From Laetmonice hystrix (lineage: Eukaryota): a DNA stretch of 60,000 nucleotides. Positions 1 to 60,000 of the stretch are shown piece by piece; the stretch's first letter is position 1, and every line of letters starts with the position of its first letter. Both the position numbers and the translations under genes were made by a program. Under the pieces are notes generated by a model, which had not been told where the DNA came from, did no database searches, and worked only from the letters and a program-made list of their open reading frames with translations. The stretch is taken from the NCBI GenBank assembly GCA_965235115.1, contig OZ249436.1, positions 18,974,001-19,034,000 on the forward strand, written 5' to 3'.

Positions 1-432
1 TTGTGTCATGCTTACATGGTAATAAATTGAAAAAAACTCAAAAAATGTCAAAGTTTACTACTGAAATTTTACGGTCCCCCTCCCCCTTAAGATGTGTTTT
101 GAGTCAGCAACCTGGAATTGTATATATGATTCAAAAAACGAATCGGGCCCAACAACTGTTGTGTAGTGTGCATGTGTCAGTCTTTAATCAGGAATCGGGA
201 AAAATAGCAACTCAACTGTCGCGTCTTAGCAAGTCGTGTAATGTGCACCGGGCATGAGTGTGCCTCTGTCTGTAAAGATATACAATGACAATGTTTTCTG
301 TTTTTCACTTTCAGACTCAGAGTTGATGCACATTTGGTGAGAGTCTTGAACACCTCAAGACCAGTCTGATCAAGGCAGAAAGAGAGAATATCTGCTTCTC
401 AAGTATTAACTAAGTCTCAACAACATATCAAA

Positions 433-3400
433 ATGGGAGGCCACCAAGTGTCCCATGTACGTCGACTGCTGCACTGGGGCCCAATCCTGGCCCTGACTGT
501 GATAACTGTGATATCAATCTGTGGCATCACGTGTTCTCTACAGTGGTGGCCCGTCACTACCATTGGAGGATTCCTTAACATGACGGTCTATCTCGTCTGG
601 AATGTGACGACGCTGTACAACTTCTTCAATGCTGCATTTGTTGGCCCTGGACATGTACCTGAAGGATGGAAACCTGTGAGTCTATGGCTAGATTTCTCTT
701 CATGGTGTAAATGATTGATGGGCTGATATCTGGACTGTTTGGAGGTCTGGCTGATAATCAAGATAAATAATTAATTGATGTCCTTATATCTGGACTTTTT
801 TTGGTCTGGTCGATAATCACGATAAATAATTGATTAAGGTCATGTGTGGCACCTATCAAATCTCCCACCATATCTCGCCATGGTAACCAATGTATCCAAC
901 CCAAACCCATTACATATCAATATAATGCATTTCAATAAAAAGAACAAGTAGTTTTGATTTAAAAAATGTTAAGATATCTATATGTCACTGCGGTTACTTT
1001 TTTGTTTATGAAATGATACATTCTCTGAGCCATATACTCGACAGAATTGCAGCTTGATTTTTTTCAAGCCTAGGTTTATGGCCAATAATACCTGCATGGT
1101 AATACCAGCATGGTAACTTATGGATATTTTTCCCTTTTTAAAATCAGAGACACATACATAATATTGATATGTAATGGGGTTGACTTAGTGTAGCACATGA
1201 CCTTAATGTCCTTATATCTGGACTTTTTTTGGTATGGTCAATAATGAAGGTAAATAATTGATTGATGTCCCAGGGGTCGAAAAATCCAACTTTTGGCCAC
1301 TAGCCCAGAGTCATAGTGGGCAAAAAGGGCATGTCTGTCGGACTAGTTTAATGCATTTGCTTGGCTCTTGGGGGTAGTCCGACCTGAAGAAACGCTCTAG
1401 TCCCGGGCCTCGGACTAGATTCTTTGACCCCTGCGTCCTGATATCTGGACTTTTTGTCGGTCTGTTCAACAACCGAGACAAATTTCCGGAAAATTATCCT
1501 CATAAACCTTAGTTAAGGCTCGGAGATCCTTTTTACAACTTGAGTGTTTCATATTGCTGTTTTACATATTTCCTTGCAGGAAGATCAAGAAGATTTGCAG
1601 CGTGTCCAATATTGCATGTATTGCAAAGGGTACAAGGCTCCAAGGTCACACCACTGTAGGAAATGTAACAGGTAACAAGCCTAATTTGAGATTGTTTGTT
1701 GTCCCAAGTTACATAATTACTGTCCTAGTTTATAGATTAGGTGACAATAAAGTTGCTGATCGTCCCTGCCTGACCATTAAAAAAGGCCCTCAGACAGATT
1801 TTAAAAAAAGTTGTATTTGAAAAATATGTGCCAAAAATGCAAGAAACATGCACCAGAATGACTTTATCAGTTTATGAGCATGGTTTTGGACTGCCAAAAA
1901 ATTATTATAAAATTTCAAAAGCAAGTTATACTGCAACAGTTGTTGAGCCGTGAAGGCCAATGTTGAAGCAAAGAAGATTATGGGCAGGGAATTTGTAATG
2001 AAGGACATGGAGTGTTGAAGCCTCATGGAATTTGTAATGTAATGAGGGACGTGGAGTGTTGAAGCCTCATGGAATTTGTAATGAGGGACGTGGAATGTTG
2101 AAGCCTCGTGGAAATTGTAATGAGGGACGTGGAGTGTTGAAGCTTCATGGAATTTGTCATGAGGGACGTGGAGTGTTGAAGCCTCATGGAATTTGTCATG
2201 AGGGACGTGGATTGTTGAAGCCTCATGGAATTTGTAATGAAGGACATGGAGTGTTGAAGACCCATAGAATTTGTATTGAGGGACGTGGAGTGTTGAAGCT
2301 TCATGGAATTTGTCATGAGGGACGTGGATTGTTGAAGCCTCATGGAATTTGTAATGAAGGACATGGAGTGTTGAAGACCCATAGAATTTGTAATGAGGGA
2401 CGTGGAGTGTTGAAGCCTCATGGAATTTGTAATGAGGGACGTGGAGTGTTGACGACCCATAGAATTTGTATTGAGGGACGTGGAGTGTTGAAGCCTCATC
2501 GTAACATGTGATTGATTTGTTTCAGTTGTGTTATGAAGATGGATCACCACTGTCCATGGATCAACAACTGCGTTGGACACTTTAACCACGCTTATTTCAC
2601 TTACTTTTTATTCTATGCACCTTGTGGCTGTATTCATTCAGTTTGTGTACTTCTACCTGCAATGTATCGGGCTCTTAATAGGGTAAGTAACAAGCTAAAG
2701 TCTAAACCAAAAACATGATGTAGATAAACATGGTTTTCTGGTTTTGATGATGTCAGTAAGATTTTAACTGGTATTATTAGAATGTAGGTACAGTGTTGCC
2801 GACCATCCGTATTTTATACGGAAACCTCCGTATTTTCAGCTCACCCTTTCAACTTATTCAAGAGGTCCGTTTTCCGTATTTTCCGAAAAACCTCAGTAAT
2901 TACAGAGAAATTGTCGGTATGGGTCCGTATATTTCAAACCTCTAAGAATGTCAGTACTGTAAGTCAAAGGACCAATCAGAACATGGAACACAAGTTGGCC
3001 AGTTTTGACATGGTTATGAACAGTTGGCCAACCAGCCAGTCTACTTGAGTTGAGGGCATTTCAGCAAACTTGCGAACGTGTGTTACCGCGCGCAAATGGG
3101 TCGCATGTCGTTCGCGAATGGGTCAGCATTTTTTTGGTTCCCCAGGTTGGCAACACTGTAGGTAGGCCTATGTTACCTCCATCAGGTTTTGGCAAAAACT
3201 TTGAGAAACAAGTCTCACTGCCTTTAAAAATCTGTTTAAGACTTTGAAAAAGTGATTGGTGTTGGGTTTGTGGGCACTTAAGTTTCAAACTACCATTGGT
3301 TATTTGAGGTACATGTATGTTATATAACTGTGCAATGTAATGTGAGATATATTTTATTTTCAGCATTATTACATACTCTATGGGACTGGGGATGAGCCTA

Positions 3401-5463
3401 TTGTTCAGCTAGGGATCAACCATTTTATATGTTGTATGTTTGCTGTCGGACTGGCAGTCGGCGTCATCATCGCTGTTGGTGGCCTTCTCTTTATCCAGGT
3501 AAAATCGACAGTCAAAGTTTCACACAATGAAACAGTAATACATGTGTAATTAACATTTTCCAAGTATTGATAGTATTTTTATTCCCCAAAAGTTAAATGC
3601 ATGTAGTTATTATTTTATTTATAATGACTTAACAAGCGACCAAAAATGCTTTGCAGGTCAGAGCAATACTGAAAAATGAGAGTGGAATCGAGTCATGGAT
3701 TATTGAAAAAGTAAGTGGAAAGCAAGGAAAAGATGAAGTCTCATATGATTTTAAATGAAAGCATATAAATAAATTTAAGTGACACCATATAGTTAGCAGA
3801 ACTTTGCCCCCCCCTCGAAGAATATTAATGTTATTTGCCACCCCGTGCTTCTGTTGCCTTCTTAAGTTCACATATAATTTTCATTAAATTTGCTCCCCCC
3901 CCCAAAAAAATTTCCTGCAGAGGCCATGTGTATAGTGTGTTGTCAAACCTATTGTTTGTTCCTGCCAGATTGCATACATATGACAGGCTTAAAATTACAT
4001 TATTAATCCACAGGCCGAATATCGACTCAGAGAGGAGGATGAACCCGAGTTTGTGTTCCCATACAACCATGGCCGCTGGGAGAATTGGCAACACGTGTTC
4101 AGTTTCAAACCGAACCCTAAGATGGATGGGATCTGGTGGCCAGTGGTTGAGGGCTGTGACCAGTTTACTCTCACGGTAACACCCAGTCCATCATTGTGGA
4201 TAGTACTTACATTACCTCTCAATTAAACTATGTATATATGTACTATGTGTGAAATGTTTGGGTCATGCAAAGTCATCCTTTACACAAATCTTGAGATGGG
4301 ACGAAAAGATAGAAAATATTGGGACATACATACATGACATACATACGTACATACAGACTTTCAGTCAGGGATCGGCTATAGATCTGAGCAATCACTGATA
4401 ACTTGAGACTGACAGTCATGTAGTGTGCATACTCAACTGTTGCATCTTAGCAAGTCGTGTAGTGTGCACCGGGCATTAGCTGCTTCACATGGAACTGACT
4501 TTTAGTTTGTGTTTCTGCCACTAGGAGGAACAGATCAAACAAAAGAAGGAGAAGAAAGACAGAAGTGTGGTGTACAAAATTAAAGAGAGTTACAGTGGGG
4601 CCATATTTCCCTGTACCAAAGGTTGCAGGGTTTGTTGTTGTCCTCCCTGCTCAGACGAATCACGCATTCCACTGGTGGTTGGTGACCACGTTCTTGTCTC
4701 ACGATGGAAAAAGTAAGGTTTTTTTTATTGTGCACCTCCTTAAAAGTAATGTGTGTTCTCCTCCTCCCATATTTTTATGATATTCTGAAATTAGGTGAAA
4801 GTTATAATATTTGTAATAGTTTGGTTAATGGAACCTCTTAATGTCATGACCCAAAGCAGTGAGTTTATTTTTAGAAATAAAATGTTCAACTGTGAACCTT
4901 GGTTTTTACAGGCATTGGTTATATGGTGACAAGATGGGCATAGAGAAAAGTCAAGAAGGTGAGATAAAATGCAATATTTTGTGTTTTTGTTGAGTTATTT
5001 CAGGTAACGTGAGGATAAACTGGCAAAACGTTCTAACATCAGGATTCTTAAAACATATTCATATGATATGTAACTTATATAATAGGTAGAAATATTTGTC
5101 AATACTTTCTGCATTACCTTCACTGTAAGAAAATTTGATTTCATTTCTTTGAAACTTTCTCTATCATTTCATGAAAACTTCATTTCATTATCCTCAAAAT
5201 TCCCGTTTTGAAATAAATGAGATTATAACATGACATTTTTTTATGTGTCATCTGTGTGGTCATTCGTGCACCTTTTAATTTTTCTCTCATTCCATGGTCT
5301 GTTTTTATAGTTTCCTTCCAAATCCAGATATAACTGACGTCATGTTTCAGGAGACTTGAGGGTGCGCGGATGGTTCCCGCGGCGATGTGCTATCGAGGTG
5401 ATGGAGAACGGTCACACTCTGCAGCAGTCAGAAAAAGATGAAGAAGACAAGAAACAAGAGTGA
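433..5463 (+). CDS. ZDHHC6: DHHC palmitoyltransferase, ZDHHC6-like, 9 coding exons, 396 aa
   Basis: Exons 433-675, 1580-1671, 2526-2682, 3364-3498, 3657-3710, 4014-4175, 4525-4712, 4912-4958, 5351-5463 have GT-AG boundaries and join in frame (1191 nt). Protein has RRLLHWGP near the N-terminus, the Cys-rich CxxCxxxKAPRSHHCRKC..CVMKMDHHCPWINNCVG domain, a C-terminal SH3-like region (CCCPPCSDE, WLYGDK, RGWFPRRC) and a KKxx-type end (DKKQE). Confidence 0.93.
1271..1433. mobile_element. MITE with CAGGGGTC termini
   Basis: TIRs caggggtcgaaaaatc / gattctttgacccctg; flanks tgtcc / cgtcc (near-perfect 5-bp TSD); interrupts a unit of a ~60-bp intronic repeat. Confidence 0.7.
1987..2500. repeat. 39-bp minisatellite in a ZDHHC6 intron
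   Basis: About 13 copies of ggaatttgtaatgagggacgtggagtgttgaagcctcat. Confidence 0.95.
2791..3158. mobile_element. MITE with CAGTGTTGCC termini and 6-bp TSD
   Basis: TIRs cagtgttgccgacc / ggttggcaacactg, flanked on both sides by taggta. Confidence 0.8.
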
Positions 5464-5837
5464 CTTTATCTCAAGATGCTCAACACTTCCGGCCACCAAG
5501 TACTAGCTCCATGCTTTTCAAAGAATACCAAGAACTTCATGCCTTGTATGTTTTTATGTCAATACTTGACCTGATATTGCCATCATATTACTAGAACTTA
5601 CGAGAACTTTTGCATTTTTTTGGCGTGTTTAGAAAATAACGGCAGAAAGAATTGGTAATAATTATTAATAGATCTCGGGATCATGAAGTGCTGATTTACA
5701 AATGCAGATTTTATCCACGGTTTCTATCTGTGAACATAGTATCTGTTATGGATACAATCTTTTTCTACTTTTTGCACACTTGTAGTCCTTGTGTGTGTCC
5801 ATCATTTTTGATGTACCAGTAAATGTTCCTGTTGGAA

Positions 5838-6170
5838 CACAAGCAATGACGTCTGTTGGTGAGAGTGGAAGTTGTGTCAAATATAGTCGATGCAAGCAAT
5901 GACATCTGTTGGTGAGAGTGGAAGTTGTGTCAAATTATAGTCGATGCAAGCAATGACATCTGTTGGTGAGAGTGGAAGTTGTGTCAAATATAGACTATTA
6001 TAGTAGATGCAAGCAATGACATCTGTTGGTGAGAGTGGAAGTTGTGTCAAATATAGGAGATGCAAGCAATGACATCTGTTGGGGAGAGTGGAAGTTGTGT
6101 CCAATATAGTAGATGCAAGCAATAACATCTGTTGGTGAGAGTGGAAGTTGTGTCAGATATAGTAGATGAG
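5838..6170. repeat. ~54-63-bp minisatellite downstream of the ZDHHC6 stop codon
   Basis: About 6 copies of caagcaatgacatctgttggtgagagtggaagttgtgtcaaatatagtcgatg. Confidence 0.93.
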
Positions 6171-7899
6171 GGACAGGCAGACCATAAACATTTTAAGAGA
6201 CACAAGGGTAAGAGATATTGAGCTTAAATTTACAGCTATGACTGAGAAAGTTAAGATCACCTCATGTGGGAATTCTCTTCGGAACAAATGGTGCTATGTT
6301 TGCATTTGTTGTAAAATGTAGTTTTTGTTGGTTGCTGTGTTGGATGTATGCTTGTTGCAGGATATAGGATACGTTTGCTGAATATGAAGACGTTTGATCA
6401 GGAAAAGAGAAATTTGTTGTTTCCAAAACATTGTATTGTGGTCTGAAGTTTGTCTCTCTTGTCATTGAATGGATCATAAAATTATAAAATCTCACAATAT
6501 ATAAATGGCACAGTAAAGCTGACAAAAATGGTGCACAGAGTGTTTATTTGCATTGGGGGGGGGGGGGATTTTTAGTGTTATGGTCCTTTCACGAAAATAT
6601 AAAAGGTGGTTCAAAGTTGTGAAATATGTGTCCCGCGTTTACTAATTAAAACGTTGTAAACATTCCTTTATTTATACGTACTTGTATACTTTGGTACATA
6701 TCACGGGGGAGAACCGTGAGTTAGAGAGGCCTCGGAACGTTAGCCTCCAACAGAATGGTGTGTACTCCCACGAAGGTGTGTGCCTAAGGTAAACTAAGAC
6801 GGAAGGATCTTTGATTATTAATTATTATTTTCGTAGAAATTATTTTTGATAAAAGTGAGTGAAAGATGAGTGGGTGTACAGCCTAAAATAGAAGCTGTCA
6901 CGAGTGCATTTACGGAATATTTTTCTCTGAGTATTTAAAAGCTATTTGAATGTAAATTATATTCTTTTTTCAGCAAGGCTACTATTAAATAAAGAAACAT
7001 TTGTTTATAGAACGTCATACACGGGTCAGTAACAATGTAAGAATAATTTGGCTCTGAAAGAAATGGCGCGGGTAACAGGGCTGATCTAGGTAGGATTTTG
7101 GATAGATGGAGGCTGTGAAGGCTAGAAAATGAGGATGAGGTCAGACATCAGACCCTCTCTTCCCTGATCCAGGCGTGTGTTGAGAATGCGTGTCAAGATA
7201 CGGTTAGAATGTTCAACCCATGGTGTATAGAGCCACCTGGTGTCAGTGGCGGGAATGAATACTTGGACGTCTGGTGTGAAATGACGTCAAGATCTCAGCG
7301 AGTTATGGGGCCGAACTGGGAAGTGGGGGTGGCGGCAGAAAGATTTTTTTTTTTTTTTTTTTGGGGGGGGGGGGGGGGGTACACATTCTCTGAGCCATAT
7401 ACTCGACGCACTCGCAGTTTGATGTTTTTTAAAGCCTATTATTACAAAATATGTCCCATCATGAGTGCAGAATATTTTTCCAACCATAGAGGGGTTATTT
7501 TTCAGAGACGAGTGACGTGGTCTGTGTTGTAGGCCCCCTGGCGGGTCACAGATGAACTATGACGCTGCAGTCCGCGCCTATATTTGTGTATAATCGGGAG
7601 TTATGATAATACATGTACACCAGGTACTAACCAACTAACAGGTGTCAGGGGGTCACTGGTAGTGCTGTTAGTAAAGGGGCTTGTGATTTAATGGCAACAA
7701 TATTTGATCTTTCTGGGCAATGATCACCGTCAATAATGCTTCATTCTTCAGGTGTATGAACGGTAGTGGATTTATAAATTAATAAATCATTTCATAAACA
7801 TAAATTGGCGTTTTAGTTTATAATGTTCATCTGAGAGGACTTTTATCGAGTTATGAATAGTCCAAGGTGAAAAGAACACACTTCAGTAGATTTTGTATG

Positions 7900-8240
7900 G
7901 ATACTGCCAGGATATGATGTGAAATGTCCCATGTACTGCCAAGATATCATTAATGTCCCATGTACTGCCAGGATATGATTTGAAATGTCCCATGTGCTGC
8001 CAGGATATCATTTGAAATGTCTTAAATGTCCCATGTAGGGGGGCCTACTATGTAGTGCCAGGATATGATTTGAAATGTCCCATGTACTGCCAGGATATGA
8101 TTTGAAATGTCCCATGTACTGCCAGGATATGATTTGAAATGTCCCATGTACTGCCAGGATATGATTTGAAATGTCCCATGTACTGCCAGGATATGATTTG
8201 AAATGTCCCATGTACTGCCAAGATATGTGAAATGTCCCAT
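7900..8240. repeat. 33-bp minisatellite
   Basis: About 9 copies of tactgccaggatatgatttgaaatgtcccatg. Confidence 0.93.
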
Positions 8241-9619
8241 AAGATAGATTGTTGTACTTCAAAATATTCAATGTGCAATAAATCATGTCCGTTCACAAAG
8301 TTTATTTCCTTGGTGATTAGATTTTTGGACCTGGGCCAGGCAGTCGAAAAGGGCGGCGGCTCGGTGCCTGGCGTTTGTCAGGTGGCCTCCATGCAACTCG
8401 ACTTTTTGAGGTAAGAATTGGCAGCAAGAGGGGCGACAGGGTGGACCTTTCTACCTAAGACAGGCTTTCTGTGATCAGTCAGTGAAAAACTGTAAGATGG
8501 TAAATGTTGACGGCACGAACACAAAGACAAACTACACTGTACTAGGAATTATCAATAGGAACCTCTTTATTGCACCAAGGTACCTAAAAGAACGAGCAGT
8601 CATTCAATCCAAAATAATATCACCTTTACGGTACAAATGTAAACTCTCCAACCAAGTTGACTACTGCAGTTACAGCACTGAAAAATCCTGATGGTAGTTC
8701 AAAACAAAACTATTGTTTTAAAATCAGGGAAGATCTCGATTACATATGTACCAACACATTGAGTAAACCGAGTACACACAATCTTTGGCACACCTTTCTA
8801 AAGTTGGCGGCACTGGGTGGATACAATACCTGGTGTCGACACAGAACTAAACCAGATTTTTGGCCTCAAACGGCTAACATTATTTACACTTCGTCAGTGC
8901 TGGGGTTTGGGCTATGAGGATACGTGTAGATTACTGTAGTCCATCTTGGTACGTGGTTTGACATCGTGGAAAAGGAACCCCTATGAAAAGCTTCCCTCCC
9001 GAAAAATTGAGGGAGGTAGTAGTCGGGGGCAGGTGTTTCCATAGTTGGTGAGGGGGGGGGGGGGGAGGGGGAACTATCCAGCTGAGATTCTAATTAAGAT
9101 ACCTGTAGACATTCAGTATGTACACGTTGTTACTGTAATAAAGACTGATACCCGTTTCTGTTCATAGCATTGGCACATCCAAAGTATCTACCAGTATCTC
9201 CCATGTGTCATTGGTACTTACGCAATAACCCACACGTCATCGGTACTCACATATGCATCGATACTTACGAAATAACCACACGTCGTCGATACTTACAAAT
9301 TACCTATGCGTCGTCGGTACTTACAAAATAACCCAGCCGTCATGTCGACACTGACTAGACATGGCAAAAGTGCCCTGCATTTTAAACTAGAACTAACAGT
9401 CAAAATCTTTTATATTGGTTGAACACATGGGGGTCAAAGCTAACTCTTTTAAATCACCGTAAGGTCTCCCTTGACAAGGCAACGATTTATGACGCCCATA
9501 ATTGCTTTTGGGTGAAGCTTTGCACTGAAAAGAACTGTTCAGTCTCAGATATCACGTCTCTAAAATGAGACTCAGCCTCAAAATGTAACACTTGTTCATA
9601 TCAGACGACTCCCTGAGGA

Positions 9620-12600
9620 TCACTGAAGGATTCCTTCCATGGCAATGAACTCTTGCAGCTTGGAAGGCAGGGGAAGTTGTTTGACCTTGTCAAATGGTTT
9701 CCTCCCTATACAGGTCCTGATTATCCCTCGACATTCAGTGAGAAGGTTGCGGGGTCTGCTGAGAATACCCAGGAAGAACTCAGCATATTGAATGAGCAGT
9801 CTGGGCTGAAGTCCAGCATCGGCAGCATAGCGGGTGCGGAACATGATGTCCTTCAAAGTTCGGAGCTGTTGGTATGGCATGCGCGGGGTCGCCTCCAGAA
9901 TCTCCTTGATAAGAAGGAAGTTATCTTTTTGGACGGCAGTGTAGAGTGGTTCAAGCTCCAGATGAGGGTGTGAGTCGGTGTAGGTCATGCAGCAGCGCCC
10001 TCTAGGGATGCCATGGTGTGTGGAGGGGTTGGCGCCCCAGTAGATGAGCAGGCGCACCAGACTCACGTTGTCCGCACTCACGGCGAGTCGTAACGCACTC
10101 TCCCACTGCATAGTTAGCTAGAAATATCAAATTAAACAAGATTCTTACCTTGCTAGACCGACTGAGTCTTATGTGAGTGTGTATAGAGCCACATGTTACA
10201 TATTTTCCTACATTCATTTAAATCTCTGAATACCATTCAGGCAGATAGCCATGCTGATGTTTGTATTTAACATCATCCTGTTTATGTTATGAAGTCAGAA
10301 GTACACAGTACCTGGTTGACCTCACTACCAGCCTGGAGTAAAACCTTCGCCACACTGACGTATCCATGCCTGGCCGCAGCATGAAGCGGAAAGTTCACCA
10401 CCCCTTGGTTGACATCGATACCAGGCTGGGACAACAAAAGTTGGATCATCTCGTCACTACCCTTGTCACAGGCAGCACAGAGTGGACTTGTTCCGTCACT
10501 GTTGGTTTGGTTCACATCACAGCCTGTCAGTCAGACAGAACACAGAATTTAATAAGGGAAAGTTTCCCCAGATTGAACGACATCACAGCCTGTCAGTCAA
10601 AGACAGAACACAGAATTTACTAAGGGAAAGTTTCCCCAGATTGAAAGACATCACAGCCTGTCAGTCAAAGACAGAACACAGAATTTAATAAGGGAAAGTT
10701 TCCCCAGATTGAACGACATCACAGCCTGTCAGTCAAAGACAGAACATGTAGAACTTAATAAGGGAAAGTTTCCCTAGATTGAAAGACATCACAGCCTGTC
10801 AGTCAAAGACAGAACACAGAATTTAATAAGGGAAAGTTTCCCCAGATTGAAAGACATCACAGCCTGTCAGTCAAAGACAGAACACAGAATTTACTAAGGG
10901 AAAGTTTCCCCAGATTGAACGACATCACAGCCTCTCAGTCAAAGACAGAACATGTAGAATTTAATAAGGGAAAGTTTCCCCAGATTGAAAGACATCACAG
11001 CCTGTCAGTCAAAGACAGAACATGTAGAATTTAATAAGGGAAAGTTTCCCCAGATTGAAAGACATCACAGCCTGTCAGTCAAAGACAGAACATGTAGAAT
11101 TTTCAATGACCAGTGACGTTCTCAGACAGTAGGGCTATGATGAGGGTCCTTCATGGTGCGATAGTATGGAACGAGATGCCTGGAGCATAAATAATTATGG
11201 TGGCATATTAATGTGCAAGGTATCGAGTTCCATACCTTCCTGGCATGAAGGAGCCGAATATCATTAAGTGTTTATGTGCTTCAATTACCAGTATTTCTAA
11301 TTTAAGGAAGACAAGAAATGTATATCCATCCTCTGATGGCCTAATTTATAATACATGTTTCCATGCCCCAAAACATGTATTAAAAGGTCTCCATGCTTGG
11401 CATCCCCCTGAATGACACTGCGCATAATTATAGTACCAACTTTCAGGGTGAACAATCACAGGTAAAAATTTACAGTGTTACAGTGATACACGGTAGTAGT
11501 GAATGTTTTCTCACTACAACCCTGCGAGGACAAAGTGATTGCCTTGCCTGCAGAGATGAGGAATCGGACTGTTTCTGCACAGTCATGGACTACTGCAGCA
11601 AATAGAGGTGACTGATGATGAGTTTTCTCACAGACATCAACTTCGCTGCCAGCGTCCACGAGTTGACGAATGATCTGAAACAATGTCAATTCATCTGATC
11701 AATTCGTCCAAACATCCAATCAGAAACCACCCACCACACAAAGTACTCAGAAGTTGGGGTTAAAATAGTCTAGCTCATCCTACCCCTGTTTATAAACATT
11801 AGGCCTCAAAATAAGGTTGATCCCTGAGGCTACACTATCTTTCACTAGCCCCAAAACCTTACCCGAGCCCCACAACTTACACGAGCCTCAATCCTTACAC
11901 TAGCCCCAAACCTTACCCGAGCCCCAAACCTTTACCCAAACCTTTACCTGAACCCCAAATCTTTACCTGAGCCACAAACCTTACACGAGCCCCAAACCTT
12001 ACCCGAGCCCCAAATCTTTACCCGAGCCCCAAACCTTACACTAGCCCCAAACCTTACACTAGTCCCAAACCTTTATCAAAGAAAATAAGGTACAATACCT
12101 GCATATTAGCCCTGAGATCTATTGCCGTGTAAAGGGGCAACTCATTTCTGTTATTCGCAGCATTCACATCAGCACCTGAAAAACATAAAGAAAGCCGACA
12201 ATGTACATAATGTGCATAATAAGATGACTCACTGAAGTGGTGTATGATCTGGTGAATCGAAGTTAAAGTGAATTCTAAAATCAACATTCGTAAAACAGAT
12301 GTATGATTGATACTTGGAGTCCTTAACTATACCGTAAATTGTTTGCACTAATTACTTCATTTTGCATATAAATTTCCTTTTGAAATTTGCAAGCAAAATC
12401 AAATATTTTCCATTGAATCGAAAAAGACAATTACCCATTTTAAAATGACGATATTTGTACCAAATTTAAGGGCCTGATCCACTAAGGTGATTTCCCTTGC
12501 GATGGCCATGTGATTTGTGATTTAATGGAGGAATTTCACTCTAAAATCTTTCCTGGCTGGCCTTCCCTGTTACAGGAAATGGGTACTGGGCCATTCCAGG

Positions 12601-15600
12601 TCAAATCATCAAATTTTCAGAAAAATCCCCAGGTGACCCCCTTAGAATTCAACTATGTTTTGCATGTACATGTACTACAACATATATTATGAAGCCCTAC
12701 AAAATTTTAGGGCAAAATATCCAATAGTTTTGAAGATATGACCCTTTAAACATGCCTGGGGGGTGCGAATTTCGCGACCTTTTTTTCGCGTGTTATTTTT
12801 CATGTCATGTTCAAGACACTATAACTTTTGATCCAGAAGACGTAGAGCTCTGTAATTCTCAGGATTGGTTCATCTCACAGGCTGCTATCATGAGATATCA
12901 GAACAGATGCTTTTCATATTAACTGACATGTGATACAGATAAAGTCAAAAATCATGATTTCATCAATATGAATGTTTGCAAACCAACTTTTGGCCACGAG
13001 CCAGGCAAAAACAAACTGATGTCTTCTGATAGCAGCCTGTGAGATGAATCAATACTAGAAATTTCAGAGCTCTACTTCTTCTGGATCGAAGTTATAGGGT
13101 CTTGAACATGACATGAAAAATAACACGCGAAAAAAAAGCTTGCGAAATTTGCACCCCCCCCCAGGCATGTTTAAAGTACATGTATGCATAAAATGGTTGA
13201 ATTCTGACCCTAGTACCATCCTTTAAACTCAAAATCACAGTAAAATAAAAGGGTGATCAATGTCAAAATCACATGGGCGTCGCAAGGAAAATTGTCTTAA
13301 GTTGATCAGGCTCTTTAGAGTATAAGACGAATATTTTATCTGTGATATGTAGGCCAACAAGTAGATGGTCATATATCAGGTAGAAGTTTATTTTAATAAT
13401 TTCTGCAAATTATTGTGTTTTACCTTGCCTTTGAATGAGAAGAGTAGTGTTGAATAAGTACCATAATGTGAAGCACATTCAAACACATGTCAGGGTGAAA
13501 TTGTACCCACCAGCCTTGATGAGCATTTCGATGACTTCTGGTTTGTTTCCAAAGACTGCACCATGTAGAGGTGAATCACCTGTCTCTGTCATCACGTCGA
13601 TGCTGGCATTAGTATCCAGTAACAACTTGACAATGTCTGCAGTAACAAAATATAAAAACAAAATAACAGACACAGTATTTGTAGTGGGTTAGAAATGAAA
13701 ATCCATCTCCAAGGCTGGGGGTTTTGGGGGCTGTTTTAACCCCAGATTGCATCCAGGGGTGGCACCTTGAAGGAAGTCCAGGGGGCAAAGCCCTCGAATT
13801 AAGTGATTAGACACCCTTACAATATATTATTCATGCACCTAGATAGGCTATACTGGTAGTAGTACAAAAATACCCTTTGCCATGATTTGAACGGGAAAAT
13901 TTTCAGCGAGCCAATAATCACCTAAAAATTGAACGAATAAATATAAAATCAATGCAAAACTATATCATATCCGACATTTTCGTGAAACTTACTTTTTGTC
14001 CGAAAATCCGATCCAGTGGAGACAATTGGACAAATTAAGGATTTATGTTGAAAATTCACCATGCAAGGCAGGAAGATTTCATTAGTTTGTAATTGCACAG
14101 CTTATACAGCCTGTAAAAACAATACATTGATGTATGGAAGACCTACCAACATCACCACCGAATGCACTCTGGTGTAAGGGGGTCCATCCCTGCCTGTCAG
14201 CCACATTGAGATCACATCCGGAGTTAACCAGCAGTTTTACCAGCGACAGATGGCTATCTGAGGATCCAAAATACTGGCAGGCTGCAGGTAGAGAAGTTAA
14301 AATTAGGTCTTAGACTGAGAAAAATATTACAAAAGTAATCGATTAGAACATCAAAATTCAAATGGATCAATAAATCTTGACCGATGGGCTGTATGTATCC
14401 AAACACTACGGTATTGCCAATGCAACTAAACGTGGCAGCTACATTTTTTTGGATATGACTCTGAAGTTGTATTGCGTGGTTGTAGGTTTTGTCATCTGTC
14501 ATTCTGGTCTTGAATATCGCCCTGATGAGAGCAACCATAATGATTTCTCACACAAACCTATTAACATGAGTCATTGCCTGGCGGCCGTCAAATCTCTTCA
14601 CATAACGATTGCTTTCTGTCTTGATGACAATTGTGAACCAATTACGGCCATATAAACTTTGTCACTGATCTTACACTGACCTGTTCTGACAGCAGCGTGG
14701 ATGGGCGCCTGTTTCGTCTCATATTCTGCAGTGTTCACATTGGCGCCAGCATCAGCCAGGACCTCCAAGACATTAACATACTGACCCCGAGTGGCCTCTT
14801 TGGAGAAAAAAAAAATCAATTATTCAAAACTATGAGATATCTGTTCGTTATACAACACCTGGCTTTCACTGTTCTCATGTTAGTCTGGTAACTTTATTCA
14901 GAACAATACTTCCTCTTGTATAATGATCATAAATGGGTAAAAGACGATCATCTTCTTCACTTCAATGGGAAATGTCTAACTTTGCCCACACATTTCACAA
15001 GGCAATATGCATGTACCCAAAATGAAGAAATTAGGGCAGCATTCTATAGGCCTAGTTAATCGCTCCAAGTAGCATACAAATGTGTTTTTTGAATGCTGAT
15101 TTGAGAATGTAGTTTACCTTGACTTTAAATGTCACTTATAAAATTCATTAAACATCTGACAGATTACTCAAAGAATTCTTTCATAGAAGTATTATTGATC
15201 CTGAACTTTTCTGCACATTATCAAGAATCATCAAGCACTTTAATGTGATTGTTAGAGTTCTTCCTACCCAAAAATGGAGTGCATCCTTTGGTATTAGCCA
15301 GGTCCAAGTTAGCACCAGCGATTGTCAGCTCTCGGACTACGTCAGTGTGACCAGCCTTCGCTGCTAAATATAGTGCACTACATCGATACTGATCTGTAAG
15401 GTTGAGGTCTGAACCTGCAATATATATAATATGACATATATAATATATATAATTCATCCTTCATATGAGATCACAACTGGATATAATATTCCACATGCTG
15501 TGGATTAATAAAACTGTATCTACACAAGTCCTATGTAGTTATTCAAGTTGATCTCACCAGATGCTACCAGCAGTTTAACAAGGTTCACATGTCCACGTTC

Positions 15601-18513
15601 TGCAGCTACCACCAGCGGAGTCCTTCTCTCGTTGTCTGGTCGATTCACCAAGCATCCCCCGTTAATTAACACCTGTGCTACATCCAGACGGTTCTCCCTG
15701 GCCGCACTGAGTAGTGGCGTCTGACCACGATGGTTCGCCCTGTTGAGATCACAATCTGCCTCAACCAGTGCCTGCACAACATCCGTGTGGCCGCGATATG
15801 CCGCCGAGTTCACAGCGGTAGCACCATGATTATTAACTACATCAAGTTCAGCACCATGTCTGATGAGCAATTTAACAATGTTTGTAAAACCTCGCCAGGC
15901 CACCATATTAAGTAGAGTGTTTTCTTCAGCATTATATTTATTGACATCAGCACCATTGTTTATTAGTATTTCACAAAGTTCTTCAAAGCCATGAACAACA
16001 GCAATCTGTAATGCACTTTCTCCATTGTAATGAAAGTTAACATCCAGGTCTGGCGTCAGCATATCTTGCACCTGTTTTATATCATTGTTTGTTACAGCAC
16101 TGTGCAGCTGTCGTATGACACGTCGCTTGGCCCGTTTCTCAAACTGCCTGGTGCGGTCCACTGCAAGATAATTAAAAAAATGTTCATTGCAAAATGATAA
16201 AATATACTTAGATTAGTAAGATGGCCCCCTTCGGCGCTTGCAGACTTCGCGCCTTCGGCGCTCGTACAGTCACGTCTGTGTCACCCCTATACACGTTGAA
16301 CCCCCCCTAACGCGAAAAGCTGGATCCGCCCCTGAATTACTACCGGTAATTTACAGTAATAAAGTGACATATATATATATGTATGCTGCCTGCACAAGAC
16401 TACAGCATAAGATCCTTGTTTCAAATTATTTATTTACTCAGGAATTTGGACTGACTTCGATTTGGGAAATGGTCTGAACAGTGAAGTTTTAATTTCCAGT
16501 CTTGGCCCTTGTGGCTAGGTTGTAACCCCAAAGGAAACAGAAAAACATAATGTTTCCAGTTGCATTATCCATGGGATAAATGTGATAAGACTGGCATGTC
16601 TTGGTGTGCTGTTATTGGCAAGTTAAAGATTAGAGCATTCAAATCATCAAATGGCTGGACGTATGCGATATTCATTATTCACATGGCAATATTTACTTGG
16701 CCCATTGCAGTAAATATATGACTACTAGTGAATCACATTTTGTGGCATTTTGATAACTGCTTCATGCTTAGAAACGATCGTTTTTCAGAGTTCATATCGT
16801 TTATCGATAGGATCAGAATTCCATCATATAATCCCAGGCCTACTAGTTAAATATTTAGGCTACCGGTAGTCTACAATATATTGGGGCGGGGGGAGAAGTA
16901 CCTACCCTATCATCACCACGGCTGGAAACTAACTTTTTGGGCTGAATGCCCTGTGGGTTGGACGTAGTGTACCCAATGTGTGGTGAATGCCCACTGGACA
17001 CTTGCTGCCAATAGGGCGTGCAACTGCAAGTCTCGCGTCCTTGACCCCTAAATGACCATAAATAGCCACGAAACGTTGCACGTTGGTCCCTAAACAATGA
17101 GGGACTTCACATTCCTTGAGACGCATGCGCAACGGCGCATTTCAGGTCATGTCCGCGTGGCGGCAGCACTGTCGCCCGGTCCTCTTGGCTACACATTAGT
17201 ATGACGTTAGATAGGACGATGAAATGCTAATCTGTGGCAAGATGTGTTAAACTATTTGTTATGAAAAATAATAACTTGATAGGCTTCACCATGTTGTAGA
17301 ACTTCTAAACGTACCAAAATATTTCATAGCAAATAGCTCTACGGCACCCAGCGATAGATTAGCATTTTGTCGACCTATCTAACGTCATAATAATGTGGGC
17401 CCAAGGGGACCGGGTTGACAGTGCTGCCGCCACGCGGAAAAGACTGTAACAAAGTCCCTCATTGTTACGTCACAATTTCTCCATTGGTTTAACATGGGAT
17501 GAGAAAACACACTTTCAAACATAGACCAGATTTTTGACATCTAAGACATGAAACGTATTCTTTCATACGTAAAACAGGTTGGTGCTCTTGTTTTGTAAGT
17601 TACAAGAATGAAAGCACCCTAACCATGAAATAATAATATTTAGAAGCTGAGAGTTGCCAGCTCGTATGGGAGTGGCAATGCTAAACTGACGAGGTTAACA
17701 TGACATGTTAGGACCAAAGCCGGCCGTTCTCGGCTTTTCTCATGTTTTCTCTTGACCCACTTGGACACCCTATATTGTCTGGGTGCCCCCACTCCAACTT
17801 GGAGTGTCAACGAATATGTTGTTGTTGTTGTTGTTGTTAGCATAGCTCTAACGTTAGGCCTACTTTTATTTTTATCTCAAATTAGGCTATTTAGCATTAT
17901 CCAATAGGACTGAAGCTTAATGGTCACATGACCCCCCCCCCCCCCCAAATGCTGGCTAAATATACACTGCCTAACATTACAATAACGTTCTGGTTACAGT
18001 AAGCCTACTGGGTGTGTATCAGTGGGTAGACTCTACTAGCCTACATATAACTAGGCCTAGATGATAGTAGATTATAGTCTGTTCACTCTAAGAAGAGCTG
18101 CACCTTGCCCTTGGGCTTGGCCTTATTAAAGCTATTACTTCATTTGAATTACAGAACCACGTGGAATTTGGTCATATTCTTGAATGACAGGCGCTGATGA
18201 CTTGTGATACGCCAGCTGTGGGTAGACGGGAGGAGGGGGCAGGTCAGAGCTTTAATGAGGCCGAGGTCGAGCTCTTCTTAGAGCGAACAGACGAGACATT
18301 GTAACATCCTAATAGTAATAAACAATAGTAGTCGGACTTTACACTTAATATCGCCCCCCTCGTTTTCACTTTTTCTCAATCTATTTCTTCTTTATTAATT
18401 TTTTAAAAGTGCAAATGTCTCTTCCACCTCATCTTAGGCTGTAGTACTAGCTAGGTTTATGCTAATATATAAATCGTATGGTGCCTACCATCTCGCCTGC
18501 TTGATGTGGCCAT
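9620..18513 (-). CDS. Ankyrin repeat and SOCS box (ASB-like) protein, 10 coding exons, about 688 aa
   Basis: Exons 18513-18489 (MATSSRRD), 16160-15558, 15414-15268, 14797-14681, 14281(or 14257)-14147, 13636-13511, 12175-12099, 11674-11548, 10523-10312, 10117-9620 join in frame (2067 nt). Many ankyrin repeats (GQTPLLSAA, GWTPLHQSA, GDSPLHGAV, FPLHAAA) and a C-terminal SOCS box PRNLLTECRGIIRTCIG..VKQLPLPSKLQEFI. Confidence 0.88.
10513..11100. repeat. 66-70-bp minisatellite containing the ASB exon 9 splice acceptor
   Basis: 9 copies of acatcacagcctgtcagtc.. starting at 10513, 10579, 10647, 10715, 10785, 10853, 10921, 10991, 11061. Confidence 0.95.
11843..12075. repeat. ~18-bp minisatellite
   Basis: About 12 copies of gagccccaaaccttaccc and variants. 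Confidence 0.9.
12465..13319. mobile_element. Nested inverted-repeat elements (MITE-like)
   Basis: Outer IR aagggcctgatc..cttgcgatggccatgtgattt / aaatcacatgggcgtcgcaagg..gatcaggctctt; inner ~155-bp IR at 12745-12900 and 13017-13175. Confidence 0.7.
17093..17466. mobile_element. MITE / foldback element
   Basis: Terminal aacaatgagggact / agtccctcattgtt plus an ~80-bp internal IR (17153-17232 vs 17356-17437). Confidence 0.75.
18077..18292. mobile_element. MITE
   Basis: TIRs gtctgttcactctaagaagagct / agctcttcttagagcgaacagac. Confidence 0.7.
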
Positions 18514-19638
18514 AGCTGCCTCAGTAGCTGCCTCGGACTTCACAGAGCGTACACAGGGAGACCTCTGGTGGAGACGGAGAGAACTGTCCGGGTTTATACA
18601 GAGACCTCTGGTGGAGACGGAGAGAACTGTCTATGCAGTAGAGAAGGCATGCAATGTTGTCTGGACAAGCTCAACGCCTGTTGTAAAACATGGCAATTTA
18701 AACGTTTAAAAACTTTAAAACCGTATTGAAAATTTAAAGATAAACCGGCGTGGGACGGTCACTAGCCTACATTTGGTGGCAGATAACGGCACTAATATTT
18801 CCTATTGGATTAAAGACAGGGTAAACACGCAGGGCAAATAAGGTTTTGTAGACCAAATGGAACACCAGCATTTACCTCAGAGCAATAAATGACACAATTA
18901 CGTTGTGTGAATGAAGTAGCCTAATAAACGTGTAACTGCCCGATGTGTGACGCCAGAGACGCCAACAGTGCCGAGCTCGCGAAGCGAGGGGGCCCTAACG
19001 GGTGGGGTCCAGTATAGGCGGTTATAGGCCTAATTGGTGGCTCTGAGGGGGGGGGGGGGGGGGGGTTAAACCCCCTCCCCCTGGATCCGCCAGTGGAGTG
19101 ATAGGGGATTACATAGGTGCCTACTGGGTACAGATTCTGCATGTAATGAGATAGAAATTCAGGAGATATATTCTGATTTATAGGTGCCTTTTTGACCCTT
19201 GGCAATATTGATGGGCTTTTAAAAATAAATTTCAGTGTTAACTATGGGTTGTGTGTCTGTGTCTGGATGGGGGCGGGTATAGACCCCCTATAGGCGGGCC
19301 GGAGAAGGGTGGGGGTGGGGCGCTAATCCCAGACTCCCTCCCCCCCCCCCCACAAAAAACTTACCATGACGTCAGGTATCAGTGGTGTGGGCGGGAGCTT
19401 GAGCACTGCATGATTCCACGGAAATTCGGGTCCCTTTACACAAACGTTTCTGTTTTCAAGACATCAATCTTGACGCCAGGACATGATCAAATATTCTACA
19501 TGTATAGCCTATATAGTTTCATTTCATATATCAAATTTTCTGTAAATGCCGAACAGAATAATGTCACATCCTGTTTCATAGCTCCTTCACGTCCCCAAGC
19601 CAGCACCATTAGAGTTTCGAGGGATGCTCCAGGGGGTC

Positions 19639-19910
19639 CAGGGCCCGGTTTTTTTGTTTACTTTTCCACCGTGAGCAAGGGTGAGCTGAGCTGAGCAAGG
19701 GTGAGCAGAAGCTCATGCTCACCGTTTTGCTCACTGTTTTCGTTTTTCTTTGGGTGTTTTTCCGCGAGCTTGCTCACCATGAGCACGCCTCATGGAAAAA
19801 AGCAACCCAACAAAAACACGAAAACAGCGAGAATGAGCTCATGCTCACCCTTGCTCAGCTCAGCTCACCCTTGCTCACGGTGGAAAAGTAAACAAAAAAA
19901 CCGGGCCCTG
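19639..19910. mobile_element. Young palindromic MITE, PIF/Harbinger-like GGGCCCGGTT ends
   Basis: Near-perfect ~70-bp terminal IR (cagggcccggtttttttgtttacttttccaccgtgagcaagggtgagctgagc..) with internal tgagc/gctca motifs. Confidence 0.8.
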
Positions 19911-22900
19911 ACCCCCTGCTCCCACAGGGCATAGATTTCTTCTAAGCATTCCCACCGTTTTGAACCCGTTGAGCAATTGTTTCTAAGCATTCCTGCCGTT
20001 TTGAACCCGTTGAGCGATGAATCCACAAAATCTAATGCCCTAAAATGGCCCCTATATGGCGGGGAATCGCGTCTCAGAGCTTCTAATTTTAAAAAATTTC
20101 CTGATACCCCCCTGCTGAAAATCCTGTATAGGCTGGATGAGTATACCTCCACGGACGAGGGAGTAGTATAGCCTACATATGTCATCCTAGCGCTGTACCC
20201 GTGGGTTTGCACTTTGAGTACCATTGTTCGCCTAATTAAATGAAGGGTAAAATGCTCCGAAATGATCAGTCAGTAGCCGTCTTGTGTCATTCCACACGAC
20301 GTGCAAATACCACTTTAAACCATCAGTTCCATGTTTAAACCAAGGACTCCATAACAATAGTGGCGGGATCACGGGCCACGCAGTTTTCATTTAAATTTAG
20401 CGCGGGCCAATGGCCCTGAATATTCTCCGGCCTCTATTTTGCGCTACATGAGCCATCGTAGGCCTATACGTAAGACATTTTCTACAAGGCTGAATGTCTG
20501 ATATTGAGGTGAACAGCACTCTTCCAGCACCCCCCCCCCCCAATATATATTACATCACTTAGACCGAACAACTGTGCTGGCCAAAGCCGACTACCTGGCA
20601 TTCATAGAGAGAGGTCATAGGAGCACAGCTTTCCGTCATTGAAACCAATTCAACTTCAACTGAACAAAGAACTCGACTGCTTGGCAAAACCTCACTTGCG
20701 TTGGTAGCCACGGACAACTACACAGGCCATCAGAGGTAAGCAGACCTAAATTTTCTTTACGTAGGCTACACTGAAGTTATATGTCGAGGTAGGAAGTTGA
20801 CCTATAACATCCAACCAGCCGGTTATAGGCTGGTTGGATGTTGTGGTATTTATACTGCATGCATGTATCCATGGATCATCCTCATACATTGCCCCAAAGA
20901 CAGAGAACCTGTTGATTATAGGCCTAGCTTTTCTTATTTCGATGATTGATTATATTTCGTAGCCTCGCTGTAAGGTGAGAGAAGTTTTACATTTACTTTG
21001 AAGTTTTGCATTTCTACTCTCATCACAGCGACGGGGACACCTTGCGAATGCGTCGCGGGAAACTGAGCCAGTTCGACCGGGGTTGAGTCGCAGTAGTCGG
21101 TTGCTACCTGGCATTCATAGACGAGGTATAGTAGGCTCACAGCTTTCCGTCACTGAAACCAATTGAACTTCACCTGAACAAAAAACTGCATGACCGCACC
21201 TCAACTGGTAGCAAGGAAGAACCGAATAGGCTTTGAAATCGGAGGTAGGTAGGCCGAAATTATCTTTAGAAAGACATTCGCCCCAGGTCACTGCAAGGCT
21301 GGGACATGCCCTATGAAATGAAAGGTCCAATCTCAAATGCCGTTTGGTTTAAATGAAAGAAATTATTTCATTTTGGGGGAACAAATTGTATATGACGGTT
21401 TTGTTTATTTTATTTTATTTATTTTTTAATATATTTTTTGTTTTTTTCATTTAAAATTTTTTTTTTTACTTATTTGTATTCACTGTTTTTTATTTAGGTT
21501 ATGCATTTATTTCCATACAGTGTAGGCCTACACTGCTGGTTTCCTGCATAATGAAGGTGAGTTTCTGATCAATCAGGTGCACATTTGGGTATTATTGGAA
21601 GTTTATATCCTTTAAGAGCTCTTGCGAACCTGGCTAGTCCTTATTTCAGTAATTTTCGAATCGTCTCAGTAAAACATTTTATAGACCATCCGACCATTCT
21701 TTTTTTCAGTTGTCCATCTACCTGGAACCCGTCACGAAAGAGGGCAACTAACTGCCTTCATGCCTGCCTGCCTGCTGCCGTTGAGGGCGTCTATTATACG
21801 ATTATCCACAGAGATGAGCAAAGGTATGGACTAATTATACACATCAATGTCTGTCTGTTAGAAGGGAATGAATGAAGTCAATTCATAAACCATGTTTCCC
21901 ACACCTACAGCTATTTAAGATAGAATCACTATAATGAGCAAATTATGACTACATAATAGGCTTGTTGGATGTTGTGGTTGTTTATTTTATCGTTTTTTTT
22001 TTGTTATTATATTTTATTTTTTTTTATTCACTTTTTTTTATATTTACTTTATGCATTTATTTATTTCCCGATAGCGTAGGCCTACACTGCTGGTTTCATT
22101 CAAGCTTGGGCCACTGCAAAATGAAGGTGAGTTTCTGATCGATCAGGTGCACACATTCGGGTATTATTGAAAGTTTGTGTCTTTGAAGAGCTATTAAGAA
22201 CCAACTACTCCTTACTTCAGTAATTGTCAAATCATCCGAGTAATTCTCACATCAGTTCTCAGATATTTTCAGAAATGCAAGCCCCTATCAACAAATGGGC
22301 ATAGGCTCCGTTTTTTGACAAATGATTTACGTGTGTATCATTTTAAATCATTTTATTAACCATCCAACCTTTCTTATTTTCAGTTGTCCATCTACCTGGA
22401 ACCTGTCACGAAAAAAGGAAAATGATTGGTTGGTTGTTTAATTACTTAGCTGGTTGGTTGATAGATGGTGGGTAGATTGGGCGGTAAGTTGTTCAAATGC
22501 TAGGTAGACGTCACTGTACTGTGATGTATAAACATTTGCTAAACTATACCTTATTGCCAAGTCAGAATGTTCACACTGGCCGCTGTCTGGGTAGCTGTCA
22601 CGTCGTAATATGTTGAGTCACAGGGGAGTGGTCAGCAGGCTTCAATCTACTGCAGTGGAGTCTGACGGTGTTTGTCCTAACCCGCCACCTTTCGTAGTCT
22701 GTCCTCGCATGCTGCTGGTAAAAGTTGTTAGAATCGGGCAGTCAACTGTTCATACAGTTAAAACTGTTCATTGGCCATACAGTCTAGGGGGGCAGTGTGT
22801 CCCAGAGAGGAGGGGCAATGTACGGGACTGTTCGGCAAGGGTTCCTCCTCGCTCCGACAGCCGGCATCCTGTGCCAAAGATGCTTATAGATGTCACCAGT

Positions 22901-23019
22901 GGGTAATCATGTGTTGTTCAGACGCCAGATCAGGTGGTCAGGGAAGTAGATAGCCGACTATGACATTAGTTCACCTTCAGCTTCTATGCCTTTTCGTGAA
23001 CATTTCTGACGTAACAATT

Positions 23020-23130
23020 GCAGTGACCAAGTGAGCCAGGCCTCTGAGCTCCTTGGCCTCTCGGGTTCGTATTCCATTCGGACCTCGATGAGACAAAGTT
23101 TGTCAGTCACTTGCTGCCATAAAAACTGTT
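23020..23130 (+). mobile_element. Possible degenerate tRNA-derived SINE fragment
   Basis: B-box-like gggttcgtattcc followed by aaagtttgtcagtcacttgc, resembling a conserved SINE central domain; recognised from memory only. Confidence 0.3.
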
Positions 23131-25059
23131 CCTTCAGGTTTCATTTCATATTTTAATTATTTAGTTATATATCTTGCTGTCGAAAGGTGTTTTCTTACTG
23201 TAAAAACTGTTGACCTTAATATGACAAGATTATAGTTATTGAAGCATTTTTCATATTTTAAATATTTATCTTCCCAAATCCGTAACCCGAGCTTCCTTGA
23301 GGTGATCATTATGCAACTAGATGATGGCTAAAGGCTGACAAGTTGGAAAGCACACGCTAAAACCTGCAGAATCTGCAGAAAAGGTACGTGAATTAGCATT
23401 TTTGGCTTGATGATAGGCCTATTTTCATTGTTGGGGCATTATTAGGGCTTAGATTATAAATATTTATAGATTAACTAGTTAATTACTTAGTTCGTTGGTT
23501 GATTAGATAGTGGGTTGGTTGGTTGGGGAGTGCAGGTAGTTAGATGGGCTGGTTTTCTTGTGTTTACGGGTAACTAGGCCGGTGATCAGATGGGTGGTAA
23601 GGTCCGTGGGTGGACACGCCGGGTGGCAGTCGGTCAGATGGTCAGGCTGGTTGGTGGTAAGTTGGGGTCGGTGGGTGGGTGGCTGAGTGTGTGGTTGCGT
23701 GGGGCCAATCCCTGCAAAACTGCGTGCTTGTCTGCCTGGCCATGTCCCTGCCCTACGGCTGCTCTACCTTCCCAGATGGCGGCCTGCCTAACTTTGTGTC
23801 TGCCCACTTATCTGTCTGCTTTCCTGGGATCCTGCCTTGGGTGGTCATGTGGGTGGGGGATTTGTTGGGGGTGGTCCGTCAGGTAGACTGGTTGGCTGGT
23901 AGTCAGATGGGGACTTATCCTTGCCTTTCTGCTGACCTCTGATACTGGTTGGTAGTAAGATGGGGATACTTCCTTGCCTTACTGTTGTCCCACCTTTCTG
24001 TTTGGCTGGCTGTTGCCAACATCTCCTCCCGCTTACATGCCTGCTCACCTGCATTCATCAGTATGGTACTGCCTGCCTATTTGCCTTCCTTTCTGCTTAC
24101 TATTAGGCACCAGTGTCTACTAGGTTTCATATCTTAATTCTTATATTATTTCTCTGCCCAATTCGTAAACCGAGCTCCATCGATGTTGCCATCAGTCAAA
24201 AAGAAATGGATCTGCAGGCTTAGCAGTCGCAATTGCCCAGAACCTGCAGGTATCAAATTTCCACAGAAATGAAGAAAAGGTATGTGAATGAGCATTTTGC
24301 CAGGATGATACTTTCATTGTTGGGGCTTTTAGATCCATAAATCTTGTTCATCGATCAGAATTGTTTTGAACAGTTACCACAAATCTGCCCCTCCTTTTTC
24401 CTGCAGCACAAAGGAAAATGTTTTGTTTAATGTTTGGTTTGATGATGGCTGAAGCAGTGGTACACATGTAGGCCTACTCATGACCTGGTATGCATAAAGG
24501 CACGTGTTTGGCGCCATCGGTTGGCCTATGCTTTATTAACCTATATTCTTCAGATTGGTCATGTTGGCTGAATAGTTACTATCCATTCGCTATCTGAATA
24601 GGGCATAGTATAATCTTTTGTTTGTTTGCTTTTTTCAGGCAACACTCTGGCCTTCTTAATCCTGAGAAAGTAACTGTGAAATCTAATACTAAGGTTTGGC
24701 TTTTTACAAAGATAAAGGGCATCTTAAGAGCAAGATTGTTCTTAAGATTACTTTAAGTTGTGTTTAAATTTAAGTTCCTAATGTTTTAATGTATTCGAAC
24801 AGTGCCAACATAAGGTGTTCTTTGGCTTTCATACACTGCCACTGAGATAGGGCACCTGTTGAGTTAATCTGTTCTTTTTTTATGATGGGGTATTAATGTG
24901 ATGATGCTTGAATCAATGTGTATTACATAATTGTGTGTATCATAGTTTATTGTATAGCTTGTGATTTGTTTTTAAGTTTTGAATGTAAGTCTGAATGTGT
25001 TAGTGTAGGGCTCTTTGAACGTGTGAAAATAAGGTGCTTTGGCCTCTTAAAGGATTTCA

Positions 25060-25445
25060 AGGGTGCTAACGTGCTTGGGTTTAAACACAAAATCGCTGAT
25101 AAAAACTGGCAGATCACTATAACAATACAGACACAAACCAAGGGTGTCAACATGACTCAGGTTTAAACATAAAATCGCTGACAAAAACTGATACATCACT
25201 ATAACAATAACGACACAAACCAAGGGTGTCAACATGACTCAGGGTTAAACATGAGATCGCCGAAAAAACTGAATGAGTACATGTATAACAATAAAGACAC
25301 AAACCAAGGGTGCCAACATGCTCGGGTTTAAGCATGAAATCGCTGACAAAAACTGGTACACATGTACATCAGCATAACGATAAAAAGAAACAAATCAAGG
25401 ATGTCAACATGCTCATAAAAAGACACAAGCCTAGGGTGCCAACAT
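25060..25445. repeat. ~81-bp tandem repeat
   Basis: About 4-5 diverged copies of gggtgtcaacatgactcaggtttaaacataaaatcgctgacaaaaactg..acacaaacca. Confidence 0.85.
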
Positions 25446-38500: not shown

Positions 38501-39116
38501 GCGCCAGTTTCGGCGTCTTTGACTGTGGCTTGACGACAGAAGCGCCACTCTGCGCATGATAATAAGGCACGTAGCGCGTCCTTGAAGCGCCACCCATAAC
38601 ACCAAACTGATTTTACGGTTCGCGGTGTGACCCTCCGTTTACAGTGTAGTTTGATCAGGAACAGGACGAGTTAGAATGTGCATATTGATACATACATCTG
38701 TGTAAATAAGAGGTTACCATGATTTGTGAAGAGTTCAGAGACAATTTTGCAGTATATATTGCATTGCGCATTTCCCCTGTTTCGTCTCTGTCTGACTTAC
38801 AAGAGCGTTATTAGGTGGAGCGCAATTATATTCAGCGACTTAACGCTTGGCAAGTAGCTGGACAAGTTGACAATAGCATAGTCTGTATCACGCCTCCATT
38901 TTTCCGTGAGCAAGTAGACTCTTATTCACATGAGAAGATATTCGGTTGCAGTCCAGAGGCCGATGTCTTTGCAGCATGGTATAGAATGATGCCATATTTA
39001 CAACGAGAACAAACTGGCTTGATAACAAGGCTTCATATGACCTCTTTCTCGGCAGGCAGTGCCAGCTCAGATCATCTCCATGTTACCGTCATTAGAACAC
39101 AGAGGAAAGGCTGGCA

Positions 39117-39569
39117 TTAGCTTTTGGGGAAGATAGTGCACAAGGATACGACAATGATTGCTAGGTACATGCAGAAGAATAGCCGATCGAGAACCAGCGC
39201 TACTATTCTCCACTCCATCATCACCTTGGCCACTGCGTCTTTTTCCTGTAGCCGCGTCATAAACGACCGCAGCGCCCTCTTGATCTCGCGCACCTCGGAC
39301 TCCATGGCGACGTTATGTAAAGGTGACCTATCAGGGGTTTGGTAACGCGCCTGTACCGGACTGTCACTGCGCTGGGTCATGGACGGTGGTTCCCACTTAT
39401 TGTATGGTAGTATCGGCGACTTTATTTTGCGCTGTTTCTCTTTGCTGTTTTTCCTCCGTGACGTGCAGTCGGTGATGATCGTGTGATGTTCCGCGGTTCG
39501 TCGCTCGGACTCTTTTTTGGGAAAATCTCCGCGCATGAATACCCAGCGGGCGAGGCCGTCTATTAACAC
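39117..39569 (-). CDS. nAChR block A terminal exon (intracellular loop, MA helix, M4)
   Basis: cacacag|GTG TTA ATA GAC; ends [32 protein letters not shown]. Confidence 0.9.
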   Translation of the reverse strand: MLIDGLARWVFMRGDFPKKESERRTAEHHTIITDCTSRRKNSKEKQRKIKSPILPYNKWEPPSMTQRSDSPVQARYQTPDRSPLHNVAMESEVREIKRALRSFMTRLQEKDAVAKVMMEWRIVALVLDRLFFCMYLAIIVVSLCTIFPKS

Positions 39570-42500
39570 CTGTGTGCAGAAAAGCCACATATGATATATA
39601 CGTCTCAACCCTCATCTACCATAGGCGTCGGAACCGGAGTGGTGTTAGGGGAGGGGGTACCCCCAGAAAATATCTCTACTATCACAGAAAAGGTCAAATC
39701 TTCCCGGGAAAATGGCCAAACGGCCGTATAGCCCCCCTTTAATGAAAATAATGATTTCCCATCCGTTCTACAGGGATTCTGACGCCCATGCTTAGACTAG
39801 AGGCATATATTCATAACTGCCATGCAGCTACTTCTAATGCGTGCATTCACGAGTGACCAGTTTAGTTTTAAGTTCCATATCACACCATTCACCAAGTGCA
39901 GCAGTCAGACTCGGGGGTCCTCAGGAACGGAACCACGCGAGACCTGGGCCCCGTTTTTAGTTCGTCATTTTACCAATTTTAAGACTGGAATTTTAAGACT
40001 GACTTGTGTTATGGTCTCTCATTATCTGACTTCATTTGAAGGACCAATCAGAAGCTCTAAAACAAGAGTTCAGCCTTAAGATTTGAATCTTAAGACTGAG
40101 TTTGCAAACTAAAAACCAGGGCCGGGGATTAATCTTTTTGTTTTTCCCACGATTGGAGCATATCTTGTACATAGACAAACATACATTGCGCAGTTTTTTA
40201 AATGTTTGGATTACTTCTTCAAAAAGTCTTGCCTTTAGATTCTCAGCTTAACTTAGCTTGCCCTCTTAGAACTCATGATACAAATGTGCTGGGGTGAGCC
40301 GAGTTGGAAGAAGCTAAGTTGAGCTGAGCCGCTGACCTAGGTCCTTGTAACAAAATAAATCTACATCCTCAGGATATTCTCGATAGGAAAGTGAACACAA
40401 AATTTCAAAAATAAAAAATGTCCCATATGAATCACCCTTCGTGGGATACCAAATCTACAATTGTTCTTCGAATACTACTCAATGGCCTCACAACCACACA
40501 CGATGTTCGATGACCTACTTATGTACCTCCCCGTGCGACATGCAGGAGTGTTTGAACCAAAAACCGCCACCAAAACCTCGATCTGAGAGAGACACTGCCG
40601 ACACCGGCACCTCCTGCGTCTCACCACCGACTGATGGAGGCAGAATCTCCGTACAAGCAATTAACCCGCGCGGAATCCAGTCAATCACTTGGCAAGTAAA
40701 ACAATGGTCGACAATAAAAAAAACGAATTCCGTTCGCTGGAGGGCGCCGTTTCCGTGGTATTGTCAAGGTACGTTTTTACCCAATGTAATTTTTCGATCA
40801 CAGGAATGTGATTAATGTATTGTAACGGTTCGCATCGAGCCACAGATAACAATGTCACAATGGAAATAAGAAATACATTAATCGACAGATATGGAATTGA
40901 AGGCAGGAAGCAGGAAACACGACAATATTCTCAATAACAATCTAATGCCTTCCGTGAGAGAAGAACAAAAGCAAAGGACGGTGATGGCGGAAAGTGACAT
41001 TGCCATTCAGAATACTTCATTTTCCTAATGACAAAAGCTGTGGAGAAGTTATCAAGAAACATTGGTCCCAGTCGGAAGCAGTGTATACACGTCAGATCAG
41101 GAGGCCACGAAGTTTATTGGCTGGAAGCGACATTAACAGTGACCTAGAACTCGACTTTCCGTTCAAGCGTTAGCCGAGCAGGCCCCACATTCCCAGAGAT
41201 AGAGGATCTTTGCCAGGGTGGAAGGCAGAGGACATCGCCGTGCAGATTTCCATTTGCTGTATCACCAGCGCAGAAGAAGCAGCCGCGGGGTTAGAACAAC
41301 CACGTCACCAAGGGTGTTATGACAGGAAGTCAGCACAGGGGGCAGAGATGCGGGGGGAACGCGTCTGCACACGTAGGACGCCAGCCAAGTCAAAGACAAA
41401 ATCACACCCTACCCTTTTCATCCACCAAGGTACCCGATTTCGTCTGTCACCTCGGATATAAATGTTGATGACTATTACGGCGAGGAAAGTAGAAAGGGTG
41501 ATGAGCATCATAATGATACAAAAATAGGCTCCTGAAAACAAAACAGAAACACACCAACTATGTACCATACCCATGGTTACAGTATACGAAACTAACGGTC
41601 CGCACATCATAGGACTGCGATCAACAGCTGCGTAGCGAGGGTTGGTGGTGTCCCAAGTCAAGGGTCGAGAATGAAAATCCCTTTAGTATGGTGGCCCAGA
41701 AGTGCAAAGTGTTGTACTTCACAAACAATTTAAAATTCCTTCGCTTTACACTGAAATTCCTTCGCTTCACACTCCAATTCCTTCGTTTCACATTGAAATT
41801 CCTTGTCCTTTCAGACAATTCCTTGGCTTCACAGTAGAATACCTGGCCTTGACGCTGACATTTCTGTTCTTCACAGGCAATTCGCTGCCTTCTCAGACAG
41901 TTCCTTCGCTGCGAAGGCAAGGAATTAACTGAGAAGGCCAGAAATTTCAGTGTGAAGGCCAGGAATTCCACTGTGAAGGCCAGGAATTCCACTGTGAAGC
42001 GACGTAATTGTGTGTGAAGACAAGAAATTTCTTTGTGAACCACAGAAATTGTCTGTGAAGTACAGCAGTTTGTACTTCTGGGCCACTGTACATTCGAGAA
42101 TGAGCGCGCCCCCTGAATAAAATGAGTAGAGAGACTGTCTTTTTATCAAAAATATATCGGTAAAACAAAATGGTGGCCAGGGTACGGGTCCCCTTAATCC
42201 CTTGCTACGCCACTGTCAACTAGAGCGCTGGTCTTGACACAAAATGACGACAGTCTGGACTTCAACCCAGGATCATGGTATTTTTGTAACGGGAGTTGTG
42301 GGATTGTAAGGTACCGTTTGGAACAAGGTAATTGTGTGACGTCATTTAATGTCGCGACCAAGAGCTCAGCCCGCTCTCAGTATCCAGGTGGTCGTGCGGT
42401 CTATGGCACCATACCCTTTTCATCAAAAATGGCACTCTAGTCCTCTTGTCACCCCGGAAGTATAAGTTGATCACAATGACGGACAGGAAGGTAGATAGAG

Positions 42501-45500
42501 TGATGAGCACCATATTGAGGCCAAAGTAGGCGCCTGAAATGATAACACGAGCAGAAAAAAACATGATCTTTGTTCGATATCAATATTCAACTCGTTTTTG
42601 TCTCATCTGTTGGTAAGGGTAGATGCGCGCGCAGAAAGCCAGTACAATGTATTACATAGGCCTAATATATCCGGAGAGTCCGGCATGGTACTACCCATCG
42701 GCCCCACGAGAGGTCAAATTTGAAACATTAAAGGAAAAAACAAAACGGAAAATAATAATAATAATTGAGTAATGATACACTCTGTTGGATAGTATGATCT
42801 CTGTTGCAGTTTGGATAGTACGATCTTTGTAGTTTACAAGAATTGTTTGACAATGATAATAGGTATTTTGGAAGAGGACTTACTCCCTACCAACGTTTTG
42901 GGCACGGCCAATTTACATAAGAGTTTTGAACTTCAAAGTTGCAATTCACGTCTACTACATTTTGTACTTTATATCATTAATACAATTTTATATATTTTAA
43001 GATAACACTTGGCGACATCTTTGACGACACTGCCATTTCCCTGCAAGACTCAAGAATAAGTTTATATCCACACCCATAAGTACTCCTCAAATACTTGGAA
43101 ATGAAAAACATAATTCGACATAATTATTAGTGCAGTACTTAGTTAAGGAACTCCCAGTTACTGAAGAAGTACAAGACCAACCTTTATTTAGCATCTTTAG
43201 TCTACGATATGGACTAGGACAACGTAGCATTAGATAGACGTACATAACTTACCTATAAAAGGGACAGATGGTAACGTAGATAACTTACCTATAAGGGAGA
43301 CAGATGATAACGTAGAAGGGGACAGATGATAACATAGATAACTTACCTATAAGGGGGACAGATGGTAACGTAGAAGGGGACAGATGATAACGTAGATAAC
43401 TTACCTATAAGGGGGACCGATGATAACGTAGATAACTTACCTATAAGGGGGACAGATGATAACGTAGATAACTTACCTATAAGGGGGACAGATGATAACG
43501 TAGAAGGGGATAGATGATAACGTAGATAACTTACCTATAAGGGAGACAGATGATAACGTAGAAGGGGACAGATGATAACATAGATAACTTACCTATAAGG
43601 GGGACAGATGGTAACGTAGAAGGGGACAGATGATAACGTAGATCACTTACCTATAAGGGGGACCGATGATAACGTAGATAACTTACCTATAAGGGGGACC
43701 GATGATAACGTAGATAACTTACCTATAAGGGGGACCGATGATAACGTAGATAACTTACCTATAAGGGGGACCGATAATAACGTAGATAACTTACCTATAA
43801 GGGGGACAGATGATAACGTAGAAGGGGACAGATGATAACGTAGATCACTTACCTATAAGGGGATAGATGATAACGTAGATCACTTACCTATAAGGGGACA
43901 GATGATAACGTAGATAACTTACCTATAAGGAGGACCAATGATAACGTAGATAACTTACTTATAAAGAGATAGATGATAACGTAGAGAACTTACCTATAAG
44001 GGGGACAGATGATAACGTAGATAACTTACCTATAAGGGGGACAGATGAGGATGCGGGAGGCGTAGAATCAGATAGGATCCGCAGTAGCAAGAAAAATGCT
44101 ACAAATATGTTCATTCCTATGGAGAGATAACAAGACAACAAATACGATTTAAAAGGGAACTTCTGATTTATCCTCGATGATGAAAAGATGAAACTGACTA
44201 ATATATATGGAAATGCAGTGGGGATCCAGGATTTTGCACTCTCCGGACAGAGATCGTTCACTTCATTCAATCTCTGCCACACATTGGGTACATACTCTAG
44301 TATACAGTGACTGTTTGCGGGGCGAAAACCATCACTGTAAGATACGCCCTCTTCACGGACCCGAGATGGGTCTAGATCATTGCGCAGAGCGTTGTGCGGT
44401 GTATCCCGCTGCACGGACAACATGCATGATTCTGAGTGTGTTTATGACATTTTCTCAATTACCCTTCTGATGACATTCGAGTAATTATTCCATTACCGAT
44501 ATCGATGTCCCCATCCATTACTGTGTATAGCTAAAGGCACCCGTGACGGGCAGCCAACCAGCACGGACTGTTTGAACACCCGGATTATATTTAAGCTCAT
44601 TCATGAATACATTCGGTGATCTACTCTGACACTTCACAGAGGATATAATTATTTCGGCGCAGAAATTCGACATCGTGGATTTTTTTTTATTCCCGCAGGA
44701 TGATGAACGCTAGAGAAACGCTGAGCGAACGCCGGGTCGGCACGCATCAAAGAGAATGCGTGGACGAGGGACACTCACCAAGGATCATCTTGGCGGACGA
44801 CTCGGGAGGCAGCCAGAAGATGACGAGAGTGATGGACGAAAGCAGGACACAGGGAAGGATCAGAATGTAACTGTAGAAGGCACCCATACGTTTGACCTTG
44901 AGCGTGAAGGTCAGATCTATGTAGGGTTCCTCGCAGCAGGGGTATCGCTTTTCGTTGCGGATAGCTGGGTGTTCGACCAGAACCCACTCATTACTCTCGA
45001 TGTAATCATTGACGTCTACTTCGTCCAAGTTGTCGTAGAATACAAGATCAAGTTTATGGCCGTCGTAAGTCCAGGACCCGAACTTCATGTGACAGGTCTG
45101 CTCATCAAACGGGAAGTGAGTGATGTCGATGGCACAGGTACTCTTGTATATCCCCATGGGGATCCACAGGACCTGCCCATCACGGCTGACGACGGCCAGG
45201 GCTTCTCTCTGCTCCGTCAGGCGGACGTCGGCACTGATACACAGCAAACGGTGATGTCAGCACGGATACACAGCAAACAATGACGTCGGCACTGATACAC
45301 AGCAAACGGTGATGTCAGCACGGATACACAGCAAACAATGACGTGGGCACTGATACACAGCAAACGGTGATGTCAGCACGGATACACAGCAAACAATGAC
45401 GTTGGAACTGATATACAGCAAAGAATGGTGCCATTACTGACCCACGGAGCAAACAATGACGTCAGTACTGACACACAGCGTTAACAATGACGTCAGCACG

Positions 45501-45897
45501 GACACACAGCAAACGATTACGTCAGCATTGAACACAAATAATAATGTTACAATGACGTCAGCACGACTTCCAAATCAAACATCCAAGACAACCTAAAAAA
45601 AAACGATTGAAAACTTGTAGAAACATTAGTTCCTTGGATGGTAGAAAGATGTTCAATTATCGGCCAAATCACCACCCAAAACATTCATCTGAATTAACTG
45701 CAGTCCAGTGGACGATAAACTCGGACAAAGTGTTTGTAATTCGTCTGATGAACATATTTGTGCGCCTGGAAGGCGCGGCTGACTTACTAGTTATACAGGA
45801 CGATGTCGGGGGTCCAAATCTTCTCAGACGGCACTCTCACGTGGTCCACCCCACCGAAATCTTCCGGGTTCCATCTGAGGAGAATGTCGTTCCACGT
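39117..45897 (-). CDS. Nicotinic acetylcholine receptor alpha subunit, anion-selective type, block A (no own exons 1-3 found)
   Basis: Exons 45897-45788 ([14 protein letters not shown]), 45233-44779 (Cys loop, [10 protein letters not shown]1, PESSAK), M2 44116-44030, M3 42533-42415 or 41531-41413, last exon 39569-39117. Internal exon sizes (110, 455, 87, 119 nt) match block B and there are no stops. Confidence 0.9.
39946..40123. mobile_element. Harbinger-like MITE
   Basis: ggccccgtttttagtt / aactaaaaaccagggcc with internal ttaagact motifs. Confidence 0.55.
41413..41531 (-). CDS. nAChR block A alternative M3 exon b
   Basis: tttcag|GA GCC TAT..AAA AGG|gtaggg; encodes [40 protein letters not shown], 119 nt. 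Confidence 0.86.
41689..42088. mobile_element. TA-target MITE between the two M3 exons
   Basis: ta|tggtggcccagaagtgcaaa..gtacttcaca / tgtgaagtac..tttgtacttctgggccactg|ta; internal 21-bp repeats in both orientations. Confidence 0.8.
42415..42533 (-). CDS. nAChR block A alternative M3 exon a
   Basis: tttcag|GC GCC TAC..AAA AGG|gtatgg; encodes [40 protein letters not shown], 119 nt. Confidence 0.87.
43245..44048. repeat. 36-bp (with 22-bp sub-unit) minisatellite containing the block A M2 splice donor
   Basis: About 19 copies of aacttacctataagggggacagatgataacgtagat. Confidence 0.95.
44030..44116 (-). CDS. nAChR block A M2 exon
   Basis: ccatag|GA ATG AAC..CTT ATA G|gtaagt; encodes [30 protein letters not shown]. 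Confidence 0.88.
44779..45233 (-). CDS. nAChR block A Cys-loop/loop C/M1 exon
   Basis: Within ORF 44747-45247; acceptor tatcag|T GCC GAC, donor CTT G|gtgagt. Confidence 0.92.
45224..45565. repeat. 29/58-bp minisatellite containing a block A splice acceptor
   Basis: Units gacgtcggcactgatacacagcaaac.., degenerating away from the exon. Confidence 0.88.
45788..45897 (-). CDS. nAChR block A 110-nt ligand-binding-domain exon
   Basis: ttgtag|ACG TGG AAC GAC..AAC TA|gtaagt; 4 amino-acid differences in 36 versus the block B exon, with many synonymous changes. Confidence 0.88.
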
Positions 45898-47354
45898 CTA
45901 CAAATATACACACCACAGGTTTCCATCCGGGTTCTTTGGATTCACACCCATTCACACTGGGCCCCTGGCAGGATCCACTTAGTGGGTTGGTGGGGCGGGG
46001 GATACTTCTACCAGAGGACCATCCTCAGCTCAATTTTGTAATCAAAGTTTATTGTAACTTGGCCCTGGCTGTTGCTGGGAGGTGAAACTCCATTGCAAGT
46101 TGCGGAGAGGTCCTTTTCTTGGGCATCTAGCCGAACTTGAATAAAACCCTGACATCGCGTCGAGTTATGGTTGTAATATTATTTTATTCATTATTATGAA
46201 TTCATCAAGTTATACATATTAGGCTCTTGTTTTACTCGTATTCAATTGCATGTCATAGTTTGATGATGATCAATATTGATATGATTCATGATTGATCAAT
46301 ATTGATATGTTTCACTCAGTATTTTTGGGGGTAATGTACATGTAGGCCTAGGTAGCAAGACTAGTAAATTGTACTTTGTTTTCCATGTTTATTCAAGTGT
46401 GGGAGTGTATAGCATGCGTAAATAAAACTGTTGACCGCGCGGAGCGAGAAAATTTTTTGGTCTTTTAATTTTTTTAGCAGTTTCGGGCAGATTTGTTTAT
46501 AAATCTACTGGCTGTCAACAATCTATTTTTTTCACACACATTGCTAAACAAAGTATTTTTTTCACAAACATCTGGGAGCAAACAATTTTTTTGGGTCAAC
46601 TTGGCAAACAAACTATTTTTTCTACAAAAAAAAACCATACCCCCCAGCTATTAAATGGTCTGCCCCTAATCATAATCGGACTTCATTCAAATTTTACATA
46701 AAGATTCATGCTTCTTTGTAAAATTATAAAAAATATATCAAGAATTTATTGCAATAACTTTAAAGACTGTGAATACGGTCTGCATCTAATGTTAATTGAC
46801 TCCTGTTGAACCCGAAAGAATGCGGTACTTTCCACAGAATTGTGGTGTCACCTATATCTTTCGAAACACAAAGATTAATTTTGAGGTGGCAGAAAATCAA
46901 ATAACTCGATCTGGAGTCCTGGGCCGGTTTTACTAAAGGTCGATAATAACGCCGTCGATAATTTAACATAGAAGTGAATGGTTGCTAGGTCGTTATTTTA
47001 GACGTTAAATGTTAAATTATCGACGTCGTTATTTTCGACTCTTGATGACGGCAGGGCGTCGCTTGATGAGTCTGTTTTTTTTGGTCCCTCGCTGGTCGGA
47101 CCTTCCGTCGTTCGTTATGAAACATCCCCCAATCACAGCTGCCTCTAACATCTTTAGGCCAATAGTGACTCGAGTGCCGAATTCCAAAACATATATCACT
47201 GATACCTTACAATGTCTTATTTTAAATTAAATCAACAAGAAGACAATTTTTACTCAAATATTTACTCCTCTTTATTGAGCAATGACTTACAGCGGTAATA
47301 TATAAAGGTACATACAAAAGCCGGGCGCCCAGGTACACTCTGATATAGGTCTTC

Positions 47355-47900
47355 TGGCCTGGTACAGGTACTTTGTCCGGCCTGGTACAAGTACTTTGTC
47401 CGGCCTGGTACAAGTACTTTGTCCGGCCTGGTACAGGTACTTTGCCTGGCTGGGTACAGGTATTTTGCCTGGCCGGGTACTGGTACTTTCTCCGCTCTCG
47501 TACCGGAACTTCCGGGTACGCATGCCTTCAGCAGTCAGTGACGCATTCTGGGAGTGGGTTGAGGATTTGCCCACCAGCATCGACATGGTTGACTGGTCAT
47601 TGGCCGGCATCTATGACATGGTTGACTGTTCATTGCCTAGTAACCATGCTATGGTTGACTGGGTATTGGCCGGCAGCCATAACATGGTTGACTGTTCATT
47701 ACCCAGTAACCATGCTATGGTTGACTGGTCATTGGCCGGCAGCCATGACATGGTTGACTGGTCATTGCCCGGTGGCCATGACATGGTTGACTGGTCATTG
47801 CCCGGTGGCCATGACATGGTTGACTGGTCATTGCCCAGTGGCTACGCCATGGTTGACTGTCATTGTCCTGTAACCATGCCATGGTTGACTGGCCATTGCA
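47355..47900. repeat. Two adjacent minisatellites (23 bp and 33 bp)
   Basis: cctggtacaagtactttgtccgg about 6 times (47355-47490); catgacatggttgactggtcattgcccggtggc about 10 times (47580-47900). Confidence 0.9.
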
Positions 47901-50900
47901 TCGACTGATCAATACAAATGAGCTTTACACCCACAAATCTATTGCTGGTGCTCAGGTGATATGTATCCTAGAATTATCAGTTTTAGGAACCCATCCTTGT
48001 GGTTAACATCGACGGTTCATGTTAGAACGAGAAATCTACAGGTTTGAATGTTGGCAGGGGGACATTCCTTTTACACAGGATGCGATACAAATGACACCAT
48101 GTATTTATAAGCCCACCTTGCACGGTATTCATGAGTCATCAATAGCAAACCTAAAACGCAATAAAGACAGGCCCAATGTCATCGCAATTGCTCATTACTG
48201 CCAAAGATAGTACACACATGTAGTGTACTAACGGGGAGGGAGGTTCCGGATGGTTAAACCAACAACCCAAGAACCTTGGCCTACGCTGGTACATGGGCTT
48301 CCAGGATAGCAAACTGATCCGCTGAGCAATGCTTTGATTTACGTTGCAATGCATTGATCCAATGAACAATGTTTTGATCCACATAGCAATGCCACTTATC
48401 AATGCCACAGATGAGGATAGAGGAACCTCTATTTCAGCCTTTTTTTCTTCCTTTTTGTAGACATGAATTATCATGAATTAGCTTCAAATGTATAGGCCTC
48501 CACTAATCTTTCTTTATACATCAAGTCCAATGATCATCCTGTAATCTGTTCTGTATGAGTGTGGTATATAATTATTAGGGAAGACCAAATTATTCACGTA
48601 ATGAAAAACTGCGAGGGTTACATATCCCAACTGTACGGGCATCTTTGGACGATATACACACATTACAAACCCGCTAGGGACTATTTTTGTGTATCTCCCA
48701 ATGGTGTGCTTACAATTCCAAGGCTAGAAATTGGTCTAACAGAAAGGTTGGAATAGAAGAGGTAGGCCTACGCGCCAATTTGGACAACATCACGACATAG
48801 ATTTGCATCGCAGCAAGGGATCCTCTATTTTAATTAAAGAATCTGTTTGCAGTGTTATGACTCTTGGGTTGTATTTCTACAAAATGTGTGTTAATCGGCA
48901 CTGGTCATCTGTGAGGAGGGATACCGGATCGGGTGCGCATCACAGACTTTAAATATCGATGATTGTCAGCCAATCGGACGTCGACCCAAGATTGTGACGT
49001 CAGCCAGGCCCGACACTCGCCCACTGTGACGTCACACCGTTATCGTTCGCTTGACATGCATATATCAGGATCACATAGCATACATTAGGCCTATATCTAG
49101 TTATTACGCATGAGTTATATTGTTTCCGTCGTCTCTAATGTTACTTGTCTCACGTGATGATATCGGTTTCTTCGGGGGCACTATTAGTTGAGCCTAATTG
49201 GCTCACCTTTGAGTGACGTAACAATGGTGCATTTGACAAAGTAAAATCTCAGCTGTGTGGCTCTTCAAGTTCGGTCTGGAGGAGGGTGGCACTCCGGTTG
49301 TTGTGGCGGTCAGACCACAGCGACATCTGTCGTATAAACCCAGAGTTGTGTCACCGATGTGTTGACGGGGGAGGGGGTCCGAGCCGAACCCCACCTTGTC
49401 ACGTGATTACAAAGACGCCGAAGAAGTACCAGATCAAAGGATCACGACTTCTAAAAGACGACTATAGAAACAGGTGCGCCCGGAAGGAGAGAGATGTGCC
49501 CCGAAGGCTGGTAGCTTCAGCAGCAGCTGCTTTGTTAGTACGGTTGATACGAATAGTGCCCCTATGTGACATTGATAACCTCTCTCTATCTAAGGATGGG
49601 CCTGCTAATGATGGTCACGTGACCAGGCGCACAGGTGGGACGTAAGGTGAGAGACGCCAGTAAGGAGACGCTCCACCGGACAATGGGTGTGGGTCACAGA
49701 ACATCTCGAGGGAAGAGAACAGTGGGCGATTATGACCTCATTTGAAGGAGAGACGAACTGAAGACAAGGCGGAGGCCTATTGCTATTACTCGCACGTTCT
49801 GATTTTAAAACATACAGTTACCAAAGCCATGTTTCCACTGCTCGGGGAACAAACACTCAAATCTGGCATATTCTGGCCAGCTTTATAACCGATATATACA
49901 ATTTCTGGCGGTCATCACTAGTAATACTATTGGCAAATCCGATCTCCCAAACTAGGCCTATAGCTAATGTTTGAGAGTATAGGTTTGAATGGAATCGTTT
50001 AGGTTTTATGGAAGTCAGTTTTGATCTAGCGACGTTTATATTTGTTGTGCAGGAATGATCTGAAAAGGAGAGTTCACATATCAAAGCGGGCCGACCATGT
50101 GGACGCGCTTCAATACAAACTATCTTAACTATACGCCTCGCTTTGAACACGGCATACGGGTGAGGCCAGCCAATCAGATCACGTTTTACTAGTGGCATCT
50201 GACTGGCTGCGTAGTTTTAACGTTTTACGAAGCGACCCACAATAAACTTCACTCCTTGCTTCCGCTGTAGATCTATGCTCACTGCAGAGGTGTTGCCATG
50301 GTAACCAGTCCAAATGACTGGTCGTCTTGGTGACTGGTTCTTATGTACAGGTTGGCGACGACTGGAGGTGCAGTAGGCAATGTCTCAACGATCGGTCATC
50401 ATCATACTGCATAATAATAATATCAGAACTAACCAATTTTGACGATTAGTGTCGTGGCGCCTTAATGACGGCGACACGTGACCTAACATTCGGTAGGGTA
50501 TATAAAAAGGGGATGCTCACCCATACTGGCTGATTGAGATACGTACCAAACGTCGTTAGGTTTGTCAACGAATAATGCAACAAAGTTGACGTCCATTACT
50601 TGACCAACTCTACGACAGAACTCGGTGTCTGAACATCACCTCTACAGCAACAATAAAAACAGGCATGTAGACCTAGCAGGTTACAACATCTCGGCTCCGA
50701 ACTGTGAATACCTTTACCCGCTCTGTGAACTTGTATGTCAATGTTTCTGTATAAATTGAACTTCATAACATGTAGGCAATTGAATTAATCAACACATCAT
50801 CCTTATATACCATGACACGACCTTACGGCCACACCCTATACCCACTAGTAGATTGCCTTGTCTATTTGAAGTCGGATACACCTTCTTTTACTATGGAAAT

Positions 50901-52071
50901 ATAATTCCTATATACCTTATCCTCTAGCTACTTGCTTACCTGGATAACGTACTAAAAGGTAATTTGATGGCGATCTCTTAACGCTATATGAATATTTGTT
51001 CTTTATTACTACCCACCTCTGTCTGTCTCCTCGAACAGTTACAACAAGATAAAGCAAGTGTCATTTCTCACATCCACTATCGGCCACACACATTCATTCC
51101 AACATAATATCGGATTGACATCAATGCAAATCAACGAAACTGGCATTTCTTACGGTCTAATGTGATTACCTCCATATCAACAAATGTGATTTAGAATACT
51201 GGGATACAAATCTTAAACTACGACATTTTTATGACCGTGCCGACACTGATATAGCCTCCTCACTGTATTATATATATTGGACACCGTTTACATTAGCTGT
51301 ACATCCCGAACTATATCAAAGGAATCACTGGTCAGTATAATGTCTGTTTGTCAAACAACATCAAGCACGGACGCCCATGAAAGTAGAAAAAAATCAAAAT
51401 TCATAAACCCCGTACCGTAACGGTCAGACTTGCTGGCCACTTGTTATCCTGCCGCACATTTCTAATATAAAACGTGTATCTCCACGGGTCCAGGCCGATG
51501 CTTCAACGCACCGCACGTGGGGATGGGGAGGCCCATGACTAGAATATCCCTAATGACTAGGATGAATAAAGTCCTCTTGGCAAGCCAGGTAGGCGTAGTT
51601 GTATGCAAGTTGTACATAATCCGTTGTACATTGCGTCACCGTATTGTGACGTCATCGCACCACGTCGTGCATTATCTTGGATGGAAAACCACGTTATGGA
51701 TTTCCCTGCTCACGGCTTTATGGGTAACGAAAAGCCTGGTCTCGTTAAATCTCGCCATATCACAGACATCTGGCGTGAACATAGTGGACGTCCCAAATAG
51801 GTAACAAGGTCAAGGCAACGTAACCTGACTACGTAACAGAGTATCAACTGCCAAGATAATTTGGAACAGGGACTGCTACGTCGCCGTCACATCCGGGTAT
51901 CTCTCTCTCAACTGCTATCCTCGACGTAACTGAAACCTTGGACGAGATGTGAGAGTAGACCAACCAGTAGCACCGATTCTGGGAAGGCAGTTTTCAAAAC
52001 AAAATCTACACTTAACATATTCACACAAACAGATGACGGACACGAACTGGTCTTTTTTTTGCATTTGAATT

Positions 52072-52515
52072 TCATGCTTTCGGGAATATGGTTGCCAAGG
52101 AAACAATAATCGTACACAAGTACATAAAGAAGAAAAGCCGATCCAATACTCGGGCTACAATCCGCCATTCCTTCGCCACTTTGCCTTGAGCGTCCTTTTC
52201 ATTTAGACGGTTAATAAAGGTCCGCAGGATCCTTTTTATTTCTTTAATGTCATTTTCTATTGCTTGATTGTGCAATGGCGAATAGTCTGGCGTGGCGTGA
52301 GATCGAGAGGACGTGCCCCCGTCTCGGTAGCCGTCAAACACAGGCGCTTGAAATTTATTGTATTCAAGCTTTGGACATTTTATTTTCTTTCTTTCCTTCC
52401 CGTGTTTGCTGTGTGAGCCGTCAAGGCTCACTGTATGGTCTTGCCGCGAGGTGTCTGCGTCTGTGACCACCTCACTGCGCATGCACAGAATTCGAGCCAG
52501 GCCGTCGACCATTAC
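52072..52515 (-). CDS. nAChR block B terminal exon (intracellular loop, MA helix, M4)
   Basis: ttttag|GTA ATG GTC GAC; ends [32 protein letters not shown]. Confidence 0.9.
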   Translation of the reverse strand, partial: VMVDGLARILCMRSEVVTDADTSRQDHTVSLDGSHSKHGKERKKIKCPKLEYNKFQAPVFDGYRDGGTSSRSHATPDYSPLHNQAIENDIKEIKRILRTFINRLNEKDAQGKVAKEWRIVARVLDRLFFFMYLCTIIVSLATIFPKA

Positions 52516-55500
52516 CTAAAATATAGAAAAAAGGGGTTACATTTTACACTACCTTTGTATATCTCATTACCCGCGATATAGTTCTTTACGCCAATGGTGC
52601 GTGATATTAAAAGTGTCTGTCTAAAAAGCTGAACAAGTATGGAGAAGACGCATGCATACAAGGCCAGGGTAGCATGGGTTCAGCACATTGGTTACAAGCC
52701 AAAACAGCAAGCGCTTCAAACCTAATGGTGTCGAGACAGACTTCGGCCACAGTGTCTCATAGAACTCTACGCGGGCGTGCCCAGAGCCGCACGCAGCCAA
52801 GGTTGGGGGGGGGGGGGGGTATAATATTATGTCCAAAAAAGTAATGTTTTCAGGATTATCTCGGAGTGGGGGAGGGGTGGTGGCTTCTCCCAGCCTCATC
52901 CTTACTAGACTAGGTACGGCCCTGGTGTCTCGCCCTACACAAATCGACCCTGGCAAACCTGTGCGGTGTCAATACATGAATCCTCTCAATAACCACTATT
53001 TATACACGTGGACTGAGCGTCACGTGACATAATACCACGTGACTTGACTCTTTTACTCAGATTACTCACCCGTTTGAGCCATTTGGGCACCCGGCTTCTT
53101 TTATCTCCCCGGAAGTAGAGGTTTATCACGATTACCGACAGGAAAGTCGATAGTGTTATAAGAATCATATTTAAACAAAAATACGCCCCTGGAACAAAGA
53201 GAGAATATCATGTAAGTGGCCTCCAACGTTACCTCAATAACGTTCTCAATCTGCTACATTACTGATTCCAAAGCAGGGTATAATATCACTAATGATGGGG
53301 TATTCCAAAGATATTACATTGGAATCACTGAAGGGATGAGCTGGAAATAACTTAAACAGATTTGATATAAAATCATAGTATTATTTAAATATTAGCGCCT
53401 AGATACCTTTGGAAATATGTAATACTTCGACAATTACGTATTGTTACATACGTTTACGTCCGTATTAAATTTATTGTTCTAAACACAATAGGCAATATTA
53501 CGATGGCCATACTTAGGATGATCATGTTCAGTTGTAGGCCTATCTAATGAGGCCGTCTGTAGGTGAGCCTTTCACAGATATCACCAAAGCACACACTGGG
53601 AGTGGCGGGTTGCTAGCCGGAGGTTGCCGTCTGCTGGAGCAGGCGAACGCTGTCCCGTCAACTAGGGGGCGCTGCGGCGCCTACTTCCGGCAGACGGCAG
53701 CCTCGATGTCCTTTTGCATGTGCACCGGTGTCTCCATCTAGCGGAATCAATCCAAGTCTGCGTTCTTTTGATCACTTCAGCCTGCGTCTCAATTTTGTAC
53801 ACGCGTTTGCATCGTTAGGAGGAGTCGCACTGGACCCAACTAACGAAACACCTTGGACTTTGAGACTGTAACGTCCATTTTAATTTGGAGTGGGGACTGC
53901 TGTGAGTGCGCCAATTTTGATTGCTTACATTGAGCCCGCCGTCGTTCCACATTTCGTCACAGGTCAACAATGCCTCCGACACAACCGGGGCAAGGGGAAC
54001 CATGCCTCCGACACAACCGGGGCAAGGGGAACCATGCCTCCGACACAACCGGGGCAAGGGGCTACCGCGGCGCCCTGCTAACACTAGGGGACCTGAATTT
54101 ACCAGTGTATGAGTATTTCCGTCTTTCTGTATTTCCAAATGGTCGGGATAATAAAAGAAAAATGTGTAATTTCTGTGAATAACCGCAGTGGTAGGTGTTT
54201 CACACGTCTATGAAAATACTGATGCAAAACTCGTGCATAACTAAAATACTCTGAATCCAAATGGGTGGCTGTGACCCTCGCTTGACTTTTGGTTCTTGTA
54301 TTTATAAAATAAACAGGGCCCCGAAAAAAAGTTGAGAATTTCTCGTTGACGACATTATCTGCCGTGTGATGTTGAATGAAACGGATAAACTTTATCCGTA
54401 CACGTCTGGTTGGCTGCCATCAGGGTTTTCGTTGGTCAAATAAAACGGAGAGGGCATAAAAATAAGGAAGTTAGGTATGGACTTCGAAAACCCGATTCCT
54501 ACCTATGAGCGGCACTGAGGACGCGGCGGGCGGCGTGGAGTCGGCAAGTAGTAGGAGCAACAAGAAAAATGCCACAAATATGTTCATACCTGGGTATAAA
54601 GAGGAGACAATAGGAGATCGGCGTCAATGATCAAAAAACCAGGCATGAAGTAATGATTAACACAATGGAAGACCTAACAACTCATAATGTAACGGACTAG
54701 GGGCGACGAACGGTGCACATCCAGAACGGCTCTAAGTATGGAACAGAAAAAACATTGGAAGCCGGCCGCAGTACATTGGAGGTATGGATGGAAACCGGGT
54801 TGGCCTACCTATGAGAGGTATGGAAGAGGCGGCCGGAGGCGTAGAGTCCGCTAGTAGAAGTAGTAAGACGAAGAACGCCACAAATATGTTCATACCTGCA
54901 TAGGGTAAAGGGAGGCACACCATTTAATGTCTCATTTACAAAAAACGCGAACGCCGCACAGATCTGGTCCTTTCTCTGATGTTAGTTTTCGACAATTTGG
55001 AAGCGGCCGGCGAACAAAGATCGTGGCGTACGTTTTGTTTGTCTCCATCGTTTTTGTCTTGAGGTTCGGGTATTAATATGTTCACACGGACTGTGGCGTA
55101 CGTTTACTATTTATTCGATAAAAAGAAACCTGACAACTGCGTCTTAGAAAGGAGGCAACTATGACGGTGTCTCAGATCGGAAGCCAGCATACCGGCGTCA
55201 TAAAATGCCAGCATCGCCTGAGGACGTTCTGACAACTGATCTGGTGCCGTCATGTATCAACTGATCTGGTGCCGTCATGTATCAACTGATCTGGTGCCGT
55301 CATGTATCAACTGATCTGGTGCCGTCATGTATCAACTGATTTGGTGCCGTCATGTATCAACTATGGCGGATTTATCTAACCGTAGCACCGCTCGATCGCT
55401 CTATCCTACTCATCGTCATATTGCAAGAAAACAGCAGAAGATTACTGTTTTGTGGAATTTCAGAAAGGGTGATTTCAATTCCACGACGGCTTGTCCAGCA

Positions 55501-58210
55501 ATGTTGTCAATAACGAACTCGTCTTTCCACACGACGACACATTGGCTGGACAGACACCAGCCTTATACTCTGGATCTGCTGGATCTCTGGATCTGGAACT
55601 TTATGTCTCTAACATCTCTAACATAACTCTGCCTCCGTATAACTTTACATCCCGGCCTCACCGACCTATTCCATCTTGACGTCTCGGGTCTAACAGGCCT
55701 ATTTCTTCTTCACGTCTCCGGCCAACGGAACAATGCCTCCTTATAGAACTTTACAGTGACCATGAATACTAATTCAAAGAAGAGTAGAATAAGGTCACGT
55801 GACGTGACACGGAGACGCCGAACATTAGATTCACGGCAATCGACGCTGGTAGAATCGGTCACTCTAACCCCTCCGTCTCACTACGATCGGTAAAAGTAAG
55901 TCAAATACTTCCAATTTACGATATGCCAAGATATGCTCAGACACGAACATGAAAGATTGATACGGGGGAAAACTAGAGGAAGAGATGTTTCGAACTCGTC
56001 TGTTAGTACAGCGGCCAAGGCGGGTTTTCCTGCGCGCTTTTTCAATTCTAGCGCAAAGCAACAGGGAGTGAAGAGGACAACTTTGGAAGTGTTTCATGCC
56101 ACTAAAAGATGCCAAAAAGATTTCCCAACGTAGGAAGGAAGATAACGTGGACACATAGGGGACCATGACAGATCATCATGTACTCGCCTTCCTTAATGTG
56201 GCACCGTTTGGCGCGCTCTAGCGGATGTAAACTAAATCATGATTAAATGCGTATCTTTATCTTTACCTTATAAATGTTCCATTACGAAACTTTTACAGCA
56301 TTTTACATTGTAAGCAAATAAACTTACTATGTGATATTATACAGAGTTCTTACTGCAATATGAATACTGACATTACTTGATATTGAATTAAAATTGTCGA
56401 GTTACAATTAGGGGAAGGCGCAGGCTATCATTTCTTTAATATATCGTGGTTTTTATGTCTGCCTTGAGCGCCGGGTATATGAGAGGAAGTGAAAAAACAC
56501 AGGCATAACACGTCAAGGGCGACAGTACTGGCCAGACAGCATAATCCGGGACAAGGGCTGAGTCCTGGCCAAGGAGCTGGTCCTGGACCCTGGACAAGGA
56601 GCTGGTCCTGGACAAGGATCTGATCCTGGACAAGGAGCTGGTCCTGGACAAGGAGCTGGTCCTGGACAAGGAGCTGGTCCTAGACAAGGATCAGGTTACC
56701 TTCCAGGTTTGTCCGACCAAATATTGCTAAATTCAAAATGATCCAAATGGTCACTTCCTGATTCGAGAAAATCGTGATAATATCACGTGATGGGGGGGGG
56801 GGGGACGCCGGCATTAGGCCCCCTTATCGGGGGGTCTTCTTAAAAAGTTAAAGTTTTTCTGGGTGCTAATTTGAATGACTTGACCCTGGATGCATTGTTG
56901 TTGTTCTAGTTCATTAGGACGACGGGAACTGTTATGGATAGTGTCGCCTCAACATTGAGTTATCATCAGGAAGGCACAGAACCCTCTTTATACCGTGACA
57001 TATAGTTCCTGGGGCGTGTTGGTAATTCGATGTGTCACAGGTGAGGGAGGATGGGGGGCCATACTGCCGCCGTTGAGGTTGGGAATACGCCCGCTACTTA
57101 CCTAAAATCATTTTGGCTGGGGACTCCGGCGGTAGCCAGAACACCACCAGTGTCAATGAAGATAGCAACACACACGGCAATATAAGGATGTAGTTGTAGA
57201 ACGCAGCGATACGTTTTAATTGTAGAGTAAATGTCAAATCAGGATAGGGCTCTTCGCAGCAAGGGTAGTACTTGACGTTCTTCTTGGCCGGGTGGCCGAG
57301 CAGAGCCCACTCATTGCTCTCTATGTAATCACTAACATCAACTTGTTCCAAAGCATCGTAGAAATCAATATCCAGTTTAAAACCGTCATACGTCCACGAT
57401 CCGAACTTGAGGTGGCAGACCTGTTCGTCGAACGGGAAATGCGTGATGTCAATGGAGCATGTCGACTTGAAGATGGCCATAGGGATCCAGAGCACCGTAC
57501 CATCGCTCGATACCACAGCCATCGCCTCGCGCTGCTCCTTAAGACGCGTGTCGGCGCTGGACGCGGCAGGAAGTGACGTCAGAAGAGGGCAGACGGCAGG
57601 TAGTGGCGGGCGAGGGGAGGGAAAAGGAACAGCATAGGATCACCAACAGGACGTGCGTGGGCACTCGCTAAACTTATCACAACCTTCATCGAAACTCAAT
57701 CTATCCAATATACGCATCTCGAAAACTCTAGCGAGGATGGGCGGAAAACATTCAGGAAATCGATCTCAAAACTTCCTTAAATCTAATTTAGAAGACAACA
57801 GATATTTAACGCCGTAGATCTCACAAAGATGGAAAACGCAAATGCAGCTATTTGGCCCGTCTGTATTGGATGTTATAAGATACCAGTGCCCGTGTATTAC
57901 AAGGTGCGGTTGACGAAGCCAACTCATAGACTCATCATTTCTTAAAGTTTCCTCTCGCTATTACTCACTTTTATAAATCAGAGTATATATACTCACTAAC
58001 TATGAAGCACTATTTAGGCCCACTCACTATTGGGTGGAGGAACTATTTGTAAAGCAGTGTGTGTTGTGTAGTCACTAGATATTAGGGAGTGTGTACTCAC
58101 TAGTTATAAAGCACTATGTCCGGGGTCCAGATCTTGGTGGCAGGTACACGAACGTGATCCACGCCTCCAAAATCATCAGGGTTCCAACGAAGTAAGATAT
58201 CGTTCCATAA
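52072..58210 (-). CDS. Nicotinic acetylcholine receptor alpha subunit, anion-selective type, block B (exons 1-3 outside the window)
   Basis: Exons 58210-58101 ([14 protein letters not shown]), 57556-57102 (Cys loop [15 protein letters not shown], loop B WTYDG, loop [11 protein letters not shown]1, PESPAK), M2 54895-54809 or 54589-54503, M3 53188-53070, last exon 52515-52072 (M4 [10 protein letters not shown]). All GT-AG and phase-compatible. Confidence 0.92.
53070..53188 (-). CDS. nAChR block B M3 exon
   Basis: ttccag|GG GCG TAT..AAA CGG|gtgagt; encodes [40 protein letters not shown]. Confidence 0.9.
53659..53674 (+). promoter_or_regulatory. CTCF-like motif
   Basis: caactagggggcgctg is close to the CTCF core CCACTAGGGGGCGC; motif match only. 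Confidence 0.35.
53968..54062. repeat. 33-bp tandem repeat, about 3 copies
   Basis: atgcctccgacacaaccggggcaaggggaacc. Confidence 0.9.
54503..54589 (-). CDS. nAChR block B alternative M2 exon b
   Basis: cccag|GT ATG AAC..CTC ATA G|gtagga; encodes [30 protein letters not shown], 87 nt; absent from the ORF track. Confidence 0.86.
54809..54895 (-). CDS. nAChR block B alternative M2 exon a
   Basis: tgcag|GT ATG AAC..CTC ATA G|gtaggc; encodes [30 protein letters not shown], 87 nt. Confidence 0.88.
55233..55362. repeat. 25-bp tandem repeat, 5 copies
   Basis: caactgatctggtgccgtcatgtat. Confidence 0.93.
56555..56692. repeat. 18-bp tandem repeat
   Basis: ctggacaaggagctggtc about 7 times. Confidence 0.9.
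57102..57556 (-). CDS. nAChR block B Cys-loop/loop C/M1 exon
   Basis: Overlaps ORF 57094-57522; acceptor gtccag|C GCC GAC, donor TTA G|gtaagt. Confidence 0.93.
58101..58210 (-). CDS. nAChR block B 110-nt ligand-binding-domain exon
   Basis: tttcgcag|TTA TGG AAC GAT..TAT AAC TA|gtgagt; encodes [36 protein letters not shown]. Confidence 0.9.
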
Positions 58211-58953
58211 CTGCGAAACATAAAACATACAACATGATGGATTAAATAATAAAAAAGAGTGGGGTAATTAGCAAATATGTGGTTCATTTTATAGTTTAGA
58301 CTTTAGGTATGAGCCACACCGATCAAACTGGTGAAGACAATTATTAGAGAAATTTGTAATAGGATGGCACCTGCACCAACTAATCCATGAAACTGCTACT
58401 GAACCTGTATTCATTGTACAAATACATAAGACAGCTTACTGTCTTCATACTAATGAAGCTTTCGATGTTAGTAAGAACGAAGGACAAATAACATAGGCTG
58501 ACAGCAAGAACGACAAAGTATAGCCGTAAATGAATAGAAGAAGCAGAAAAAAAAGAACAAAGAGAAACACAAGGAGCGGATGTCGATGTTACGCGATGCA
58601 GACGCGTTTCTTTTGTGTCCCTAGCCGAGAAAAAAAATCTTATTGGGTGGGATTCCCAGCAATGAATAGGATTCGCCTGCCTGGTATGTATAAGTTTTAT
58701 TCCTCTGTACCATCCCCAGATGAGCCTCCTTGCCTGGCGCCTTGCTATACACCTAGCCTACACTTGTACGACCGTACCACCTTGTCATTCGATAAAGAAG
58801 TCACTCGTTCAATGTTGGCCACAAGATGGCCATCTTTATTCCGAAGTTTTGTAAAGTAGAGACCGTTCGTCCCTTGAGACGTACACGTAATGTTATTATT
58901 TAATTCTATCTTACTTATGGTTGACGGAGGCGGTGCGAGATTGCGCGAGATCA

Positions 58954-58969
58954 CGCCACCTAGCGGCGA
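58954..58969 (-). promoter_or_regulatory. CTCF-like motif in a CpG-rich intronic patch
   Basis: Reverse strand reads tcgccgctaggtggcg; motif match only. Confidence 0.35.
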
Positions 58970-60000
58970 ACGCGGCGCTCGTCGTTTGCACACGGTACCG
59001 TAACGTTTGCGCCGCATACACGCGTTTTCGAGTTTCTTTCTTCTAAACATTCCCAGCCGGCGCTACCGCTCGACCTGTGGAAATAATATAAGTCCAATCA
59101 GAGACGAAACGCTGAACGAATCATTGATAAAGAGAACGAACATTATGAATGATAAACTCTATGGACAGTGCTCTTAATCTACAGGACGTACCATAGACAG
59201 ACAAAGGGAGTGAGAGCAGAGATCTAGCCGCATGTCGTAAAACCCCGCCGGTTTACGGCACCACCTAAACGTCCTCAAGGTCACAGCAGACATTTTTTGT
59301 CAACGGTCGCGGTCTTTAATGACCCTGAACTTAACGAGTGAATCTAGTCTTCACGTGCTCATACAAACACAGACTCAGTGCACGCATAGGCGGTCCCTAG
59401 AATTATATGTGATGTCATGCTCAGACCAAGGACGACCCATTCTACCTAACTGCTGGGTCTATATAACACGTCTTAAGTCTAAGACATCACTAAGTCTTAA
59501 CAAGACCTTGCCTGATAGTACCTTATCATCACAGAAGAGTCTTAGGGCTGCGTCTAAAACGATCTGCCATCCAGTGTCCATACCGGAGAGAAGAGCTTGT
59601 TAATTGCCATGGCAGCTTAATTAGGAAGACTTTCTAGTGCGCAGATGTGAACAGAAATATGGCTGCACCCGTCAGGGATACGTTGAATTCTGATCTTATG
59701 CTGCCAGTAACTTGGATGGGAATGCGAGATGATCTCATCTTATCAAATCACGCCAAACACGCTTGGAAGGGAGGAGGAGAAGTTTAAGTTAAGTAGGTAT
59801 TATTATAAGCACACAATGGCAGGCAAATAAAGACGTGAAAAAGTTGCGATCTATTTGTGCGAAGCACGCGAGGAACCAAGCGGTATTTTTAGTCACCGCG
59901 TAACGTAGAATGGATAGAACACGAGGTAAAGAACTGAGGATAACAGATTCGACATTAGTCAAGAGGAGCATGCTACTGCAGGATGCCTTAATCGCTTATT

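What the first reader, a model, noticed from the sequence alone, without database searches (positions are those of the whole stretch)
41413..42533. Duplicated M3 exons in block A, exclusive by reading frame
Seen: two 119-nt M3 exons (phase 1 to phase 0). Including both would frameshift, so productive mRNAs must carry one. They differ substantially (YFGLNMVL vs [20 protein letters not shown] vs [12 protein letters not shown]). Inference: splice-selected tuning of the M3/MX region; I know of no comparable M3 switch in nAChRs but cannot search.
Basis: partly seen in the sequence, partly recalled or inferred. Interest (0 to 1): 0.7.

Follow-up and report, generated by a model that had tools for sequence, protein, structure and literature searches.

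The report
Alternative M3 exons, worm acetylcholine receptor
A probably annelid acetylcholine-receptor gene of the chloride-channel type carries two intact, well-preserved copies of the exon for its third membrane helix, most likely used one at a time, a new variant of an exon-swapping habit already known from insect receptors.

Summary
Observation confirmed: two 119-nt GT-AG exons (42533-42415, 41531-41413, minus strand), phase 1 to 0, each completing an open nAChR frame; both together stop after 7 codons, neither shifts the frame. They differ at 11 of 39 residues with pS 0.69 against pN 0.14; a model with one neutral copy reproduced this in at most 0.14% of runs. Mutually exclusive splicing is likely (0.78) but inferred, not observed. 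The frame only filters the products; no selector pairing was found. The gene belongs to the spiralian Pro-Ala (anion-type) clade, annelid by best hits. No second M3 was found in 21 related genomic loci that span M2 to last exon; an M3a-like exon exists elsewhere (P0198, 34/39). A partial precedent exists: Bombyx alpha8 exon 7 pair covers TM2+TM3. The larger context is more unusual: block A has no exon 2/3 of its own here or in an orthologous contig, so blocks A and B may be alternative 3' halves of one gene, and B has a conserved M2 exon pair.

The parts
42415..42533 (-). M3a exon, 119 nt: M3 helix, post-M3 loop, start of MX helix; carries G4, T31 and L36, each absent from all outside peptides counted
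   Evidence: homologue P0198 34/39 identical
41413..41531 (-). M3b exon, 119 nt; keeps C4, N31, W36; carries I6, absent from 131 outside peptides
44030..44116 (-). Block A M2 exon (87 nt, single copy); its donor is the first unit of a minisatellite
44779..45233 (-). Block A exon: Cys loop, loops B and C (vicinal Cys), M1 and M1-M2 linker ESSAK
45788..45897 (-). Block A 'exon 4' (110 nt, phase 0 start), first nAChR exon found for block A
39117..39569 (-). Block A last coding exon (rest of MX, loop, MA, M4, stop)
41690..42091 (.). High-copy palindromic (MITE-like) element in the 883-nt intron between M3a and M3b
   Evidence: summed contig depth about 3000-5000 against 55-61 in run X1; folds into one long hairpin, -207 kcal/mol
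45898..52071 (-). Gap between block B stop and block A exon 4: no exon 2/3 match; one AATAAA at 51007 within 3 kb of the block B stop
   Evidence: best score -1.0 bits against 97-105 bits for true exons 2/3 in four control loci
58101..58210 (-). Block B 'exon 4' (110 nt, phase 0 start)
57102..57556 (-). Block B Cys loop to M1 exon, linker ESPAK (Pro-Ala motif)
54809..54895 (-). Block B M2a exon, 87 nt
54503..54589 (-). Block B M2b exon, 87 nt; the pair recurs in related loci
53070..53188 (-). Block B single M3 exon, 119 nt
52072..52515 (-). Block B last coding exon

Best explanation
M3a and M3b are tandem duplicated, alternatively used exons. The block A transcript joins the M2 donor (44030) to one of the two acceptors and that exon to the last exon, giving two full subunits identical except for 11 residues in M3, the post-M3 loop and the first turn of the MX helix. 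Shown: anatomy, frames, selection signature. Inferred: that both are spliced in; that choice is made by splice-site competition and regulators, with double inclusion removed by nonsense-mediated decay rather than blocked by spacing (intron 883 nt, all GT-AG). Most likely functional effect (inferred): assembly and surface delivery plus gating or lipid modulation, not ion selectivity, since the M1-M2 linker and M2 are shared. M3a lacks the MX tryptophan (L36) that M3b keeps; the matching W330 in alpha7 is needed for functional surface expression.
For: Frames. pS 0.685, pN 0.139, Fisher p 4e-7. One-neutral-copy simulation: at most 0.0014 of 5000 runs at each of 5 distances matched 28 or more same residues, no stop and 14 or more synonymous codon changes. 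Flanking 150 nt of intron align no better between the copies (scores 14, 13) than against block B (17). Normal splice sites. No remains of other exons between the copies. An M3a-type exon in another record, P0198. The family duplicates exons repeatedly: M2 in 14 of 80 loci, M1 in L016 and L019, exon 4 in L001, two M2 in the Dimorphilus model P0004. W36 aligns with the P-x-W of alpha4 and muscle beta subunits; W330A abolishes alpha7 current (10.64898/2026.04.02.715926, passages).
Against: 0 of 21 full-span related genomic loci, 5 of them of block A type (L067 and L074 by tree, L046, L047 and L070 by M2 motif; partly redundant), hold two M3 exons. No M3b-type exon with I6 among 129 representative hits. 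Each copy has lost a residue that is nearly fixed in the clade (M3a C4 130 of 131, W36 80 of 94; M3b N6 115 of 131), which fits relaxed constraint as well as specialisation. The selection signal cannot exclude recent loss of use. No pairing element stronger than shuffles was found (best -16.4 against null mean -20.9 kcal/mol). In 5-HT3A the matching W347A keeps current, so the tryptophan argument is receptor-dependent.
Confidence: 0.78

Rival explanations
1. One copy is a constitutive exon and the other was constrained in the past but is now silent (recent pseudo-exon).
For: Pair not found in relatives; each copy has lost a near-invariant residue; a transposon-like element sits between them.
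Against: No stop or indel, normal splice scores; for four contig pieces all listed differences fall outside the exons (few sites, little power); simulation rejects long neutrality.
Confidence: 0.12
2. M3b acts mainly as a poison exon: included after M3a it truncates the subunit after M3 and lowers expression through decay.
For: Double inclusion gives a stop 95 nt before the last junction; M3b has the stronger acceptor score.
Against: A poison exon is not read in the M3 frame, so it would not show pN far below pS in that frame.
Confidence: 0.06
3. Origin rival, compatible with alternative use: M3b is not a local copy of M3a but an old second M3 type, the one found as sole M3 in clitellate-like paralogues, kept or captured in block A.
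For: M3b is up to 32/39 identical to those peptides against 28/39 to M3a; on codon positions 1+2 it groups with them (80/86), and on all positions the constrained tree is 2.26 log units better, p-AU 0.56.
Against: The free tree on all positions pairs M3a with M3b (92/69); both share M37 (2 of 94 outside) and the same 3' end; the shared residues recur in other lineages (A17 36 of 131, R29 55 of 94); those paralogues sit outside the block A clade. Neither tree is rejected.
Confidence: 0.3
4. Assembly artefact (two haplotypes or paralogues merged).
For: A high-copy element lies between the copies.
Against: 73% identity with near-saturated synonymous sites is far beyond the few differences per kb seen between the contigs and the window; both flanks are unique and at equal depth.
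Confidence: 0.03

Closest known systems
Bombyx mori nAChR alpha8 alternative exons 7 (PMC2045683, passages)
   Same: Tandem duplicated alternative exon that changes TM3; lineage-restricted and comparatively recent.
   Different: That exon also covers TM2, copies are 86% identical, cation-type insect subunit. Here the exon covers M3, post-M3 loop and MX start only, 72% identical in residues.
Insect nAChR alpha6 exons 3a/3b and 8a/8b/8c; alpha4 exons 4/4' (PMC2064938, passages; PMC6393475, listing)
   Same: Mutually exclusive tandem exons in an alpha7-like exon layout; exon 8 corresponds to the M2 pair of block B.
   Different: No M3 exon pair is described in the passages seen; different clade and predicted ion selectivity.
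Nematode GluCl avr-14 A/B (PMC8841521, passages)
   Same: One gene, spliced variants that differ in the channel-forming C-terminal region; a model for blocks A and B.
   Different: GluCl, not nAChR; here the duplicated part would begin at exon 4 (most of the binding domain) and each half would hold its own exon pair. Sharing of 5' exons is inferred only.
Spiralian anion-selective nAChRs: Lymnaea subunits, Schistosoma SmACC (PMC4055736, passages)
   Same: Same protein clade by search and tree; Glu replaced at the M1-M2 linker.
   Different: Block A has Ser-Ala where block B has Pro-Ala; the term 'splic' does not occur in that paper's main text.

Membership tests
nAChR alpha-type subunit | Ligand-binding domain with Cys loop (C-x13-C) and four membrane helices | tested here: met
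   PF02931 E 2e-32, PF02932 pieces; exons for M1-M4 present
nAChR alpha-type subunit | Vicinal cysteines in loop C | tested here: met
   YPCC in both blocks
nAChR alpha-type subunit | Signal peptide and N-terminal exons 1-3 | tested here: inconclusive
   Exon 2/3 absent between blocks; any shared ones lie beyond the window end
Spiralian anion-selective nAChR (Lymnaea/SmACC type) | Pro-Ala in place of Glu at the M1-M2 linker | tested here: inconclusive
   Met in block B (ESPAK); block A has ESSAK, Glu absent but Pro replaced
Spiralian anion-selective nAChR (Lymnaea/SmACC type) | Falls in that sequence clade | tested here: met
   Top hits include a Biomphalaria 'subunit type B' and trematode subunits; tree of 44 rows without an outside group
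Spiralian anion-selective nAChR (Lymnaea/SmACC type) | Chloride current on acetylcholine | not testable with these tools
   needs expression and recording
Mutually exclusive tandem duplicated exons | Neighbouring homologous exons of equal length and phase with own splice sites | tested here: met
Mutually exclusive tandem duplicated exons | Both copies under coding constraint | tested here: met
Mutually exclusive tandem duplicated exons | Transcripts with each exon alone, not both | not testable with these tools
   needs RNA of this species
Mutually exclusive tandem duplicated exons | Pair conserved in relatives (supporting, not required) | tested here: inconclusive
   0 of 21 full-span loci; the two closest block A loci are cut short; M3a-like P0198 without context
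Mutually exclusive tandem duplicated exons | An exclusion mechanism (steric, splice-site class, RNA pairing, decay) | tested here: inconclusive
   Spacing 883 nt and GT-AG rule out the first two (recalled criteria); no pairing above shuffles; premature stop present
avr-14-like alternative 3' halves | Downstream half lacks its own 5' exons and has a compatible phase | tested here: met
   No exon 2/3 in 6175 nt here or 5606 nt of L002; both exons 4 begin in phase 0
avr-14-like alternative 3' halves | Transcripts with one 5' part joined to either half | not testable with these tools
   No protein pair with the same N-terminus and unlike halves among the 79 of 105 examined that had the exon 4 motif; needs long reads

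The most novel reading that the evidence does not exclude
Blocks B and A are not two genes but alternative 3' halves (exon 4 to end) of one annelid anion-type nAChR gene with shared 5' exons, and each half has its own one-of-two exon choice (M2a/M2b in B, M3a/M3b in A): a nested splicing scheme giving four subunits, in a clade where exon 4, M1, M2 and M3 have each been duplicated in some lineage, with the M3 choice switching the MX tryptophan that governs assembly.
Probability: 0.4. Interest if true: 0.7.

Novelty: new variant of a known kind. Interest (0 to 1): 0.5.

Why it matters
Alternative exons in nicotinic receptors are known from insects, mostly in the binding domain and M2. A pair confined to M3 and the MX start gives a natural experiment on the part of the subunit tied to chaperone-dependent assembly and lipid or modulator action, with pore and binding site held constant. 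It also shows that the little-studied spiralian chloride-type receptors diversify by exon choice and possibly by alternative gene halves, not only by the gene expansion reported for lophotrochozoans (PMC6896357, passages), so gene counts and models in annelids may be wrong for this clade.

Tried and rejected
RNA: no RNA holder listed for 38700-42600; three DNA contig sets of one sample were laid instead. No listed contig piece bridges the repeat between M3a and M3b, which proves nothing either way. Annotated isoforms of relatives' genes and the DNA around P0198 were not examined; this leaves open whether the pair is annotated or present elsewhere. Sequence upstream of block B in the related contig and beyond the window end was not seen, so shared 5' exons remain unseen. 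A search with the block A last exon among longer proteins found nothing (0 of 262 candidates). M3b-like hits looked like orthologues but match the sole M3 of other paralogues. RNA pairing scan of 39570-43232: nothing above 40 shuffles outside the repeats. A hairpin-like similarity after the two block B M2 donors is not kept in related loci. No conserved non-coding match between window 38001-60000 and 9 annelid-like loci. An M2+M3-like patch at 40.7-41.0 kb was tested as a third copy or processed fragment and rejected (3-10% of control windows score as well; profile score -0.1 bits). One search used the block A M2 exon one base off; its M2 comparisons with block A are void and one search has the right ends. 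The locus search kept 80 of 111 confirmed stretches; 3 transcript-like loci were left out of the span counts and 3 gapped loci out of the M3 tree. Paper searches for an M3-only pair or splicing in annelid nAChRs found none; the library lacks most subscription papers and no supplements were read.
Full report
Observation. Joined by coordinates between the M2 exon (44116-44030) and the last exon (from 39569), either gives an open frame; both give EPIFVSL and a stop; neither shifts the frame. The stop lies 95 nt before the last junction. The intron between them is 883 nt and holds a high-copy palindromic element.

Are both copies alive? They share 87 of 119 nt; 14 codons are the same, 14 differ silently, 11 change the residue; pS 0.685, pN 0.139, Fisher p 4e-7. 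Simulations with one copy neutral matched the observed pattern in at most 0.14% of 5000 runs at each of five distances; at the shortest distance residue identity alone was matched in 19% of runs, so the synonymous load carries the argument. Flanking introns no longer align. Splice sites score normally. In three DNA contig sets of one sample, possibly the source sample, both exons sit at flank depth, and for four contig pieces every difference counted is a listed one outside the exons; with so few sites this adds little. Constraint in the M3 frame means each copy has been translated as M3, which is possible only in place of the other. Recent loss of use cannot be excluded.

What gene is it? Pfam gives the ligand-gated channel domains. 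Best single-domain hits are annelid (Owenia 74%, Dimorphilus and Capitella 72%), then other spiralians, including a Biomphalaria 'subunit type B' and trematode subunits; annelid origin is an inference. Against alpha4 the M1-M2 linker lacks the glutamate: block B has Pro-Ala, the anion-type motif described in PMC4055736 (passages), block A has Ser-Ala. A tree without M3 places block A with L003, the Paralvinella and Lamellibrachia models and clitellate-like loci (96/84), and block B nearest L002 and L005. L002 and L003 are one contig with the same B-then-A order.

Conservation. A profile scan found a second M3 in 0 of 80 loci; 21 of them span M2 to last exon as genomic DNA, five of block A type, partly redundant. 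The two closest block A loci end 478 and 437 nt after M3, short of where M3b would lie. Among 129 representative hits scored, P0198 matches M3a at 34 of 39, sharing G4, T31, M37 and loss of W36, so the M3a type is not private to this genome; none carries M3b's I6. M3b resembles the sole M3 of other paralogues (up to 32 of 39), and trees cannot decide between a local duplication (92/69 on all positions) and an older link (80/86 on positions 1+2; p-AU 0.56 and 0.16, neither rejected). In contrast, block B's M2 pair recurs: two or three M2 copies in 14 of 80 loci, with the window's two peptides matched in L002, L004, L005 and L006, and both copies in the Dimorphilus model P0004. M1 is doubled in L016 and L019 and exon 4 in L001. 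An intronless piece, L014, joins the first M2 copy straight to M3, a hint that such pairs are spliced one at a time in that lineage.

How it likely works. Steric exclusion and mixed splice-site classes (recalled mechanisms) do not apply: the intron is long and all sites are GT-AG. No pairing element beat shuffles. What remains is competition between the two acceptors, with double inclusion removed by decay (50-55-nt rule, recalled). So the frame enforces one copy in protein but does not pick it. The changes cluster at the top of M3 (4, 5, 6, 8), its lower half (17, 23, 25) and the post-M3 loop and MX start (29, 31, 35, 36). Among 131 outside peptides C4 is in 130 and N6 in 115; among 94 in register W36 is in 80. 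M3a has lost C4 and W36, M3b has lost N6. W36 aligns with the P-x-W of solved alpha4 and muscle beta subunits; I equate it with alpha7 W330 by motif spacing, not by a direct alignment. W330A abolishes alpha7 current and is partly rescued by RIC-3 or NACHO, while the same change in 5-HT3A keeps current (bioRxiv 10.64898/2026.04.02.715926, passages). The most likely effect is therefore on assembly and delivery, and on gating through M3 packing; selectivity should be shared. All of this is inference.

The larger anatomy. An exon 2/3 profile scores 97-105 bits on true exons in four control loci but at best -1.0 in the 6175 nt between block B's stop and block A's exon 4, and -3.3 in the 5606 nt orthologous gap of L002; neither holds an N. 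Both exons 4 are 110 nt and start in phase 0. The Lamellibrachia block A model also starts at exon 4. Block A therefore probably borrows 5' exons from upstream of block B, like the alternative C-terminal forms of avr-14 (PMC8841521, passages). Against: no protein pair with a shared N-terminus and unlike halves was found among 79 examined, and the shared exons lie outside what was seen.

Known and new. Insect alpha4 and alpha6 have alternative tandem exons (PMC2064938, passages; PMC6393475, listing), Bombyx alpha8 has an exon 7 pair at TM2 and TM3 (PMC2045683, passages), and such pairs are enriched in ion channel genes (PMC9741552, passages). Earlier notes of this scan list more arthropod cases, none for M3 (unchecked). 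Six paper searches found no M3-only pair and no such splicing in annelid receptors; coverage is partial and no supplements were read. Verdict: real feature, probably mutually exclusive (0.78), a new variant of a known kind; interest 0.5, rising to 0.7 if the nested alternative-halves reading holds (0.4).

Noticed in passing
window 45898-52071; L002 11204-16810: Block A has no exon 2/3 of its own in two species; blocks A and B may be alternative 3' halves of one gene.
   Followed up: partly
window 54503-54895: Block B has two 87-nt M2 exons (2 residue changes, pS 0.65, pN 0.05), matched in L002, L004, L005, L006; including both would keep the frame.
   Followed up: partly
window 43233-44048: A minisatellite repeats the block A M2 donor 18 times; the second donor would add 12 residues in frame to the M2-M3 loop, later ones meet stops.
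   Followed up: partly
L016 4444-4973; L019 1909-2165: Duplicated M1 exons whose copies differ at the selectivity linker (ESPAK against ESAAK); in L019 the M1 and M2 pairs are each separated by only about 50-65 nt.
   Followed up: partly
L001 5678-5960: Two exon 4 copies about 60 nt apart, in a locus that also has two M2 exons.
   Followed up: partly
L025 5999-7788: Three M2 copies, one strongly diverged and longer.
   Followed up: no
L014 162-1035; L024 233-882: Partly intronless copies of the gene (M2-M3-last or M3-last joined, intron-like sequence in front), 82-90% like genomic loci; possible processed copies.
   Followed up: partly
window 41572: The 9-mer of the M3a donor recurs 41 nt upstream of the M3b exon; three copies in the window's minus strand; possible decoy donor or chance.
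   Followed up: partly
window 39943-40127: Very high-copy short element in the last intron of block A (summed contig depth above 250000 in run X1).
   Followed up: no
window 370-4223 (+) and 9623-16212 (-): Exons of a DHHC-palmitoyltransferase-like gene and of an ankyrin-repeat/SOCS-box-like gene, named from recall of the open frames.
   Followed up: no

What the first reader, a model, noticed from the sequence alone, without database searches (positions are those of the whole stretch)
43245..44048. Minisatellite builds an array of ~19 AG|GTAAGT sites behind the M2 exon
Seen: the repeat unit is the end of the M2 exon plus the start of the intron. Each copy reads tcatctgtcccccttatag|gtaagt on the coding strand: a pyrimidine tract and AG directly followed by a consensus donor, the form of a recursive splice site. 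The 36-nt unit keeps frame, so the second donor (43994) would add 12 residues ([12 protein letters not shown]) to the M2-M3 gating loop. The third unit is mutated and has an in-frame TAA, making all later donors non-productive. The array lies just upstream of the M3 choice.
Basis: partly seen in the sequence, partly recalled or inferred. Interest (0 to 1): 0.7.

Follow-up and report, generated by a model that had tools for sequence, protein, structure and literature searches.

The report
Splice-donor "mirage" minisatellite in worm receptor
A 36-base piece spanning the end of one exon of a worm acetylcholine-receptor gene has been copied in tandem into the next intron, repeating the splice signal 18 more times; this is a known kind of repeat, and the extra signals are most likely ignored.

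Summary
The array is real. Minus strand 44048-43245 holds 19 GTAAGT donors (18 AG|GT, one AA|GT), the first being the true M2 donor of an annelid-like nicotinic receptor gene. Donor 2 would add 12 residues in frame; direct use of donors 3-19 includes a TAA. It is a junction-spanning minisatellite, a known class: amphioxus 'mirages', human F7, IFI6, CBS (PMC3087553, PMC1557585), where the first donor dominates. Two more such arrays, on acceptors, lie in this window, and the scan has noted the class before in this genome and in others. Recursive splicing is poorly supported: the acceptor look comes from the exon's own codons, the intron is 1.5-2.5 kb, and 0 of 19 other M2 donors carry a repeat. 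The M3a/M3b pair is far older than the array. Against my reading: the donors are near-consensus and the units score like real acceptors, so some use of donor 2 is plausible. Splicing itself was not observed. Ordinary; low interest.

The parts
43245..44048 (-). Junction-spanning minisatellite: 36-nt basic unit (19 nt of exon end + 17 nt of intron start), with 35-nt and donor-less 22-nt variants; 19 donor motifs including the true one
44030..44116 (-). M2 exon of nicotinic receptor paralog B (87 nt, phase 1-1); its last 19 nt belong to unit 1; true donor GT at 44029
43994..44029 (-). Unit 2: in-frame 36-nt extension if donor 2 (GT at 43993) is used; would add 12 residues to the M2-M3 loop
   Evidence: sequence only; use not shown
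43959..43993 (-). Unit 3: 35 nt, in-frame TAA at 43961-43959 directly before an AA|GTAAGT site
43249..43642 (-). Higher-order duplication inside the array: the block starting at 43642 recurs 246 nt on at 43396 (139 of 147 identical over the stretch compared, which runs into the terminal unit)
42415..42533 (-). M3a exon (119 nt), candidate mutually exclusive exon
41413..41531 (-). M3b exon (119 nt), candidate mutually exclusive exon; both together would shift the frame
44779..45233 (-). Upstream exon (ligand-binding domain end and M1) of the same gene
45224..45536 (-). Second junction-spanning minisatellite of the same gene: 29-nt unit that reiterates the acceptor of exon 45233; near the exon, units with AG alternate with units with CG
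39117..39569 (-). Last coding exon (cytoplasmic loop, M4)

Best explanation
A young, mostly neutral junction-spanning minisatellite (a 'mirage'). Shown: the unit is the last 19 nt of the M2 exon plus the first 17 nt of the intron, amplified to about 25 units with point variants, 1-nt and 14-nt deletion variants and a 246-nt higher-order duplication. Inferred: it began as a slippage or unequal-crossover duplication between similar short words on the two sides of the junction (TCATCT in the exon, CTATCT in the intron) and grew by ordinary minisatellite turnover. Inferred, by analogy with F7 and amphioxus: the first donor, which closes the defined 87-nt exon, takes nearly all splicing; later donors are functional decoys; rare direct use of donors 3-19 gives a premature stop, probably removed by nonsense-mediated decay; rare splicing to an internal AG regenerates the same donor and ends in the normal mRNA. 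The array does not decide between M3a and M3b.
For: Anatomy and turnover pattern. Three of 17 arrays in this window span a splice junction, two of them on acceptors, one in the same gene and one in an ankyrin-repeat gene, so such arrays are common here; leaving out the one that was picked, two is what chance gives (P 0.13 whole window, 0.28 inside genes). No repeat at 17 of 17 M2 donors in 16 related loci or at the 2 paralog M2 donors. The stretch from the M1-M2 loop to M3 has one length (36-37 residues between motifs) in 89 of 90 measurable homologs, none with +12; 30 of the 120 could not be measured. No excess folding at the exon-side edge (z 0.39) and no array arm among the 25 longest inverted repeats shown. 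Precedent: F7, lamin B2 and PDGF use only the first donor (PMC1557585); amphioxus mirages carry AG/GT signals and do not disturb splicing (PMC3087553; PMC3902484).
Against: The donor is near-consensus (8 of 9 letters, tied for best among 26 modelled donors), and in F7 perfect-consensus pseudo-sites did draw splicing. IFI6 and CBS arrays use two extra donors. The units score like real acceptors. Unit 2 is intact and in frame. The 9-nt core carries only 1 of 13 distinct substitutions (P 0.13), and all three frame-breaking 35-nt units lie in units 3-6: both hint at selection, neither is significant. Counting all three arrays, 3 of 17 exceeds random placement (expected 0.63, P 0.022; inside genes 1.04, P 0.074). 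First-donor dominance was shown in mammalian cells and lancelets, not in annelids. The related loci are distant, so absence there says little about close relatives.
Confidence: 0.72

Rival explanations
1. Leaky donor ladder of the IFI6/CBS type: donor 1 dominates but donor 2 is used at a measurable level, giving a subunit with 12 extra residues in the M2-M3 loop, while donors 3 and later feed nonsense-mediated decay and lower expression with array length.
For: Donor 2 is identical to donor 1 over the 9-nt site, near-consensus and in frame. Two extra donors are used in IFI6 and CBS (PMC1557585 introduction). Changing the M2-M3 linker can silence a Cys-loop channel, though natural indels occur there (PMC11601209 passages).
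Against: No homolog among 90 measurable has a +12 loop. F7, lamin B2 and PDGF arrays use only the first site. Even if real it would be a by-product in one lineage.
Confidence: 0.18
2. Recursive ladder: the intron is removed in steps, donor 1 joining an internal AG and regenerating AG|GTAAGT; now and then one 36-nt unit is left as a micro-exon.
For: 18 of 19 sites are TAG|GTAAGT with acceptor scores in the range of real acceptors. Nine of 18 donor-to-donor segments are open 36-mers, 8 of them behind an AG. A duplicated AG|GT can be spliced out in human cells (PMC3265369, abstract and opening text).
Against: Intron of 1.5-2.5 kb and steps of 36-777 nt, against long introns and segments over 1 kb in flies; the shortest of 26 modelled introns here is 143 nt. 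The motif is inherited from coding sequence. Six of 24 units have lost it. The end product would normally equal the direct product, so there is little for selection to act on.
Confidence: 0.07
3. The array steers the M3a/M3b choice, for example by holding U1 or by moving the working donor closer to M3a.
For: It lies in the intron before the two M3 exons and supplies 777 of its 1,496 nt.
Against: M3a/M3b are old (pS 0.69, pN 0.14) and the array is young (units 94% alike). It ends 712 nt before M3a. No array arm appears among the 25 longest of 37 inverted repeats of 39500-44200; a 400-nt foldback between M3a and M3b is a nearer candidate.
Confidence: 0.03

Closest known systems
Amphioxus 'mirage' minisatellites (Adh3, globins BflGb6 and BflGb9, troponin C, PGBD5). 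PMC3087553: abstract passage and section 16 read; PMC3902484: passages read; the original Adh3 paper not seen.
   Same: Tandem copies of an exon-intron boundary in an invertebrate, 5' or 3' side, units of 10-160 nt, many carrying AG/GT signals, with concerted turnover inside the array and divergent edges.
   Different: Here in an annelid-like genome; 19 donor sites; every intact unit is both a near-consensus donor and a plausible acceptor; normal splicing and length polymorphism were shown there and not tested here.
Human F7 intron 7 37-bp VNTR, and the IFI6 (6-16), CBS intron 13, lamin B2 and PDGF arrays. PMC1557585: abstract, introduction and discussion read; the other four known only from its introduction and reference list.
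   Same: First monomer spans the exon-intron junction, so identical donors follow the true one (IFI6 25, CBS 15-20, here 18).
   Different: The F7 donor is weak (UGG/gugggu), this one near-consensus; this unit is a multiple of three, so donor 2 keeps the frame; 19 nt of exon are copied.
Recursive splice sites (ratchet points) of Drosophila long introns. PMC6110457: passages read.
   Same: Juxtaposed 3'/5' motif ending in AG|GT.
   Different: Those are spaced sites in long introns, conserved, and shown by intermediates; these are 36-nt-spaced copies of one exon end in a 1.5-2.5-kb intron, with no conservation found.
Intron gain by tandem duplication of an AG|GT proto-splice site (Rogers model; ATP2A1). 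PMC3265369: abstract and opening text read.
   Same: Duplicating an AG|GT creates a segment that can be spliced out without changing the protein.
   Different: There the duplication lies inside coding sequence and makes a new intron; here it spans an old, conserved junction and only lengthens an existing intron.

Membership tests
Junction-spanning minisatellite ('mirage', F7 type) | Head-to-tail array of minisatellite-sized units | tested here: met
   About 800 nt, basic period 36
Junction-spanning minisatellite ('mirage', F7 type) | Terminal unit spans the authentic exon-intron boundary | tested here: met
   19 nt overlap with the M2 exon; homology fixes the exon end at 44030
Junction-spanning minisatellite ('mirage', F7 type) | Splice signal reiterated in the adjacent intron | tested here: met
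   18 further GTAAGT, 17 of them behind AG
Junction-spanning minisatellite ('mirage', F7 type) | Signs of tandem-repeat turnover (shared variants, higher-order blocks) | tested here: met
   15 unit types among 24; a block recurs 246 nt on
Junction-spanning minisatellite ('mirage', F7 type) | Copy number varies between alleles | not testable with these tools
   Only one sample is held, as contigs, and only the array's edge was laid
Junction-spanning minisatellite ('mirage', F7 type) | Mature mRNA uses mainly the authentic site | not testable with these tools
   No transcript data were available to lay
Recursive splice site | Juxtaposed strong 3' and 5' splice motifs | tested here: met
   Acceptor score 4.7-9.2 at 18 of 19 sites against a median of 6.8 for 30 real acceptors; donor 8 of 9 consensus letters. 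Small home-made matrix; branch points not modelled.
Recursive splice site | Lies in a long intron and cuts it into kilobase segments | tested here: not met
   1,496 or 2,498 nt; 36-777 nt from donor 1 against PMC6110457
Recursive splice site | Site conserved across species | tested here: inconclusive
   No copy of the junction at 17 of 17 related M2 donors or 2 paralog donors, but all are distant; no close relative was available
Recursive splice site | Splicing intermediates or lariats at the site | not testable with these tools
   Needs nascent RNA
Intron gain by tandem duplication | AG|GT duplicated inside coding sequence at a position without an intron in relatives | tested here: not met
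   The intron after M2 is shared by the paralog and by 16 related loci

The most novel reading that the evidence does not exclude
The array works as a dense recursive ladder in a short intron: each AG|GTAAGT is used first as acceptor and then as donor, the unit-3 stop is skipped, and single 36-nt units are sometimes kept as micro-exons, so that repeat copy number sets how many receptor subunits carry a lengthened M2-M3 gating loop and tilts the M3a/M3b choice. That would be a repeat polymorphism tuning an ion channel's gating through splice sites it made itself.
Probability: 0.06. Interest if true: 0.65.

Novelty: new member of a known kind. Interest (0 to 1): 0.15.

Why it matters
As it stands it matters little: one more junction-spanning minisatellite in a genome that has many. 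Its modest use is as a natural test of 5' splice-site choice outside chordates, because the decoys are identical, near-consensus, double as plausible acceptors, and give three distinguishable outcomes (normal, +12 residues, premature stop). If donor 2 or recursive use were shown, it would tie a repeat polymorphism to the gating loop of a Cys-loop channel.

Tried and rejected
Whole-genome base rate: no genome is held for this window, so the base rate rests on this 60-kb window alone. RNA evidence: no RNA holder listed (3 runs, kind unknown, one sample); this is no evidence either way. Contigs of those 3 runs laid on 43945-45220 cover the M1-M2 intron without a joint and so behave as DNA; they say nothing on splicing or on array length. 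Assembly artefact: rejected, since units carry ordered variants and contig depth rises on the unit. RNA structure hiding the decoys: z 0.39 on 43900-44130; the rest of the array was not folded. Array pairing with M3 flanks: none among the 25 longest of 37 inverted pairs; the other 12 were not shown. Selection on the donor core: 1 of 13 variants, P 0.13, not significant. Enrichment of junction-spanning arrays: 17 arrays kept from 69 TRF rows (merged; at least 90 nt, period 18 or more); borderline with the picked array, chance-level without it; exon models were read by eye, the ankyrin model is imperfect (444 of 676 codons open) and the 5' exons of both receptor genes were not located. Related loci: of 80 fetched, 16 with an intron at the M2 end were scored; spliced or intronless records, loci without M2, and 4 with a different junction were left out. 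A recalled human example (UPF3A VNTR) gave 0 papers and is not used. A paper search on anion-selective molluscan receptors gave listings only, so the anion-selective label is recalled, not shown. No supplements were read; Additional file 4 of PMC3087553 (mirage alignment) may bear on how close the AG/GT precedent is.

Full report
Setting. The window is animal DNA with many minisatellites (69 TRF rows; the 17 larger arrays cover 8% of it). The exon 45233-44779 encodes part of a nicotinic acetylcholine receptor subunit whose best named hits are annelid proteins (Owenia, Dimorphilus, Capitella, 71-73% identity), so I call the source annelid-like. Two paralogs lie in tandem on the minus strand: A (58210-52072) with two M2 exons and one M3 exon, and B (45897-39117) with one M2 exon and two M3 exons. 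The finding lies in B. All modelled receptor exons have AG and GT ends and fitting phases. The clade includes a protein named 'subunit type B' (P0046); that this is the anion-selective molluscan type is recalled, not tested.

The observation. The M2 exon runs 44116-44030. From 44048 to 43245 the strand is an array whose unit is the last 19 nt of the exon plus the first 17 nt of the intron. It holds 19 GTAAGT: 18 behind TAG and one behind TAA. Behind the true donor there are 24 units: 14 of 36 nt, 3 of 35 nt, 6 of 22 nt that have lost the donor, and a terminal one. Spliced to M3a, donor 1 gives the normal frame, donor 2 adds [12 protein letters not shown], and all 17 later donors carry the TAA of unit 3. 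Contigs of three runs of one sample show high summed depth on the unit, which fits a real multi-copy repeat; this is not independent of the assembly and is no copy number.

Origin. The intron sequence right behind the last donor resembles the intronic part of the unit and contains CTATCT where the unit has TCATCT, the word at which the exon part starts. I infer a first duplication between these words, followed by ordinary turnover: 15 unit types, mean identity 94% among 15 full units, and a block repeated 246 nt further on.

Is it special in this genome? No. Two more arrays in the window span a junction, both on the acceptor side: a 29-nt array at 45224-45536 before the upstream exon of the same gene, and a 68-nt array at 10514-11092 with 8 exact copies of the acceptor motif of an ankyrin-repeat gene. 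Three of 17 arrays is above random placement (expected 0.63, P 0.022; inside genes 3 of 10, expected 1.04, P 0.074), but one was picked for this property, and two is chance level (P 0.13 and 0.28). The scan's notes list 16 look-up matches in this genome, 8 shown, all of this class, and similar cases in other genomes; these are unchecked AI notes and I use them as context only.

Known class. Borensztajn et al. 2006 (PMC1557585; abstract, introduction, discussion read) describe minisatellites whose first monomer spans an exon-intron boundary in human F7, IFI6, CBS, lamin B2 and PDGF; only the first donor, or the first few, are used, and F7 pseudo-sites are functional but outcompeted by the most upstream one. 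The amphioxus globin paper (PMC3087553; section 16 read) describes 'mirages', tandem copies of 5' or 3' boundaries, many with AG/GT signals, that do not disturb splicing; PMC3902484 (passages) adds PGBD5 and troponin C. The array meets the four sequence features of this class; length polymorphism and first-donor use could not be tested.

Recursive splicing. The motif is there: on a matrix from 30 acceptors of this window, 18 of 19 sites score 4.7-9.2, against a leave-one-out median of 6.8 for the real acceptors and a 95th percentile of 5.9 for all AG. But it is a by-product of the codons for S-S-V-P-L-I-G. The true exon end scores 8.5; both paralog M2 exons also end TAG|GT after a pyrimidine-rich run, though they score lower (2.5, 1.2); 6 of 17 related M2 donors end TAG|GT and none of the 17 has a repeat. 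The intron is 1,496 or 2,498 nt, steps from donor 1 would be 36-777 nt, and the shortest of 26 modelled introns is 143 nt. Fly recursive sites are common in introns over 40 kb, with a mean segment of 9.1 kb and nearly all over 1 kb (PMC6110457, passages). Splicing to an internal AG would regenerate the same donor and end in the normal mRNA, as in the duplication experiment of PMC3265369 (abstract and opening text).

The +12 form. This is the likeliest real effect. The donor matches 8 of 9 consensus letters, tied for best among 26 donors; in F7, perfect-consensus pseudo-sites did draw some splicing, and IFI6 and CBS use two extra donors. Against it as a useful isoform: 89 of 90 measurable homologs have the same spacing from the M1-M2 loop to M3, and the one exception is a gene model that joins two M2 exons (30 of 120 not measurable). 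Replacing the M2-M3 linker can silence a Cys-loop channel, while natural indels do occur in that linker (PMC11601209, passages), so the effect of 12 extra residues is open.

The M3 choice. M3a and M3b are both intact, 119 nt, 72% identical in protein, with pS 0.69 and pN 0.14: an old duplication under purifying selection, with mutual exclusion inferred from the frame shift that joint inclusion would cause. The array is much younger and ends 712 nt upstream. It shows no unusual folding at its exon-side edge and no arm among the 25 longest inverted repeats of the region. A foldback element between M3a and M3b (41686-42091) is closer to the choice.

Results against my reading. [quoted passage not shown] None of this shows function.

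Verdict. A real, cleanly built junction-spanning minisatellite, a new member of a known kind. Most likely the first donor is used and the rest are decoys (0.72); minor use of donor 2 is the main alternative (0.18); a working recursive ladder (0.07) or control of the M3 choice (0.03) is unlikely. Interest 0.15. I make no claim that this class is unreported in annelids: nine paper searches were run and none was aimed at that question.

Noticed in passing
window 54895-54809 and 54589-54503 (minus); L001 9453-9542 and 9896-9985: Paralog A has two intact 87-nt M2 (pore-lining) exons (pS 0.65, pN 0.05). L001 has the same pair, a Dimorphilus gene model (P0004) joins two M2 exons, and oyster isoforms P0078/P0079 differ in M2. 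In paralog A, L001 and P0004 the first copy ends I-P-x-I and the second V-P-L-I. Likely a conserved alternative-M2 choice in this spiralian receptor clade; probably of more interest than the array. A comparable choice in insect alpha6 exon 8 is recalled and noted in e1-7592256.
   Followed up: partly
window 44116-44030 and 44800-44779 (minus): Paralog B has an arginine late in M2 (LLRIL) and lacks the proline of the PPESPAK motif (PPESSAK). P0012 (Paralvinella) shares both traits and P0019 has lysine at that place, so this looks like a conserved subtype with altered pore properties.
   Followed up: partly
window 42533-42415 and 41531-41413 (minus): Two old, intact M3 exons of 119 nt; candidate mutually exclusive pair. 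No second M3 was seen in the related loci, most of which are short.
   Followed up: partly
window 41686-42091: About 400-nt foldback element between M3a and M3b: 46-nt terminal arms 87% complementary, inverted 21-nt minisatellites inside, TA at both ends; looks like a Tc1/mariner-type MITE (label recalled). As RNA it could shorten the effective distance between the two M3 exons.
   Followed up: partly
window 45224-45536 (minus): 29-nt array reiterating the acceptor of exon 45233; near the exon, AG units alternate with CG units, so intact decoys lie 58 and 116 nt upstream.
   Followed up: partly
window 10514-11092 (minus): 68-nt array reiterating the acceptor of an ankyrin-repeat gene exon (10523); all 7 upstream exact copies would bring an in-frame stop.
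   Followed up: partly
window 44236-44296: A 60-nt stretch in the M1-M2 intron draws very high contig depth (51,000-112,000) with many loose ends: the end of a high-copy interspersed repeat.
   Followed up: no
window 315-5463 (plus) and 16160-9620 (minus): A DHHC-type palmitoyltransferase-like gene and an ankyrin-repeat gene with a SOCS-box-like end (both labels from recalled motifs, no family search run); one ankyrin exon appears to end in a GC donor at 11548.
   Followed up: no
window 46000-52000: The 5' exons of paralog B (signal peptide to about residue 84) were not found by tblastn with four homologs; they may be short and diverged, or shared with paralog A.
   Followed up: no
window 44064: All three runs show another letter at a synonymous position of the M2 exon, and two show further differences in the intron: the sample is probably heterozygous here.
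   Followed up: no

What the first reader, a model, noticed from the sequence alone, without database searches (positions are those of the whole stretch)
54503..54895. Duplicated pore-lining M2 exons differing at 13'
Seen: two 87-nt phase-1 exons 219 nt apart, both with valid splice sites, many synonymous differences and only two amino-acid changes: V/L at M2 13' (counting K as 0') and I/V in the M2-M3 loop. Known: 13' faces the pore and affects selectivity and gating in alpha7, and insect alpha6 has mutually exclusive versions of the equivalent M2 exon (exon 8). Inference: independent evolution of mutually exclusive pore exons in an anion-type nAChR.
Basis: partly seen in the sequence, partly recalled or inferred. 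Interest (0 to 1): 0.75.

Follow-up and report, generated by a model that had tools for sequence, protein, structure and literature searches.

The report
Two alternative pore exons, chloride-type acetylcholine receptor
A worm-like animal's acetylcholine-gated channel gene of the chloride-type family carries two old, well-kept copies of the small exon that lines the pore, almost certainly used one at a time; genome annotations of a brachiopod, octopuses and scallops already show the same splice choice.

Summary
On the minus strand, 54895-54809 (A) and 54589-54503 (B) are two 87-nt exons 219 nt apart. Both have AG/GT sites and both are in phase 1. They differ at 18 nt but only 2 residues (V/L at M2 13', I/V at 29').

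They belong to an alpha-type nAChR subunit gene of the Pro-Ala ('PPESPAK', anion-type) lophotrochozoan clade. By the tree, the genome is probably an annelid.

- **Selection:** synonymous sites are near saturation (pS 0.65) and omega is 0.03, so both copies have stayed under protein-level selection for a long time.
- **Fit:** only one copy fits the gap in the Pfam membrane profile.
- **Relatives:** RefSeq isoforms of Lingula and Octopus swap the same exon with the same V..I / L..V signature. Scallop isoforms also swap it. One Dimorphilus gene model holds both copies in tandem.

No RNA run exists for this genome, so mutually exclusive use here is inferred, not shown.

'Independent evolution' is only partly supported. 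The pair is old and not private to this gene. Independence from insect alpha6 exon 8 is plausible but untested. The scan has noted the same kind of exon pair before in arthropod DNA.

Side finding: the tandem paralogue downstream has a duplicated M3 exon and no N-terminal exon of its own.

The parts
58101..58210 (-). Gene 1 exon, 110 nt, encoding [36 protein letters not shown] (ligand-binding domain, loop-D region). It ends TA|GTGAGT.
   Evidence: Sequence read. Pfam Neur_chan_LBD positions 57-91, E 2.4e-11. tblastn with homologues.
57102..57556 (-). Gene 1 constitutive exon, 455 nt. It encodes the Cys-loop (C-x13-C), loop C with YYPCC, M1 and the start of M2, including the Pro-Ala-Lys motif (-2', -1', 0'). 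The donor is G|GTAAGT.
   Evidence: Pfam Neur_chan_LBD E 2.9e-33, and Neur_chan_memb profile positions 1-29. 79% identity to Owenia P0003.
54809..54895 (-). M2 exon version A, 87 nt, phase 1-1: (G)[28 protein letters not shown](G), with V13' and I29'.
   Evidence: It is nearest to the single M2 exon of the third paralogue in the same genome (15 nt and 1 residue different). (V,I) is the commonest type in the family, 59 of 105 parsed exons.
54503..54589 (-). M2 exon version B, 87 nt, phase 1-1: (G)[28 protein letters not shown](G), with L13' and V29'.
   Evidence: It differs by 1 residue from the second M2 copy in Dimorphilus P0008. (L,V) is the second commonest type, 23 of 105.
53070..53188 (-). 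Gene 1 M3 exon, 119 nt, AG|GG...CGG|GTGAGT.
   Evidence: Pfam Neur_chan_memb profile positions 61-97.
52072..52515 (-). Gene 1 last exon: intracellular loop, M4 and the stop codon.
   Evidence: Pfam Neur_chan_memb positions 104-228.
56983..56994 (-). Candidate 'docking' element, GGUAUAAAGAGG, 108-119 nt downstream of the constitutive donor.
   Evidence: Perfect 12-nt complement of 54604-54593 (I17). It is the only other match in the 60-kb window at up to 1 mismatch. Statistically weak; see the full report.
54593..54604 (-). Candidate 'selector', CCUCUUUAUACC, in the pyrimidine tract directly before the CAG acceptor of exon B.

Best explanation
The two 87-nt exons are alternative, one-per-transcript versions of the exon that encodes M2 from 5' to its end plus the M2-M3 loop. 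The gene encodes an alpha-type (YxCC) acetylcholine receptor subunit of the Pro-Ala clade, the family that holds the Lymnaea and Schistosoma acetylcholine-gated chloride channels. The constitutive donor at 57102 joins either A (54895) or B (54589), and the chosen exon joins 53188. This gives two subunits that differ only at 13' (V or L, in the hydrophobic part of the pore) and at 29' (I or V, next to the conserved loop proline that couples binding to gating). The Pro-Ala charge-selectivity motif lies in the constitutive upstream exon. The switch therefore most likely tunes gating, conductance or block sensitivity rather than anion-versus-cation choice. Shown: the anatomy, the age of the duplication, purifying selection on both copies, that only one copy fits the fold, and alternative use of the same exon in annotated or assembled transcripts of other lophotrochozoans. 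Inferred: alternative use in this animal, the functional effect, and how double inclusion is avoided. For that last step the only candidate is an intronic 12-nt pairing that links the region after the constitutive donor to exon B's acceptor.
For: - **Anatomy:** both copies have the same length and phase and both have AG/GT sites.
- **Selection:** by Nei-Gojobori, 15 synonymous changes on 23.2 sites (pS 0.65, dS 1.49) against 3 non-synonymous steps on 60.8 sites (pN 0.049), omega 0.034. None of 100,000 random placements gave 2 or fewer residue changes.
- **Age:** pS between A and B (0.65) is as high as between these exons and the M2 exons of two paralogous genes (0.61-0.77). Introns share nothing beyond the splice sites.
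- **Fit:** in the Pfam membrane profile the upstream exon ends at position 29 and the M3 exon starts at 61. That leaves room for one exon of about 30 residues, not two.
- **Lingula:** isoform X2 differs from X1 only in this exon, L..KV against V..SSI.
- **Octopus:** in the Octopus 'alpha-3' cluster, 7 of 15 listed members carry V..SSIPLIG, 3 carry L..ATVPLIG, 2 lack the exon and 3 are truncated before it. Four of 4 unnamed Logan contigs of 2.1-2.5 kb encode uninterrupted 500-504 aa proteins with the L form, so they are transcript-like.
- **Scallops:** in the 'alpha-10-like' cluster, 4 members carry one version and 4 the other.
- **Dimorphilus:** P0008, in the same starred annelid clade as this gene (99*), has both copies in the same order: a non-L 13' with I29' first, then L13' with V29'.
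Against: There are no transcript data for this genome.
- 87 is a multiple of 3 and the 219-nt intron between A and B is long enough to be spliced, so neither reading frame nor steric hindrance enforces exclusivity.
- RefSeq holds a both-exon isoform in Argopecten (P0199) and exon-skipped isoforms in Octopus and Aplysia. The Dimorphilus model joins both copies. These may be artefacts but show that other outcomes are modelled.
- The RefSeq isoforms are predicted models, and I could not inspect their RNA support.
- Of the 20 protein clusters examined, 16 showed a single M2 version. The other four are Lingula, the Octopus 'alpha-3' cluster, the scallop cluster, and a Logan-only cluster whose flanking residues are identical to the Octopus 'alpha-3' proteins in the stretch printed (probably the same gene).
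- The candidate RNA pairing is about what chance gives in 4 kb.
Confidence: 0.75

Rival explanations
1. Only one copy is really used. The other is a silent or very rarely spliced relic of an exon duplication, as reported for exon 8c of silkworm alpha6, where only 8b was found in cDNA.
For: No RNA evidence here. Most related genes show a single version: 16 of 20 clusters, and the third paralogue and gene 2 in this genome have one M2 exon each. The silkworm precedent is in PMC1919356 (passages).
Against: A silent exon would not keep an open frame, both splice sites and 27 of 29 residues while its synonymous sites approach saturation (omega 0.034; pS as high as between paralogous genes). Both versions match residue types that are widespread and functional elsewhere in the family.
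Confidence: 0.1
2. The choice is alternative but not strictly exclusive. Sizeable fractions of transcripts skip both exons or include both, giving in-frame non-channel or dominant-negative products.
For: 87 nt keeps the frame in every combination. The 219-nt internal intron is spliceable. RefSeq models with both exons (Argopecten P0199) or neither (Octopus P0171 and P0173, Aplysia P0162) exist.
Against: A subunit with no M2, or with two M2 halves, cannot match the Pfam membrane profile. Such models are a minority of the listed isoforms and may be annotation noise.
Confidence: 0.12
3. Both exons are constitutive and are translated in tandem, as in the Dimorphilus model P0008.
For: P0008 contains both copies in series.
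Against: It would add 29 residues of half a helix plus a loop between M2 and M3 and invert the topology of M3 and M4. No solved nAChR aligned has such an insert. Lingula X1 and X2 differ only in this exon, one version each, and Octopus X1 and X2 likewise.
Confidence: 0.03

Closest known systems
Insect nAChR alpha6 mutually exclusive exons 8a/8b/8c (and 3a/3b)
   Same: Tandem homologous exons, used one at a time, that include part of the pore-forming TM2 (PMC6393475 introduction). The insect duplication is old and kept at the protein level while nucleotides diverge (PMC1919356 passages). Owenia isoforms of the orthologous gene also swap the loop-D exon, the counterpart of insect exon 3.
   Different: Alpha6 is a cation-type, alpha7-like arthropod subunit with usually three versions. 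This gene is a Pro-Ala (anion-type) lophotrochozoan subunit with two versions. Whether the two duplications share an origin was not tested. That the 87-nt exon size matches insect and vertebrate alpha7-type genes is recalled, not checked.
RefSeq isoforms of Lingula anatina 'alpha-5' (X1/X3/X4 vs X2), Octopus 'alpha-3' (e.g. O. sinensis X1 vs X2) and scallop 'alpha-10-like' (X1 vs X2)
   Same: The same exon of the same PPESPAK family is swapped. In Lingula and Octopus the same signature appears as here, V13'..I29' against L13'..V29'. By the tree, Lingula lies in the same starred 20-row clade as this gene (95*).
   Different: They are predicted models in other phyla. The L-type exon is one codon shorter in Lingula and Octopus. 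The scallop versions both have V13' and differ at other sites. The Octopus and scallop genes belong to other subclades.
Acetylcholine-gated chloride channels of Lymnaea and Schistosoma (SmACC), nAChR-derived
   Same: The Pro-Ala motif replaces the M1-M2 Glu (PMC4055736 passages). Lymnaea, Biomphalaria 'type B' and Schistosoma proteins are among the hits with the same PPESPAK...MNIFVAFF sequence and sit in the same tree.
   Different: PMC4055736 does not contain the word 'splice', and the lophotrochozoan nAChR survey PMC6896357 has 'splic' only in its reference list. Chloride selectivity of this subunit is not shown.
Docking-site/selector RNA pairing in mutually exclusive splicing (Dscam1 type)
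   Same: A complement of the sequence just upstream of a variable exon lies in the intron just after the constitutive exon.
   Different: It is a single 12-nt pair with no conservation test and weak statistics. A matching selector for exon A is only imperfect. The Dscam comparison is from a search listing (PMC8791459) and from recall.
C. elegans unc-49 complex locus (for the side finding on gene 2)
   Same: Shared 5' exons are spliced to alternative tandem blocks of 3' exons, giving distinct Cys-loop receptor subunits (PMC6920096 passages).
   Different: Here the sharing is only a hypothesis, drawn from the absence of an N-terminal exon for gene 2. The shared part would be just the first 85 or so residues.

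Membership tests
Cys-loop (pentameric) ligand-gated channel, nicotinic receptor subunit | Neur_chan_LBD and Neur_chan_memb domains | tested here: met
   Pfam PF02931 E 2.9e-33 and 2.4e-11. PF02932 above its cut-off on two exons, 30.4 and 31.7 bits against 28.1. Best solved relatives are alpha4 and alpha7 nAChR, E 1e-87 to 8e-92 for homologue P0003.
Cys-loop (pentameric) ligand-gated channel, nicotinic receptor subunit | Cys-loop C-x13-C, and vicinal cysteines in loop C (alpha-type) | tested here: met
   [15 protein letters not shown] and YYPCCEEPY in the translation of 57556-57102.
Pro-Ala (anion-type) nAChR clade (Lymnaea ACh-gated Cl channel, SmACC) | Pro-Ala in place of the M1-M2 Glu (-2', -1') | tested here: met
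   [12 protein letters not shown]; the alignment to alpha4 puts A opposite Glu -1'. The motif is defined in PMC4055736.
Pro-Ala (anion-type) nAChR clade (Lymnaea ACh-gated Cl channel, SmACC) | Groups with known members in a tree | tested here: met
   Quick ML tree of 43 rows with the M2 exon removed. Gene 1 lies inside a starred clade (99*, 38 rows) that also holds the Lymnaea, Schistosoma and Fasciola rows.
Pro-Ala (anion-type) nAChR clade (Lymnaea ACh-gated Cl channel, SmACC) | Chloride-selective current gated by acetylcholine | not testable with these tools
   Needs electrophysiology.
Mutually exclusive tandem exon pair | Adjacent homologous exons of equal length and phase with intact splice sites | tested here: met
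Mutually exclusive tandem exon pair | Both copies under purifying selection; only one fits the protein | tested here: met
   Omega 0.034 with pS 0.65. The Pfam profile gap, positions 30-60, fits one exon.
Mutually exclusive tandem exon pair | Transcripts carry one or the other, not both | not testable with these tools
   No RNA data for this genome. In relatives it is seen in predicted isoforms and in 4 transcript-like Logan contigs.
Insect alpha6 exon-8 system (common origin) | Orthology of the gene or of the duplication | not tested
   No arthropod sequences were fetched. The gene belongs to a clade made only of lophotrochozoan, flatworm and rotifer rows, which held no arthropods by design.
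Competing RNA pairing (docking/selector) control | Conserved complementarity between one docking site and a selector at each variable exon | tested here: inconclusive
   One perfect 12-nt pair for exon B. Two such pairs were found in 4 kb, where my estimate expects about 0.5 by chance. No related genomic DNA was available to test conservation.

The most novel reading that the evidence does not exclude
The whole 20-kb region is one complex locus of the unc-49 kind. A single set of 5' exons, of which the only N-terminal exon found lies about 3.8-4.0 kb beyond the window end, is spliced either to receptor body 1 (58210-52072), which holds the alternative M2 pair, or to receptor body 2 (45897-39120), which holds an alternative M3 pair. 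One promoter would then yield four chloride-type acetylcholine receptor subunits. The V13'/I29' versus L13'/V29' M2 pair would be an ancient lophotrochozoan switch that predates the split of annelids, brachiopods and molluscs.
Probability: 0.2. Interest if true: 0.7.

Novelty: new member of a known kind. Interest (0 to 1): 0.45.

Why it matters
Acetylcholine-gated chloride channels derived from nicotinic receptors mediate inhibitory cholinergic transmission in molluscs and flatworms, and they are discussed as antiparasitic targets (PMC4055736).

If the exon choice is real, these animals diversify the pore of such channels by splicing, at a position (13') that was one of three changes needed to turn alpha7 anionic (PMC6800317). 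The choice also touches the gating loop. This parallels what insects do with alpha6 exon 8.

The recurrent V..I / L..V pairing across phyla offers a natural experiment on how 13' and the M2-M3 loop co-adapt. It also bears on gene annotation: several gene models in this family either omit the short M2 exon or join both copies.

In four full-text searches and two papers whose passages I read, I found no description of this splice choice in lophotrochozoan receptors. It is, however, already visible in RefSeq isoforms, so the step beyond what is known is modest.

Tried and rejected
- **RNA runs:** no RNA holder was listed; three runs of one sample hold the stretch as DNA. Laying them gave contigs only and no joints, so it says nothing on splicing.
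- **Earlier findings:** searches by place and by sequence returned nothing.
- **Homologue search with the last exon:** it found a 97%-identical fragment (P0222, unnamed ENA contig of 56 kb) from a close relative. That fragment is a read-through ORF of one exon.
- **Search with the N-terminus of P0025:** it returned only P0025 itself and P0035, so the shared-5'-exon idea could not be tested in another species.
- **Unrestricted RNA duplex folding of intron pieces (one search timed out):** this gave long, loopy interactions, none better than shuffles except docking against selector B (2 of 100 shuffles as good). I do not lean on it.
- **Steric hindrance and frame or NMD as enforcers of exclusivity:** rejected, because the internal intron is 219 nt and the exons are 87 nt, a multiple of 3.
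- **Recent duplication or gene conversion over the whole exon:** rejected by pS 0.65. The first 19 nt, which include 5 synonymous third positions, are identical, and this is unexplained.
- **Paper PMC6725845 (van Nierop 2005):** not held. What I say of Lymnaea comes from PMC4055736.

Full report
**What is there**

The gene lies on the minus strand. Exon A (54895-54809) and exon B (54589-54503) are each 87 nt and are separated by 219 nt. Each follows a pyrimidine tract plus CAG and is followed by GTAGG.

The upstream exon ends G|GTAAGT at 57102, and the next exon starts after AG at 53188.

- A reads (G)[28 protein letters not shown](G).
- B reads (G)[28 protein letters not shown](G).
- They differ at 18 nt in 16 codons. 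Fourteen codons are purely synonymous and two change the residue.
- Similarity ends at the splice sites: the repeat unit is 95 nt at 81% identity (D3).
- DNA contigs of 1231 nt from runs X1 and X2 (one sample, possibly the source of the assembly) bridge both exons without a difference.

**The gene**

Open stretches and tblastn with homologues give these exons:

| Exon | Content |
|---|---|
| 58210-58101 | Loop-D region of the ligand-binding domain |
| 57556-57102 | Cys-loop [15 protein letters not shown], loop C YYPCC, M1, start of M2 |
| A or B | M2 from 5' onward, M2-M3 loop |
| 53188-53070 | M3, 119 nt |
| 52515-52072 | Intracellular loop, M4, stop |

One further exon lies beyond the window end, at L002 3841-4047.

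Pfam finds Neur_chan_LBD and Neur_chan_memb. The constitutive exon reads [12 protein letters not shown]. An ungapped alignment of the close homologue P0003 to human alpha4 (6ur8_A, E 8e-92) puts Ala opposite the cation-type Glu at -1', Lys at 0', the V/L site at 13' and the I/V site at 29', just before the conserved loop Pro.

Pro-Ala at this place is the mark of the nAChR-derived chloride channels of Lymnaea and Schistosoma (PMC4055736, passages).

Of 824 candidates, 594 proteins matched the large exon. The best was 81% identical (unnamed), then Owenia at 79% and Lineus at 77%. None was identical, so this genome's proteins are not in the collection.

A quick ML tree of 43 rows, with the M2 exon cut out, places gene 1 in a starred annelid clade (99*, 10 rows). 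That clade also holds Owenia P0003, Dimorphilus P0008, Helobdella, Intoshia and the gene-2 group. Lingula, Lineus, Watersipora and flatworms join it in a starred 20-row clade (95*).

**Are both copies alive?**

By Nei-Gojobori, there are 15 synonymous differences on 23.2 sites (pS 0.65, dS 1.49) and 3 non-synonymous steps on 60.8 sites (pN 0.049), giving omega 0.034. None of 100,000 random placements of 18 changes left 2 or fewer residue changes.

pS between A and B equals that between these exons and the M2 exons of gene 2 and of a third paralogue at C1:67.78 Mb (0.61-0.77). By the tree, those genes split before annelid lineages diverged. The duplication is therefore old, and both copies have been kept as protein-coding sequence.

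**Only one can be used per subunit**

In the Pfam membrane profile, the upstream exon ends at position 29 and the M3 exon begins at position 61. One exon of about 30 residues fills that gap.

**Relatives**

- **Dimorphilus P0008** (same clade) contains both copies in series..FFF..SIPKIG, then ..FFL..SVPLIG. The second copy differs from exon B by 1 residue.
- **Lingula anatina** isoform X2 differs from X1 only in this exon, L13'..KV against V13'..SSI. X3 and X4 carry the V form.
- **Octopus 'alpha-3' cluster:** of 15 listed members, 7 have V..SSIPLIG, 3 have L..ATVPLIG, 2 lack the exon and 3 are cut before it.
- **Logan contigs:** a separate cluster of 4 unnamed contigs (2.1-2.5 kb, uninterrupted 500-504 aa) all carry the L form, so it is seen in assembled transcripts.
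- **Scallop 'alpha-10-like':** 4 members carry one version and 4 the other, one isoform has both and one has a partial exon.
- **Remaining clusters:** 16 of the 20 examined show a single version, and Aplysia adds a skipped isoform.

Among the 120 best hits, 105 M2 exons from 104 proteins could be parsed and 16 proteins could not. The counts by 13' and 29' residue are (V,I) 59, (L,V) 23, (L,I) 6, (V,V) 4 and others 13. These counts are not phylogenetically independent. Exons A and B are thus the two main 'flavours' of the family.

**Mechanism of choice**

Frame and steric hindrance do not enforce exclusivity, because the exons are 87 nt (a multiple of 3) and the internal intron is 219 nt.

One candidate element exists. 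GGUAUAAAGAGG, at 108-119 nt after the constitutive donor (56994-56983), is the perfect complement of CCUCUUUAUACC in exon B's pyrimidine tract (54604-54593) (I17). These are the only two matches in the window at up to 1 mismatch, against 0.26 expected.

However, two perfect 12-nt inverted pairs were found in the 4-kb region, where I estimate about 0.5 by chance. Only the position makes this one interesting. I rate it a lead, not evidence.

**Likely function**

The selectivity motif is constitutive. The switch changes side-chain size in the hydrophobic stretch of the pore (9' is already Val here) and the residue before the gating-loop proline. I infer that it tunes gating or conductance.

The relevance of 13' rests on alpha7 E237A, V251T and a Pro insertion being needed for anion conversion (PMC6800317, passage).

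**Comparison and novelty**

Insect alpha6 has mutually exclusive exons 8a/b/c that include part of TM2, and exons 3a/b with loop D (PMC6393475, passages; PMC1919356, passages). Owenia isoforms P0003 and P0133 swap the loop-D exon of the orthologous gene, which extends the parallel.

Full-text searches found no paper on alternative M2 exons in lophotrochozoan or anion-type nAChRs. In PMC6896357 the term 'splic' occurs only in the reference list. In PMC4055736 'splice' does not occur. Subscription papers and supplements were not seen.

The feature is nonetheless already present in RefSeq isoforms. The scan has also noted arthropod counterparts on other DNA.

**Verdict**

This is a real, old and almost certainly alternatively spliced exon pair. 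It is a new member of a known kind. The claim of independent invention is only partly supported.

Noticed in passing
window 39120-45897, minus strand: There is a tandem paralogue, gene 2, about 70% identical to gene 1, with orthologue-like rows from Lamellibrachia and Paralvinella. It has a single M2 exon (44116-44030, L13'/V29', 'LLLRILSDS') but two M3 exons, 42533-42415 and 41531-41413. Each M3 exon is 119 nt with AG/GT sites. They differ at 32 nt, with pS 0.69 and pN 0.14. Because 119 is not a multiple of 3, including both would shift the frame, so this is a second likely mutually exclusive pair.
   Followed up: partly
window 45900-52070, and L002 3841-4047 (3.8-4.0 kb beyond the window end): Only one copy of the highly conserved N-terminal exon (SDEKRLIK...LDEKNQVLTTNVWSRY) was found in 80 kb. 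It lies upstream of gene 1, and none lies between gene 1 and gene 2. Gene 2 may borrow gene 1's 5' exons, as the C. elegans unc-49 locus does (PMC6920096), or it may lack a start. The Lamellibrachia and Paralvinella models of this gene also lack the N-terminus.
   Followed up: partly
window 43233-44048: A minisatellite with a period of about 36 nt and more than 20 copies. On the gene strand its unit is the last nucleotides of gene 2's M2 exon plus its donor (..CTTATAG|GTAAGT..). The intron therefore starts with an array of repeated copies of the 5' splice site.
   Followed up: partly
window 54877-54895 and 54571-54589: The first 19 nt of exons A and B are identical, including 5 synonymous third positions, while the rest differs at 18 of 68 nt. 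Gene 2's exon shares most of this stretch, but the third paralogue does not. This could be a splicing enhancer, a structural constraint or a short conversion tract; it is unexplained.
   Followed up: no
G000 C1:67779300-67789200 (L001): A third family member in the same genome. It has a single M2 exon of the canonical V13'/I29' '[14 protein letters not shown]' type and is sister to Capitella P0009 in the tree (96*).
   Followed up: yes
window 56528-56714 and 55208-55387: Two tandem arrays lie inside the 2.2-kb intron upstream of exon A: an 18-nt period array and a 25-nt period array whose copies are nearly perfect (D1 and D2).
   Followed up: no
proteins P0043, P0046, P0064, P0099, P0105, P0162, P0171, P0173: Several database models of this family jump from ..PAKxxLG straight to M3, so they lack the short M2 exon. 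The exon is easily missed or skipped in annotation.
   Followed up: no
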